Shown here: positions 1 to 54,112 of the stretch, piece by piece | Layout of the letters: every line of letters starts with the position of its first letter | Position numbering within the stretch: position 1 is the stretch's first letter | Assembly: GCA_048213135.1 (NCBI GenBank) | Contig: PS015076.1 | Span: 1 to 54,112 of the forward strand | Direction of reading: 5' to 3' | From: Reclinomonas americana ATCC 50394 | Lineage: Eukaryota | Length of the DNA: 54,112 bases | Made by a program: the position numbers and the translations under genes | The notes under the pieces: model-generated | Databases searched by the model: none | What the model was told of the DNA's origin: nothing | What the model saw: only the letters and a program-made list of their open reading frames with translations

Positions 1-3000
1 TTACCGGTCGGGCCCGACACAATGACGGGTGCGGTCACCGCGCCGCCAAACTTGAATCGCAGCTTTAGCGCCCTGCAACCACGAAGAAGCATGGTCACAC
101 TCACGGAACAGGAAACAAAACAAGAGCCCTCTCAAAACAGACGCACGTGGTTGGAGGCGGTGGCACCGCCAGCGGCCCTTGCGCCGGAGGCGATGCCAGA
201 GTGGCGGGAGATGCTCGCGCCTGTGGCGGAGTCGTCAGCATCGGCGCCGACGGCGTTCGCGGCATGGGAGGTGGGGGTGCGGCCACACGTTGAGAGACGT
301 CGTCGTCCACCTTCATTGCAGTGGCCGACGGTGTTGGCGGGGCGGCTGGAGCAGGTACGGCCGGTCCCTGGTGATCCAAGAGAAGAAAAAGCATGAGGCA
401 ACAAAAGGTTGCACGTCTCTCTGTTGCTAACTGCGCTCCCTTTCTTCTTTCTCCCTCCTTATCTTTGCCTGCGCACGCACCTGCAAGCGCAGCTTGACGA
501 TCGATCCAGTGGACCCAGGTCCGCGATTGGGATTGGGCGGAATGCGCAGCGACAACGTAATGGGCGGTGGCGTGATCAGCAAGCCACCTCCAGCCGATGG
601 TGGTGGGGCCGGCAGAATGTCGTCGTCGTCCAGCAATTCTTCTTCCTGCTCCGACTCGTATTTCCCCGATTCCGATTCCTCATCGTCGTCCTCATCCTCG
701 TCTTCCTCCCCCATGACCTGCTCGTAGCCCCTGATCACTGGCGGCGCGGTCCTCACCGGCGGTGGTGGTGCGGGCCTCACTGGAATGGCGTCGATGCCGG
801 TGCAGTCGGCGGCCTCGCCCGGGAAGAACGTGTCGACCGTCTCCTCAAACAACCGCTATTGTTGTTGTTGGTTGTTATCTCACGTGAGCAACACTCCCGC
901 ACTGCTCACCGCCGCCCCACCTCGACGCACTCACCTTCAACGCCACGGCGTCGCGCCACACCATCGAGTCTGGCCGATTGTACGTCTTGGCATTCAACAC
1001 CATGCGATCCATTTCGGCTCGCATTTGTGGCAGCGTGTGAATCACGCCGTTCTTTATTCTCCTGCAGCAAACAGCGACAATAACAGGATGAACAATCGCC
1101 GACACGTCACCGACCGGGAAAAAAGGGGGGAAAACGCAACTGTCGAATGTCCTTGAGACAGGTCGGCACCTGGATGATCTTGTAGTAGTCGGGGTACTGT
1201 CGTCGCGAGGGCAGATCGAAAAAGATGCCGGCCCGCGAGTGTCCGTCTTCGGGGTCCTTGGCGGCGCGAACCACCTGCCAGAGACAAAGCAAGCACCGCG
1301 TCACACAGATCATTCGTGAAGGGAAGAAGCAAGAACGACAAAATAACCTTCCAGATGCGCATCATCTTCTCGGCAATCGGCAGCTGCAAGTCACGCGCCT
1401 TCTTTTCGTCCATGCGCTTGGCGCGCACATCAATCTTGCGCCGTTTTCTCGGCACAAAATCACCCTGCGTCGCACGACAGGTCAGTAAGCGCACTCACTG
1501 ACACTCTGCAAACGCGCCCTGGTGACGCAACTCGTTCCCAGCGCTCGCGCCTCTCATTGACCAACGACTGCCACTTGGGAACTGCGCCGATTCATGCGTG
1601 AGCTTCGCACCCACACACCCTCACCTTCACCACCAGCACCAACACGCAACTCGTTCGTGAGCCGACAGCGGGAATGTAGCGCAGTCCAAGAGGCAGATTG
1701 CCGACTTGCCGCCGCAATACTCCATCGGGACCAACGTAGGTCGGCACTCCATCCGCCGACATGATGGGTCCGGCGGCGGCGGCGGCATCGCGTGCCCAGT
1801 CGGCCATCTCTGCCTCCCTCGCATCCTCGCCCTCCTCGTCGGATTCGTGAATCTCATACGAAGCGTCGACATCCTCCTCCTCCTCCTCATCCTCCTCGTC
1901 TTCGTCGTAGTCGTCATCGTACCCACGCCGTCCGCCACGCATCGAAGTGTACGACCGCGCACCCAGTGTCGACGGCGTGGCGACGGCCGCCGAGGCACCC
2001 TCAACTTCGCCGGCCGCAGCCAGGCGCGCTTGTCGGCGCGCTCTCCGACGCGCCAGGTACTCCTGCGGGTCATCGCCGCGATCCACAATCGTCAGCCACT
2101 GCTCCTCCGTCAGGTCGTCGCTCAGCGTCATTGACGAGTCGCGCTTGCGAAGTCCGCGGCCAAACGTCGCCTCCACGACTCCTGTGCAATGCGAAGAGGA
2201 TCAGAACAGTCAATAACTATGTAAACGCGCCCGGTGAACACTTCCGCACCTTGCGTGAACTCCGCCGCTTGCTCCGTGGTCAGCAGCCAGTCTGGCAACT
2301 CCCGATCGTCCATCAATCGACTGCACAGCAGTAGGGGTGAGGGCGGGTTACAATAAGAAGGAGGCGACAAACAAACCTGGGCTTGCGCGTCACCATGCTC
2401 TCCTGCACGACACAGAAAAAAGAAACACATGAGTGTGTGAATCGACGACCCTTCACATTCTACTTGCGCACCTCACGTAGTCGCGCAGCGTCCATTTCTT
2501 CAAACACCGTCAGCTCTTCGTCGCTGCGTGCAATCAGCCTGCAAGAACAAATGCCCATCAGTGTCTCATTTTCCGTTTGTACAAGCATCAGACAACGACG
2601 CAACGAGTTCAGTTCGTCGTCGCCGGCCAGGTGCGACGTCTTGCTGCGCAAGTGGCTGGCCAGCTTCAGCGCCTGCATCTTGTCGCGCAGCTTGGCATCG
2701 TTCTCCTCGGCTGCGTGCGACACTGCGCCGTCGAGCTTGTCGAATCCACCCATTTGAATGGCGGTGGCCTCATTGTCGAGCTTGGTGTACGCCGTATCCA
2801 AAATGTACTCCTCCATCACCGACTCGGTGACCAGGCGCAGCACCAGCACCGCCTTCTTCTGGCCGATGCGATGGACACGCGCCTCGGCTTGTCGATCCAG
2901 TTGTGGATTCCTGTCGCACACAACCACATGAGGCGGCGATGCAACAACAATAATAGCAAAACAACACTTGATCGTTCCGCACCATTCCGAATCAAAGAGA

Positions 3001-6000
3001 ATGACCGTGTCGGCCGTCTGCAGATTGATGCCAATGCCACCGGCCTTGGTGGAGAGCATGAAAATAAAGTGGCGCGAGTTGGGATCGTTCCACGTGTCGA
3101 CCAGATTGCCACGAGCGACGGTGCTTGTGGAACCGTCCAGGCGCAGGTACAGATACCGTCGCAAGTCAAAGTACTTTTCCAACACGTCCATCAGCTTGGT
3201 CATGGTGCAAAAGATGAGCACCTGTGTTCGAAAGGGATGAGTGTGCAGGGCTTGGCTCTCTCTTGCTTGCTTGCTCCTCTCCCATTCTCTCAAGACAATG
3301 GACGAAACTCGATGATCCGTGGCCTGCAACTTGGGCAGAATGCGGTCGAGCAGCTCGAACTTGCCCGACGAGCGCACAATGTTCTCGTCGAGCGTGTAAC
3401 TCGCGCGGTATTGACTGCCGAGCGAATATAATAATCATCAGCGTGTGTCAAACAAAGGAGCGCTGAGCGAGGGGGGCAATGTGATCGAAACTTGGCCAGC
3501 AGGTATGGATGATTGCAGACTTTGCGGAGCTGCACGTGAGTGTTGCTGAAGTTGACCTCCTTGATCTCGATAATGCTGCGTGGCAGCATGCAGTGAGTGG
3601 GCGGGATCACATGAAGGAAGGGGGCGTGTGTGACACGACGTACCTTCCATCCACGTCGCGATAGACAATTGGCACTTTCTTGCCGGCGATGTGCTGGTAC
3701 ATGATCTGCACGGATAGACAAAGTGAGCGAGACAAAGCAAATGCCTTGTTGTCAGTTGTGCGAGAATGACTGCAACAGCAAGGCGGAACAACACCACACA
3801 TAAGTGACGAGAGATACGCACCCTCTGCATGGCCGACAACTGGCACCGCAACACGCGCTCCGTCTTCTCCGGCAACTGGCCCTCGACATCCTTCTTGACG
3901 CGCCTCAGCAAAAATGGTCGCAACACCTGCAGACGAGCGCATGAGAATGCATCCACCGTCTTGCGCTCATTCCTCTCTCCCTTCTCCCTGCCGCCCACGC
4001 AACTTGATGAAGACGCCTGATGACCAGCAGCTTTTCGTCCTCCGAGATCTCAGCCACACCCTTTTTCGCAAACGGTGCACTGAACCACTCCTCGAATGTT
4101 TCGCTCGAGTTGAAGAGGTGCGGCAGCAAAAAGTTGAGCAGCGACCAGATTTCGGCGATGCGGTTCTGCACATTCGTCAGCAGCAAGCGAGACCCACATT
4201 TAAAACGCAGGACAAGACTCACGTGAAACGGCGTGCCGGTGAGCAGCAAGCGATGGCGGGAGACGACCTCCTTGGAGAGAATGGTGTGTAGACGGCACTG
4301 GTCGTTCTTCAGGCGGTGACCCTCGTCGAGAATGGTGTACAGCCACTGGAACTTGCGCAACCGCGACTTGTCCTTCATGACTAGCGTGTCGGTGGTGACC
4401 AGCACGTTGAACTTGCCGTCGCGGAACACCTCCGAGTTCACAATCGTGTTGCGCGCATCCTTGTTGCCGGCGTACATGATCTTGATAACGTCGGGCGCCC
4501 ACTTGTCGAACTCATCCTCCCAGTTTTGCAGGGTTCTGTCGGTGGGTGTGAGCGCGGAATGAGATACCAGACAAAGAGAGAAAGAGAGGAGGTGAACGAC
4601 GCAACGTGTTGGGCACAATGATCAAGTACGGTCCGTTGAGGCCCTTGTGCTCCATCAAGTAGGCGATGAGAGAAATGGTCTGGATGGTCTTTCCGAGACC
4701 CATCTCGTCGGCCAGGATGCCATTCAGGTTGTTGTTGTACAGCGACACGAGCCACTGCAGGCCCTCCAGCTGGTACTTTTTCAACTCACCACCACGCAGC
4801 ATTGTCGGCTGCTCCACAATCAACTCTTCGTGCTTGTGGATTACGCGATAATACTGTGTGCGCACGCGGTGGTGAGGCAGCGCTCCCAGCACATTGTTTC
4901 AGAGAGAGACACACACACACCTCCTTTGTGTGAGCCGTGCGCGCCTCGGCAGCCGCTGACTCGTCGGCCGGGGTCTCCTCTTCGGCAGCGGCTCCGGCAC
5001 CTGCCGCTGCTGCTGCCGCCTCGGCGGCATCCTGATGATGCATCAGCACCGGATCGGCGCTGCTGGCCGACAACTCGCGCGCAATCTCATTGATCGAGTG
5101 CCCGCGCAGTTCCGCCAGCTCCTTCTCCACCAGCGCGATCTCGTCGGCGGCCGCCGGTGCGGTGGTGTCCACGGCGGCGGCTGTGCGCAGCGAGGGCATG
5201 AGAGGAAATTGAGAAGGATCCTCGTCTCACAGCCACGACAAACCGTCCGACACCACAGCTTCGAGGTCGCGCTGCTGCTGCACGGCGGTGCCGATGCGCT
5301 TCATAAAGTCGTCGGTCATCTTCAGCAGCGACACCAGGCGACTCTTTTTGGTGCCCTCGAGCATGGCCACGTACGCCTCCAGGTCGTCCTCACGCAGACG
5401 CTTCATGCGCTCGTTCTCCTGCCGCCGGTCGGCCGTCTCACGCTCACGCTCTCGTCGCAACGCCTCCTTTTTCACGGCGGCCATGACAATCTTTTGGCGC
5501 TTGCGCGTGTCCGTCCACGAGGCGGTCAAGTTCTCCCTGAATTCCATGGCTTTCTTCAGGAACAACATTTGTCGGCGGTACACGGCGTCCACGATGCGGC
5601 GGGTCTGCCAGGGAAAAAAGATGAGAAGGAGAAGGTGGGAGGAGCAAAGGGCGAGTAGTACCTCCTTCTCAACACCCTTGTCACTCAACCGCTGCGTCGC
5701 TTGCAGACGACCGTTCACCAGCAGAGCGAGAGCGCCTTGGCGTGTGCGATTGAACATGCTCAGGTCGCCGTTGGAGAAGTAGTCGGCCAGCAGCAGTCGC
5801 TCGTTGAGGGAGGTTCCGTTGCCGGAGTCTGTGAGGAGGGAAAAGGGATGGAGGGAGGGAAAGGGGAGGGAGTGAGGGAAAGGGGGAGGGGGAAAGGGGG
5901 AGAGGGAGAGAGAGGGAAAGGGGGAAAGGGGGAAAGGGGGAAAGGGGGAAAGGGGGAAAGGGGAGGGAGAGAGAGTTGTCGCTGGGAAAGATAAAGGAGG

Positions 6001-6190
6001 AGACAAGAACGAGAGCTTCTCCAGAACGCAACTCGAGAACAAATCCGACCGCGCAATGCACACATCGTGAATCCACCGCTCGGTCTCCTCATGTCGCAGC
6101 TCGACCTCTCGCACCACCTCCCTCTGCAGAGGTGCCACCTGCAAGCCGTGTGCGAGCAGCACCGTGCGACGACCACCAGCAGTGTCCACT
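1..6190 (-). CDS. SNF2: SWI/SNF ATPase of BRG1/BRM/Snf2 type (HSA-like helix, SNF2 helicase lobes, SnAC-like region, bromodomain); about 20+ introns; 5' end probably in gap 6456-6792, 3' end probably beyond the window edge
   Basis: Spliced exons give [131 protein letters not shown]...FGRGLRKR, and bromodomain [17 protein letters not shown]...[10 protein letters not shown]. Confidence 0.95.
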
Positions 6191-6232
6191 GAGAGAGAGA
6201 GATGAGAGACAAGTCGAATTGGAATGCAAAGA

Positions 6233-6414
6233 GTGAGAGAGAGAGAGAGAGAGAGTGTGTGTGTGTGTGTGTGTATGTGTGTGAGTGTGTGTGTGCGTGT
6301 GTGCGTGTGTGAGTGTGAGTGAGTGTGTGTGTGTGAGTGAGTGTGTGTGTGTGAGTGAGTGTGCGTGTGAGTGAGTGTGAGTGAGTGTGAGTGAGTGTGA
6401 GTGAGTGAGTGTGT

Positions 6415-6455
<41 letters not shown>
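6233..6455. repeat. (GA)n/(GT)n/(GAGT)n microsatellite running into an assembly gap
   Basis: Directly visible dinucleotide and tetranucleotide arrays. Confidence 0.95.
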
Positions 6456-7387
6456 NNNNNNNNNNNNNNNNNNNNNNNNNNNNNNNNNNNNNNNNNNNNN
6501 NNNNNNNNNNNNNNNNNNNNNNNNNNNNNNNNNNNNNNNNNNNNNNNNNNNNNNNNNNNNNNNNNNNNNNNNNNNNNNNNNNNNNNNNNNNNNNNNNNNN
6601 NNNNNNNNNNNNNNNNNNNNNNNNNNNNNNNNNNNNNNNNNNNNNNNNNNNNNNNNNNNNNNNNNNNNNNNNNNNNNNNNNNNNNNNNNNNNNNNNNNNN
6701 NNNNNNNNNNNNNNNNNNNNNNNNNNNNNNNNNNNNNNNNNNNNNNNNNNNNNNNNNNNNNNNNNNNNNNNNNNNNNNNNNNNNNNNNNNNNTAAAAATG
6801 AGAAAGCGCAGGACGCCACTCACTTGTCTCTCCTTGTTTCGCATGCAGTAGGCACGCACGGGTACTGCAAAGCTCGAGGGTGCTTGCGTGGATTCCCAAG
6901 GCAAGCAGAGTGCAATCAGTTGCGATTTGCTTCGAATTCTCTCCTCGACGTCGACGTCAAGCTCCTCGTAGCACATAGCGCTTGCTGTTTGTGTTGTGGC
7001 CTATAGGTGTGACTGCGCAGACACTTTTCGCTATAACCGCCGAGTCTGCATTAGCACCGGCGCGCTCTGTGAGTCCGGATCATCGCGAATTCGACTTCGA
7101 CGTTGACCATGCAACCAGCCTCACATCGCTTTGCTAATTCAAACAGCAGCACCCACGCACGTACACCATGCTTATTACCTCAACTGCGCTCCAGAAACGC
7201 TTGCAGAAGCGCCAGCTCCGAACGTCGACATTCGAAATTCTCTTCCCATTGCACCTCAATCGCCTCGGATTCAACAGTACAATGCCTATCACTATGCAAC
7301 TGTAGTTGTACCGATGTTGATTCGAGTTGCCAAACGCCGTTGCGTAAGGTTCTTTTATCGACTTGAAATTTCATCACTCAATCCGCC

Positions 7388-7821
7388 ATGCTGCTCCTCG
7401 CGCGCGGGCGAATCGCCGCCTCTGCGTCGCTGATGCAGCTGCGTGCGTTCTCCGCCAAGGCTGCTGCTACAGGTGCGTGTGAGTGTGCGTGTGTTTTGTG
7501 CGCGGAAATGGCCACAGTGTTTGTGTTGAGAGAGAGAGAGTGTGCTCTGTGTGTCTCCTCTTGTGTGTATGAGAGAGAGATGGATGCATGTAGCGTGTGA
7601 GTGAGAGAGGCACTCTTGCGCTCACTGATGCACTTTCACGCAAGTGATTGCCTCCGCGTTTCTCCAAGTTTTGCACTCTGTCTCTCTCTCACACACACAT
7701 ACACACGCATACACACTCTCTCACACACATACATACTCTCACACTCACGCTTGCACACACTTGCGCACACTTTTGCACACTTTTGCACTCACTTTCTCTC
7801 TCTCACACGCACACACTCTCA

Positions 7822-7868
<47 letters not shown>

Positions 7869-10784
7869 CTACTCTACTACTCTCTACGTAGTACGTACAC
7901 CTACGTACGTACTACTACGTACGTACTACGTACGTACGTACGTTACGTNNNNNNNNNNNNNNNNNNNNGCGCGCCACTGAACATCGTCTCGACGTTGTCG
8001 GTGGTACGTACGGACGGACCGGACGTAGCGAACGTACGAAGACGACGTGCGAGATGGTGTGTAGGAGGGAGGAAGGAGGGAGGGAGGGAGGAGAGAGAGA
8101 GAGAGAGAGAGAGAGAGGGACACTCAGAGCTCTTCACCTCTTGTGCCTGTCTTCTGTCTTCTCTTTTCTCGCTCACTCTCTCACACACGTTCTCTCTCTC
8201 TCACATGCACTCTCTCTTTCTCTGCGTGCGCGTGTGTGTGCATGTGTGTGCCTGACTCCGCGAGTGTGTCCTTGTTGGAGAGAGACAGTGGTCAGGGAAT
8301 GTCGGAATCTTGTCGGGCAGTGGATGCACTGTGTTTTGCTGTGTGTTAGGCGACGCGGAATGTCTCCTGTTGATTCAGCAAACAACAGAAAGAAGAGACT
8401 TGTGTCTATGCAGGGACCTTGCCTGTCGATGCACCGTCAGTGTGCAGCTAGAAGACTTTCATGATGTCATGTGTTGGTGCACTGTGTCTGTTCATCACCT
8501 GTTGTGCCTTGCCAGTCAGTGTGCAGTTAGAAAGCCCATGAGACTTTCATGATGTTATGCGTGTCGGTGCACTGTGTCTGTTCATCACCTGTTGTGCCTT
8601 GCCAGTCAGTGTGCAGTTAGAAAGCCCATGAGACTTTCATTGTGGCATGCGTGTTGGTGCACTGTGTCTGTTCATCACCTGGTGTGCCTTGCCAGCCAGT
8701 GTGCAGTTAGAAAGCCCATGAGACTTTCATGATGTCATGCGTGTCGGTGCGCTGTGTGTCTGTTCATCACCTGGTGTGCCGTGTCAGTCAATGCACTGTG
8801 CCTGTTAAGACGTGTCTCGCCTGATAGTGCCTCTCTGTGTCTGGCAAGAAGAATGAGAAGACTACTTTGTCGTGTCTTGCCTGTCTATCCCTCTTCACTG
8901 TTCTCCTGCACAACAGAGAGTTGGAAGAAAGTCGTGCTTTCTTTTGCCAAGAGAAGTCGTCTGTTGAGAGAGAAGTCCTCTTGTCGAGCCTCTCATCTTC
9001 CCCCTATTCCACCCTTTTCCTTCTTTCACCCAGGCCGACGAAGCATACCTCATTGGACCGCCGGCTGCACGCGAGTCGTACCTCGTGGGCGAGCGAATCA
9101 TTCAGCTGGCCAAGAGTGTCGGCGCGCAGGCCATCCACCCGGGCTACGGCTTCCTCAGTGAGAATGCCGAGTTCTCGGAGATGTGCGACAAGAACGGCGT
9201 CATTTTCATGGGCCCTCCGCCCTCTGCCATTCGTGCCATGGGCTCCAAGAGGCAAGTGTCTATCCGGTGACTTGTGTTGATGGTGTTGTTGTTGACGACG
9301 AGGCCGCGCAGTGAGTCGAAGCGCATCATGGAGGCCGCCAATGTGGCCTGCGTGCCGGGCTACCATGGCGACGATCAGTCACTGGAGACACTGTTGCGTG
9401 AGGCCGACCGCATCCGCTACCCAGTAATGATCAAGGCCGTGTCGGGTGGTGGCGGCAAGGGCATGCGCATTGTGGAGAAGAAGGAGGTGGGGGGTCACAT
9501 GCACCATCATTGTGCGTGGAAGAATGCTGAAACATCAGTGCTGCAGGACTTTGTGGAGATGCTGGCCAGCGCGAAACGCGAGGCCATGGCTTCGTTCAAG
9601 GACGATCGTGTCCTCGTCGAAAAGTACATTCAGCGACCACGCCATGTCGAGTTCCAAGTGTTTGCCGACATGCATGGAAACGCCGTGTACTTGTTCGAGC
9701 GCGATTGCAGTGTGCAGCGGAGGCATCAGAAGATTCTCGAGGAGGCGCCAGCGGTGAGTGGCTCGTGGGAAAGCAGGAGTGCAAGAGAAGTGTCGTCCCC
9801 TCTCCTGCGAATCTGCCCTTGGCTCTCCCCTGCAAAACATGCACTCGCTCCTCCATCAATCAATCTACGTTCCTTCTCGATCTGTCGTGTTGCATTTCAC
9901 GTTCTGAGTCAGAGACCACTGTCCTTCTCCCTTCTCCTCTCCTTCCCTTCCTTCCTCCCATCATCTCTCCCTCGGTCTCTCGCACTCCTTTCTCTCTCCC
10001 ATCCCATTCCCTTCCCTTCCTTCTCCCTTATTCTTTCTTTTTTTCACTGCTCTCTGTCTCTCTTCCCCGCTTATCTCCAAATTTCTTATCGTGCTGTCGT
10101 TCTCCCTCCTTCACTCCACGGATCTCTCTGTCCCTCCCTTCCCCATAGTCTCCTTCCCCTCACCCCCCCCCCTTTTTTTCCCGCATGTTCTCACAGCCTG
10201 GACTCTCGGAGGAACTGCGCAAGCAAATGGGCGAAGCCGCGGTGGCTGCGGCTCGCGCTGTCGGCTACGTGGGCGCCGGTGCGTGTCCCACCGCCCCTTT
10301 CTCACTCTCCGACTTACTCTCACCCGCCCTTTTCCTGGGCACAGGCACTGTGGAGTTCATTTTCGACGTCACCGAGGGCACCTTCTACTTTATGGAGATG
10401 AACACGCGTCTGCAAGTAGAACACCCGGTCACTGAGGCCATCACTGGCGAGGATTTGGTGCGGTGGCAGGTGCTGGTGGCGCGCGGCGAGACGCTGCCAA
10501 AGGCGCAGCACGAGCTGAAGCGAATTGGACACGCCATTGAGGCTCGCATCTACTCGGAGAATCCCGACAAGTTGCGTAGCTGGAGGCATTGACGGACTGA
10601 GTGTGTGGCACAATCGCTTTTGTTGCTCCTCTGTCTCACGCACAGTGCGTGTATCTGTGTGTATCACTCTCGCTCTCTCAGAACATGATTTGTGTTTTTC
10701 TTTCTGGATTTCTCTGCTTTCGTCTCTTCCTCTCTGTTTACCAGTGCGCCCTCTTATTCTGACCTTCTCTCTCTCTCTTTCTCT

Positions 10785-10833
<49 letters not shown>

Positions 10834-11055
10834 ACTCTCTCTCTCAGTGTGTTTGTGCTTTCCTCTTTTCTCAATGCATGTGTTAGTCATCTGTTTATCT
10901 TTGTGCCCCCCCTCTCTCTCTGTCTTCTCTCTCTTTGTGTGTGTGTGAATGTGAATGTGTGTGTGTGTCAGTCAGTCTGTCTCTATTTGTTTGCCTGTCT
11001 CCTACTGCCTCTTATTTTCCGACCTGACTTTTCGTGTTTCATCCCCTCTCTCTCT

Positions 11056-11092
<37 letters not shown>

Positions 11093-11112
11093 NNNNNNNN
11101 NNNNNNNNNNNN

Positions 11113-11185
<73 letters not shown>

Positions 11186-12510
11186 GGGAGAGAGGGAGAG
11201 AGGGAGAGAAGGGATAAAAGAGGGCAAGGGAGAGAGAGAGAAGGGGAGTGAGAGGAGAAAAGAGAAACAGACGCACACTCGCTCACACGGGCACTCGCAA
11301 AGGAGAGAGACACACGCACACACGCGCGCGCTCACTCGTGCACTTACGCAGAGACAGACCGAGAAAGATTATATACACCTGAAGAGTGAAAGAGTGGGAG
11401 AGACGCACACGAGCTCACTCGCGCACCCACTAACTCTTGCACACACGCGCACACTCACACAGAGAGACAGACAGACAGACAAATACACAGGGAGAGAGAG
11501 AGACACACACAAATGCAAGTGTACACATTTGTGAGCGCGCGTAAAATATCTCTTATACACACGCGCACACTCAGAGAGAGAGAGAGAGAGAGAGAGAAAG
11601 AAAGAGGGACATGAATACGTGGCCACTCATGCACTGACTCACTCTTGCACACAGACACACACACACGCGCACTCCCTCGCCCATACACGCACCTTTCAGC
11701 GCAGCAGCATCGACAGAGAGCTGCACAGCGGCCATCAGCGCCGCAGCCTCCGTCGGCACCTTGGTCAGCGGTGCAAACAGCGCGTCGCGGTTCTCCTGCA
11801 ACACCAATGTTAGTCTCATCTCTGACGCGCGCACCCACATCAATATAGACCTTGATAAAGTTGGTGTCGACTGCACCACTGCAGTACGCCGGGTGGCGGG
11901 CACAGGCCTTGAGGAACTCAATGTTGGTCGGCAGCCCAAACACCTGCACGCACACCGAGTGAGTGAGCACGCACACCGAAAAACAACAACAAAAAGAAGT
12001 GCGACGCACATGGAACTGGTTCAGGGCGCGGCTCAACGCGCGCAACGCCTCCTCGCGGTTCGGCGCATTCACCACCATCTTGGCAATCATCGGATCGTAG
12101 TAGATGCTGACCTCGTCGTTCTCACGCACGCCCGAGTCGATGCGCACGGCAGTCGCCGCGGCGGGAACAACAAACGACACGTGGTTCGGCGTCGACATGT
12201 GAAGCAGCTTGCCCGTGCCCGGGAGGAAGTTGCTGGGTGCGCATGCAAGGTGAGACAGGGAGGGGAGGGAGGGGGAAGAGAGGGGGAAGGGAATAGGGAG
12301 GGGAAGGAATAGAATGACAGAGAGAGAGAGAGAGAGAGAGAGGAGGAGAGAGAGAGGAGGAGACGAAACGAAACGAAAGTACGNNNNNNNNNNNNNNNNN
12401 NNNNNNNNNNNNNNNNNNNNNNNNNNNNNNNNNNNNNNNNNNNNNNNNNNNNNNNNNNNNNTCTCTCTCCTCTCTCTTCTTCCTTCCTCTCCTCCTCCTC
12501 CTCCTCCTCC

Positions 12511-12562
<52 letters not shown>

Positions 12563-13397
12563 CTCGCCGACTACAGTCGACAGCAACCCCGGCCCGTGGA
12601 CTCAACTGTCGGGCTTCCGCACCACCGGTGCTGCCACTCGCAAGTTGAACATCACCATGCCCGTCGACATGCATGTCGAATCGGGCACGGTGAGCACGTC
12701 GGTGGATGCCACCATCGAGTCGGCCAAGAAGGTGCACATTGCCACTGCCGATGGCGCATTTGATGTGGAGGTCAAGAGCTTCAATCGCCTGCCGTCTGCC
12801 TCGGAAGGTGCGTGCTGTGGGGAAAGGGTGCGTAGAAGCACAGCGCTTTCTGCCGCTGTCGCTCACCACCACCACCGTGCACAGCCGAGGCCTTCGTGCT
12901 GGTGGCCATTGTCAACGGCGAGCGCCGAGAGATCAAGTACGTGAATCACGCCGCGAGCGATCGTATGGCCTTGTTCCTCGACCGTGGCCGTCGCTACGAT
13001 TTTGTGCGCCAGCGTGGTTTGTCGCCGACTCGCTATGCCTTTTCTGCGTTGTTGTTTTGGGCCTCTCACTGTCACGTCCACAACAGGTCACTATGAGCGC
13101 GCTGCCGCTGGTGCGGGCCACTCACTGATGGCTCCAATGCCTGGCAAGATTGTCAAGGCGATGGTCAGCAAGGGCGAAACCGTCAAGAAGGGCCAGCCGC
13201 TTCTCATTCTGGAGGCCATGAAGATGGAGGTTTGTTGCCCCAAGTTATTTCTCTCTGCTTTTCACCTTCTCAAAATTTCTCTCGCTGCTCTCCAGCACAC
13301 GGTCAAGGCACCGGCCGATGGTGTGATCGAGTCGCTGAATTTCACAGTTGGCGGCATGGTGGGCGAGAAGCAAATGTTGGTGACGTTTAAGGAATGA
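7388..13397 (+). CDS. MCCC1: Methylcrotonoyl-CoA carboxylase alpha (biotin-containing) subunit, mitochondrial; multi-exon; the IANRGEIA exon is not visible and the internal exons at 11693-12232 are on the opposite strand
   Basis: Presequence-like [83 protein letters not shown], and biotinyl APMPGKIV...EAMKMEHTVKAP (MEH rather than the MQN typical of PCCA). Confidence 0.88.
8436..8780. repeat. Intronic minisatellite, 90-bp unit, about 4 copies
   Basis: GTGCAGTTAGAAAGCCCATGAGACTTTCAT recurs at 8521, 8611 and 8701; a shortened first copy starts near 8436. Confidence 0.93.
11693..12232 (-). CDS. MCCC1: Three internal MCCC1 exons on an apparently inverted contig (11113-12383)
   Basis: NFLPGTGKL...[37 protein letters not shown]...VDTNFIK, ENRDALF; splice phases fit the + strand exons ending at 10570 and starting at 12577. 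Confidence 0.9.
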
Positions 13398-13491
13398 GTC
13401 AGGGAGGTGTGGCCGAGAATACAGATACAGGCAAAAAGTTTGGTTGCGTGGGCGGCAGCAGCAGAAGAAGAGGAAGACGATGATGAGATTG

Positions 13492-15828
13492 TTAGCCGAT
13501 CAGAGGCATGTAGACGACGGCCGCCGTGGCCTCGCTGCCGAATCCCGCGTACGCAAGTCGAACACCGCGCTGTGAAGTGCAAGTCAGCCACAACAATCAT
13601 TCCTCTTCCCCTCATTCTCGTGTGACGCACTGATGCCTTGGCGGGGAATCCCTCAATCACGTCACGTGCAGCCATCTTGTCGGGGAAAGTGTTGCGATTG
13701 TACCACACCAGGTAGCCGACGGAGAGCAAGCCTTCGTCGCTCACCGCGCTGCCACGTAGTCGCTCCTCCGGATTCAGCAACGAGCACCTGTCGATATACC
13801 GTGAGCATATATATGCACAAGCCTGCGTGCATGCACAGCGACACGCAACACTTCAATCTTGACGGCTCCCTCCAGCCACTCGGCGGTCACCTGATCCACG
13901 CATTGCGGGAGCGTGCCGGGCACATACAGTGGCAGGTGGTGCGGATCCACCGGCATCAGCGACTGTCGCAGCAACTGCTGCAGCGCGGTTCCGGAGCCGC
14001 CATTGGCAAGCCCGCCGCGATTGATGCCGCGCGGAGACGCCGGCGGTGACGGTGTGCCAGTGAGAACACTGCGCAGGAGAGGAGACGCGGCTGTGGCGCG
14101 TGCCGGCGAGCCAAGCACGGGCGAGGCGGACGGCGAGGCGGTGGGGGAACCGGCGAGCAGCGGCGAAGGTGAGGCCGGGCGTGCAAACACGGGCGAGAGA
14201 ACCGGGCGCGATTCGTTGAAATCGGCGCCGAGGCACGGCGTGAAGCGCTCACGCAGCGACTCGCGATAGTCGGCGGGCAGCAGGCGCTCGCACTCCACGA
14301 GACGCATGAGCTCCGAGTCGCGCAGCTGCAGCGCATCCGAGTCCCCAATGTACTTGTTGCCGCCGACCAGCACCAGCGCGCGCAGCAGTTCCCCGTCCGC
14401 GGCTGTGCCCCGGTCGCCGAGTGAGAACGCAAACGAAACAGGAAGGAGAAGTAAAGCAAGAACGCACATCGATTGACGTCCACGAATGCCGCGTGGCGCA
14501 GACCATCGTGCACACCAGAGGCGGTGAGCAGGCGGGCCACGGTGGCCGCCGGCAACTCGTAGATGACGCCGTACACACAGCTGGCCTCGTCGGGCACCAA
14601 ATTCAAGTGCCCCTCAAAGAGGTGCGGATCGGGGCGGAAGTTGAGCGACAAACGGAAGCCCTCCAGCACCGCCGGCACCGCCTCCACCGCCTCCGGCACC
14701 TCAATGCCCTTGGGCCAGTCGCCGACCACAAAGTCGGCAAACGCAAAGAGGCGCACGCGCAGCTCCGACACATCACGCAGCGTCGGCGTCGGCAGGCGAC
14801 TGCGCGGACTCATCGCATGCTGCGCCGCCGCGCAGTCGGCCACATCATAGATCGCCCGGAAGATGACATCACGCACCGGATGCGTGCACACATCCACCAG
14901 CTGCTGATTGATATCAAACACGGCGGGAGTGTCGACAAAGCGCCGCAGATCGTCGACCGTGCGCAGTCCAATCAGGGCCAGCTTGTCGCGCAACACCTGC
15001 CGCGAGATGCCATCCATGGAGAACGCAGGCGCCACTGCATCCAAGCACTCGTCGAGCTCATCCCNNNNNNNNNNNNNNNNNNNNNNNNNNNNNNNNNNNN
15101 NNNNNNNNNNNNNNNNNNNNNNNNNNNNNNNNNNNNNNNNNNNNNNNNNNNNNNNNNNNNNNNNNNNNNNNNNNNNNNNNNNNNNNNNNNNNNNNNNNNN
15201 NNNNNNNNNNNNNNNNNNNNNNNNNNNNNNNNNNNNNNNNNNNNNNNNNNNNNNNNNNNNNNNNNNNNNNNNNNNNNNNNNNNNNNNNNGTGCGCAAGTC
15301 GACACGCGCACCGGCACCTGTGTCGACGGAAAATCGAGAAATCGACTGCATGCATGTCGAGATAGAATGAATCAATGAACTGCTCCAGCATGATATGATT
15401 GATCGTATGATGAGTGAGCGAACCCGTCGCGACGCCACTCGTCAATGACGCACTGCATCTTGATGAGGGTGCGGCGAATGGGATGCAAGTGCGCCATTTT
15501 GCCTGCGCGAGTCACCGGGCCCGCCAATACGGGTTCCAAGTGGTCCACTGCCAGGCGACCGCGGTCCGCCGCCAGTGCCAGCTGATGCACGTTGAGAATG
15601 CCGAGTCCTCCGCGTCCTCCAGTGCCGGCGAGTCCGCTGCGACGCGAGGAGGAGCGCAGGGCGGAGATGGTGTCCGCTGCTGCACTGGCGCTCTCCCTGT
15701 GCGTGCGTGTGCGTTGAGAGAGAGTGTGTGTGTGCGTGTGTGACGGTGGGGAGGAGTGTGCGTAACCACTCAAGTCGCTGAGCGACCTCGTCCATGAAGT
15801 CTGTCAACTCGTAGCCGCCTCCGCTCAT
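13492..15828 (-). CDS. Hypothetical multi-exon protein with a SAM-like helical segment and a gamma-glutamylcyclotransferase (GGCT/AIG2)-like domain; interrupted by gap 15065-15289
   Basis: RLFAFAD...PAVLEGFRLSLNF...NLVPDEASCVYGVIYEL...RLLPADYRESLR matches the GGCT-fold pattern; LALIGLRTVDDLRRF lies upstream. Start and end were hand-spliced. Confidence 0.6.
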
Positions 15829-16734
15829 CGTTTGGTTTTTTTGTTATTGATGCGTGTGTGTGATTGGATGATTGCTTGCGGGACGCGGAGATGACAGAGA
15901 GAGGTGGGAGGAAAGGGTGAGAGGAAGGGTGAGAGGGAGGGAGAGGGAAGGGGGAGGGNNNNNNNNNNNNNNNNNNNNNNNNNNNNNNNNNNNNNNNNNN
16001 NNNNNNNNNNNNNNNNNNNNNNNNNNNNNNNNNNNNNNNNNNNNNNNNNNNNNNNNNNNNNNNNNNNNNNNNNNNNNNNNNNNNNNNNNNNNNNNNNNNN
16101 NNNNNNNNNNNNNNNNNNNNNNNNNNNNNNNNNNNNNNNNNNNNNNNNNNNNNNNNNNNNNNNNNNNNNNNNNNNNNNNNNNNNNNNNNNNNNNNNNNNN
16201 NNNNNNNNNNNNNNNNNNNNNNNNNNNNNNNNNNNNNNNNNNNNNNNNNNNNNNNNNNNNNNNNNNNNNNNNNNNNNNNNNNNNNNNNNNNNNNNNNNNN
16301 NNNNNNNNNNNNNNNNNNNNNNNNNNNNNNNNNNNNNNNNNNNNNNNNNNNNNNNNNNNNNNNNNNNNNNNNNNNNNNNNNNNNNNNNNNNNNNNNNNNN
16401 NNNNNNNNAGACAGGCAGGCAAAGAGGGAGAGGAGAGTGCGAGAGCGAGAGGGCGACGTCGACGTTACTTTTTTCTCGCGTTTGTGAGATGTCTCTGTGC
16501 CTTGCGCGCTCACTGGTCCTGATGCGGCTGTGTTGCTGCTTGGATACTAAAGTGCCGTTGTTGTACGAGGCAGAGCGTGCTAGACGTCAACTTTCAATCG
16601 TGCAGGCAACACGTGCGCTGCGAAGGTGGCATTCTGGGTGCAGTGCGATAGTGGTCCACAAGGATGCAAAGGTTGGGGACTGCGGGGCTCAGCCTGCCAC
16701 CACGATTGTGTGACGAAGAAGCATCATGCCACAT

Positions 16735-19634
16735 TCATTCCGCCACCACCACCCTCCACGCCCTAAGCGACAGACCCACCAGCACCGCCACAAACGACAC
16801 CACCTCGTACCCGGGATATTTCTGTCGCAGCCCCTTCGCGTATCGCAGCACCTGCTTCTCGGCGCCCTCTGCCGCCGCGAGCACATTCGTTAACTCACCA
16901 CGACCACCAGCCACCTTGTAAGAGATGGCAGCCAGCATGGCTCTGCCTTCCTCCGTGGTGCAGTCGTCGCTGATCTGCACGAGCAGAGGATGATGTCATG
17001 ACAAAGAGAAGCCCTTTGCCCCTAACCACACACACTCACCGGCAGCTTGGCGTCAACGGCACGAATAGCTGTATCAATGGCCTTGGCCTTCGCCAGCATG
17101 GTCTCTGTCTTAGCCTCTGCCATTACCACCGCCAGATCTGTGTGCGTGTGTAAATACCGTGCGATGTGACAGTGTGTTCGCTGCGGCGGAAGACGCAACC
17201 CGAGTGAACCACATGCAGCGGCACCGCTTTGAACTCGATTACAATTATGCGCATTAGAGACTCGGAAATGATGGCCATGTCGCAGAACTGTGTCTTGGGT
17301 CGACCCTGTTGAGAAAACGATGAGGCGCGCCGCCCGAAAAGACGAGGAGGCTTGTGATCGTCGCCCACCTCCAGGCTGACATCCAGCTCGAATTCCATCT
17401 TCACCGGTGCCTTGGCCGCCGCTAGTTGCACAAAGAAGGCGTCCGTAACGTGTCGCTCCCGCAAGTGCTCCGGATTGCGTGACTGGTGCTCGCGCAGCCA
17501 CTCCTCACAGACATTGTTCAAGAGGACGATGTCGAGATTACTGGTGTGTGCGAAAGAGGGAGAGTGATCACAAACGCGAACAGGCAGGAAAAACACACAA
17601 TAAGCGCAGAGGGAGGCGGAGAAGGAGGAAGCGCCGACGGTTGAGACCTGAGAAGTGCGTTGCAGGCGGCTGGGCAGGCGCGCTGAACAAGGCGCCGCAG
17701 GATGCGGTCGCGAGTATTCTCATTTGGCACCACCAGGCCTGACGGCGGGTAAGCACGATTAAGGAGAGCAGAGATGACGGACGACGCAACTCTGGCCGTC
17801 CGGCGCAATGGTGTAGCCGCCAACGTACTGGCAGAAGCGCGCAAACATAGTCTCGTCGGCGCCAGCGACATCTTCGCCGCGGAATGGATCCACATCGTCG
17901 GGCAGTGCGACCTCACTAGACGTGGAACCGCGGAGTACGCTCAGCAAGATGGGCAGGTGTTGCGATTGCACCATCAATTGGAGGGCTGCGTCGCTAAGTT
18001 CCACGTTGGAGTAGGTAGTGCGAGGCGCTCGCTTCCCCTTCTGGACCTCCTGCAATTGCGAAAACAGTGAGTGTAATCGCTCATCATCTCCTGGTCATAC
18101 TTCACGGGAACACACCCGCATGTACGACATGACATGATCGGTGCAGTAGATGGGAATGGCACTCGGCCCATCAAAGAAGCGGAAGCCATTGTAGCGCTGG
18201 CGAATGACGGTGTGGTACATGGTCTTGTTGACGGTGGAGAGCGAGGAGCCATCACGAAGTTGCACGCGGTCCAGAAGGAGATCCACTTCGGCTTCGGTCA
18301 GACCGCACATGGCTTGTTCATCTCGTCAAACGTGCAGTCCACGCCAATGTTGAAACCGCTGGTCATGTCGTTGGTGGCCAGCGGGAGAACACTGTACGTA
18401 TATATGTATGTGTGTGTGTGTGATGGGGCGTCAGAGTTACTTCGTGCGCGTGCGTGTGACAAAAGGGGAGAGGAAGAGAGCAAACGCACCCTGTGATTAG
18501 CATGAAGGGGACGAGACCGCTCTGCACTGCGCTCTTGATGGAGGCAAACAAGCCCTTCACACCACAGTCGCTGAGCAGATTCTGGTACTTGTGTGCATCG
18601 GTGTGATCGAGGGCAGGAACGAAGGGTCGATCGGACTCGTCGACAAGGATGACGAGCTGCGGGGGTGCGGGGTTGAGTGACCGATTGCACACCAGAGCAT
18701 GGTTGGTCGCACCTTCCTGCCGACATCCCGCACAGCATCACGAATGAGCGAGAAATGGTGAACAGACGATCCACCTTCTCTTGTGGCACACCGCTCGCGC
18801 AGCTCTGGGTACTGCGCCAGGAACGGTCGGACGCACTCGTCGGAGAAGAACAGGTCAAATATGCCACGCGAAGACTGCGGCTGGGAGAGCGAGAAGTCCA
18901 GCGCAGACATATCCACCTTCAGTACGTAGTGCTGGCAAGGCAACTGCTTGCGATGCACCTCGTGGATGCGATCCACGATTTGCAGCCCCTGTGCTGTGGG
19001 AGAGAGAGAGAGAGTGAGTGCGAGAGAGAGAGAGGAGTGAGTGCGAGAGAGAGAGAGAGGAGAGAAGAGACGACGCAACAAGCGACAAGTACGGTCTGGA
19101 GTACGCGAGATACACCGACGCAGATCTCTCTCGTGCTGCCCGCGTCACTCATTCCTTCGCTGCCAGGGTCTCACTCTCTCTCTCTCTCTCTCGCCCTACT
19201 TCCACCATTGCATCTCCTCCTTCTCCTCTTCTCCGCAAGGTGCTGTACCAGGATCTTTGCTGTCGCCCTCACTCCTCTCGTACACTCATACTCACACCCA
19301 CCTGGAACAGCTGCTCAAACGCACTCTCGCCGTGCGAGACACGCCCGCTGAGCAGCCTCGCGTGCAACGCCGACACGGCTTGTTCATGCCCTTCCTCCAT
19401 GGTTGAACGGTGTGCATAGCGGCGCTTCCCGGGAGGCAGCGCATTGTTAATGTCGTGGTAGTTGGCGAGTGTGTCGAGCAGCAGGCTCTTGCCAAAGCGA
19501 CGCGGGCGCACATAGATCAAGGGTGATATGCTTGGCGGGCGAAACCACGCGAGAAGCTGCGCGGTCTTGTCTACGTAACAGAGCTCGGGTGTGCTGCGAA
19601 TGAGCGAGAAACCGTGGCCAGAGGGAGGAATCAT
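16735..19634 (-). CDS. AAA-ATPase-like domain + C-terminal PD-(D/E)XK nuclease-like protein (family mostly known from bacteria), with spliceosomal introns
   Basis: YVDKT...YVRPRRFGKSLLLDTL (Walker A), LFQ|GLQI, LVILVDESDRP (Walker B), MLITG, SGFN, CGLTEAEV, YNGFRF, LVVPNENTR, then FCDMAII...IIVIEFK and AEKQVLRY. Confidence 0.85.
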
Positions 19635-20012
19635 GCGTCCTGTGAGAGAGAGAGGAAGGCAGGGAGGGGTGAGGGGAAAGGAGTGTTGTGAGCTGATTGT
19701 TGCTCTCTCTCTTTCTCTCTCACGATGCTGCATACTCTTTCTCTCTCTCTCTCCCTCTCTCTCTCCCCTTCACTTTGCTCTCTTGCACACACACATAGAG
19801 AGAAGAGAATGAGCAATGCACCACACCTCCAACAACTGAGGCGGCATTGGTGCTGAGACACACGCGGGGAAGACGACGCTCACACGCACGCAGCATCAAT
19901 ATCGTCACCAATTCATGATCACGTGTGTTCCAATTGCCACACACACACACACAAAACCCCGACTTAAACCCGCTGTCTGTCTCTGCTTACTTCTCCATAA
20001 GACTGTCAATCC

Positions 20013-21298
20013 ATGCACGAATCCCTGCACATCCCCTGCGCCTCGGCCGCCCACCTCTGCATCGCCCCCCGGACCCTCTCTCCCCCTCTTATCATTGTCG
20101 CCGGCAACGACGAAGACGGCTGCATATTCGTATTTGATGGCGACAGTGGCCACCGATTGCACACTGAAAGGGACGCGCACCCGGGAGGCACCTATCGCGT
20201 GCACTATGACAGCGGGAAGCTGGCCTCGTGCGGATTCGATTGTTGTGTCGCACTGTGGAGTATTATCATTGACGAGGAGGAGAAGTCGTGTTTGCGACAA
20301 GAGTGGCGCTCGACTGGTTGGTGTGACTACATTCAGGGCCTGACGATGACGCACCGGCCGTTGTATGTGTTTGCCACGGCGGAGACCACGGAGATTCATG
20401 TGTATTCTGTGCAAGGAGGGGAGAAGGTGCGCGTGCAGCACGGCCACTCGCAGCACGTGAATGCGTTGGCGGTGTCGTCGTGCGATCGCGTGCTTGTCAG
20501 CGCCTCGGATGATCACAGTATGCGCACGTGGAGTGTGGAGACTGGCGCACAGTTGTGGGTGTTTCATTTTGACTCGGCTGTGCACTCGGTGGCGCTGCGG
20601 GGGACGTTGGCGGCCTGTGGCATGTGGCATGGCTGCGTGCTGGTGATTGATCTGAGCACGCACATCGAGCGACTGGTGGGCGTGCCCGACAGGGATACCT
20701 GGTGCGGCGTGTATGGCACCGCGTTTGCGGAGAAGGAGTTGCCGATTGTTGTTGCCACGACGCATGGTTCGCGCCACAGAGAGAGAAGAGAGAGATACAG
20801 CAAGACAGAGAGACAGCTCAGCTGCATTCCAGTGCCCTCCTCGCGTTGTTGCTCAACGCATGCGCGCAGATGGCTTGGTGCAAGTGTGGAACGTGGATAC
20901 GCTCCGCTTGGTGGCCAGCGACGATGCCAGCCGCGATGGTGTGCCTCAGCCCCTGTGGAGTCCAGTGATTCTCGCCGACGGTCGTCTGGCCGTCTGTCAA
21001 CTTGCGCATGGCGTGCGTGTGTTTGCGCCAGGTGAGTGTGTGGGTGGGCGCACGTAGTGCACTGCGTGTGCCACGCACCTGCTTATTGCGGAATGCAGGT
21101 CCGTGGAGCAAGCGGTGGTGTCTGGAGCAGGAGGTGGTGGCGGCGCGCGAGGCTGTGGTCGCGTTGCGGGAGGCAGAGGCGGAAAAGGAGGAGGTGGGCG
21201 AACCGCTGCCGTTGCTCGTGCTCCGCTGTTTCATGGTGGAGGAGGCGGAGGCGAATCTGTGGCGAGGAGGCGGCGTCGTTGTCGTCGTGACAGGGTGA
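20013..21298 (+). CDS. Divergent WD40-repeat protein with the shared C-terminal LRCF.VE tail; 3 exons (introns about 20767-20868 and 21032-21098); start uncertain
   Basis: LASCGFDCCVALW, GHSQHVNALAV...LVSASDDHSMRTWSV, TTH|DGLVQVWNV; tail AREAVVALRE...PLPLLVLRCFMVEEAEANLWR. Confidence 0.8.
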
Positions 21299-22008
21299 AG
21301 CACAGATGGGCGTGGCGATTCAACAACGTTGCCCGCTGGGACGCGAGGAATGGACGTGCGCTTCAGTGCCAGGTCGCCTCGGTGGTGTACCTGTTATTTG
21401 GTGCCTTCTGCCTGCTGATTCTTGCTTGCCACCGCCACAGTGGTCGGATCCGGGTCGGCCTCGTCCACAACGTTGTTCATTGCAGCGTGATCAGTGGCGG
21501 CAGCGTGACGACGGTGGGCGCACTGCAGGGCAGCTCGGCCAGTGGCAGTGTGACGACGGTGGGCACGCTGGAGACAGGCAAACGGTGGACACGCTTGAGA
21601 GCAGCTCGGTCAGCACATTCGGTGTGATCAGCCTTCGAAAGTGATTGGCATTCAGCTGCACAGCGGCGTGGTAAACAGCGTCTCAGTCAACTACATCATT
21701 TGCGATGCCGGCTGCTCATTTGTTGTCATTCCCAGCTGCAGTGCATCCTCGTCAGTTCCACTCTGGTGTGAATTGAGCTTTCCAGTCGAGTTAGACAGCA
21801 GACCCGTGGAGAAATCTCCGATCGCTCTTGCAGTTTTGACAGTTCGCAGTCGGAGAACATGCGCTTGAGTTATTGACAGTATACAGACATCGTACCGTGG
21901 CGTAGAATACCAAGCCGGGTCCTCTCTGTGCTTCGCGTGTGCGGCGAGGATCACAGTTCCCGACTTATTCGGAGCTCCGGGGGCGAATTCGAACACACAC
22001 ACACACAG

Positions 22009-22089
22009 GAAACCTGCTGCTGCCCTCAAGACTGGTATCTGTGTTGATGTTTTGGATATGGTTGGACTTGCGGTCATCAAGACAGCTGT
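22009..22089 (-). repeat. About 80-bp dispersed repeat, inverted copy of 45924-46002
   Basis: Reverse complement ACAGCTGTCTTGATGACCGCAAGTCCAACCATATCCAAAACATCAACACAGATACCAGTCTTGAGGGCAGCAGCAGGTTTC nearly equals 45924-46002. Confidence 0.9.
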
Positions 22090-22279
22090 CTTTTTTGTTG
22101 GCGACTGAATATCGGCGTTCGTATTATTGTCGAAGCTCGCAACTCGCAAGCACGAATTCGAATTCCAGCACAGAACATCACATCATGGCGTAGACCATTC
22201 ACCGCTTGCAAGTGGCCGTTTGAAAAAGAAAAAACCCACCTTGCTCCAATATCGAAGGTGGACATTCATGCATGATCAT

Positions 22280-22636
22280 ATGACGTGTTTGTCCGCAAGC
22301 ACCGGCTCTCACTCACAATCGCGACCTTTCATGCAAGCACAGCGAAGTCCACTGCGAGACAAGAAGAAAGACTTTGGTACGCACTTGCACACAGAAGAAA
22401 GAGAAGAAAGAGACACACAAACTGCACAAAACACACACTAAAGTCGATCGCCATGGCAATGCCCTCTTGCACACACACTCTCTCTCTCTTTCTCTCTCTG
22501 TGTGTGTGCAATCTCACTCACTCTCTTTGTCTCACTCTCACTCGCTGTGTGTGTGTGTGTGTGTGTGCAGTTTACCTCCGCCCATTGCATCGTTTGTATC
22601 CCCCGGGAGAACTCAAAAAGTACCTTGTTGTGAAAG
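22280..22636 (+). CDS. Putative 5' exons of a hypothetical gene that continues into the inverted contig 23587-24738
   Basis: ...DKKKDF G|gtacgc, then cag|exon 22571-22636 (VYLRPLHRLYPPGELKKYLVVK)|gtgcgt. Start codon uncertain. Confidence 0.45.
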
Positions 22637-22759
22637 GTGCGTGCTGAGTGAGTGAGTAATGAGAGAGAGAGAGAAAAAGAGTAAGAGATTGCACTCTTGT
22701 CAAGTGTGCTTTGAGCGGAAATCCATCATTAATCTCCGGGCCATTTTTCCCGTATTTCG

Positions 22760-22796
<37 letters not shown>

Positions 22797-23746
22797 TACT
22801 GGAGTCCCTCTGCAGACTGCAGTCGCTCCTGCCTCTTACACATACTCACTCACTCTCTCCCACCCTCTCCCTCCCTTTCTCTTCTCCTCTCGCCACCCTC
22901 TCTCTCTCTCTCTCTNNNNNNNNNNNNNNNNNNNNNNNNNNNNNNNNNNNNNNNNNNNNNNNNNNNNNNNNNNNNNNNNNNNNNNNNNNNNNNNNNNNNN
23001 NNNNNNNNNNNNNNNNNNNNNNNNNNNNNNNNNNNNNNNNNNNNNNNNNNNNNNNNNNNNNNNNNNNNNNNNNNNNNNNNNNNNNNNNNNNNNNNNNNNN
23101 NNNNNNNNNNNNNNNNNNNNNNNNNNNNNNNNNNNNNNNNNNNNNNNNNNNNNNNNNNNNNNNNNNNNNNNNNNNNNNNNNNNNNNNNNNNNNNNNNNNN
23201 NNNNNNNNNNNNNNNNNNNNNNNNNNNNNNNNNNNNNNNNNNNNNNNNNNNNNNNNNNNNNNNNNNNNNNNNNNNNNNNNNNNNNNNNNNNNNNNNNNNN
23301 NNNNNNNNNNNNNNNNNNNNNNNNNNNNNNNNNNNNNNNNNNNNNNNNNNNNNNNNNNNNNNNNNNNNNNNNNNNNNNNNNNNNNNNNNNNNNNNNNNNN
23401 NNNNNNNNNNNNNNNNNNNNNNNNNNNNNNNNNNNNNNNNNNNNNNNNNNNNNNNNNNNNNNNNNNNNNNNNNNNNNNNNNNNNNNNNNNNNNNNNNNNN
23501 NNNNNNNNNNNNNNNNNNNNNNNNNNNNNNNNNNNNNNNNNNNNNNNNNNNNNNNNNNNNNNNNNNNNNNNNNNNNNNNNNNNNNNGAAGGGGGAAGGGC
23601 AAGGGGGAAGAGAAGGGGGAACAGCAGGGAGGAACAGCAGGGGGAACAGCACAAGGGAGGAGAGAGTATTTTGTTGTGGGGGAGGGGGAGGGGGAGAGGG
23701 ATTCATGCGGAATATCACTAGCAAGAGGCTATCGCCCACACGCAAC

Positions 23747-24665
23747 TCTTTCCACCAGCGCCTTCACGCCAAATTTGCGCGAAATGCACTCAAAAACGTA
23801 CGTCGAAGGGCGTTCCGGTGTCGACGTCTTGCGCTGCAATGTGTGAAACAACAGAGTGAACAATTCAAGTCTCCCCATCGCACCACACAATCGACGGCTT
23901 GATCATACCGATCTCAAGTAGTCCTCCCTCGTGTCGTAAATCTCGCGAATCACGCGCAGCACCCACGACAGCGAGCGTTCAGTCAGGCCCACACTCGAGT
24001 GCTGCGTGCGCTCCTCAGCGTCGCGCAGCATCTCGTAGAATGGCGACTTGATGAACGGATACAGTGCCTCGGCCGCCCGCGAGTCACCATACGGTGACAG
24101 CAACAGCGGCAGCAACACGCCAGTGCGCATGGTCTCCTCATCCTCCTGCACGCGCGCACATCATGGTCAGGAAGGGAAGAAAAACGACCAACTGACACGG
24201 GGGTGGCGAAACTCCAAAAAACGGTTCCGGCTTGGGTGTGCCACTGCCGACGGCGCCCGAGAAGGCCTCCGTCGGCTGCACATCATCGCGCGTCACTCCA
24301 CCTCTGCGAGTCGGCGACGCTCCCGACAGAATCTGCTGCGCCACAATCGCCGGCTGCGACACTCCCGTGAGCGCCGAGGCCGCCACCGATCGCTTGACGC
24401 TGCGCGCATAATTCGGCGACGTCTCCATTCCCACGTGAAACTCGGGCCACCCGCGTGTCGCCTCTAACCGCTCCTCGCGACGCTCCTGGTCCTCCTCGTG
24501 CGGAAAGCGCTCCTTTTCCTGCTCGTGAAGCCGACTGGCCTCCGACTGACCACAAGAGAGTGAGCACAGAGAGGGAGAGAGAAAGTATACACAACAGCAG
24601 CAGCCCGACTGGCCAAACCTCAAACGGAACCGCGTCGAAGAAGCGAACAGAGGCGGTGGGTGTGT
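23747..24665 (-). CDS. Exons of a hypothetical protein with a TSNAXIP1-like helical motif, on a probably inverted contig
   Basis: Spliced reading ...SLSWVLRVIREIYDTREDYLRS / RKTSTPERPSTYVFECISRKFGVKALVER; the family resemblance is from recall only. Confidence 0.55.
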
Positions 24666-25148
24666 CTGCAGAGGAGGAGATGAGGAAAGGGGGGGGGGGG
24701 GGAGGAGGGAGGGAGGAGGAGAGAGAGAGAGGGAAGGANNNNNNNNNNNNNNNNNNNNNNNNNNNNNNNNNNNNNNNNNNNNNNNNNNNNNNNNNNNNNN
24801 NNNNNNNNNNNNNNNNNNNNNNNNNNNNNNNNNNNNNNNNNNNNNNNNNNNNNNNNNNNNNNNNNNNNNNNNNNNNNNNNNNNNNNNNNNNNNNNNNNNN
24901 NNNNNNNNNNNNNNNNNNNNNNNNNNNNNNNNNNNNNNNNNNNNNNNNNNNNNNNNNNNNNNNNNNNNNNNNNNNNNNNNNNNNNNNNNNNNNNNNNNNN
25001 NNNNNNNNNNNNNNNNNNNNNNNNNNNNNNNNNNNNNNNNNNNNNNNNNNNNNNNNNNNNNNNNNNNNNNNNNNNNNNNNNNNNNNNNNNNNNNNNNNNN
25101 NNNNNNNNNNNNNNNNNNNNNNNNNNNNNNNNNNNNNNNNNNNNNNNN

Positions 25149-26378
25149 GTGCCGCTCACTTTGCGCGCGCAGGCCGAGACGGCGGGAGCGAGCGGTGCGA
25201 GTGATCTCGAAGCACAGTGCCGTCGATTGCGTCAGGAGAACGATGCTCTCAAGCAGGACGTGGCTGCGCGTGACGCCATCGTGACGCGTGCCAACGAAGA
25301 GGCGGATCGTTTGCGCTCGCAGATGACTGCCAGCCAGGCCTCTACTGCGGGATTGTTGGCGCAGGCGCACTTGGAGGTGAGAGCGAATGCTACTCTCTCA
25401 GCCCACCGTCCGTGTGTGTGAGGGGAGAGAGAGAGAGCTGATTTGGCGCCCGTTCCAGATTGACCGACTGCAAGCGGTGGCCTCACGTGCTGCCGAGCCG
25501 TCCAAGGCGCTGTTGGACGCACAGGAGGAGGCAGCACGGCTGCGCTCCCAGTTTGCCGAGTACAAGGCCGCCGCAGCACAACAGCAGCGATCAATCGAGC
25601 AAGAATACGAGATGCAACTGCAAGACTTGCGGCACAAGGTCGACGACGCCGAGCGCGAGCGGCAGGTGGTGCAGCACGACAACGAACAACTGAAGGCCAA
25701 GTTGCACGCCGCGCTCGAGGCGGGCGCTGACGATACACAGTCACTGGAGAGGTACTGTCGTGTGTGTGTGTGAGTGTGTGTGTGCACAAAACACACACAG
25801 TCTGTGATGGTGACTCAAAATGTGCGGATGAACTTAGAATACGACAACTGGAGCGCGAGCTTGATGCGCGAGATGCCGCCGCTGGCGCACAGATGGCCAA
25901 GGTCAAGGAGTTCTACGGGACGGTGGCCTCGTTGGTGACCAACTTTTTCCAGTCGCTGGTTCATAAGTTTGCCGTCCTCGAGAAGCGACTCGTTGGTGTC
26001 GATGAAGGCTTCCTGACGAAGGGTGCGCCCACTCGCTGTCCCCTCTTCTTAATCACGTTGCATGTCGGCTGACCCTCACTCGCAGTGCTGCACGAGTGGA
26101 AGCGCTGCCAGAAGGGCTTGTTGGAGCAGAACCGTCAGGTGCGCACGCAGCTCGATTCGGTGCGGGCGGCACTGTCGCGCGAACACGAAGAGTCGTCGCG
26201 GCGTGAGTCGGAACTGCGAGCGCAGGGGCGTCGTGAGGCCGACACGCTGCACCAGCGTGTGTCAGAGTTGGAGCGGGAGCTGCGCGAGGCGGCGTCGACG
26301 CGCGCCATTGTGGCCAAGGAGACGGAGGAGATGCAGCGGAAGTTGGAGGCGGCGAGGAGTGAGCTGGAAGTTGTGTGA
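25149..26378 (+). CDS. Long coiled-coil protein, 4 visible exons; 5' part in gap, possibly continuous with the two previous features
   Basis: Heptad-rich E/Q/R/A/L exons (LEAQCRRLRQENDALKQDV, IRQLERELDARD, LHQRVSELERELRE) separated by GT-AG introns. Confidence 0.7.
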
Positions 26379-26808
26379 GGAGGGGAAGAGAGGGGGATGA
26401 AGGGGAGAAGGACGTGGACTCTTGTCTGTTGTGACTGCTGCGCTGTGCCTGTCTCTCTCCTCTCTGTTTCATGAATCCTATCCGACCTTCTTGCAGCTGA
26501 AGCTTGGTTGATGTTTGAAAGAGAAGGGATAATGTCGTCGGATTGTGTGCCTCTACGGTGTCCGTTTTTCCGCCTTTCTTCCTTCAGTGACAGTTGGATC
26601 CTGTCCGCTTTTAACATCACGGCGGGAGAGGGGATGTGTCCTGCTGCGCCGTGTACATCTTTCTTCACCGCTTTAGCATGGTGCAGTTGCTGTGTCTTTC
26701 CCGGGTCTCCTCGTTCTGCATGAAACAGTTCATCAATTGTTGTACTCTGTCGGTGTAGAGTCGTTGCTAAGCATTATTTCCCGTTCTACTTCCCGCGCAC
26801 AGTCATGG

Positions 26809-27407
26809 ATGCCCGGTGGTCGTCTCTTTATCGAGCGCATGGAGGAAATGGAGCATGCGTGTCGGCTGAAGATGGCGCGCATGATGGATATCAGTTGCGT
26901 GGAGACAGTTGCTCTGCTCGTTGTTCTTCTTGGTAGCTGACTGCTGTCACGTGCAGCACAAATCGTCGGCAGCAACTTCAACCTGGAGGACCCGCCAGCT
27001 CCCGTGTTTTACACGATTCGTGCCGTCGGTGACGTCAACCTGTACAAGAGCGAGCGATCCGACGATTGCCGCAACCCGCAGTGGGCGCCGCTGAGTACGG
27101 CGAAGCTGCCGAAGAAACTCGGACACGCGGCGGTGGTGGAGATCGCGGTGCACAAGGGAAAGAACATGTTCTTTGACAAGATTTTGAACCTGTCGCAGCT
27201 GCGGCACCTGGACACCGAGAGAGTTGCGTCCGTCTCCTCGCGTGTGCGGANNNNNNNNNNNNNNNNNNNNTTTGTGACACACAGGTGCTGAACTTGCTTT
27301 TGATGCAGGATCGATCGGTCATCAACAAGTCGAACATGTTGATCTTCGTCATGGGAACGCAGATGTACTACTGCGATCTGACGGAGCTGCCGTCGCGGAG
27401 GTCGTAG
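26809..27407 (+). CDS. Small protein resembling the UVRAG/Vps38 N-terminal C2 domain; exons 26809-26893, 26957-27222, 27309-27407
   Basis: MMDITQIVGSNF...VFYTI...LYKSERSDDCRNPQWAPL...LNLSQLRHL...NMLIFVMGTQMYY parallels UVRAG LRNIAARNI...FYRSEVIKNSLNPTW...LDGLKYL...NEIIFGLNDGYY (recalled). Confidence 0.65.
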
Positions 27408-27710
27408 ACGGGTGCGCGTGAGAGTGGCGTGAGTGACAGGGAGGAGGAAATGAGGAGAGAAAGAGGCGTGGAAGGTTGAGTGTAACAACAGGCATCAACA
27501 GACGGAGAGGGCGGAAGGGAGGGAGCACAGGGAAGTTCAGAGACAGAGATTGAGAGCCAGAGTGGCAAGGGCGAAGGAGTACAAATGATTGGGGTGAGAG
27601 AAGGATGGAGTACTATTTGTTGATGCCAGATTGAGAGAGGCAGGTGAGAACTGGCAAATGCCGACGCCTTCAGCTTACTTCTCGGATCCAAGCCTATATG
27701 TGCTGTCTGT

Positions 27711-28087
27711 CCGAGAGTGACACTGCGCTGAAGGAGACTGCATTGCTCAGTTCATCAGCGGCAGTTGGCAGCCGTGCAACCTCTCGCAGACGGCGTGTAA
27801 CCCCCCATTTTCGTGTGCCTCGCGGATCTGGGGTCGATGATGCGTCGCCTGCAGCACTGGCGAGACAGACGGCCGGGCCACCGAGCAACAGGCGGATCAC
27901 ACCATTGTTGTGCGACGGACCACGATTGGTGCGTTTGTGTGATGTGTGATGATCATCGTGTTGTGATAGGCCTCTATCTCTCGCTGCACAGGCAGGTCAC
28001 CACCGTTGAAGAAGTGGCGGCAAAAGTGGCCAGAGGCGTTGGCGCAGGACGGCGGTCGTGCAGCGCTGGCGCGGAATGTGAGACTGA
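27711..28087 (+). pseudogene. Deleted relic (copy 0) of the array gene
   Basis: 5'-truncated, with small deletions, and a junction at 28063/28064 (GTGCAG|CGCTGGCGCGG) removing about 616 bp equivalent to 28936-29551 of copy 1. Confidence 0.85.
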
Positions 28088-28403
28088 CAGAACTCACTCG
28101 GTTTGTCGGCACTCCATCACGACTTGAGGAGGTACGAGTGAAGTTTTGTGTGTCTCTTGAGTGTTTGGAGAAGACTGCATATCTCTGGCTGCTTATGGTT
28201 GGAAACTACATTTCTATCGATATTCATTATGTGTTGCACTGCACACGGCAGCAGTGGTCTTGCATGCTCACTCACTTTTGATTGCCATGCAGGTCCAGCG
28301 GTGGCGGTGGTGGTGCGCTCTTGAAACGAAGTACAAGATCGCATTTGCTCTCCGAAATTTTGACTGTAGGCGGGCGTGGTTCTCCCGGTTTCCTTGCCTC
28401 ACG

Positions 28404-29585
28404 ATGAACGCAGCATCTGCTTCGGCGTCGCGCATTCACCAGTCGCACACCCAACGACACCGACGACGACGACGACGACGCAGCGGCACTGCGGAGGATG
28501 ATTCTCACTCATCAACGACCGCGACACCCACTTCTCACCCCGAGAGTGCCACTGCGCCGAAGGAGTCTGCATTGCTCAGTCCATCTGCGGCAGCTGGCAG
28601 CCGTGCGACCTCTCGCAGACGGCGTGCAACGCCCCACTTTCGTGTGCCTCATGGATCTGGGGTCGATGATGACGAAGTGATGCGTCGCCTGCAACACTGG
28701 CTCGAGACAGACGGCCGGGCAACCGAGCAACAGGCGGATCACACGTTTGTTGTGCGGCGGACCACGATTGGTGCGTTTGTGTGCTGGGTGAAGATCATCG
28801 TGGTGTGACAGCCACTTTTGGTTTACACAAATGGCCTCTCTCTCTCCCTCTCTCGTTGCACAGGCAAGCCACCGCCGTTGAAGAAGTGGCGACAAAAGTG
28901 GCCGGAGGCTGTCGCGCAGAATGGCGGCCGTGCAGTGGATCCACGCGAGTTGTTGCGAGGCAGCCGGTGTGCGGAGATGGATGGGCAGATTTTGGTCGCG
29001 CTTGCCAAGGAGCACATCACCGGCGTGATCAAGCCAGAACAGTTTTCAGCCGCCCTCTGTCACCTGCAACAGTCGCTGGCCAAGTGCGTGGTCGACGGCA
29101 CTGCGGTGTCTGTGGAGACTGTGCCTCTTCTGCGTGTGCTGCCGAGGAAGAGACGCGACCCGTATCGAGAACGAGCGTGTCTGCGAGTGTGGGTGGGGCC
29201 AGCGGCGGATCGAGTCGCTGTGTGTGAGACGATTGTGGCGGCCACTCCGCCTGAGGGTGTGTTGTGGATGGTGCTATGCTGTCCACCGGAGGATGCGGTG
29301 TTCTATGGCTTGCCGAGCTACGAGCCGCGCAAGTTGAGAATTGAATGGGCCGCACCAGAATGGGCCATTACCGAGTACAACGTCGACAACTTCGACTTTG
29401 ACAACTTCCTGGCAGACCCCTCTATCGGCGCGACATACGATCCAGCCTTCTTCGGTTGCGAACCATTGACCGACGCCCAGCTGATAGCTCTTGGTGTGAA
29501 ATGTCCTCTGTTGCGCAAGTTCCTCCGCACGGACTCTGGCGTCGCCGACGGCGCTGGCGCGGAATGTGGGCACTCGCATGACTGA
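28404..29585 (+). CDS. Array gene copy 1: poly-Arg/Ser-rich N-terminus, unknown core, SAM-like C-terminus; exons 28404-28770 and 28864-29585
   Basis: In-phase GTGCGT...CAG intron (TI G|GC K); tail FDNFLADPSIGATYDPAFFGCEPLTDAQLIALGVKCPLLRKFLR. Confidence 0.75.
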
Positions 29586-29942
29586 CCGATCTCTCTCGGA
29601 TTGTCGGCACCCTCGCACGACTTGAGGAGGTGTGTTCAGACGAGTGCAGTCGTGTGTCGTTGTTTGTGTCTCTTGAGTGTTTGGAGAAGATTGCACGTGG
29701 TACTTGGTGCACGGTTTGTGCTTGGTGGTGTTTGGCTCGCGGCATTGAGGGACTGCATTCCTTTCGATATTCTTGCACTGCACACAGCCACAGTGATCCT
29801 ACATGCTCACTCGCATTTGATTGCCATGCAGGTCCAGTGGTGGCGGTGGTGGTGCGCTCTTGAAACGAAGTACAAGACCACAATTGCTCTCCGAAATTTT
29901 GACTGTAGGCAAGCGTGGTTCTCCCGGTTTCCTTGCCTCACG

Positions 29943-30365
29943 ATGAACGCAGCATCTGCTTCGGCGTCACGCACGAACCAGTCGCACACCCAACGACACC
30001 GACGACGACGACGACGGAGCGGCACTGCGAAGGATGATTCTCACTCATCAACGACCGCGACACCCACTTCTCACCCCGAGAGTGCCACTGCGCCGAAGGA
30101 GTCTGCATTGCTCAGTTCATCAGCGGCAGGTGGTAGCCGTGCAACTTCTCGCAGACGGCGTGCAACGCACCACTTTCGTGTGCCTCGCGGATCTGGGGTC
30201 GATGATGACGAAGTGATGTGTCGCCTGCAACACTGGCTCGAGACAGACGGCCGGGCCACCGAGCAACAGGCGGATCGCACTTTTGTTGTGCGGCGGACCA
30301 CGATTGGTGCGTTTGTGTGTTGTGTGCAGATCATCGTGGTGAGGCAGTCACTTTTTTGTTTACAC

Positions 30366-30408
<43 letters not shown>

Positions 30409-31150
30409 CACAGGCAAGCCACCGCCGTTGAAGAAGTGGCGACAAAAGTGGTCGGAGGCGGTCGCGCAGAATGGCGGCCGTGCAGTGGATCCCCGTGAGT
30501 TGTTGCGAGGCAGCCGGTGTGCGGAGATGGATGGGCAGATGTTGATCGCTGCCGATCTTGCCGAGTACGAAGAGCGAGGTGCCGGTGGCGCGATTGATTC
30601 GCAACTGTTTTCAGCCGCCCTCTGTCACCTGCAACAGTCGCTGGCCAAGTGCGTGGTCGACGGCACTGCTGTCTCTGTGGAAACTGTGCCACCTCCGCGT
30701 GTGCTGCCGAGGAAGAGAGGCGACCCATATCGAGAACGAGTGTGTCTTCGAGTGTGGGTGGGGCCAGCGGCGGATCGAGTCGCTGTGTGTGAGACGATTC
30801 TGGCGGCTCGGCAACCGGATGGTGTGACGTGGATCGTGCTATGCTGTCCACCGGAGGATGCGGTATTCTATGGCTTGCCGAGCTACAAGCCGCGCAAGTT
30901 CGCCTTCGAATGGGCCACGCCAGAATGGGTCATTACCGAGTACAACGTCGACAACTTGGACTTGGACAACCTGCTGGCAGACCCCTCTGTCGGCGCGACG
31001 TGCAATCCAGCCGATTTCGGCTGCAAACCTATGACAGACGCCCAGCTGATTGCTGCAGGTGTGAAATGCGCTAAGCTGCGCAAGTTCCTCTGCGTGAACT
31101 TTCCCGTCGCCGACGGTGCTGGCGCGGAATGTGGGCGCTCGCGTGACTGA
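29943..31150 (+). CDS. Array gene copy 2; exons 29943-30306 and 30414-31150
   Basis: Same structure with an open frame. Confidence 0.75.
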
Positions 31151-31515
31151 CCGATCTCTCTCGGTTTGTCGGCACTCCATCACGACTTGAGGAGGTGTGT
31201 TCAGACGAGTGGAGTCTATGTCGTTGTTTGTGTCTCTTGAGTGTTTGGAGAAGATTGTACGTCTCTTGCTGCTTGTTGCACGGTTTGTACTTGGTTGTGT
31301 TTGGCTCGAGGCATTGAGGGACTGCATTTCTATCGATAACATGTGTTGCACTGCACACGGCAGCAGTGATCTTACGTGCTCACTCATCTTTGATTGTCAT
31401 GCAGGTCCAGCGTTGGCGGTGGTGGTGCGCTCTTGAAACGAAGTACAAGATCGCATTTGCTCTCCGAAATTTTGACTGTAGGCGGGCGTGGTTCTCCCGG
31501 TTTCCTTGCCTCACG

Positions 31516-32668
31516 ATGAACGCAGCATCTGCTTCGGCGTCATGCACGAACCAGTCGCGCGTCCAGCGACGACGACGACGACGACGACGAAGCGGCACTG
31601 CGGAGGATGATTCTCATTCATCAACAACTACGACACTCACCTCTCCCCCCGAGAATGCCACTGCGCCGAAGGAGTCTGCATTGCTCAGTCCATCTGCGGC
31701 AGCTGGCAGCCGTGCGACCTCTCGCAGACGGCGTGCAACGCCCCACTTTCGTGTGCCTCATGGATCTGGGGTCGATGATGACGAAGTGATGCGTCGCCTG
31801 CAACACTGGCTCGAGACAGACGGCCGGGCCACCGAGCAACAGGCGGATCGCACTTTTGTTGTGCGGCGGACCACGATTGGTGCGTTTGTGTGATGTGTGA
31901 AGATCATCGTGGTGTGACAGTCACTTTTTGTTTACACAAGTGGCCTCTCTTTCTCTCTCGCTGCACAGGCAAGCCACCGCCGTTGAAGAAGTGGCGACAA
32001 AAGTGGCCGGAGGCTGTCGCGCAGAATGGCGGCCGTGCAGTGGATCCACGCGAGTTGTTGCGAGGCAGCCGATGTGCGGAGATGGATGGGCAGATTTTGG
32101 TCGCACTTGCCAAGGAGCACGTCACCGGCGTGATCAAGCCAGAACAGTTTTCAGCCGGCCTCTGTCACCTGCAACAGTCGCTGGCCAAGTGCGTGGTCGA
32201 CGGCACTGCGGTGTCTGTGGACACTGTGCCTCTTCCGCGCGTGCTGCCGAAGAAGAAGGGCGACCCGCATCGTGAACGAGTGTGTCTGCGAGTGTGGGTG
32301 GGATCAGCAGTGGATCGAATCTCTATGTGCAAGACGATTGTGGCGGCCACTCCGCCTGAGGGTGTGTTTTGGATGGTGCTGTGCTGCCCACCGGAGGATG
32401 CGGTGTTTTTTGCTTGCCCAGCTACGAGCCGTGCAAGTTCTCCTATCATTGGGCCGCACCAGAATGGGTTATCGACGCGTATGACTTCGACAACATTGAC
32501 TTGGATATCTTGCTGGCAGACCCCTCTGTCGGCGCGACATACGATCCTGCCTTATTCGGCTGCGAACCATTGACCGACGCCCAGCTGATAGCTGCAGGTG
32601 TGAAATGTCCTCTGTTGCGCAAGTTCCTCTGCACGGACTCCGTCGTCGCCGACGGCGTTGGCGACTGA
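31516..32668 (+). pseudogene. Array gene copy 3, frameshifted near 32405-32413 (real or homopolymer error), with a shortened 3' end
   Basis: GTGTTTTTTGCTTGCCC versus TTC TAT GGC TTG / TTT TTT GGC CTG in other copies; the homologous protein continues in ORF 32369-32668. Confidence 0.6.
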
Positions 32669-33023
32669 CCGATCTCTCTCGGTTTGTCGGCAATCCATCA
32701 CGACTTGAGGAGGTGTGTTTTGACGAGTGAGTTCTGTGTCATTGTTTGTGTCTCGTGAGTGTTTGGAGAAGATTGCACGTGGTACTTGGTGCACGGTTTG
32801 TGCTTGGTGGTGTTTTGTTCGAGGCATTGAGGAACTGCATTTCTATTGATATTCTTTGCATGTTGCACTGCACACAGCAACAGTGATCATACAGCTCACT
32901 CATCTTTGACTGCCATGCAGGTCCAGCTGGTGGTGCGCTCGTGAAACGAAGTACAAGATCACATTTGCTCTCCGAAATTTTGACTGTAGGCAAGCGTGGT
33001 TCTCCCGGTTTCCTTGCCTCACG

Positions 33024-34964
33024 ATGAACGCAGCATCTGCTTCGGCGTCACGCACGAACCAGTCGCACACCCAGCGACACCGACGACGACGACGACGCAG
33101 CGGCACTGCGGAGGATGATTCTCACTCATCAACGACCGCGACACCCACCTCTCTCCCCGAGAGTGCCACTGTGTCGAAGGAGTCTGCATTGCTCAGTTCA
33201 TCAGCGGCAGCTGGCAGCCGTGCGACCTCTCGCAGACGGCGTGCAACGCCCCACTTTCGTGTGCCTCGCGGATCTGGGGTTGATGATGACGAAGTGATGT
33301 GTCGCCTGCAACACTGGCTCGAGACAGACGGCCGGGCCACCGAGCAACAGGCGGATCACACGTTTGTTGTGCGGCGGACCACGATTGGTGCGTTTGTGTG
33401 ATGTGTGAAGATCATCGTGGTGTGGCAGTCACTTTTTTGTTTACACAAGTGGTCTCCCTCTCTCTCTCTCTCTCTCTCTTCTCTCGTCNNNNNNNNNNNN
33501 NNNNNNNNNNNNNNNNNNNNNNNNNNNNNNNNNNNNNNNNNNNNNNNNNNNNNNNNNNNNNNNNNNNNNNNNNNNNNNNNNNNNNNNNNNNNNNNNNNNN
33601 NNNNNNNNNNNNNNNNNNNNNNNNNNNNNNNNNNNNNNNNNNNNNNNNNNNNNNNNNNNNNNNNNNNNNNNNNNNNNNNNNNNNNNNNNNNNNNNNNNNN
33701 NNNNNNNNNNNNNNNNNNNNNNNNNNNNNNNNNNNNNNNNNNNNNNNNNNNNNNNNNNNNNNNNNNNNNNNNNNNNNNNNNNNNNNNNNNNNNNNNNNNN
33801 NNNNNNNNNNNNNNNNNNNNNNNNNNNNNNNNNNNNNNNNNNNNNNNNNNNNNNNNNNNNNNNNNNNNNNNNNNNNNNNNNNNNNNNNNNNNNNNNNNNN
33901 NNNNNNNNNNNNNNNNNNNNNNNNNNNNNNNNNNNNNNNNNNNNNNNNNNNNNNNNNNNNNNNNNNNNNNNNNNNNNNNNNNNNNNNNNNNNNNNNNNNN
34001 NNNNNNNNNNNNNNNNNNNNNNNNNNNNNNNNNNNNNNNNNNNNNNNNNNNNNNNNNNNNNNNNNNNNNNNNNNNNNNNNNNNNNNNNNNNNNNNNNNNN
34101 NNNNNNNNNNNNNNNNNNNNNNNNNNNNNNNNNNNNNNNNNNNNNNNNNNNNNNNNNNNNNNNNNNNNNNNNNNNNNNNNNNNNNNNNNNNNNNNNNNNN
34201 NNNNNNNNNNNNNNNNNNNNNNNNNNNNNNNNNNNNNNNNNNNNNNNNNNNNNNNNNNNNNNNNNNNNNNNNNNNNNNNNNNNNNNNNNNNNNNNNNNNN
34301 NNNNNNNNNNNNNNNNNNNNNNNNNNNNNNNNNNNNNGGCAGCCGGTGTGCAGAGATGGATGCGCAGATTTTGGTCGCGCTTGCCCATGAGCGAATCACC
34401 GGCGTGATCGAGCCGCAACAGTTTTCAGCCGGTCTCTGTCACCTGCAACAGTCGCTGGCCAAGTGCGTTGTCGACGGCACTGCGGTGTCTGTGGAGACTG
34501 TGCCTCTTCTGCGTGTGCTGCCGAGGAAGAGACGCGACCCGCATCGAGAACGAGTGTGTCTGCGAGTGTGGGTGGGGCCAGCGGCGAATCGAGTCGCTGT
34601 GTGTGAGACGATTGTGGCGGCCACTCCGCCTGAGGGTGTGTTGTGGATGGTGCTGTGCTGTCCGCCGGAGGATGCGGTGTTCTATGGCTTGCCGAGCTAC
34701 AAGCCGCGCAAGTTGAGAATTGAATGGGCCGCACCGGAATGGGCCATTACCGAGTACAACGTCGACAACTTCGACTTTGACAACTTCCTGGCAGATCCCT
34801 CTATCGGCGCGACATACGATCCAGCCTTGTTCGGCTCCAAACGTTTTCCAGACGCCCAGCCGATATCTGCAGACGTGAAGAGCGCTCATCTGCACGAGCT
34901 CATCTGCACGGACTCTGGCGTCGCCGACGGCGTTGGCGCGGAATGTGGGCGCTTGCATGACTGA
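33024..34964 (+). CDS. Array gene copy 4 (spans gap 33489-34337); divergent SAM-like tail
   Basis: Exon 1 lies before the gap and GSRCAEMD...GRLHD* after it; the two halves may come from different copies. Confidence 0.65.
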
Positions 34965-35327
34965 TCGATCTCTCTCGGTTTGTCGGCACCCTCGCACGAC
35001 TTGAGGAGGTGTGTTTTGACGAGTGGAGTTTTGTGTCGTTGTTTGTGTCTCTTGAGTGTTTGGAGAAGATTGTACGTCTCTTGCTGCTTGTTGCACGGTT
35101 TGTACTTGGTTGTGTTTGGCTCGAGGCATTGAGGGACTGCATTTCTATCGATAACATGTGTTGCACTGCACACGGCAGCAGTGATCTTACGTGCTCACTC
35201 ATCTTTGATTGTCATGCAGGTCCAGCGTTGGCGGTGGTGGTGCGCTCTTGAAACGAAGTACAAGATCACATTTGCTCTCCGAAATTTTGACTGTAGGCGG
35301 GCGTGGTGCTCCCGGCTTCCTTGCCTC

Positions 35328-37212
35328 ATGATGAGCACAGCGTCTGCTTCCGTGTCGCGCACTCACCAGTCGCACGCCCAACGACACCGACGACGACGAC
35401 GACGACGACGGAGCGGCACTGCGAAGGATGATTCTCACTCAGCAACAACCACGACACCCACTTCTCACCCCGAGAATGCCACTGCGCCGAAGGAGTCTGC
35501 ATTGCTCAGTCCATCTGCGGCAGCTGGCAGCCGTGCGATCTCTCGCAGACGGCGTGCGAAACCCCATTTTCGTGTGCCTCGCGGATCTGGGGTCGATGAT
35601 GACGAAGTACTGCGTCGCCTGCAACACTGGCTCGAGACTGACGGCCGGGCCACTGAGCAACAGGCGGATCACACCTTTGTTGTGCGGCGGACCACGATTG
35701 GTGCGTTTGTGTGATGTGTGAAGATCATCGTGCTGTGGCAGTCACTTTTGGTTTACACAAGTGGCTCTCTCTCTCTCTCNNNNNNNNNNNNNNNNNNNNN
35801 NNNNNNNNNNNNNNNNNNNNNNNNNNNNNNNNNNNNNNNNNNNNNNNNNNNNNNNNNNNNNNNNNNNNNNNNNNNNNNNNNNNNNNNNNNNNNNNNNNNN
35901 NNNNNNNNNNNNNNNNNNNNNNNNNNNNNNNNNNNNNNNNNNNNNNNNNNNNNNNNNNNNNNNNNNNNNNNNNNNNNNNNNNNNNNNNNNNNNNNNNNNN
36001 NNNNNNNNNNNNNNNNNNNNNNNNNNNNNNNNNNNNNNNNNNNNNNNNNNNNNNNNNNNNNNNNNNNNNNNNNNNNNNNNNNNNNNNNNNNNNNNNNNNN
36101 NNNNNNNNNNNNNNNNNNNNNNNNNNNNNNNNNNNNNNNNNNNNNNNNNNNNNNNNNNNNNNNNNNNNNNNNNNNNNNNNNNNNNNNNNNNNNNNNNNNN
36201 NNNNNNNNNNNNNNNNNNNNNNNNNNNNNNNNNNNNNNNNNNNNNNNNNNNNNNNNNNNNNNNNNNNNNNNNNNNNNNNNNNNNNNNNNNNNNNNNNNNN
36301 NNNNNNNNNNNNNNNNNNNNNNNNNNNNNNNNNNNNNNNNNNNNNNNNNNNNNNNNNNNNNNNNNNNNNNNNNNNNNNNNNNNNNNNNNNNNNNNNNNNN
36401 NNNNNNNNNNNNNNNNNNNNNNNNNNNNNNNNNNNNNNNNNNNNNNNNNNNTCTCTCTCTCTCTCTCTCTCTGCACAGGCAAGCCACCGCCGTTGAAGAA
36501 GTGGCGACAAAAGTGGCCACAAGCGGTCGCGCAGAATGGCGGCCGTGCAGTGGATCCACGCGAGTTGTTGCGAGGCAGCCGGTGTGTGGAGATGGATGGG
36601 CAGATGCTGATCGCCCCCGATCTTGCCGAGTTCGAAGTGCGAGGTGCCGGTGGCGCGATCGATTCGCAACTGTTTTCAGCCGCCCTCTGTCGCCTGCACC
36701 AGTCGCTGGCCAAGTGCGTGCTCGGCGGCACTGCGGTGTCTGTGGAGACGGTGCCACCTCCGCGCATTCCGATCGACAAGGGCGACCCGTATCGAACACG
36801 ATCTTGTTTGCGAGTGTGGGTGGGATCAGATACGGATCGAGTCGCTGTGTGCGAGACGATTTTGGCTGCCATGCAGCCTGATGGTGTGACGTGGATGTTG
36901 CTGTGCTGTCCACCGGAGGATGCGGTGTTTTTTGGCCTGCCCAACTACAGGCCACGCAGGTTGAGCCTGGAATGGGCCACACCAGATTCGGTCATCGACA
37001 GCTATAAATTCGACAACTTCGACTTTGACAAGGTGCTGGCAGACCCCTCTGTCGGCTCGACGTACGATCCAGCCTTCTTCGGCTGCGAACCATTGACCGA
37101 CGCCCAGCTGATAGCTCTTGGTGTGAAATGTCCTCTGTTGCGCAAGTTCCTCCGCTCGGACTCTGGCGTCGCCGACGGCGCTGGCGCGGAATGTGGGCGC
37201 TCGCGTGACTGA
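35328..37212 (+). CDS. Array gene copy 5 (gap within the intron)
   Basis: Both exons open; most divergent core (RIPIDKGDPYRTRSCLRVWVG). Confidence 0.7.
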
Positions 37213-37571
37213 CCGATCTCTCTCGGATTGTCGGCACTCCATCACGACTTGAGGAGGTGTGTTCAGACGAGTGGAGTCTATGTCGTTGTTTGTGTCTCTT
37301 GAGTGTTTGACGATGACTGCACGTCTCTCGCTGCTTGTTGCGCGGTTTGTGCTTGGTTGTATTTGGTTGGAGACTACATTCCTTTCGATATTCTTTGCAT
37401 GTCGCACTGCACACAGCCACAGTGATCTTACATGCTCACTCATCTTTGACTGCCATGCAGGTCCAGCGTTGGCGGTGGTGTTGCGCTCTTGAAACGAAGT
37501 ACAAGATCACATTTGCTCTCCGAAATTTTGACTGTAGGCGGGCGTGGTGCTCCCAGTTTCCTTGCCTCACG

Positions 37572-38782
37572 ATGAGCGCAGCGTCTGCTTCCGCGTCGCG
37601 CACTCGCCAGTCGCACACCCAGCGACACCGACGACGACGACGACAGAGCGGCACTGCGGAGGATGATTCTCATTCATCTACGACCGCGACGCTCACCTCT
37701 CTCCCCGAGAGTGCCACTGCGCCGAAGGAGTCTGCATTGCTCAGTTCATCAGCGGCAGCTGGCAGCCGTGCGACTTCTCGCAGACGGCGTGCAACGCCCC
37801 ACTTTCGTGTGCCTCGCGGATCCGGGGTCGATGATGACGAAGTGATGCGTCGCCTGCAACACTGGCTTGAGGCTGACGGCCGGGCAACCGAGCAACAGGC
37901 GGATCACACCTTTGTTGTGCGGCGGACCACGATTGGTGCGTTTGTGTGCTGTGTGAAGATCATCGTGGTATGGCAGTCACCTTTGGTTTACACAAGTGGC
38001 CTCTCTCTTCCTCCCTCCCTCTCTCCCTCCCTCCCTCTCACTGCACAGGCAAGCCACCGCCGTTGAAGAAGTGGCGACAAAAGTGGCCGGAGGCGGTCGC
38101 GCAGAATGGCGGCCGTGCAGTGGATCCACGCGAGTTGTTGCGAGGCAGCCGGTGTGCGGAGATGGATGGGCAGATGCTGATCGCCCCCGATCTTGCCGAG
38201 TACGAAGTGCGAGGTGCCGGTGGTGCGATTGATTCGCAACAGTTTTCAGCCGCCCTCTGTCACCTGCAACAGTCGCTGGCCAAGTGCGTGGTCGACGGCA
38301 CTGCAGAGTCTGTGGAGACTGTGCCTCTTCCGCGCGTGCTGCCGAGGAAGAGAGGCGACCCATATCGAGAACGAGTGTGTCTTCGAGTGTGGGTGGGGCC
38401 AGCGGCGGATCGAGTCGCTGTGTGTGAGACGATTCTGGCGGCCCGGCAACCGGATGGTGTGACGTGGATCGTGCTATGCTGTCCACCGGAGGATGCGGTA
38501 TTCTATGGCCTGCCCAGCTACAAGCCGCGCAAGTTCGCCTTCGAATGGGCCACGCCAGAATGGGTCATTACCGAGTACAACGTCGACAACTTGGACTTGG
38601 ACAACCTGCTGGCAGACCCCTCTGTCGGCGCGACATACGATCCAGCCTTATTCGGCTCCAAACGTTTTCCAGACGCCCAGACGATATCTGCAGACGTGAA
38701 GAGCGCTCAGCTGTGTAAGGTCCTCTGCGATTCTGGCGTCGCCGACGGCGCTGGCGCGGAATGTGGGCGCTCGCGTGACTGA
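37572..38782 (+). CDS. Array gene copy 6; divergent SAM-like tail
   Basis: Both exons open; core like copy 2, tail like copy 4. Confidence 0.75.
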
Positions 38783-40151
38783 CCGATCTCTCTCGGATTG
38801 TCGGCAGTCCATCACGACTTCAGGAGGTGTGTTTTGACGATTGAAGTTTTGTGTCGTTGTTTGTGTCTCTTGAGTGTTTGGAGAAGATTGCACGTCTCTT
38901 GCGGTGCACGGTTTGTACTTGGTTGTGTTTGGCTCGAGGCATTGAGGGACTGCATTTCTATCGATAACATGTGTTGCACTGCACACAGCCACAGTGATCC
39001 TACATGCTCACTCATCTTTGACTGCCATGCAGGTCCAGCGTTGGCGGTGGTGGTGCGCTCTTGAAACGAAGTAGGCACAAGATCGCACTTGCTCCGACGT
39101 TTGAGCTCGATAACAGCGGCAACTTCGTCAGTTTGCCTTCAACAGGCCATTGCACCTCGCACTTTCCCTTGCTCGCACTTTACTCTCTTACCTGCATCAG
39201 AGACGCACTATTTTAGAACGTGCAACACGTGTTAACATGTTGTCCCGCTTTCGTCCTCAAACCGAGCGATTTCGGTGTTGTNNNNNNNNNNNNNNNNNNN
39301 NNNNNNNNNNNNNNNNNNNNNNNNNNNNNNNNNNNNNNNNNNNNNNNNNNNNNNNNNNNNNNNNNNNNNNNNNNNNNNNNNNNNNNNNNNNNNNNNNNNN
39401 NNNNNNNNNNNNNNNNNNNNNNNNNNNNNNNNNNNNNNNNNNNNNNNNNNNNNNNNNNNNNNNNNNNNNNNNNNNNNNNNNNNNNNNNNNNNNNNNNNNN
39501 NNNNNNNNNNNNNNNNNNNNNNNNNNNNNNNNNNNNNNNNNNNNNNNNNNNNNNNNNNNNNNNNNNNNNNNNNNNNNNNNNNNNNNNNNNNNNNNNNNNN
39601 NNNNNNNNNNNNNNNNNNNNNNNNNNNNNNNNNNNNNNNNNNNNNNNNNNNNNNNNNNNNNNNNNNNNNNNNNNNNNNNNNNNNNNNNNNNNNNNNNNNN
39701 NNNNNNNNNNNNNNNNNNNNNNNNNNNNNNNNNNNNNNNNNNNNNNNNNNNNNNNNNNNNNNNNNNNNNNNNNNNNNNNNNNNNNNNNNNNNNNNNNNNN
39801 NNNNNNNNNNNNNNNNNNNNNNNNNNNNNNNNNNNNNNNNNNNNNNNNNNNNNNNNNNNNNNNNTGGGTGCCAGCTCGCCGGCCGCCTCGTCGGCGTCAG
39901 CAGGACCACATCATTCGTCGGCCTCGGCGGCGCCCATTAGCGGCGAGCCATAACAGGAGGCAACACAGAGAGTGAGAGGAAAAAAGTGAGGCCTCGTCTC
40001 GCCTTGCTTCTCTTGCTCTCTTTTTAGTTTCTCCCCTCCTCCTCCTCTCCTTCAATTTCTTCTATACATTCACGAATAAGCGTGGCGCGGATGTCGCTCA
40101 TCCATGCGCGCATTATAAAGACAGACAGGATCATATCAAACATAGAGAGAA

Positions 40152-40543
40152 TCACAACATGGTGCAGCACTTGTTGCCGTCGCGTGCTGTTGTGTAGAAC
40201 GTCTTGGCCTGCGAGCTGAGATCGGTCGACTTTTGAATGAGCGTGTCCAATCGCTCACCTCGCTCCAACACGCCGTCAATGGTCTTGTGCTGCGCGCGCG
40301 AGTCATGGAAGACACGTGTCAGCGCGCGCACACACACAAGGGGGAGAGCGGTCTCTTGTGAAAGAAAGAACCAACCATGATCAGCTTGGTCTCGTCAATG
40401 TCCTTTTGCACCTTGAGAATGGCATCGGCCTCGTGCGGGTCCTGGTACTTGGCAACGTAGCCCTCCAGGTCACCGTGTGGCAGACCGTTCTCCGAGCGGC
40501 AGTTGAACTCGCCGTGGTACTTTTCGCTGTACTCGTCGAGGAC
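40152..40543 (-). CDS. YKT6: R-SNARE Ykt6, 3' two exons (most of the longin domain not visible)
   Basis: KYQDPHEADAILKVQKDIDETKLIM|HKTIDGVLERGERLDTLIQKSTDLSSQAKTFY...CCTML* (CCaaX). Confidence 0.95.
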
Positions 40544-41104
40544 CTGGGTGGTGGGTGAGTGAGGGAGAAGGGTGAGGGATCAAGGAAAGAGGCAAAGAAG
40601 GCGACATTGGTGGGTAGCATAGTGGGCAGGATGGGGAGGACGACAGGAAAGAGGAGCAAGAAGAGAGATCACCGAGCATGCGTACGAAGAAGAGGGAATA
40701 CAAAGAACACCGAGGCAAGTGGAGTTGACGAAAGTGGGCAAAGCGCAAGCGACAAATGCGCATGGCCGTGGGGAGTGAAAGAATCATGCCGAGTCAACGC
40801 GACGGTTGGGAGCTGGCGACCACCAAGATTCGCGGGAGAGATGCGTGTGCACATGCAAGTCAAGAGAGAGAGAGAGAGAGAGAAGGCACGTTTACAAGAG
40901 TGCGTGACGCGCAAGCAATAATGCGCTTGGTTGAGCGATATCACAAGAGGCAGAGCGACGGAAGGCGAGATGAGNNNNNNNNNNNNNNNNNNNNNNNNNN
41001 NNNNNNNNNNNNNNNNNNNNNNNNNNNNNNNNNNNNNNNNNNNNNNNNNNNNNNNNNNNNNNNNNNNNNNNNNNNNNNNNNNNNNNNNNNNNNNNNNNNN
41101 NNNN

Positions 41105-44100
41105 CCGGCGACCCCAGTGGCACCGACGAGAACGATGCCGGTCGCCGTGGTGAGGGTAGCGGCGATTGCTTGGGTGAAATATGCGGCGACACGCCGAGCT
41201 TGGCCGACTGGTCGTACACGGCCACGCCAAGCGCGCCACCCACGGCCGAAAACACCACAAAGCCCAACTGCGTCAGCTCGGCCATTACCTGATCGACGGC
41301 TGCCTGCGAGAAGCGCGACGGAACCAGGGTAATGGCACAGCCGCCACCACCGGCTCCCGTCAGCTTGGAGTGCAGGCGGTGCCGAGCGGTGCACGCGCGC
41401 ACCGCATCCAGCGACTCGTGGCCGACACCGAGTGCACACAGCACAAAGTGATTGACGTCAAACAGCTCGCCGAGTGTGCGCTCCACCTCGTCGCCCTTGT
41501 CTTCGGTGAGTGTGAGCACGCGTTCACACTCGCCCGCAATCGCATCAATGTTGTCGAGCAGCGGATCGATGATGCTCGGCATGCGCTCGCGCCGATGCCG
41601 TACGCCGGCCACCAACTCGCGTGTGTTGCGCGGCACGCGCGTGTGTGTCACCAGCAGGCGCAGCGGGTGTGGCAGCGAGTCGCCCAGCAACTTGGTGGTG
41701 CCTCGCGCGTACACCAGGGCGCCGCCGTAAGTCGCCANNNNNNNNNNNNNNNNNNNNNNNNNNNNNNNNNNNNNNNNNNNNNNNNNNNNNNNNNNNNNNN
41801 NNNNNNNNNNNNNNNNNNNNNNNNNNNNNNNNNNNNNNNNNNNNNNNNNNNNNNNNNNNNNNNNNNNNNNNNNNNNNNNNNNNNNNNNNNNNNNNNNNNN
41901 NNNNNNNNNNNNNNNNNNNNNNNNNNNNNNNNNNNNNNNNNNNNNNNNNNNNNNNNNNNNNNNNNNNNNNNNNNNNNNNNNNNNNNNNNNNNNNNNNNNN
42001 NNNNNNNNNNNNNNNNNNNNNNNNNNNNNNNNNNNNNNNNNNNNNNNNNNNNNNNNNNNNNNNNNNNNNNNNNNNNNNNNNNNNNNNNNNNNNNNNNNNN
42101 NNNNNNNNNNNNNNNNNNNNNNNNNNNNNNNNNNNNNNNNNNNNNNNNNNNNNNNNNNNNNNNNNNNNNNNNNNNNNNNNNNNNNNNNNNNNNNNNNNNN
42201 NNNNNNNNNNNNNNNNNNNNNNNNNNNNNNNNNNNNNNNNNNNNNNNNNNNNNNNNNNNNNNNNNNNNNNNNNNNNNNNNNNNNNNNNNNNNNNNNNNNN
42301 NNNCCGTGTTGTCGACACCGGAAGGCGTGCCGTGGAGCACACGCTCGGCCTCGTACGCCCACTTGTTGATCATATCCAGATCGCCCGGGGTGGGTCGCCA
42401 GGCGGGTTGTGAGCGCAACTTGGAGGGGAGGGTGGTGAGAAAAGGGGAGAGCGAGGGGGGAGAGAGAGTGGGAGGGACTACTCACCACCACTCGCGATCC
42501 GGTGCTCTGCGGTCGAATAAAATCGAATGCCGTGAGCAGCGCCGTCGCCGTGGCCACACAATATGACGCCGATGAGCCGAGACCAGCGCCAATCGGCAAC
42601 TCGGTGCGCGTGTGCAACTCGATCAGAGTTGGCAGGGAGTCGTCCGAGTGGCCACTGCATGCGGACGGACATCGACATGAGTGAGCACCGACGACAAGGT
42701 ACTGTGACGGGACTGTCGCTACACAGCAACGCTCGTCGAAGAAGGAAAAGGTGCTCTTTCTCTCGGGCAATCATCTGCGAGCTATCACCTGCGCTGATAG
42801 CGACATGTTCTCTCTCTCTCTCTCTCTTGCTGGGCATCTTCACAGCGACACTGTCATCGCAACGCTTGTCGACAATGTAAAACGCACTTTCTGTCCCTCG
42901 CCTCCTCTGCATCTTTATCTCTCGCTGCATCTTCTGACCGTCACCGCAGACCTCGTTTAGGAAGAAGAGAATAGGCACGCTACTCTCTTGACCCAGCAAA
43001 GTTTCACTGCACTCATCTGACTTGATACGTTGGCATCTCTCTCTCCCGCGTTCCCTGACGTGCAGCATGACATATCTGCGCGGAGAACGACTCGTCGCTC
43101 GAACCACTCTCTCACATCTAACTTTCTCTCTCTCCCTCCCTTCCTTCCTTCCTCCCTCTCTCTCCCTTTCTCTCTCTCCGTGTTCTGTATCGTGCAGAGT
43201 TTCACTGCACTCATCTGCGCAGAAATAACTTGATTCGCTGGCATCTCTCTCTCCCGCGTTCTCTGCCATGCAGCATGATATATCTGCGCGGAGAACGACT
43301 CGCCGCTCGTGTCACTCTCTTACGTCTCTCTTTCTCTCTCGCGGCATTCTCTGTCGTGCAGAGTTTCACTGCAAGCTGCATCTGCGCAGAGTGTGACTCG
43401 TCACCTATGCCACTCTCTGACCTCCCTCTCCCTTTTCTCAGCCGAGAGCGAAGCATTTGATCACACACTCCCTCCTTTCCTTGTCCCCTTTCCCTCCCCT
43501 TCCCCTTTCCCCCTCGCCCTTGCCCATTGCACACCTCTGCTCCCGATACAAATCAAACGCCACCAGAAACAGCAAGGCCACCTTGACCGACGCCTCCCCC
43601 TTGGCCGCCTCCTCCAGCGCACCATCCTCGCACAAGTCCACCAGCGACACACCNNNNNNNNNNNNNNNNNNNNATGCTCCAACGACACACCTATCACTCT
43701 CCAATCACTCACTGCACGAGGAGAACAGACAAGACAGTGTGACTCAACGATGATCGGTCTCTGCGCCCTGTCGTCGCAGGCCGCGCACGTCTTCCCACGA
43801 TAGTCGCGCCTCACAGTGCGGAAACTTCAAGTCGACCACTCGATCGCGCAAGCTGAACATCTCCGGAGAGCGCACCACTCGCACAGTCGCCGTCGTGCGA
43901 AGATCCAAACCAGCGGCCACGGCTTAATGAGAGCACAGAACACAAAGATTGGTGTGAGAGGAGAGAGAGAGAGAGAGTTAACGAGGGAGTGTGAGCTTGA
44001 GCTTGAGAGTGAGTGCACGCGTAACTCTCTCACCTCAATCACTCAATCACACTCGCACACTCCAAGCACATAAGCACGCACTCTCTCTCTCTCTCTCTCT

Positions 44101-44425
44101 CACTCACTCACTCACTCACTCACTCATCTCTCTCTCTCTCTCAGTCACTCACACTCAATCACTCACTCACTCACTCACACACACACTCACACACTCACTC
44201 ACTCACTCACTCTCACACACACTCACTCTCTCCCTCTCCACTCGCTCTCTCTCTCTTCTCTCTTCCTCACTCTTTCTCTCTCTCACTCACTCTCCCACTC
44301 CCTCCCTCTCTCTCTCGCGGCCTTCTCTTCTCCTCTCACTCACCGCGCTTTCCATAGACAACAGCATGCTCGCCGAACAAGAGGATCTTCCCAGGCGCAG
44401 ACACACTCGCGATGAACTCAGTCAT
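41105..44425 (-). CDS. MVK: Mevalonate kinase; multi-exon, gapped; stop codon not visible
   Basis: [72 protein letters not shown]. Confidence 0.95.
43000..43390. repeat. Degenerate ~160-200 bp direct repeat (2 copies plus a partial) in an MVK intron
   Basis: AGTTTCACTGCA...ATCTG near 43000, 43198 and 43362; GGCATCTCTCTCTCCCGCGTT...GCAGCATGA...ATCTGCGCGGAGAACGACTCG appears twice. Confidence 0.85.
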
Positions 44426-44743
44426 TTGTATGCGAAAAAAAACACTCACAAGTAGTAAAAAAATTGCGAAAAATTCTCACGCGACGTTCCTCTTACTACG
44501 GGTTTCTGCACAGCAGCTGTGTGTACAAGAGTGTGCTTACAAAGTACATAAGCACGACGATCAATTGTGAAACAGAGCACAGGTGGAAACAAGCTTGCAT
44601 GTTGCGAAGTCGATTGATATCGATCGCGATATCGTAAATGGCCATGGCTTGCACCATGAGTGCGCTCTCACAGCTTGCAGTCTCCACCAAGGAACGACGT
44701 CCCGACAAGACAAGGCAACAGGACGCACTTGTCTTAAGCTTTC

Positions 44744-45799
44744 ATGCAACGATTCCGCGGTCACACCGACCGGATTGTATCGCTGGCTGTGACCCGCGAC
44801 GAGCAGTTCATTGTCACAGGCAGCCACGACGCGACTGTGCGTGTGTGGTTGCTGGCAAGTGGCGAGCAACTGCACTGCTTGTGTGGTCACACGGATCGCG
44901 TGCAGGCAGTGGCACTGACACCGAGTGATCGGCATGTGGTGTCGGGCAGTGCGGATGCCACGGTGCGAGTGTGGTCGCTGAAGAGTGGGACGGAGGTGCG
45001 TCGACTGGAGGGCCACACTGGCGTTGTGAGTGGTGTGGCGGTGACCACTGATGGCACGTGCGCGGTGTCGAGCAGTGACGACTGCACGGTGCGAGTGTGG
45101 GCGCTGAAGAGTGGCAAGGAGGTGCGTCGGTTTGCGGGTCACACGGCTGCTGTGACGTGTGTGGCGGTGTGCCCCGACGGGCAGCACGTGGTCACGGGGA
45201 GTGAGGACAAGACGGTGCGCGTGTGGTCACTGGCGAGTGGCGAGGAGATGCGGCTGTTGACTGGCTGTCAAGGCACCGTGCGCTCAGTGGCGGTGTCGCC
45301 CGACGGGCAATTCGTGGTCTCTGGCGATATCTACCAGGTGGTGCGCATGTGGTCGCTGGCCACCGGGCAGCAGCTGCACTGCATGAGCGAGCATCTGGCG
45401 ATGGTGTGCTCGGTGGCGGTGACCGCCGACAGCATGTTCATTGTGTCGTGCTCGTGGGACGGCACAGTGCAGGTGTGGTCGGCGGCCAGTGGACACCGAG
45501 TGCTGCGGCTGGTGAATGACAGAGGCGGAGTGCTCTCAGTGGCCACGACACGCACCGGTCGCTATATTGTCGCTGGCGTCGTCGTCGACAGTTGCGTGCG
45601 CCTGTGGCCGACGCACTACGGTCTCGCGTGCGAAGAACTGCAGTGCGCCGAGGCCGCCCTGGAGGCGGTGCACGAACTCCAGCAACGCCAGCGTGCCGCC
45701 AAGCACCCGCGATGCCTGGTGGAGATTGCACTGCGCTGCTTCATTGTCGAGGACGCGCAGGTTATCGCCCATCGATATGCCAGTGTGCCGATGTTCTGA
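44744..45799 (+). CDS. Intronless WD40 protein (7 similar repeats) with the LRCF.VEDA tail
   Basis: 351-aa ORF with GH..V..VAV.PDG..VVSGS.D.TVRVWSL repeats; tail HPRCLVEIALRCFIVEDAQVIAHRY. Confidence 0.92.
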   Translation: MQRFRGHTDRIVSLAVTRDEQFIVTGSHDATVRVWLLASGEQLHCLCGHTDRVQAVALTPSDRHVVSGSADATVRVWSLKSGTEVRRLEGHTGVVSGVAVTTDGTCAVSSSDDCTVRVWALKSGKEVRRFAGHTAAVTCVAVCPDGQHVVTGSEDKTVRVWSLASGEEMRLLTGCQGTVRSVAVSPDGQFVVSGDIYQVVRMWSLATGQQLHCMSEHLAMVCSVAVTADSMFIVSCSWDGTVQVWSAASGHRVLRLVNDRGGVLSVATTRTGRYIVAGVVVDSCVRLWPTHYGLACEELQCAEAALEAVHELQQRQRAAKHPRCLVEIALRCFIVEDAQVIAHRYASVPMF

Positions 45800-45923
45800 C
45801 CACAACACGAGCATTCGCGGTGGTTTCTCTTGCAGAAACGCTAGCGTTTGGCATGGACTTCAGCGCGCTGCAGCTGTGTTGCTGTTTGGACAACAACAGC
45901 TCATTCAGATCATTCATAAAGCA

Positions 45924-46002
45924 ACAGCTGTCTTGATGACCAAGTCCAACCATATCCAAAACATCAACACAAACACCAGTCTTGAGGGCAGCAGCAGGTT
46001 TC
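45924..46002 (+). repeat. About 80-bp dispersed repeat, inverted copy of 22009-22089
   Basis: Direct sequence comparison. Confidence 0.9.
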
Positions 46003-46257
46003 TTTGGTGTGTGTTTTGCTCTCATGTGAACAAGTCGCGATCGAGAACTGCAATCTTGAAGTTTGTACATGTTGTTGTTGCATTCGCGACGTCGCAAGGC
46101 ACACAAGTTCATGGTTCATCTGCACGGCATGCACCTGCTGCCCCACTGACACCCTTGAATGGGCTTTCATGCATGCGACGTCCATTTCTCCGATGTCCTC
46201 TTCGTCTTCTCCCCTTCGTTCCACCTTCCCTTCTCCCTTTCCCTCCCCGCGCACCCC

Positions 46258-47249
46258 ATGGAATCCGAGTACCTTCGCTCTCTCTTCTCGCTCACTGGCA
46301 AACGCGCGGTGGTGACGGGCGGTGGCAAGGGCGTGGGCGCCATGATCGCCCGCGGACTTGCACACGCCGGCTGCGCGCGCGTCTACGTGTGCTCCCGCGA
46401 TGCAGCCTCGTGCGAGGCCTTTGCCAAGGAAATCAACGCCGAGAAAGGGTGCGTCTCACAGAAAGAAAGAGAATGCAGACTCTCACTCACTCACACTCTG
46501 TCAATGTGCAGTGTGGCCAAGGACTGTGTGGTGGGCTTGGAGGCCAACCTGAGCGACGAGGCCGGCTGCAAGGCGTTTGTGAGCACACTGCGCAGCAAGT
46601 ACAACGAGACTGCATTGCACATTTTGGTCAACAACTCGGGGGCGAACTGGGGCTCCACCATTGAGGAGTACCCCGAGTCGGCGTGGGATAAGGTGATGGC
46701 GTTGAACGTGAAGGGAGTGTTCATGCTGACGCGACTGCTGCTGCCGCTGCTGGAGGAGGCGAGTCAGGAGAAGGACGCACAGGGGGCCACGGGATACGAG
46801 AGCGGCTGTTCACCGGCGCGCGTAATCAACATTGGCAGCGTGCAGGGCGAGGTGCCGCCGATGTTGGAGACGTATGCGTACAGTGCAAGCAAGGCCGCGG
46901 TGCATCACTTGACGAGAGTGCTGGCGTCGCAGCTGGCGCGTCGTCACGTGACGGTCAATGCGTTGGCACTTGGGCCGTTCGAGTCCAAGATGATGGCGGT
47001 GTGTCATCCTCGTTCGTTGCTCCGGCATCTCGCTCTCTCTGCTGTGCTCGTCTCATCATCGCTGGCGGCGCGCAGGCCACGTTGAAGCGATACAAGGACA
47101 CGATTGTGCAAAACATCCCTCTCGGTCGTATCGGATCGCCCGACGATGTCGCCGGTGTGTGCACCTACCTGTGCTCTCGCGCTGGCGAGTATGTCAGCGG
47201 TGCGATCATTCCTGTCGAGGGCGCCTACATGGTGCAAGCGAAGCTGTGA
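46258..47249 (+). CDS. Classical short-chain dehydrogenase/reductase, RhlG-like; 3 exons
   Basis: LFSLTGKRAVVTGGGKGVG, ILVNNSGANWG, RVINIGSVQG, YAYSASKAAVHHLT, VNALALGPFESKM, IPLGRIGSPDDVAG. Confidence 0.92.
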
Positions 47250-47338
47250 CGCGACCAAGTGTACACGAAACGCTCGTCCACTATGTACATTTCTTGCGAG
47301 ACACAGAGCGATCCAGTCAGTGCGTGTGGTGGCGCCGA

Positions 47339-47907
47339 CTACGCCTCCACATCGCCACGAGTGAGCAAGTCCCCGAACTCGGGGTGCGACGGCATGAACT
47401 GGTGGTGCGCACAAAGACAAGAGAATGGTCAGTCAGTCAAGATTCCACTCTGGCGGCGGCACCATGACTGACCTTGTCGCGAATGTACGTGCTGTGCCAG
47501 CCACACACCACGCAACAGCGCGCATTGTTAATCACGCAGCAGAGGGGAAGGGGGGCGGTGAGACTCACCAGGTGACGACGATCTTCTGCCATCCGGCCGC
47601 CTGGAAGTATCGCACTCCAGCCTAACAAACACAGTCATCCAACAGAATCTCTCTCTCTCCCTTCTTCCCCTCTTCAACCTGCAGCTTACCTCGACAAGGA
47701 AGTCGGCCAGGCCCTGCCCACGAAACTCCGAATCGACCTCCACGTGTGACAGCTCGACAAACTTCTCCTGCCCGGCGCGATCGTGCGAGACGAACTGCAG
47801 GTGGCCGATCACACGCCCGCCCTCCCCAGCCACGCGCACAAGCATGCGTTCCGCGTGCGACACGGGGATTGGTTGCTCACCTGATACGTGAGATCGATGA
47901 GCATGAG

Positions 47908-47949
<42 letters not shown>

Positions 47950-48033
47950 GCTCGCACACACACCAAGGCGCAGCTCCAGGCTCTGTGCGTTCGAGCTCTC
48001 TTGCACCCAGCAGCGGTCGAGAATGCCACTCAT
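47339..48033 (-). CDS. Small GNAT protein of the NATD1/YjdJ (Acetyltransf_CG) type; multi-exon; start uncertain
   Basis: ELSHVEVDSEFRGQGLADFLVE|AGVRYF...KIVVT|.TYIRDK|FMPSHPEF. Confidence 0.8.
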
Positions 48034-48188
48034 CGTGTCTATTGCTCACAGGTGGCGCGGAAAGTGAAGGGTGGTGGTGTCGATCGATGAAATGACTTTG
48101 GTTCACTACACTTTGTCTCGTTTCTCCGGCCGTGTAAGACATGAAGTTTAATCTGCAGCAAGAGCAATCTTTATGCGCAACAGCGGAA

Positions 48189-49271
48189 TCACAGACAGTG
48201 GGCGCTAGAGCAGCATCGGAACAGCACCGCCCCCGCATCCTCGACGATGAAGCAGCGGAGCACCATCTCTGGCAGGCAGCGTGGATCATCCTCTGCCTCT
48301 TCCACCTGTGGCAGCATCTCCTGAACAGCCTGCATGGCCTGCCGTGCACAGTCGACATCAATGTGCGCGAGGCCACACACCGTCGACCACACGCGCACAG
48401 TTCCATTGTCTTCACAGCTGACAATGTGCTGTCCATTGGGAGTGATGGCGAGGGAGTTCACGCCCCCGTTGTGCCCCTCCAACCTTTGCACCTCCTCTCC
48501 ACTGACCACCGACCATATTCGCACTGTCGCATCGTCGCCACCACTCACCACATGCCGACCGTCGGGAGTGGAGGTGACAGACCACACTCCAACAGTGTGT
48601 CCCACCAGTTGTCGCACCTCCTCTCCACTCGCCAGTGACCACATGCGAATGGTTTCGGTGAAGCCACTGCTCACAATGTGCAGACCATCACGAGTGACGG
48701 CGACTGACCACAACATTCTTCCGTTTCCCTCGAGCCGTCGCACTTCCTCGCCTGTTGCAAGCGACCACACTCGCACGGTCTTGTCGTCGCTGCCACTCAC
48801 AACGTGCCGACCATCGGGAGTGACAGCCACCGATGCCACGGATTGAGCGTGTCCCTCCAACCGTCGCAGTTCTTCGCCACTCGCTAACGACCACACTCGT
48901 ACTGTCTTGTCATCGCCACAACTCACGATATACTGACCATCGGGGGTGACGGCGACAGACCTCACTTCTCCAGTATGTCCCTCCAACTGCCGCACTTCTT
49001 CTCCACTTGCCAGCGACCACACCCGCACTGTTTCGTCGTCACTCCCACTCACAACGTGCTCGCCGTCGGGAGTGACGGCCACGGTGCTCACCCCACGCGT
49101 GTGTCCATCCAACAATCGCACCTCTTTGCCACTCGCCAGTGACCACACGCGCACTGTGTTATCCTCATGGCCACTCACAATGTGCTGGCCGTCTGGTGAA
49201 ATGGCGACGGAGTACACTTCCCCAGGTGTTTGGATGCACAGACTGGAGAAGAGTGGCGCAGTGGAGGCCAT
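48189..49271 (-). CDS. Intronless WD40 protein (7 repeats) with the LRCF.VEDA tail
   Basis: 42-aa repeats; tail DPRCLPEMVLRCFIVEDAGAVLFRC; MASTAPLF taken as the start. Confidence 0.92.
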   Translation of the reverse strand: MASTAPLFSSLCIQTPGEVYSVAISPDGQHIVSGHEDNTVRVWSLASGKEVRLLDGHTRGVSTVAVTPDGEHVVSGSDDETVRVWSLASGEEVRQLEGHTGEVRSVAVTPDGQYIVSCGDDKTVRVWSLASGEELRRLEGHAQSVASVAVTPDGRHVVSGSDDKTVRVWSLATGEEVRRLEGNGRMLWSVAVTRDGLHIVSSGFTETIRMWSLASGEEVRQLVGHTVGVWSVTSTPDGRHVVSGGDDATVRIWSVVSGEEVQRLEGHNGGVNSLAITPNGQHIVSCEDNGTVRVWSTVCGLAHIDVDCARQAMQAVQEMLPQVEEAEDDPRCLPEMVLRCFIVEDAGAVLFRCCSSAHCL

Positions 49272-49621
49272 GCTGGGTGGAAGAAGGTGAGGGCGAGAGA
49301 GAAACGAAGAGGATGCGTGGTGCGCGCTTGCGAAGTGTCTGTGTGTGCGTGTGTGATTGGGACGAAGGGACGTCATCAGAAGTCTCCTCTCCTGGCTGCC
49401 ATTCTCGTCTGTGCTATCGCCGCTGCACCTTCTTTCGAGCAGATTCTCCTTTACCCACTGGCTTGCATTTCACAGGAACGCTGTCCACCTTCAAAGTCAA
49501 ATGTCGGTAGTCACGATATCGAAGTGACGACACTTCACTCTCCCCAAGCAACAATGTACTGCACGCACACACAACAAAAGAACTCTAGCACACTGACTCC
49601 AACAGCATCCCCACTCAAACA

Positions 49622-50695
49622 TTAAAGATGCAGGGCAGGATCAACACTGCACCGGAACAGCACCGCCTCTGCATCCTCGACGACGAAGCAGCGCAGCACC
49701 ATCTCCGGCAAGCAGCGTTCCTCTTTCACTTCCTGCATCTCCTGAACCGCCAACATGGCCAGGCGTGCTTGATCAAGTTCAATGCGAGCAAGGCCGCACG
49801 GCGTGGACCACACGCGCACTGTCTCATCAACGCTCCCACTTACGATGTGTTGGCCATCGAAGGTGATGGCGACGGAGCGCACCCATCCATTGTGCCCATC
49901 CAGTCGCCGCACTTCCTCTCCGCTCGTCAATGACCACACCCGCACTGACTCGTCATAACTCCCGCTCACCACATGCTGGCCATCGCGAGTGACGGCGACG
50001 GAGCGCACGTACGAGAGACAAGTGTGTCCCTTTAGCTGTCGGACTTCTTCGCCACTGGACATAGACAACACTCGCACATTTTCGCCAACACCTCCGCTCA
50101 CAATGTGCTGACTATCGGGAGCGACAGCCAGAGACCACACAGCACCAGTGCATCCGGTGAAGAGTCGCACCAGCTCTCCACTCGCCACAGACCACAGTCG
50201 CACAGTCTTATCCTCACTGCCGCTCACAACAAACTGACCGTCGGGAGTGCCGGCAACAGACGTCACCGTGTCGGTGTGTCCCTCCAGCAGTCGCTCTTCT
50301 TCTCCACTCGCCATTGACCATATTCGCACGGTGGTATCACCAAAGCTACCACCGCTCACAATGTGCTGGCCATCGCAAGTGACTGCCACGCATCGCACGT
50401 AGCTAGTGTGTCCCTCCAGTTGTCGCACTTCTTCTCCACTCGCCAGGGACCACACCCGCACCGTCATGTCATGGCCACCACTCACCACGTGCTGACCGTC
50501 GGGAGTGACGGTGACGGAGAGCGCCTTTTCTGCATGTCCCTTCAATCGTCGCACCTCCTCTCCAGTCACCAGTGACCACACGCGCATAGTGCTGTCCTCA
50601 TTGCTGCTCACAGCATGCTGGCCGTCGGGAGTGACGGCGACAGCATACACCTTCCCAGGCGCCTTGATGCGCAGCCTGCAGAAGAAGAAAGGCAT
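49622..50695 (-). CDS. Intronless WD40 protein (7 repeats) with the LRCF.VEDA tail
   Basis: 357-aa ORF; tail ERCLPEMVLRCFVVEDAEAVLFRC. Confidence 0.92.
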   Translation of the reverse strand: MPFFFCRLRIKAPGKVYAVAVTPDGQHAVSSNEDSTMRVWSLVTGEEVRRLKGHAEKALSVTVTPDGQHVVSGGHDMTVRVWSLASGEEVRQLEGHTSYVRCVAVTCDGQHIVSGGSFGDTTVRIWSMASGEEERLLEGHTDTVTSVAGTPDGQFVVSGSEDKTVRLWSVASGELVRLFTGCTGAVWSLAVAPDSQHIVSGGVGENVRVLSMSSGEEVRQLKGHTCLSYVRSVAVTRDGQHVVSGSYDESVRVWSLTSGEEVRRLDGHNGWVRSVAITFDGQHIVSGSVDETVRVWSTPCGLARIELDQARLAMLAVQEMQEVKEERCLPEMVLRCFVVEDAEAVLFRCSVDPALHL

Positions 50696-50981
50696 GAAGA
50701 GGGAGGCTATGAGAGATGGAGGATGGTGGAGGAAGAAACGAAGGGGATGGATGGTGTGCGCTGCGCGTTCTGCGAGGCGTGTGTGTGTGAGGAGGACGAA
50801 GGGACGTCAACAAAAGTTTCCTCGTCCTTGTCGTCTCTGCTGGAGTCGACACTGCTGACTTGGAAAGGTAATGACGTCCACCTTCAACACCAAACGTCAA
50901 CACGGAAGACGCTGCATCATGGCCATAGTACACTTCTGCTTCAAGAAAAACAAAGCGACAGAACATCTCTGGCACCAAACT

Positions 50982-51899
50982 TCACAGATGCAGGGCGGGA
51001 TCAGCACGGCACCGGAACAGCACCGCCTCGGCGTCCTCGACAATGAAGCAGCGCAGCACCATCTCCGACAGGCAGCGCTCCTCTTTCGCCTCCTGCATCT
51101 CCTGAACTGCGTGCATGGCCAGGCGCGCTTGCTCCACGTCGATCAGCGCGAGCCCACACGGCGTCGACCACACGCACACCGTGGTATCCTCGCTCCCACT
51201 GACCACGTGCTGACCATTGGGAGTGACGGCGACAGACCACACGCAGTTGCAGTGCCCCTCCAACCTCTGCACCTCCGCACCACTCGCCATCGACCACACC
51301 CGCACCGTCGCATCATCGCCACCACTCACCGCATGTCGCCCATCAGGAGTGACCACAACAGATCGCACTCCCCCATCGTGACCCTCCATCCGCCACACCT
51401 CCTCACCACCTCCCAGCGACCACACCCGCACCGTGCCATCATTACTGCCACTGACAATGCGCTGACCGTCGGGCGTGACAACAATCGCCGTCACCCAACT
51501 ACTGTGCCCCAACATTCGTCGCACCTCCTTCCCACCTGCCAACAACCACACTCGCACCGTGTTATCCACACCGCCGGTCACCGCATGCCGCCCATCGGGT
51601 GAAAACGCGACCACTTGCACAGCGCCGTTATGTCCGCGCAACTGTAACCGTCGCACGCCCTTGTCACTTGCCGCCGACTTTTCCCGCACTGCCTTGGCGT
51701 TACTGTGCAGATCGTCGGCGACAACAACAATCGGCGGCAACAACTCATCTCCGCCGCCGCCGCCGACCTCATCTCCGCTTGCCACTGACCACACTTGTGT
51801 GGTGCGATACTCACCGCCGCTGACGATGCGCGCACCGTCAGCTGTCACGACGACTGTAAACACACGCTCTTGCGCTTGCAACACGCGACACACGAACAT
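50982..51899 (-). CDS. WD40 protein (5 repeats plus an insertion) with the LRCF.VEDA tail
   Basis: ORF 50982-51959, first ATG at 51899; tail ERCLSEMVLRCFIVEDAEAVLFRC. Confidence 0.88.
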   Translation of the reverse strand: MFVCRVLQAQERVFTVVVTADGARIVSGGEYRTTQVWSVASGDEVGGGGGDELLPPIVVVADDLHSNAKAVREKSAASDKGVRRLQLRGHNGAVQVVAFSPDGRHAVTGGVDNTVRVWLLAGGKEVRRMLGHSSWVTAIVVTPDGQRIVSGSNDGTVRVWSLGGGEEVWRMEGHDGGVRSVVVTPDGRHAVSGGDDATVRVWSMASGAEVQRLEGHCNCVWSVAVTPNGQHVVSGSEDTTVCVWSTPCGLALIDVEQARLAMHAVQEMQEAKEERCLSEMVLRCFIVEDAEAVLFRCRADPALHL

Positions 51900-51973
51900 T
51901 GAAGAAGTCCAACAAGGACAGTTGCAGGCTCGCGCGGCCGAACCTCTGTCCACTTTCACATCACACTTTCATA

Positions 51974-53619
51974 ATGGAGCAAGGTGCGTTGCCTTCCTCA
52001 TGCACACGCTCCTCCACTGCGCACACGTGTGCATGCACCACTCTCTTGTCGCGCACAATCATTCCCTTTCATTTGTTGTCACAAAGGTGGACATTTCTGT
52101 GACCATGTCTCTCACTCTTTTCTTTCTCTTTGTTTGTGTGTGTGCGCAGACGTTGCACACCGTTTGCCGACTTTCGAGACTCGCGCGGAGATCGAGTGCG
52201 GACTCGCGCAGCAAAGTCTGGAGGGTCTCGATGTGAGCTCATTGAATCCGTTGTCGCCGCAAGTCATTTCGCGACAGGCAACTATCAACATTGGTGAGTG
52301 CCTGTGTGCACACATAGAGCATACGTGTGTGTGTGAGAGAGAGAGAGAGAGTGCAATTCTATCATGGGATTCATTTTCGGGTGCATTTTGTGTTGTACTT
52401 GTTGGGGCGTGTGCGAGACTCACAAATGGCCTTGTGTTTTTTGCTTTTCAGGCACGATTGGTCATGTGGCGCACGGCAAGTCGACTGTGGTGAAGAGCAT
52501 CTCGGGCGTGCAGACTGTGCGCTTCAAGAACGAGATTCGTCGTAACATTACCATCAAGCTCGGCTACGCCAACGCCAAGATCTATCAGTGCCCGACGTGC
52601 CCGGCGCCGCAGTGCTTCCAGGCCTACGGCTCATCGACCGCCGATCGCAAGGAGTGCCGTCACTGCAACACGCCGATGGCGCTCATGCGTCACGTCTCGT
52701 TTGTCGACTGCCCCGGTCACGATATTCTCATGGCCACCATGCTCAACGGTGCCGCGGTCATGGACGCTGCGCTGCTGCTGATTGCCGCCAATGAGCCATG
52801 TCCGCAGCCGCAGACGGCCGAGCATTTGGCCGCCGTCGACATTATGCAGCTGAAGCATTTGATCATTCTGCAGNNNNNNNNNNNNNNNNNNNNNNNNNNN
52901 NNNNNNNNNNNNNNNNNNNNNNNNNNNNNNNNNNNNNNNNNNNNNNNNNNNNNNNNAACAAGATTGATTTGGTGCGCGAGTCTGCCGCCAAGGAGGTACG
53001 TTGTTGCTCTCTCTCTCTTTCTCCTTTTGATGGCCTCGCACCTCCCCCGTTTCCTCATTTTGTCGCCGACCAGCAATTCCGCGCCATCCGTGCCTTCATC
53101 AACGGCACAAATGCCGAGGGCAGCCCCATCATCCCCATCAGTGCACAGCTCGGCTTCAACGTCGACGCACTGCTGGAGTACATGGTCCGCACGATTCCGG
53201 TGCCGCAGCGGAATTTCGTGACGCGGCCGCGCATGATTGTGATTCGTTCGTTCGACGTCAACAAGGCCGGCACAGAGGTGGCCGGACTGAAGGGCGGCGT
53301 CGCCGGTGGCAGTATCATTGAGGGCGTGTTGAGGGTTCGTCTCTCGGTCGAGGACAAGTCACCGTCTCTCTTATTAGTTGGATGATGTACTCATGTGTTG
53401 GTGTGGGCGGGCGAGCAGAAGGGACAAGACATCGAGGTCAGACCGGGCATTGTGTCGCGCATGGACGACGGCCGACAGAAGTGCACACCGATCCGAACAC
53501 GCATCACATCACTGTACGCCGAGGAGAACGAGTTGCAGTTTGCCGTACCCGGTGGTCTCATTGGTGTCGGCACCAAGATTGATCCCACGCTGACGCGCCA
53601 GGATCGACTTGTTGGGCAG
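51974..53619 (+). CDS. EIF2S3: Translation initiation factor 2 gamma; continues beyond the window
   Basis: MEQ|D..., [105 protein letters not shown]. Confidence 0.97.
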
Positions 53620-54031
53620 GTGCGTTGCGAAGGGGAAGGGGGCAGAAGGGCAAGGGAGAGGGGGTAAAAGGGAAATGCGGGAGGGGCAGGGGGGAGATGG
53701 AGTGGAGAAAGGGAGGGAGAAGGAAAGATTGTCTGGCTGACAGATAGTAAGGGGGCAGACTCAGACGACCAAAAAAGAGTGGTGAGAGAGATAAGTGGAT
53801 TCAAACACACTTAGTGCGTGTGTGTGTGTGTGTGCGAGAGAGAGAGAGAGAGAAGAAGAAGAAGAAGAAGAAGACAGATTGTGTGTTTCTGAGCGAGAGA
53901 GAGGAAGGAAGGAAAGAGACTGGCTGACTAGCTGCCAGTGAGGGGCATGGAATGAGTCCGGACAGAATGTGTGTGTGATTGAGAGGGGCAGCGAAGAGGA
54001 ATGCGGCTCCAACTATTGAAGAGAACGTCTG

Positions 54032-54087
<56 letters not shown>

Positions 54088-54112
54088 AGGTGACAGACTG
54101 AGAAGAAACAAG

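Follow-up and report, generated by a model that had tools for sequence, protein, structure and literature searches.

At human 5′ splice sites, pairing of U1 in shifted and in bulged registers has been demonstrated experimentally (Tan et al. 2016, PMC4856993, citing Roca and Krainer 2009). For the shifted-register sites, pairing with U1 was established in human cells with suppressor U1, as described in the same paper (PMC4856993). Among protists, Entamoeba is described as combining a U1 carrying ACAAAC with GUUUGU(U) donors, and Mastigamoeba as having a U1 carrying ACGUAC (bioRxiv 10.1101/2022.06.08.495308). Donors of the GYGCGY type (C at +4) in Mamiellales, and the preference of Thecamonas trahens for C at +4, are both reported there to occur with a standard U1. 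Two classes of 5′ splice site, distinguished by their potential to pair with U5 or with U6, have also been described (Open Biol 2025, PMC11732430).

Here we analyzed a 54,112-nucleotide stretch of DNA from Reclinomonas americana ATCC 50394 (GCA_048213135.1 PS015076.1:1-54112), referred to below as the window. An initial annotation had drawn attention to introns beginning GTTGCGT or GTTTCG, and had taken them to reflect a major out-of-register donor class or a variant U1 or U6. The observation of one-base-shifted donors was confirmed, and the overall interpretation was partly supported.

Gene models and intron boundaries

An SNF2/Brahma-type ATPase gene occupies positions 1 to 5828 on the minus strand, with HSA, helicase, SnAC-like and bromodomain regions and a 3′ end that lies beyond the window. 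Removal of 22 curated introns, all GT..AG and most containing a branch-like motif, gave a spliced frame of 1400 amino acids with 0 stops. Their GT and AG termini, and the open frame left after their removal, place these 22 among U2-type GT-AG introns. U12-type (minor) introns carry the donor RTATCCTT and the branch site TCCTTAAC; this assignment was rejected, as the donors in question read GTTGCGT or GTTTCG. All six GTTGCGT donors (1140, 1531, 1650, 2604, 4003 and 4605) and both GTTTCG donors (3308 and 3491) annotated initially are present in this frame, and the other 14 of the 22 introns begin differently. We infer cleavage positions from frames and homology only.

Spliced alignment to 18 SNF2 homologues was blind to the donor motif, the sole requirement being GT..AG. 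Introns of 70 nt (4536..4605, minus strand, as for all introns in this gene; donor cac|GTTGCGT, junction VPN(T)|TLQNW) and 87 nt (3222..3308; cga|GTTTCGT, DHR|VLIF) were recovered with 18/18 homologues, and one of 77 nt (3927..4003; caa|GTTGCGT, RRLHQ|VLRPF) with 15/18. The 79-nt intron of the bromodomain (1062..1140; aca|GTTGCGT) was recovered with 8/18, which are those that have the domain. A 66-nt intron (2539..2604; ctc|GTTGCGT, DDELN|SLIARS) was spliced with 6/18; the rival donor 2637, through which the conserved LN would be lost, was spliced with 5/18. The junctions at 4605, 4003, 3308, 2604 and 1140 are gap-free in the alignment of the 18 homologues. Site 3491 sits at the edge of a variable stretch in that alignment. 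Its 77-nt intron (3415..3491; caa|GTTTCGA) was recovered with 15/18 homologues, 10 using acceptor 3415 and 5 using 3400, and the donor is the sole GT close to the exon end.

Introns of 69 nt (1582..1650; cga|GTTGCGT, CTCAC...GCAG acceptor) and 67 nt (1465..1531; cga|GTTGCGT, branch-like TACTGAC) lie in non-conserved sequence and were placed solely by frame continuity and good branch and CAG acceptors. In-frame alternatives exist for both; those for 1650 are many, and gene finders favoured 1624 instead, while 1531 was picked by the donor-blind finder. Upstream of the HSA region, a candidate 204-nt intron (5829..6032, minus strand; cga|GTTGCGT) was called by the donor-blind finder without homology support.

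Note that protein homology does not distinguish these models from a joint +1/+1 move of both intron ends, giving a TT...AGN intron, which would yield the same protein at 4003 and 4605; this alternative was rejected solely as a breach of the GT-AG rule.

The annotated donor in MCCC1 (10571..10577, plus strand; caa|GTTGCGT) was upheld by spliced alignment to 5/5 homologues, with junction ENPD(N)|NFLPG; its acceptor, 12233, sits on a contig (11113-12383) that is inverted between two gaps. On the minus strand, the donor-blind finder called introns of 62 nt (13788..13849; agt|GTTGCGT), 52 nt (17739..17790; aga|GTTGCGT) and 62 nt (17138..17199; cgg|GTTGCGT), the last being the sole case in the class with G at −1. 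On the plus strand it called a 63-nt intron (26894..26956; tca|GTTGCGT) and a 62-nt interval (27223..27284; aga|GTTGCGT) that contains a 20-N gap (27251-27270). Pfam searches gave no family match for the exons flanking intron 13788..13849, for the genes with donors 17790 and 17199, or for the exon after intron 26894..26956. The “C2” identity proposed for the gene with donors 26894 and 27223 had no Pfam support, and the donors themselves were those the finder chose. A probable intron of 86 or 91 nt (18994..19079, minus strand; ctt|GTTGCGT), in which a CT-rich body is combined with CTCAC and an acceptor reading CACAG, is outside the 13 GTTGCGT donors counted below. Site 23746 reaches into a gap and is still a candidate; site 43748 (GTTGAGT) is weak. 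Copies of GTTGCGT on the sense strand of coding exons at 9393 and 45591 are apparently unspliced.

For eight of the 13 GTTGCGT donors, the gene models have no homology behind them. The draft assembly is gappy (16 N runs and one inverted contig), and simple gene finders misplace many donors; the class might on these grounds be put down to wrong gene models, a miscalled base or a T inserted in error. This reading is largely refuted for the homology-anchored sites. Homology fixed 5 GTTGCGT and 2 GTTTCG donors without any donor motif, and taking out the extra T would leave NA|GTGCGT, which conflicts with the G usually found at −1. Had G been miscalled as T at an ordinary NAG|GT, the frame would be broken, yet it is intact at 8/8 SNF2 sites. 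We consider an artefact most improbable as the origin of the class.

Frequency of the displaced donors

The window contains 20 copies of the heptamer GTTGCGT, compared with 10.86±2.97 in shuffled sequence; none of 100 shuffles had as many. By curation, 13 of the 20 copies are read as intron starts. The donor-blind finder took 10/20 as donors, where 0.48 would be expected from its 155 introns among 6460 GT sites. GTTGAGT, which had been put forward as a further member, occurs 5 times and is used once or twice at best, compared with 13 uses of GTTGCGT.

GTTGCGT and GTTTCG together account for 15 of approximately 65 placeable introns in the window and for 8/22 in the SNF2 gene; the total of ∼65 and the set of 32 ordinary donors were compiled by hand from finder output and are not exhaustive. 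On these counts the displaced donors are a major class within this window and not a rarity. Median intron lengths are alike, at 69 nt for the displaced class and 68.5 nt for ordinary introns. The ordinary donors (n=32) comprise 18 GTGCG and 9 GTGAG, with GTGCGT commonest. Donors of the GYGCGY type (C at +4) are reportedly also treated by Irimia and Roy (2008). The displaced class reproduces the ordinary repertoire incompletely, since GTGAG makes up 9/32 of ordinary donors and GTTGAGT is barely used.

Displacement of the donor consensus

At the 15 class sites the −1 base is A in 11, C in 2, T in 1 and G in 1. G at −1 is thus found in 1/15 class sites versus 26/32 ordinary donors (Fisher p=1.4e-6), and within the SNF2 gene alone in 0/8 versus 8/10 (p=0.001). 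The proportion with A at −1 (11/15) exceeds the 21% seen before all 1094 GTT sites in the window (p=2e-5), whereas the scarcity of −1 G is not significant against the same all-GTT background, in which G precedes GTT at 13.5% (p=0.38). The depletion of −1 G that had been proposed is significant relative to ordinary donors and not relative to GTT sites at large. The rule that exons end in A or C, not G, describes the 11 sites for which it was formulated, and two of the added sites depart from it (17199, with G, and 13849, with T).

Read one base 3′, the class sites become NAG (GAG, AAG or CAG)|TTGCGT. A matrix was built from the ordinary donors of the window, with positions +1 and +2 omitted, on which these donors themselves score 6.26 bits. 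Class sites (n=15) score −14.95 bits unmoved and +7.45 bits when moved one base 3′; for the three exon positions only, the values are −1.47 and +2.15 bits. The annotated equivalence of the motif to G|GTGCGT moved by one base, in which the +1 G of the intron takes the place of −1 G, is in agreement with these scores, and the whole donor consensus, on the exon and intron sides, is displaced by one base. GTT donors that have G at +5 (four GTTTGT and two GTTCG) retain −1 G in 6/6 cases, and the effect thus belongs to the displaced class rather than to T at +3 itself.

Both sequence features of a +1 shifted register, a match to the register after the move and displacement of the exon side (−1 A), were found, and displacement of the whole consensus fits such a register and speaks against a simple bulged U. 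With a bulge, the additional U, at +3 or +2, would be looped out, and pairing with U1 and U6 would keep to the ordinary register (GU-[U]-GCGU). Registers of this kind are documented for human sites (PMC4856993), and the intron side by itself (GU + U + GCGU) suits either equally, bulge or shift. The exon side, however, would stay put under a bulge, so that −1 G would be preferred as at ordinary donors, and the rise in exon-position score on moving would be out of place. With G at −1 in only 1/15 sites and A in 11/15, the bulged register is disfavoured, and we regard it as highly improbable.

A different reading takes 5′ splice-site recognition in this organism to be relaxed. Very short introns might be defined across their length by branch site and acceptor, with GTTGCGT a common, tolerated variant that arises through mutation bias or the action of a non-U1 factor, and with the NAG appearance a by-product. 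Such relaxed recognition would suit the other odd donors that have homology support (GTACTA, GTTATT, GTGGGG, GTCTAT and GTTTGT), the weak pairing with U1 predicted also at several ordinary donors without −1 G, and the disuse of exonic GTTGCGT without a nearby branch site or acceptor. It does not readily yield 13 recurrences of one exact heptamer. Nor does it account for the three sister heptamers that differ in the +3 base (GTAGCGT, GTCGCGT and GTGGCGT), of which the donor-blind finder took 0/20 sites in the window as donors, and a coordinated shift of the exon side is hard to get from it. We consider it unlikely.

Proposed recognition of the displaced donors

Our preferred reading, to which we assign even weight for and against, is that these are true short GT-AG introns whose 5′ splice-site signal is one nucleotide off the cleavage site and is read by U1 in the +1 register. 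The element recognised would be the ordinary nine-base NAG/GUGCGU (or NAG/GUUCGU) with U in place of G at “+1”, that is, NAG-UUGCGU, and cleavage would fall one base upstream at the sole available GU (NA|GUUGCGU). By analogy with human shifted-register sites, the 5′ end of U1 snRNA may read the displaced element in the +1 register, and U6, U5 and Prp8 may subsequently set cleavage at the GU.

Predicted duplexes of class sites were calculated with a standard U1 5′ end, which may not be that of the host. At 13 of 16 sites they fall at approximately −0.5 to −2.3 kcal/mol; values reach up to +0.5 kcal/mol at two sites, and −3.3 and −5.0 kcal/mol were obtained at two others. For ordinary donors the range is approximately −1 to −15 kcal/mol. 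With this U1 end the naked class duplexes are predicted to be very weak in every register, and the program picked the shifted register at 1/16 class sites, a result that likewise depends on a U1 5′ end that may not be the host's.

Such weak pairing would suit a dedicated variant snRNA that reads the class directly, either a second U1 whose 5′ end could pair along (N)A|GUUGCGU or a U6 with an altered ACAGA box, with a co-evolved signal. Co-evolved U1 5′ ends are described in Entamoeba and Mastigamoeba (bioRxiv 10.1101/2022.06.08.495308), and a specific partner would suit the strong preference for ...GCGU over ...GAGU. Against this, Thecamonas and Micromonas, which have C at +4 (in one of the two with donors of the GYGCGY type), are reported in the same preprint to have a standard U1, and the moved exon side is the ordinary NAG, as predicted for one partner in two registers. 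A single, nearly universal atypical donor of the Entamoeba type was not found in the window (18 GTGCG and 9 GTGAG among the 32 ordinary donors, then 15 of the displaced class and further types). An Rfam search of the window returned no match and no snRNA gene, and thus no direct support for a variant from that quarter. A variant snRNA seems to us rather improbable.

The broader proposition that out-of-register donors (NA|GUUGCGU read as NAG-UUGCGU) serve routinely for between a fifth and a third of the introns throughout this lineage is put forward tentatively, as slightly more likely to fail than to hold. To our knowledge, shifted-register donors are known only as rare exceptions, from human minigene studies made one at a time. 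A major, uniform class in one organism would provide a natural system for what sets the cleavage site when U1 pairs one base off; here the class consists of short introns with a single heptamer and a clean signature on the exon side. It would bear on the tolerance of U6 and U5 for an extra base and on the co-evolution of snRNAs with such a class. If it were true lineage-wide, either the choice of cleavage site would be uncoupled from U1/U6 pairing across the genome, or a second snRNA dedicated to this class would be kept. Finders trained on ordinary donors would mis-annotate a large share of the introns in this genome; of the 22 introns curated in the SNF2 gene, 6 to 8 escaped the donor-blind and motif-aided finders used here.

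Comparison with described systems

Like the classes defined by U5 and U6 pairing potential (PMC11732430), the donors here fall into separable classes in one genome. Those classes, as described, share one register, whereas the displaced class has neither −1 G nor +5 G when read in the ordinary register. The ordinary donors of the window, with GTGCGT commonest, are of the C-at-+4 kind found in Mamiellales and Thecamonas; a displaced GTTGCGT class is not known to be among the donors described for either (bioRxiv 10.1101/2022.06.08.495308). As in Entamoeba, U at +3 belongs to the normal make-up of donors, and the window has four GTTTGT donors, all with −1 G. Entamoeba is described as having one near-universal donor (88-90% GUUUGU) and few introns, whereas several donor classes occur here in intron-rich genes, and GTTGCGT, unlike the Entamoeba donor, lacks +5 G (bioRxiv 10.1101/2022.06.08.495308).

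With the bulged-nucleotide and asymmetric-loop U1 registers (Roca et al. 2012; Tan et al. 2016, PMC4856993) the class shares an extra nucleotide between the GU and the downstream conserved G/U. Those registers keep the exon side in place, and here it is displaced too. The class also resembles the human shifted-register sites as described by Tan et al. (PMC4856993): the cut falls at GU, and the features shared are a match that is poor in the ordinary register and good after a move of one position, U in the position facing C8 of U1, and −1 A in place of the consensus −2 A. Unlike those sites, the class, known here from sequence alone, makes up 8/22 introns of one gene. The human sites are of an atypical GUUAAGU kind (PMC4856993), whereas the body of the displaced donors, GCGU or UCGU, is the local ordinary consensus.

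SNF2 gene model and boundary support

The minus-strand gene for a SNF2/Brahma-type ATPase (1..5828) was modeled with 22 GT..AG introns fixed by coordinate. Its spliced frame is open over 1400 residues, and the product begins with an HSA region, continues through the helicase lobes and extends to a bromodomain. Eight of the 22 introns have what we call displaced donors, in which the ordinary start signal lies one base out of register: six begin GTTGCGT (4605, 4003, 2604, 1650, 1531 and 1140, minus strand) and two begin GTTTCG (3491 and 3308, minus strand). Two more begin GTTTGT (5243 and 2376, minus strand), and the remainder are GTGCG followed by T, G or C (six), GTGAGT (two), and GTTATT, GTACGT, GTGTGT and GTACTA (one each), so that 11/22 introns start with GTT.

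Boundaries were assessed using 18 full-length homologues, retrieved with one exon as query, and a protein-to-DNA spliced aligner that accepts introns with any GT..AG ends and carries no information on donor motifs. Donors 4605 (GTTGCGT) and 3308 (GTTTCG) were placed by 18/18 homologues, 4003 (GTTGCGT) and 3491 (GTTTCG) by 15/18, 1140 (GTTGCGT) by 8/18, and 2604 (GTTGCGT) by 6/18, with a rival donor at 2637 chosen by 5/18. The corresponding values for ordinary donors were 18/18 at both 4222 (GTGAGT) and 2982 (GTGCGG) and 12/18 at 3821 (GTGCGT). A MAFFT alignment of the 18 homologues has no gap at junctions 4605, 4003, 3308, 2604, 1140, 1347 and 2376; donor 3491 falls where a variable stretch begins. 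Around donors 1650 and 1531 the sequence is not conserved; frame continuity and good acceptors are the basis for their placement, and many in-frame alternatives exist.

Gene finders and database searches

The window is a draft containing 16 N runs in GC-rich, intron-rich eukaryotic DNA; (CA)n and (GA)n/(CT)n microsatellites lie beside most N runs and also fill long introns. Version 1 of our codon-usage gene finder read through in-frame introns. Version 2, which combines codon usage with acceptor, branch and length terms and has no donor term, found 14/22 curated SNF2 introns, and version 3, with a motif bonus added, found 16/22. The finders had just two uses: as a control blind to donor motifs, and for suggesting introns in genes that lack homologues.

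An Rfam search of the window gave 0 matches. One SNF2 exon had a single database match (47% identity). Since another had no match above 55% identity among 150 representatives of a 50%-identity set, the source lineage seems, as far as sequence searches indicate, to be poorly sampled. Best matches were 81% for an eIF2-gamma exon, with green algae among the named matches, and 86% for an MCCC1 exon (Allomyces, Blyttiomyces; other chytrids 83%, bacteria ∼80%). An affinity with zoosporic fungi is no more than hinted at, and the introns of 60–79 nt that PMC2773782 gives for Blastocladiella emersonii agree with it. Metagenome contigs yielded 3 related loci, of which the sole query-spanning match was at 23%, the others being short (47 residues at 39%, 14 at 79%); these were of no use for comparing orthologous introns.

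Donors in other genes

MCCC1 donor 10571 (caa|GTTGCGT) was placed by 5/5 homologues, and its acceptor lies on an inverted contig between two gaps. This contig (11113–12383) is inverted in the scaffold between N runs 11093–11112 and 12384–12461, and carries three MCCC1 exons on its minus strand, the remaining MCCC1 exons being on the plus strand. The same alignments placed GTTTGT at 13230 (5/5). For eIF2-gamma, 5/5 homologues placed both GTGAGT at 52294 and GTTCGT at 53335, and GTGCGT at 53620 directly follows conserved ...RLVGQ. The ordinary GTGCGT donors at 51984 and 53620 (plus) are followed directly by TGCG (GTGCGTTGCG), and therefore a second GTTGCG begins four bases into each intron; tandem donors are possible at both sites.

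Four introns begin with GTTTGT (5181–5243 and 2321–2376, minus; 13017–13086 and 13230–13295, plus), the Entamoeba-type, U6-complementary form, and the last exon base is G in 4/4. Odd donors with homology or frame support are GTACTA, at an in-frame 57-nt intron (5605–5661, minus), GTGGGG (9487–9546, plus), GTCTAT (11796–11850, minus) and GTTATT (1275–1347, minus). Apart from GT, the organism seems to place few constraints on its donors.

For genes without homologues, the donor-blind finder picked GTTGCGT at 6032, 13849, 17790, 17199, 26894 and 27223. The initial annotation had called the gene containing the last two a C2 gene. Neither this gene nor the others found independent support: a Pfam search of nine exons flanking displaced donors outside SNF2 returned no family below curated cut-offs. 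A GTTTCG at 24212 was removed from the class because its gene model clashes with a better-scoring model on the opposite strand. Two gene clusters were also seen. Five or six paralogous genes, for which no family was found, stand in tandem at 28100–38800 (plus), with a common intron position and a common donor, attg|GTGCGTTTG. Four intron-poor WD40-repeat genes (44738–45799, plus; 48189–49469, 49622–50806 and 50982–51968, minus) have highly regular repeats and a common C-terminal motif (...RCFIVEDAEAVLFRC...).

Enrichment and census of GTTGCGT

Counting both strands, the window contains 20 copies of GTTGCGT; dinucleotide shuffles contain 10.86±2.97, and 0/100 shuffles reached 20. Thirteen of these sites were assigned as intron starts, five by homology and eight by frame and acceptor. 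The site at 19079 is a probable intron start, and that at 23746, which runs into a gap, a possible one. Those at 9393 and 45591 (plus) lie inside sense-strand coding exons and are apparently unspliced; neither has a branch-like motif ahead of any YAG 40–160 nt downstream. The context at 45591 is CA|GTTGCGT although the site is exonic. The site at 47516 is inside another intron, and 7339 and 13443 are in untranslated or intergenic sequence.

The donor-blind finder used 155/6460 GT sites, including 10/20 GTTGCGT (0.48 expected, p ∼1e-11) and 0/20 GTAGCGT, GTCGCGT or GTGGCGT sites; thus, T at the third position is specific. The class is also strongly biased toward ...GCGT: GTGAG begins 9/32 ordinary donors, yet GTTGAGT, which occurs 5 times, has marginal use at most. 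The open SNF2 frame, the motif-blind alignments and the enrichment of GTTGCGT confirm the original observation that introns here begin GTTGCGT and GTTTCG.

Register of the displaced donors

Three sets of donors were compared: 15 displaced donors (13 GTTGCGT and the two SNF2 GTTTCG), 32 ordinary donors that we placed in ten genes, and 6 GTT donors with G at +5. Among the displaced donors, the exon ends in A at 11, C at 2, T at 1 and G at 1, versus G at 26/32 ordinary donors (Fisher 1.4e-6); the SNF2 gene taken by itself shows G at 0/8 versus 8/10 (p=0.001). The last exon base is also G in 6/6 GTT donors with +5 G. The depletion of −1 G noted in the initial annotation thus holds against ordinary donors, but it is not unusual when set against all 1094 GTT sites in the window, because G precedes GTT at just 13.5% of them. 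A at −1, found at 21% of these same sites, is strongly over-represented among the displaced donors (p=2e-5).

A one-base move in the 3' direction turns the 15 sites into GAG, AAG or CAG (or ACG, TCG, GTG, GGG), then TTGCGT or TTTCG. On a matrix of the 32 ordinary donors without +1/+2, the class score rises from −14.95 to +7.45 bits once moved (ordinary donors, 6.26), and for the three exon positions alone from −1.47 to +2.15 bits. Because the moved sites fit the ordinary-donor matrix, exon positions included, the class amounts to the ordinary nine-base signal carrying a T at position "+1", and its predicted cut lies one base upstream. The earlier description of the motif as moved by one base is thereby backed and sharpened, the exon side being displaced as well. 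Introns of the two classes are equally long, with medians of 69 nt (displaced) and 68.5 nt (ordinary). Both the exon-side pattern and the intact frames rule out a miscalled base or an erroneously inserted T.

The displaced exon side also disfavors a bulged U, which predicts an exon side that has not moved. Protein homology taken alone is compatible with introns whose two ends are both moved by one base (TT...AGN); this reading is rejected solely on the ground that it breaks the GT-AG rule.

Recognition and comparison with known donors

Duplexes were predicted with ViennaRNA using the standard U1 5' end as given in PMC4856993, which may not be that of this organism. Predicted duplexes were weak for the class, at about −0.5 to −2.3 kcal/mol for 13/16 sites, and the program chose the shifted register at 1/16; ordinary donors gave about −1 to −15 kcal/mol. 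A variant U1 or U6 that reads the class is possible. According to a preprint (bioRxiv 10.1101/2022.06.08.495308), the 5' end of U1 has co-evolved in Entamoeba and Mastigamoeba, yet Thecamonas and Micromonas prefer C at +4 with a standard U1.

In the shifted-register model for atypical human sites, U1 pairing is offset by one position, with the cut still at GU (PMC4856993). By analogy, the pattern in the window matches this register: U1 would pair one position off, with cleavage still at GU. When the motif was searched for as a word in DNA or RNA spelling, no splice-donor paper was among the matches listed, though an earlier description in a genome paper is possible; among matches on shifted registers, only human work appeared. 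Shifted-register donors are known as rarities, and what is new, on present evidence, is that they form a class both major and uniform, accounting for 8/22 introns in the SNF2 gene and 15 of the approximately 65 manually placed introns in the window.

Follow-up and report, generated by a model that had tools for sequence, protein, structure and literature searches.

Layout of the array and the predicted gene

We analysed a stretch of DNA of 54,112 nucleotides from Reclinomonas americana ATCC 50394, here referred to as the window, which is contig C68 of a 108 Mb assembly of 16,441 contigs. The window contains a tandem array in which six units of about 1.5-1.57 kb (~1.55 kb) lie head to tail on the forward (+) strand. 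Together with a degenerate leading copy and a trailing stub, the array extends from 27703 to 39094, and thus overruns the limits 28404..38782 given in the initial annotation. Each unit holds a predicted gene of about 360 codons, consisting of a first exon of 121-122 codons that begins with ATG, a GT-AG phase-1 intron of 89-113 nt that carries a CT microsatellite, and a second exon of about 240 codons; splicing is predicted from the reading frame and the GT/AG signals. The intron-rich genes and the microsatellites of this DNA mark it as eukaryotic. Immediately 5' of the ATG lies a conserved block of 117 nt (28287..28403 in front of copy 1), which has a p-distance of 0.055, versus 0.145 in the spacer. 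In most copies this block is open in the frame of exon 1, which would add 39 codons, and in two copies it is frameshifted.

The array starts with the degenerate leading copy (27703..28089), in which a frameshifted 3' part of exon 1, the intron and the start of exon 2 are fused to a unit end via a large deletion. The gene of copy 1 is located at 28404..29585 (exon 1, 28404-28770; GT-AG phase-1 intron, 28771-28863; exon 2, 28864-29585), that of copy 2 at 29943..31150 (exon 1, 29943-30306; exon 2, 30414-31150), and that of copy 3 at 31516..32668 (exon 1, 31516-31879; exon 2 from 31969). Copy 3 contains a one-base frameshift near 32412, beside a T run, which is either the mark of a pseudogene or a sequencing error. 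In copy 4 (33024..34964), exon 1 (33024-33387) is separated from the visible part of exon 2 (34338-34964) by an N gap of 849 nt (33489-34337), and copy 5 (35331..37212; exon 1, 35331-35700; exon 2, 36479-37212) has an N gap of 672 nt (35780-36451). Both gaps are located at the CT microsatellite of the intron and, because a gap cuts each of these copies, the two halves of copy 4 or of copy 5 need not belong to one physical copy. Copy 6 (37572..38782; exon 1, 37572-37935; exon 2, 38049-38782) is followed by the trailing stub (38783..39094), which comprises spacer and the start of the upstream conserved block and is also present on the syntenic contig C620 (348/375 aligned bases identical). All these features are on the + strand.

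Over exon 2 the six copies of the window are 78-93% identical, and they can be typed by segments designated A, B and C and by the tail. As the initial annotation had described, segment A is short, with the motif ILVALA(KEH/HER)(I/V)TGVI, in copies 1, 3 and 4, and long in copies 2, 5 and 6; the difference amounts to five codons. Segment C, with four types, and the tail, with three, were likewise found as assigned: KLRIEW with tail GCEPL in copy 1, KFAFEW with GCKPM in copy 2, KFSYHW with GCEPL in copy 3, KLRIEW with GSKRF in copy 4, RLSLEW with GCEPL in copy 5, and KFAFEW with GSKRF in copy 6. All the motifs that it listed are present, those of segment C and the tail of copy 3 being out of frame because of the one-base frameshift.

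Several lines of evidence indicate that the predicted frame is protein-coding. First, when the six frames are compared in an alignment of 27 units by omega (amino-acid variants relative to silent ones), this frame scores lowest in 9 of 11 regions; it is tied in one region and is not the lowest in the last 44 codons. Second, apart from the one-base indel of copy 3 and one further copy in which two indels compensate each other, indels in the exons are multiples of three, and the frame of exon 2 is open in 17 of 18 copies. Third, codon models fitted to nine sequences gave an omega of 0.18 for a core of 75 codons that spans the intron; in copy 1 it is located at 28638..28958 (+) and comprises the last ~44 codons of exon 1 and the first ~31 of exon 2. 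The frame omega, the indel pattern and the omega of the core together argue that the unit is a real protein-coding gene, in which an N-terminal module is under constraint and the rest of the protein only loosely so.

Copies of the same family are present elsewhere in the genome. Searching the contigs of the assembly with exon 2 gave 30 matches on 12 contigs, and a search with exon 1 added two further contigs, so that additional copies reside on at least 13 contigs other than that of the window. Contig C620 is 92-96% identical to the right flank of the window and C9461 is 97% identical to the left flank, while the flanks of C276 and C365 match each other at 95-98%; these pairings suggest that two loci are each represented by haplotypes or by close strains. 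The syntenic contigs vary in copy content: exon 2 on C9461 is undeleted where the window has the degenerate leading copy, and on C620 a copy of the copy-4 type lies immediately before one of the copy-6 type. More copies are present on C619 and C621, and C276 holds one far more divergent copy (55% identity).

Mosaic copies and exchange between them

The initial annotation proposed that copy 6 combines the body of copy 2 with the tail of copy 4, and copy 1 the body of copy 4 with the tail of copy 5. Diagnostic sites bear out both proposals. To the left of a junction at 38624-38635, copy 6 agrees with copy 2 at 63 of 70 sites, and to the right of it with copy 4 at 23 of 30; copy 1 resembles copy 4 at 91 of 103 sites and then copy 5 at 29 of 31, with the junction near 29435-29458. 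In the corresponding triplet tests, none of 1000 permutations equalled the observed pattern in either case. The tails of copies 1 and 5 are 98% identical and those of copies 6 and 4 only 89%; such formulas denote likeness between copies and imply no direction of transfer.

Recombination or gene conversion between the copies, which had been suggested from the motifs, is well supported by three kinds of test (PHI, identical-tract and triplet tests). For the six copies of the window (104 informative sites) PHI was 0.225 against a permuted mean of 0.408 (0/2000 permutations), and for the 18 exon-2 copies the result was 0/1000. Shared identical tracts reached a Bonferroni p <= 0.01 in 4 of the 15 pairs in the window; copies 3 and 5 have 234 identical bases in common and are 100% identical to each other in one spacer bin. 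Mosaicism extends to the non-coding spacer (PHI 0/1000), and for exon 1 plus the upstream block alone PHI was non-significant (64/1000). Four of the triplets tested, which perhaps represent three events, have their junction immediately in front of the tail, at alignment columns 481-515; other junctions lie elsewhere. The correlation between left and right distances is lowest at two places, before the tail (0.17-0.26) and after segment A (0.21).

Mosaics of this kind could also be produced by the assembly itself, if collapsed repeats or haplotypes had been joined into chimeric copies. The assembly is indeed fragmented (16,441 contigs), the N gaps within copies 4 and 5 are much longer than the sequence missing there, two haplotype-like versions of the loci are present, and many small contigs carry single copies. 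However, the exon-2 junctions of copies 1 and 6 are located in gap-free sequence, where the parent-like copies share just 10 and 14 nt between diagnostic sites, and nowhere do these pairs have more than 35 and 24 identical bases in common. Furthermore, the junction of copy 6 is seen again on the syntenic contig C620, where the copy that carries it has 9 bases of its own; each of the 8 pieces in the window has 2-22 bases that are absent from the other 26 units; and six motif combinations were each observed 2-3 times. We consider an assembly artefact very unlikely and the mosaics probably real, their presence in the actual chromosomes being deduced from assembled contigs.

How freely do the segments assort? 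The initial annotation spoke of interchangeable segments that generate combinatorial variants. This holds for the tail, which does move, and is overstated for A, B and C, which are linked. Among the 18 exon-2 copies, a set that probably includes some alleles twice, the association between A, B and C is strong (p 0.0002, 0/5000 and 0.0008), whereas the tail is not significantly associated with A (p 0.11) or B (p 0.12) and only weakly with C (0.03). A long A goes together with a QPD-type B and a KFAFEW or LSLEW type of C in 7/7 copies, and a short A with the opposite B/C set in 10/11. With the same probable double counting of alleles, the 18 copies contain 8 motif combinations, or 9 by clustering. 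The tail is the main swapped part, and A, B and C travel together. This pattern would fit untargeted conversion, in which junctions become visible only between divergent blocks.

Selection and the identity of the protein

Besides recombination, the initial annotation likened the array to immune or effector loci. Such an adaptive diversification system, whether for immunity, self/non-self recognition or effector functions, would consist of body and tail modules of which selected combinations are kept by balancing selection. Some observations are in line with it: segment types that differ deeply occur side by side and are found again at other loci, the part of exon 2 past the core varies more than the intron (p-distance 0.127 vs 0.072), junctions cluster before the tail, and the omega of A, B1 and the tail is indistinguishable from 1. 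Simple pairwise counting gave a pN/pS of 1.4 in one 15-codon interval of segment A, and of 1.02 and 1.14 in the last two intervals. In codon models, on the other hand, no segment has an omega above 1, the best-fit values outside the core being 0.3-0.7. The site models, which were fitted to separate trees for six segments and whose power is low because each segment supplied about 12-14 distinct sequences, gave no significant class under positive selection (M2a vs M1a, 2dL 3.2, 2 df) and no site with a posterior above 0.95. In addition, the linkage of A, B and C and the equally mosaic spacer speak against such a system, and inspection of the start of exon 1, which is rich in Ser, Ala and Arg and has a basic Arg run at the N-terminus, revealed neither a hydrophobic stretch nor a secretion leader. 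Likewise, searches of Pfam, PHROGs and PADLOC gave nothing that matched the protein, and the only NCBIfam row is at chance level (E 0.11). The comparison with immune or effector loci is thus not supported, and we regard an adaptive diversification system as unlikely.

No credible homologue or family was found for the array protein in these searches. Structure models had a mean pLDDT of 35.5 and 34.4, and fold searches with them were uninformative. Two candidate folds were considered for the body. The start of exon 2 contains a 28-29-residue match to the catalytic domain of PARP12 (PDB 8xpx, 6v3w and 2pqf; E 0.11-1.4), and further motifs follow in the right order by eye. PARP catalytic domains are recognised by the H-Y-E triad or its accepted variants (PMC2964712). 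In the array protein, the position of the catalytic His, which lies in the only aligned stretch, is occupied by Arg, and the remaining two could not be located with confidence, so that neither the triad nor an accepted variant was found. Four PARP profiles matched the spliced protein no better than its shuffles (hhalign probability <= 0.3%, with 16/60 and 18/60 shuffles equally high; hmmsearch p 0.3-1), and Pfam PF00644 was not hit. Neither profile similarity nor the residue at the His position supports a PARP (ARTD) catalytic domain.

The constrained core, for its part, resembles the BRCT pattern by eye. When compared with a profile of 12 BRCT pieces from the same genome, 127-282 of 3000 shuffles scored equally high, as did 6/60 by hhalign. 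We think it fairly probable that the fold is an unrecognised one; a BRCT-like core is a tentative possibility and a degenerate PARP-like domain a doubtful one, both being without significant support.

For the tail, the GCEPL type matches one cysteine-containing LRR of FBXL2 (PDB 6o60), with a whole-sequence E of 1.7e-5 and a best single stretch of 0.39, and this LRR-like repeat matches protein P0004 too. The score of the LRR profile is circular, because the profile was built from a protein picked as a match. Only one such repeat is present, in GCEPL and GCKPM tails; it is absent from the GSKRF tail and from the divergent copy on C276. Neither the tandem LRRs that characterise F-box/LRR proteins nor an F-box was detected. 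A resemblance of the tail to SAM domains was weaker than that to the LRR: against a profile of five SAM pieces from the same genome, 21-41 of 3000 shuffles equalled the best copies, the other copies being at chance, and hhalign gave an E of 0.28. Our best guess is that the gene encodes a predicted intracellular and, given the Arg run, probably nuclear interaction or adaptor protein, of which the N-terminal module of ~75 residues is constrained and the C-terminal part only loosely so.

The array might alternatively represent an amplified and decaying remnant of a gene, such as an LRR or enzyme gene that had been truncated, which persists through repeat turnover. The broken leading copy, the frameshift in copy 3, the near-neutral tail and the single LRR-like repeat in one tail type would agree with this. 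Decay is difficult to reconcile, however, with the strong constraint on the core and the open frame in 17 of 18 exon-2 copies, and no parent gene outside the family was present among the 30 and 24 matches in the same genome. A remnant therefore seems highly improbable.

Origin of the mosaics and comparison with known systems

Mosaic copies are common in tandem gene arrays, and we consider it likely that the locus is a lineage-specific two-exon array whose mosaicism arose through gene conversion and unequal crossing-over, which is ordinary for such arrays. A lineage-specific, protein-coding two-exon gene would have multiplied in head-to-tail fashion, giving arrays at several loci, and misaligned copies would swap DNA through these two presumed processes. 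Such exchange may keep the 5' part of the unit (exon 1, the intron and the start of exon 2) alike across copies, and may at the same time patch together old divergent versions of its 3' part. Visible junctions would then lie in short conserved stretches between divergent blocks, mostly just before the tail of ~40 codons. Some results sit less well with this explanation: PHI was non-significant for exon 1 plus the upstream block, pairwise counting gave pN/pS values above 1 in segment A and at the end of the gene, and the clustering of junctions before the tail could reflect selection for module swapping.

An extreme form of the latter idea, which we hold to be distinctly unlikely, is a protist defence or conflict system, in which the variable loops of a body led by a degenerate ADP-ribosyltransferase fold or a BRCT domain, and a swappable C-terminal interaction module, would be reshuffled at a preferred junction so that new specificities arise. 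If this were true, a single-celled eukaryote would possess a stand-alone repertoire based on module swapping; an enzyme fold in the body, combined with selected body/tail swaps, would point to a defence repertoire fed by recombination in a protist. Under the conversion and crossing-over explanation that we prefer, the array is a clean case of an orphan gene family made mosaic by conversion, and its syntenic contigs are not alike in the copies that they contain. The orphan gene family is new; the kind of locus, a tandem array under conversion, is already known.

A comparison with two known systems is instructive. In Trypanosoma brucei, chimaeric copies were reported in 21 of 47 tandem arrays, where conversion both removes variation and introduces it (Jackson 2007, PMC1855330). 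Like the present array, these consist of head-to-tail paralogues with regions of inconsistent phylogeny (PMC1855330). Unlike them, the array described here is composed of intron-bearing genes of an orphan family, which has no outgroup species for a test of concerted evolution. The Sp185/333 genes of the purple sea urchin, whose diversity has been attributed to conversion and unequal crossover, share with our array the clustering of two-exon genes, a mosaic second exon and microsatellites in the locus (PMC3342357). There are also differences. Sp185/333 expression follows microbial exposure; exon 1 of Sp185/333 encodes a leader, whereas here it comprises 121 codons with a basic run; and Sp185/333 mosaics arise from the presence or absence of 25-27 elements in 31-51 patterns (PMC3342357), whereas here the segments are homologous alleles in 8-9 combinations among 18 copies. 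Finally, GA microsatellites flank the Sp185/333 genes (PMC3342357), while in the present array the CT repeat is located inside the intron.

Possible splice signals in the array spacer

About 50 nt are conserved 3' of the stop codon of every array unit (window 29586-29832 and the equivalent place in each unit). A donor-like site closes this conserved stretch, while the conserved 117-nt block upstream of the ATG is preceded by an acceptor-like one. Judging from the sequence, this donor-like/acceptor-like pair in the spacer may delimit an intron in the untranslated leader of the next copy.

Members of the array family on other contigs

The array present on contig C276 of the same assembly includes a far more divergent member of the family (L019:4554-4992), which shares 55% identity and has a different, longer C-terminus. 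One and the same CGA repeat in exon 1 is where contig C619 breaks off (end of L014) and where contig C620, which is syntenic with the right flank of the window, starts (start of L015). Because they share this repeat, the two contigs may form one array. However, 14 kb located upstream on C619 have no match to the left flank of the window.

WD40 genes and other features of the window

A cluster of WD40 genes, with 126-bp repeats on both strands, is located at window 44738-51970. Its genes are 65-73% alike among themselves, and two of them match WD40 in the Pfam search. The cluster is also present on the syntenic contig C620, and it adjoins the copy of the array family on contig C621 as well. A divergent WD40 gene (20001-21032) lies beside a reading frame on the minus strand (19272-19769) that matches AAA-ATPase_like (Pfam PF09820, E 2e-9), a chiefly bacterial family. 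Immediately left of the array is a short gene (26941-27410), whose translation we take to be reminiscent of the UVRAG C2 region, and which had no match in the Pfam search.

A 90-bp tandem repeat (8453-8790; 3.8 copies, 91% matches) lies upstream of a presumably biotin carboxylase-like gene. A dispersed 93-nt element occurs twice in opposite orientation (21997-22089 and 45924-46014; 92% identical).

PARP-like genes elsewhere in the genome

Besides PARP1 types, the genome contains several short, intron-containing PARP-like genes (L039, L040, L042, L044 and L045). These include an inverted pair on contig C88, and one of the short genes is tankyrase-like, with a Cys following the His.

Follow-up and report, generated by a model that had tools for sequence, protein, structure and literature searches.

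A common C-terminal helical tail on WD40 propeller proteins, a candidate lineage-restricted docking module

Five WD40 genes with a common tail

The window, i.e., the whole stretch of 54,112 nucleotides that was analyzed, contains five WD40 genes with a common C-terminal tail (A to E), all of which were confirmed at or near the positions given in a sequence-only reading of the same DNA (Table 1). Four of them (A to D) are intronless and span 44744-51959. The Pfam family PF00400 (WD40) was matched with E-values of 2e-61 for A, 1.6e-77 for B, and 3.5e-47 for D; A to D each contained 4-7 matching stretches (4 in D), with 157-253 bits compared to a cut-off of 27. A repeat-unit HMM identified seven WD40 units each in A, B, and C and five in D, and no units in the rest of the window beyond A to D.

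Genes B, C, and D are arranged in tandem, and B and C have upstream DNA in common. The conserved block upstream of B, which in B reaches downstream into the first codons of the ORF, is probably a 5′-UTR or promoter. For gene B, M36 at 49271 is the probable true start, since the opening stretch of the ORF, about 100 nt, aligns with a block upstream of C that is non-coding. The ORF of gene D opens with a GTG, and the first ATG is found at 51899, which was the end coordinate in the sequence-only reading. The divergent gene E (20013-21298, plus strand) turned out not to be a single ORF, but to consist of three exons that encode 371 aa in frame. Exon 1 was recognized as WD40 by Pfam with 37.7 bits, and the tail encoded by exon 3 begins two residues past the last strand. 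The neighboring genes encode an SDR, a GNAT, and eIF2-gamma and gave no functional hint. Neither Rfam nor tRNA scans yielded a match in the window.

Table 1. Positions of the five WD40 genes, their tails, and associated features
Feature	Position	Strand	Description and basis
Gene A	44744..45799	+	351 aa, WD40 propeller with 7 units and tail; ORF, Pfam, repeat-unit HMM
Tail of A	45611..45796	+	62 aa; alignments, tail HMM E=1.5e-34
Gene B	48189..49376	-	395-aa ORF, WD40 propeller with 7 units and tail
Tail of B	48192..48383	-	64 aa; copy modeled alone by AlphaFold2
Upstream block of B	49377..49480	-	Conserved, about 100 nt, common to the region upstream of C (about 50700-50800); alignment
Gene C	49622..50695	-	357 aa, WD40 propeller with 7 units and tail; copy modeled whole
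Tail of C	49625..49804	-	60 aa; helices of the AlphaFold2 model
Gene D	50982..51959	-	WD40 and tail; 5 recognizable units, one degenerate stretch
Tail of D	50985..51164	-	60 aa; tail alignment, tail HMM
Gene E, exon 1	20013..20766	+	Most blades of a divergent WD40 propeller; ORF, Pfam, GT at 20767
Gene E, intron 1	20767-20869	+	GT..AG, 103 nt
Gene E, exon 2	20870..21031	+	Last blades; …THDGLVQVWNV… spans the exon junction
Gene E, intron 2	21032-21098	+	GTGAGT..CAG, 67 nt
Gene E, exon 3	21099..21298	+	Tail as its own exon, plus stop codon

The tail of A to E comprises about 60 aa, compared to the about 50 aa that had been estimated, and contains an invariant L-R-C-F and an invariant E. The motif A..A(V/M).A(V/L).E...L(P/S/V)..(V/A)LRCF(I/V/M)VE(D/E)A holds in all five copies of the window, and the invariant charged residues are R43, E48, and R56. 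An HMM generated from the four clustered tails detected the tail of gene E in the six-frame translation of the window (E=1.5e-8) and three relatives outside of it (E=1.3e-26, 3.5e-12, and 1.1e-10). The likeness is thus beyond chance, since this HMM found gene E and the outside relatives unaided. When the tail of E was included, the five-tail HMM found no other piece better than E=2 in the six-frame translation; within the window, the tail occurs on each of the five WD40 genes and is absent elsewhere. The C-terminal end residues vary between the seven proteins (PMF, HCL, LHL, LHL, VTG, LWW, and DLR), and a peroxisomal PTS1 or CaaX signal was rejected by eye by comparison with the consensus patterns.

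Predicted structures of the propeller and the tail

The proteins begin at the first blade, and the only Pfam families matched were β-propeller families. For the whole protein C, AlphaFold2 predicted 28 strands followed by two helices (pLDDT 89.5); the AlphaFold2 models were built from alignments of little depth (7 and 8 sequences). The strands are read as seven blades of four strands each, with the N-terminal residues 5-11 providing the last strand, and a closed seven-bladed propeller is predicted. The propeller of the C model matched PkwA of Thermomonospora curvata (5yzv) and a Nostoc propeller (2ymu) with VIA-align Z values of 49.3 and 48.3 (rmsd 1.0-1.2 Å over 287-288 residues, 38% identity; 5yzv_B, 1.0 Å over 288). 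Both alignments end at residues 297-302 of the C model, and the tail has no counterpart there. PkwA carries an N-terminal kinase, whereas the window proteins consist of propeller and tail only.

The tail helices in the model of the whole protein C comprise residues 299-321 and 329-351. When the tail of B was modeled alone, a pLDDT of 84 was obtained, and two helices were predicted at residues 2-23 and 37-63 with a pLDDT of 92-94, in agreement with the helical nature proposed from the sequence. In the whole protein C, the pLDDT of the tail was only 61-76, below the value for the tail alone, which would be in line with a tail that has no fixed position relative to the propeller. The sequence-only reading had considered that the tail might fold as part of the propeller. 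However, the predicted propeller is complete and closed by the N-terminal strand before the hairpin follows, and the prediction therefore places the tail outside the propeller, as a separate helix-loop-helix hairpin and not as a blade element.

Helical wheel analysis revealed an amphipathic helix 1 (hydrophobic resultant 0.48), along which invariant small residues (A..A..A) form a stripe. In helix 2 (L..VLRCF.VE.A…R), which carries the invariant residues, the resultant is just 0.04 (12 hydrophobic positions, residues 37-54), i.e., the helix is hydrophobic on all faces and therefore cannot be buried by the hairpin alone. Helix 2 would thus be the segment that is buried in something else, and the tail may act as a docking plug.

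The burial site could be on the protein itself. C-terminal extensions of coronin and other WD40 proteins pack on the propeller, and the tail could likewise fold back onto the propeller that carries it and cap its bottom or side, forming a clasp or an autoinhibitory lid that is conserved for stability only. The need of helix 2 for a burial site would be satisfied in this way, and the tail follows a propeller in all eight known cases, but the predicted propeller is already complete, the pLDDT of the tail drops rather than rises in the full-length model, and the tail is encoded by a separate exon in gene E. An intramolecular cap, against which the conservation of the tail on strongly diverged propellers also speaks (see below), is regarded as unlikely, although it has to be taken seriously.

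Alternatively, the tails might bind to each other, as LisH or coiled-coil segments mediate self-association of other WD40 proteins. The hairpins would be packed in a four-helix or larger bundle, leading to homo- or hetero-oligomers of propellers. The all-face hydrophobic helix 2 and the alanine stripe of helix 1 would suit a bundle core, and co-located paralogues with nearly identical tails (83% identity for C and D) could heterodimerize. In VIA-align, the isolated tail came closest to generic antiparallel hairpins and to helical bundles or oligomers obtained by design (ROP variant, DHD designs), but Z values of 7.3-8.3 are too low to be meaningful for helical matches. Moreover, the invariant R43, E48, and R56 are equally consistent with a foreign partner. 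Co-folding of two tail copies gave a score of 0.01 compared to a mark of 0.32, but the alignment was unused in this run and the fold of the partner itself was not certain, so that the score carries no weight for or against. Self-association, against which no specific observation speaks, has to be weighed, but we consider it rather improbable.

A named domain was not found for the tail with Pfam, PDB sequence profiles, Foldseek, or VIA-align, and the earlier statement that the tail is unnamed thus held. None of the 135 Foldseek matches of the tail alone reached E≤0.001, the best one being the AcrA hairpin at E=0.85, and the fold searches with the isolated tail brought up generic hairpins only. 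In the PDB sequence profile search, the best match had E=0.38 and the next ones, NEMO coiled coils, had E>1; they were taken as chance.

Conservation and distribution of the tail

The divergence of the paralogues was quantified separately for propeller and tail. In all 15 pairs that involve gene E or the outside relatives P0002 and P0003, the tail was more identical than the propeller, and the propellers of these three proteins share only 17-27% identity with those of the other members. Eight of the 15 invariant columns are in the tail, which contributes 53 ungapped columns, compared to 215 of the propeller. In contrast, for the pairs A-B and A-C the tail was less identical than the propeller. 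The dS between paralogues was 0.65-2, and the dN/dS ratios were 0.19-0.37 for the scaffold and 0.14-0.42 for the tail. The high dS together with the low dN/dS shows that the genes are old, coding, and constrained, and thus they are under purifying selection. Among close paralogues the dN/dS ranges overlap, and the tail does not appear to be clearly more constrained than the scaffold.

These values also bear on the trivial explanation that the common tail is a functionless by-product of recent gene duplication. The tandem arrangement of B, C, and D with common upstream DNA would fit, but the tail has retained its low dN/dS despite the high dS between copies, it has been kept in E, P0002, and P0003, and one relative is recorded from another named organism. 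This explanation is already contradicted by the dN/dS and identity comparisons, and its probability is regarded as practically negligible.

The 42-aa repeat unit of the window propellers has a strongly conserved scaffold. Repeat-unit entropy was highest at GH-x-x-x-V-x, SGS-x-D, and D-x-T, whereas the scaffold was nearly invariant. The variable positions are presumably located in the top-face loops of the WD40 unit, and the paralogues thus seem to differ mainly at predicted ligand-face positions. The dN/dS at these loop positions was 0.42-1.39 in five of six pairs (in one pair it was undefined because pS was saturated). Repeats within one protein had a mean identity of 51% and a maximum of 79% (56 pairs, 23 canonical units). 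Blades at corresponding positions in the paralogues are orthologous and dS is saturated, and therefore the repeats have not undergone concerted evolution. Dyrka et al. (2014, PMC4986451) describe the WD repeats of fungal NLRs (HET-E/NWD) as highly internally conserved, with about 85% or more repeat identity, and as varying at few loop positions that map to the interaction face. The window repeats are similar in their 42-aa units, invariant scaffold, and variation at few loop positions, but differ in their lower internal identity and in the lack of concerted evolution. Thus, they are not of the hypervariable, concertedly evolving kind. A NACHT/NB-ARC or effector domain was not found by Pfam in the window proteins.

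A profile search with the tail among 1.84 billion representative proteins gave five matches, of which three were true relatives. The two others, P0004 and P0005, were spurious, as these proteins are internally repetitive and only a stretch of about 10-16 residues was matched many times. All three relatives consist of a β-propeller followed by the tail. The only named one was derived from an EST of Reclinomonas americana, a jakobid, and therefore at least one member of the family is transcribed. A word-index search of 5.8 billion proteins returned two of these relatives, the long ones, and no others. The comparison of the B tail region with proteins of similar length by word index gave 15 candidates, none of which scored, and the ESM Atlas yielded no usable match for the tail. 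DNA-pattern scans gave 36 matches in metagenome contigs, 21 in viral contigs, and 8 in prokaryotic genomes, none of which was confirmed by tblastn. These searches support the view, already put forward from the sequence, that the tail is lineage-restricted. As to other repeat types in front of the tail, all eight carriers known from the window and the database searches are β-propellers, and the tail follows ankyrin, LRR, or kelch repeats in none of them.

A further WD40 family of restricted distribution that includes jakobids are Gcp1-3, Pex7-like proteins that Horváthová et al. (2021, PMC8134430) describe from jakobids and further protists, where they co-occur with the mitochondrial T2SS. The string VLRCF was found 0 times across the 10 text-searchable supplementary files of that article, in which some cells are partial, and two LRCF matches were unrelated Naegleria enzymes; within these files, a link to Gcp1-3 was thus rejected.

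Possible partners and role of the tail

The sequence-only reading had proposed variable receptors with a common plug and had likened the latter to F-box, SOCS-box, or PRANC-type boxes of cullin ligases. The conserved, separate tail and the variable loop positions fit to the first part of this proposal, but the cullin-ligase part was not supported, and neither was the suggested use in defense. The possible adaptor would be Skp1, Elongin BC, or DDB1, and the family would be E3 substrate receptors, possibly in defense. WSB1 and poxvirus ANK-PRANC proteins are laid out alike, with a short helical box (SOCS box or F-box-like PRANC) at the C-terminus, behind the repeat domain. However, two long helices are predicted for the tail, not three short ones, and the carriers are propellers, not ankyrin proteins as in the case of PRANC. 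The SOCS box (PF07525) and PRANC (PF09372) matched none of the eight tails at E≤10. The same was true for the F-box and F-box-like families (PF00646 / PF12937), with the proviso that HMMER filters may drop very weak matches. None of these boxes was found in the PDB profile search, and no F-box chain was among the Foldseek or VIA-align matches listed for the tail, although absence from such lists leaves room for the fold. The F-box consensus has a conserved L-P that starts helix 1. In the tails, L-P-x-x-hydrophobic is present in five of eight cases; the L is invariant, but the P is replaced in A (LV), D (LS), and P0003 (LV).

The DCAF receptors of CUL4-DDB1 (DDB2, CSA, and DCAF1) offer a different comparison. 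According to PMC6821201, they contain an H-box, a helix-loop-helix next to the WD40 domain, a helix of which inserts into the cleft of the partner DDB1. The tail is also predicted to be a helix-loop-helix adjoining a seven-bladed WD40 domain, and an all-hydrophobic helix would fit to such an insertion mode. In contrast to the N-terminal H-box, the tail is C-terminal, and there is no sequence match. The motifs WD.R and W[DE].[RK], representing the WDxR motif of DCAFs, were present in none of seven proteins. In addition, nothing in the window points to ubiquitin or defense, the neighboring SDR and GNAT genes do not encode ligase components, and the repeats are not hypervariable. Taken together, a cullin-RING adaptor box is regarded as improbable. 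No greater weight is given to the variant that the tail is a new type of box, whose all-hydrophobic helix 2 would insert into a DDB1-, Skp1-, or Elongin C-like cullin-RING adaptor or another hub, and that the proteins would be jakobid-lineage WD40 substrate receptors with an origin separate from that of the F-box, SOCS-box, and H-box types; this is doubtful at best.

The explanation that we tentatively favor, while giving it somewhat less than an even chance, is that the tail is an undescribed, lineage-restricted helix-loop-helix docking module, by which paralogous seven-bladed propellers bind to one common partner. We infer this docking from the features of helix 2 and the conservation of the tail, although self-association or packing within the same molecule would account just as well for a helix that is hydrophobic on all faces. 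The tail would tether each paralogous propeller to the same conserved partner, and the ligand-face loop positions would vary between paralogues while the plug stays constant. A cullin-RING adaptor would be one of several possibilities for the partner.

At present, the family is a lineage-specific curiosity without a functional link and of moderate importance, but the tail is well suited for description as a new domain family. If it is indeed a docking box, the proteins would represent a small modular receptor family with a variable WD40 face and a constant plug in a deep eukaryotic lineage that ranks among the least studied, and the tail could be used as bait to find the hub.

Distribution and relatives of the C-terminal tail

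The products of the four clustered WD40 genes (A to D) and of the divergent fifth gene (E) had been read from the sequence as ending in the same tail, and this was confirmed. All five share a C-terminal segment of about 60 amino acids, and the proposed motif fits every one of the five copies. An HMM of the four clustered tails alone recovered the tail of E (E=1.5e-8), and a five-tail HMM that included E found no further six-frame piece of the window better than E=2.

With the five-tail profile, a HMMER search of 1.84 billion representative proteins (cut-off E<=0.001) yielded five matches. The true relatives are P0001 (116 aa), which comes from an EST of the jakobid Reclinomonas americana and is listed in EukProt, P0002 (381 aa) and P0003 (394 aa), each a beta-propeller with a terminal tail. 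P0005 (111 aa) and P0004 (733 aa) contain numerous repeats of two short motifs, 'MTLRCSIVE' and 'SEMVLRQFTG'; these proteins match over a stretch of only about 10-16 residues, passed the cut-off only because of this repetition and were taken as spurious, which is a caution for any future tail HMM. When 5.8 billion proteins were searched by word index with the alignment of eight tails (A to E and P0001 to P0003), only P0002 and P0003 were found among the 8000 best candidates scored of the longer proteins. A separate search among proteins of about the query's length gave no relative, nor did pattern scans of contigs from metagenomes, viruses and prokaryotes confirm any.

The suggestion of a lineage-specific family was therefore borne out by the three true relatives in the representative set. 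P0001 is the one pointer to a jakobid-like lineage; the eIF2-gamma exon of the window is no more than 82% identical to any sequence in the collection compared. A beta-propeller precedes the tail in 8 of the 8 known cases. Taken together, the tail is a genuine, lineage-restricted and undescribed module, where undescribed is judged from looking for its motif in 10 of the 11 supplementary files of PMC8134430.

Gene structures and other features of the window

The window, a draft sequence from a eukaryote, contains 16 N runs, has a GC content of about 41-61% (2-kb bins away from N gaps) and shows short GT..AG introns. Its ordinary housekeeping genes, for the SNF2-family ATPase, the carboxylase and eIF2-gamma, are interrupted by short introns and N gaps; the carboxylase has the domains Biotin_carb_N, CPSase_L_D2 and Biotin_lipoyl.

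Features of the window and their coordinates
Feature	Position	Strand	Remarks
SNF2-family ATPase	878-5226	-	with bromodomain
Biotin-dependent carboxylase	8968-13394	+	
PF09820-matching gene, first exon	19272-19769	-	multi-exon gene
Gene E	20013-21298		
E intron 1	20767-20869		GT..AG, 103 nt
E intron 2	21032-21098		GTGAGT..CAG, 67 nt
Tandem array	28200-38800		
Gene A	44744-45799	+	intronless ORF
SDR gene	46159-47246	+	between A and B
GNAT exon	within 47531-48457	-	between A and B
Gene B	48189-49376	-	intronless ORF
Gene C	49622-50695	-	intronless ORF
Gene D	50982-51959	-	intronless ORF
eIF2-gamma	52364-53385	+	

Pfam identified the four ORFs of the cluster (44744-51959) as WD40 propellers (PF00400, E from 2e-61 to 3.5e-47), and many other propeller families matched them as well. 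A repeat-unit HMM run over the window confined WD units to the five loci A to E, with seven units apiece for A, B and C, and five plus a degenerate stretch for D. This stretch is glycine-rich and lies at the expected position of blade 2; despite it, the tail of D is 83% identical to that of C. Gene D may represent either a copy in decay or a variant with six blades.

Upstream, B and C have a block of about 100 nt in common (49272-49480 and 50696-50800, minus strand) that reads …TGACGTCCCTTCGTCC…CACACAC…CTTCGTTTCT… and is lacking in D. In B the block opens with an ATG, which inflates the ORF by 35 codons. Along the WD40 genes there are also long stop-free ORFs, in antisense or in a different frame (44561-45187, minus; 48141-48846, 50871-51602 and 51475-52236, plus), and these are most likely by-products of GC-rich repetitive coding sequence and not genes.

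Gene E is not a single ORF but changes frame twice, because it contains two canonical introns. Splicing restores an in-frame product of 371 aa with …VVATTHDGLVQVWNV… across the junction, as expected of a normal WD repeat, and exon 3 encodes essentially the tail alone. Head to head with E, the starts being only about 280 bp apart, lies a gene that matches PF09820 ('Predicted AAA-ATPase', E=2.1e-9) in its first exon and probably runs on to about 17000; a common promoter is possible. The tandem array consists of at least 6-7 copies of a unit of about 1.54-1.57 kb that are 88-96% identical, with N gaps between them. Long ORFs run through the array in several frames, and searches for Pfam families, Rfam families and tRNAs gave no result.

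Fold and conservation of the tail

An AlphaFold2 model of C (7-sequence alignment; pLDDT 89.5, pTM 0.86) contains 28 strands by DSSP, followed by helices 299-321 and 329-351. Going by strand count and not by coordinates, the strands would form seven blades of four, with N-terminal residues 5-11 probably adding the outer strand that completes the last one. The predicted propeller would then be complete without the tail, so that folding of the tail as a propeller part, which would have spoken against the sequence-only reading, is not seen in the prediction. Structurally, the model comes closest to two regular propellers from bacteria, 5yzv (Z 49.3) and 2ymu (Z 48.3), and every listed alignment stops by model residue 302. 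The tail alone (8 sequences) was predicted as a confident hairpin (pLDDT 84, helices 2-23 and 37-63).

The tail had not been recognized as a named domain, and the searches agree. At E<=10, Pfam gave no family for the eight tails apart from one Peptidase_M18 match (E=0.12), which was taken as chance. The best match in a PDB sequence profile search reached only E=0.38, the ESM Atlas gave no usable match, and Foldseek gave none at E<=0.001. VIA-align against 48,161 chains returned only generic hairpins (best Z 8.3, below the informative level for helical matches).

In a full-length alignment of seven proteins (A to D, spliced E, P0002 and P0003), tail identity exceeded propeller identity in all 15 pairs that include E, P0002 or P0003, with typical values of 25-43% versus 17-27% for distant pairs. 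For the six close pairs, identity was higher in the tail for B-C, B-D and C-D, equal for A-D and lower for A-B and A-C. The tail holds 8 of the 15 invariant columns, with 53 ungapped columns versus 215 in the propeller; the residues are A13, L37, L42, R43, C44, F45, E48 and R56 (B-tail numbering).

On a helical wheel, helix 1 is amphipathic (hydrophobic resultant 0.48) with a near-invariant alanine stripe, and helix 2 has 12 hydrophobic positions within residues 37-54 on all faces (resultant 0.04). A two-helix hairpin alone cannot therefore bury helix 2, which must be accommodated by the groove of a partner, by a bundle of oligomerized tails or by the propeller, and it is mainly for this reason that the tail is inferred to be a docking element. 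Such a bundle would mean self-association through the hairpin, which seems unlikely; packing on the protein's own propeller would serve burial equally within one molecule and is given a similarly small chance. Judged from the models, neither could be told apart from docking to a common partner.

Propeller variation and the proposed role of the tail

Across 26 aligned repeat units, scaffold positions (e.g. V19, G37 and W32) have almost no entropy. The highest values fall on the three positions that follow GH, on the one behind the next V and on the x in both SGSxD and DxT, all of which we take to lie in top-face loops. Nei-Gojobori comparison of A to D gave dS values of 0.65-2.0, so the copies are old. 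The dN/dS ratios are 0.19-0.37 for the scaffold, 0.14-0.42 for the tail and 0.42-1.39 for the variable positions (5 pairs; saturation of pS leaves B-C without an estimate). These values show that the genes are coding and constrained, and that the paralogues differ most at putative ligand-binding positions.

Hypervariable repeats of the fungal NLR type were ruled out. According to PMC4986451, those repeats have about 85% internal identity, whereas the mean here is 51% (maximum 79%); the blades of B and C pair one to one, and Pfam found no NOD domain in the WD40 proteins.

The proposal that the tail is an E3-ligase adaptor, a special case of docking, fared poorly. No positive evidence for it was found, and several membership tests failed: at the sequence level the tail did not qualify as an F-box, SOCS-box or PRANC domain, and the suggested LP likeness to F-box and cullin-box motifs did not hold, as only 5 of the 8 tails have the dipeptide. 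WDxR, the hallmark of DCAFs according to PMC6821201, occurs in 0 of 7 proteins. If a ligase analogue is wanted, the closer architectural parallel would be the DCAF H-box, described in the same paper as a helix-loop-helix beside a 7-bladed WD40 domain that inserts into DDB1. An adaptor role is thus quite improbable, and the data give no hint of defence. In its general form, the earlier proposal stands as the best-supported reading, to be held tentatively: the family may consist of variable WD40 receptors that dock onto a common partner through a constant plug.
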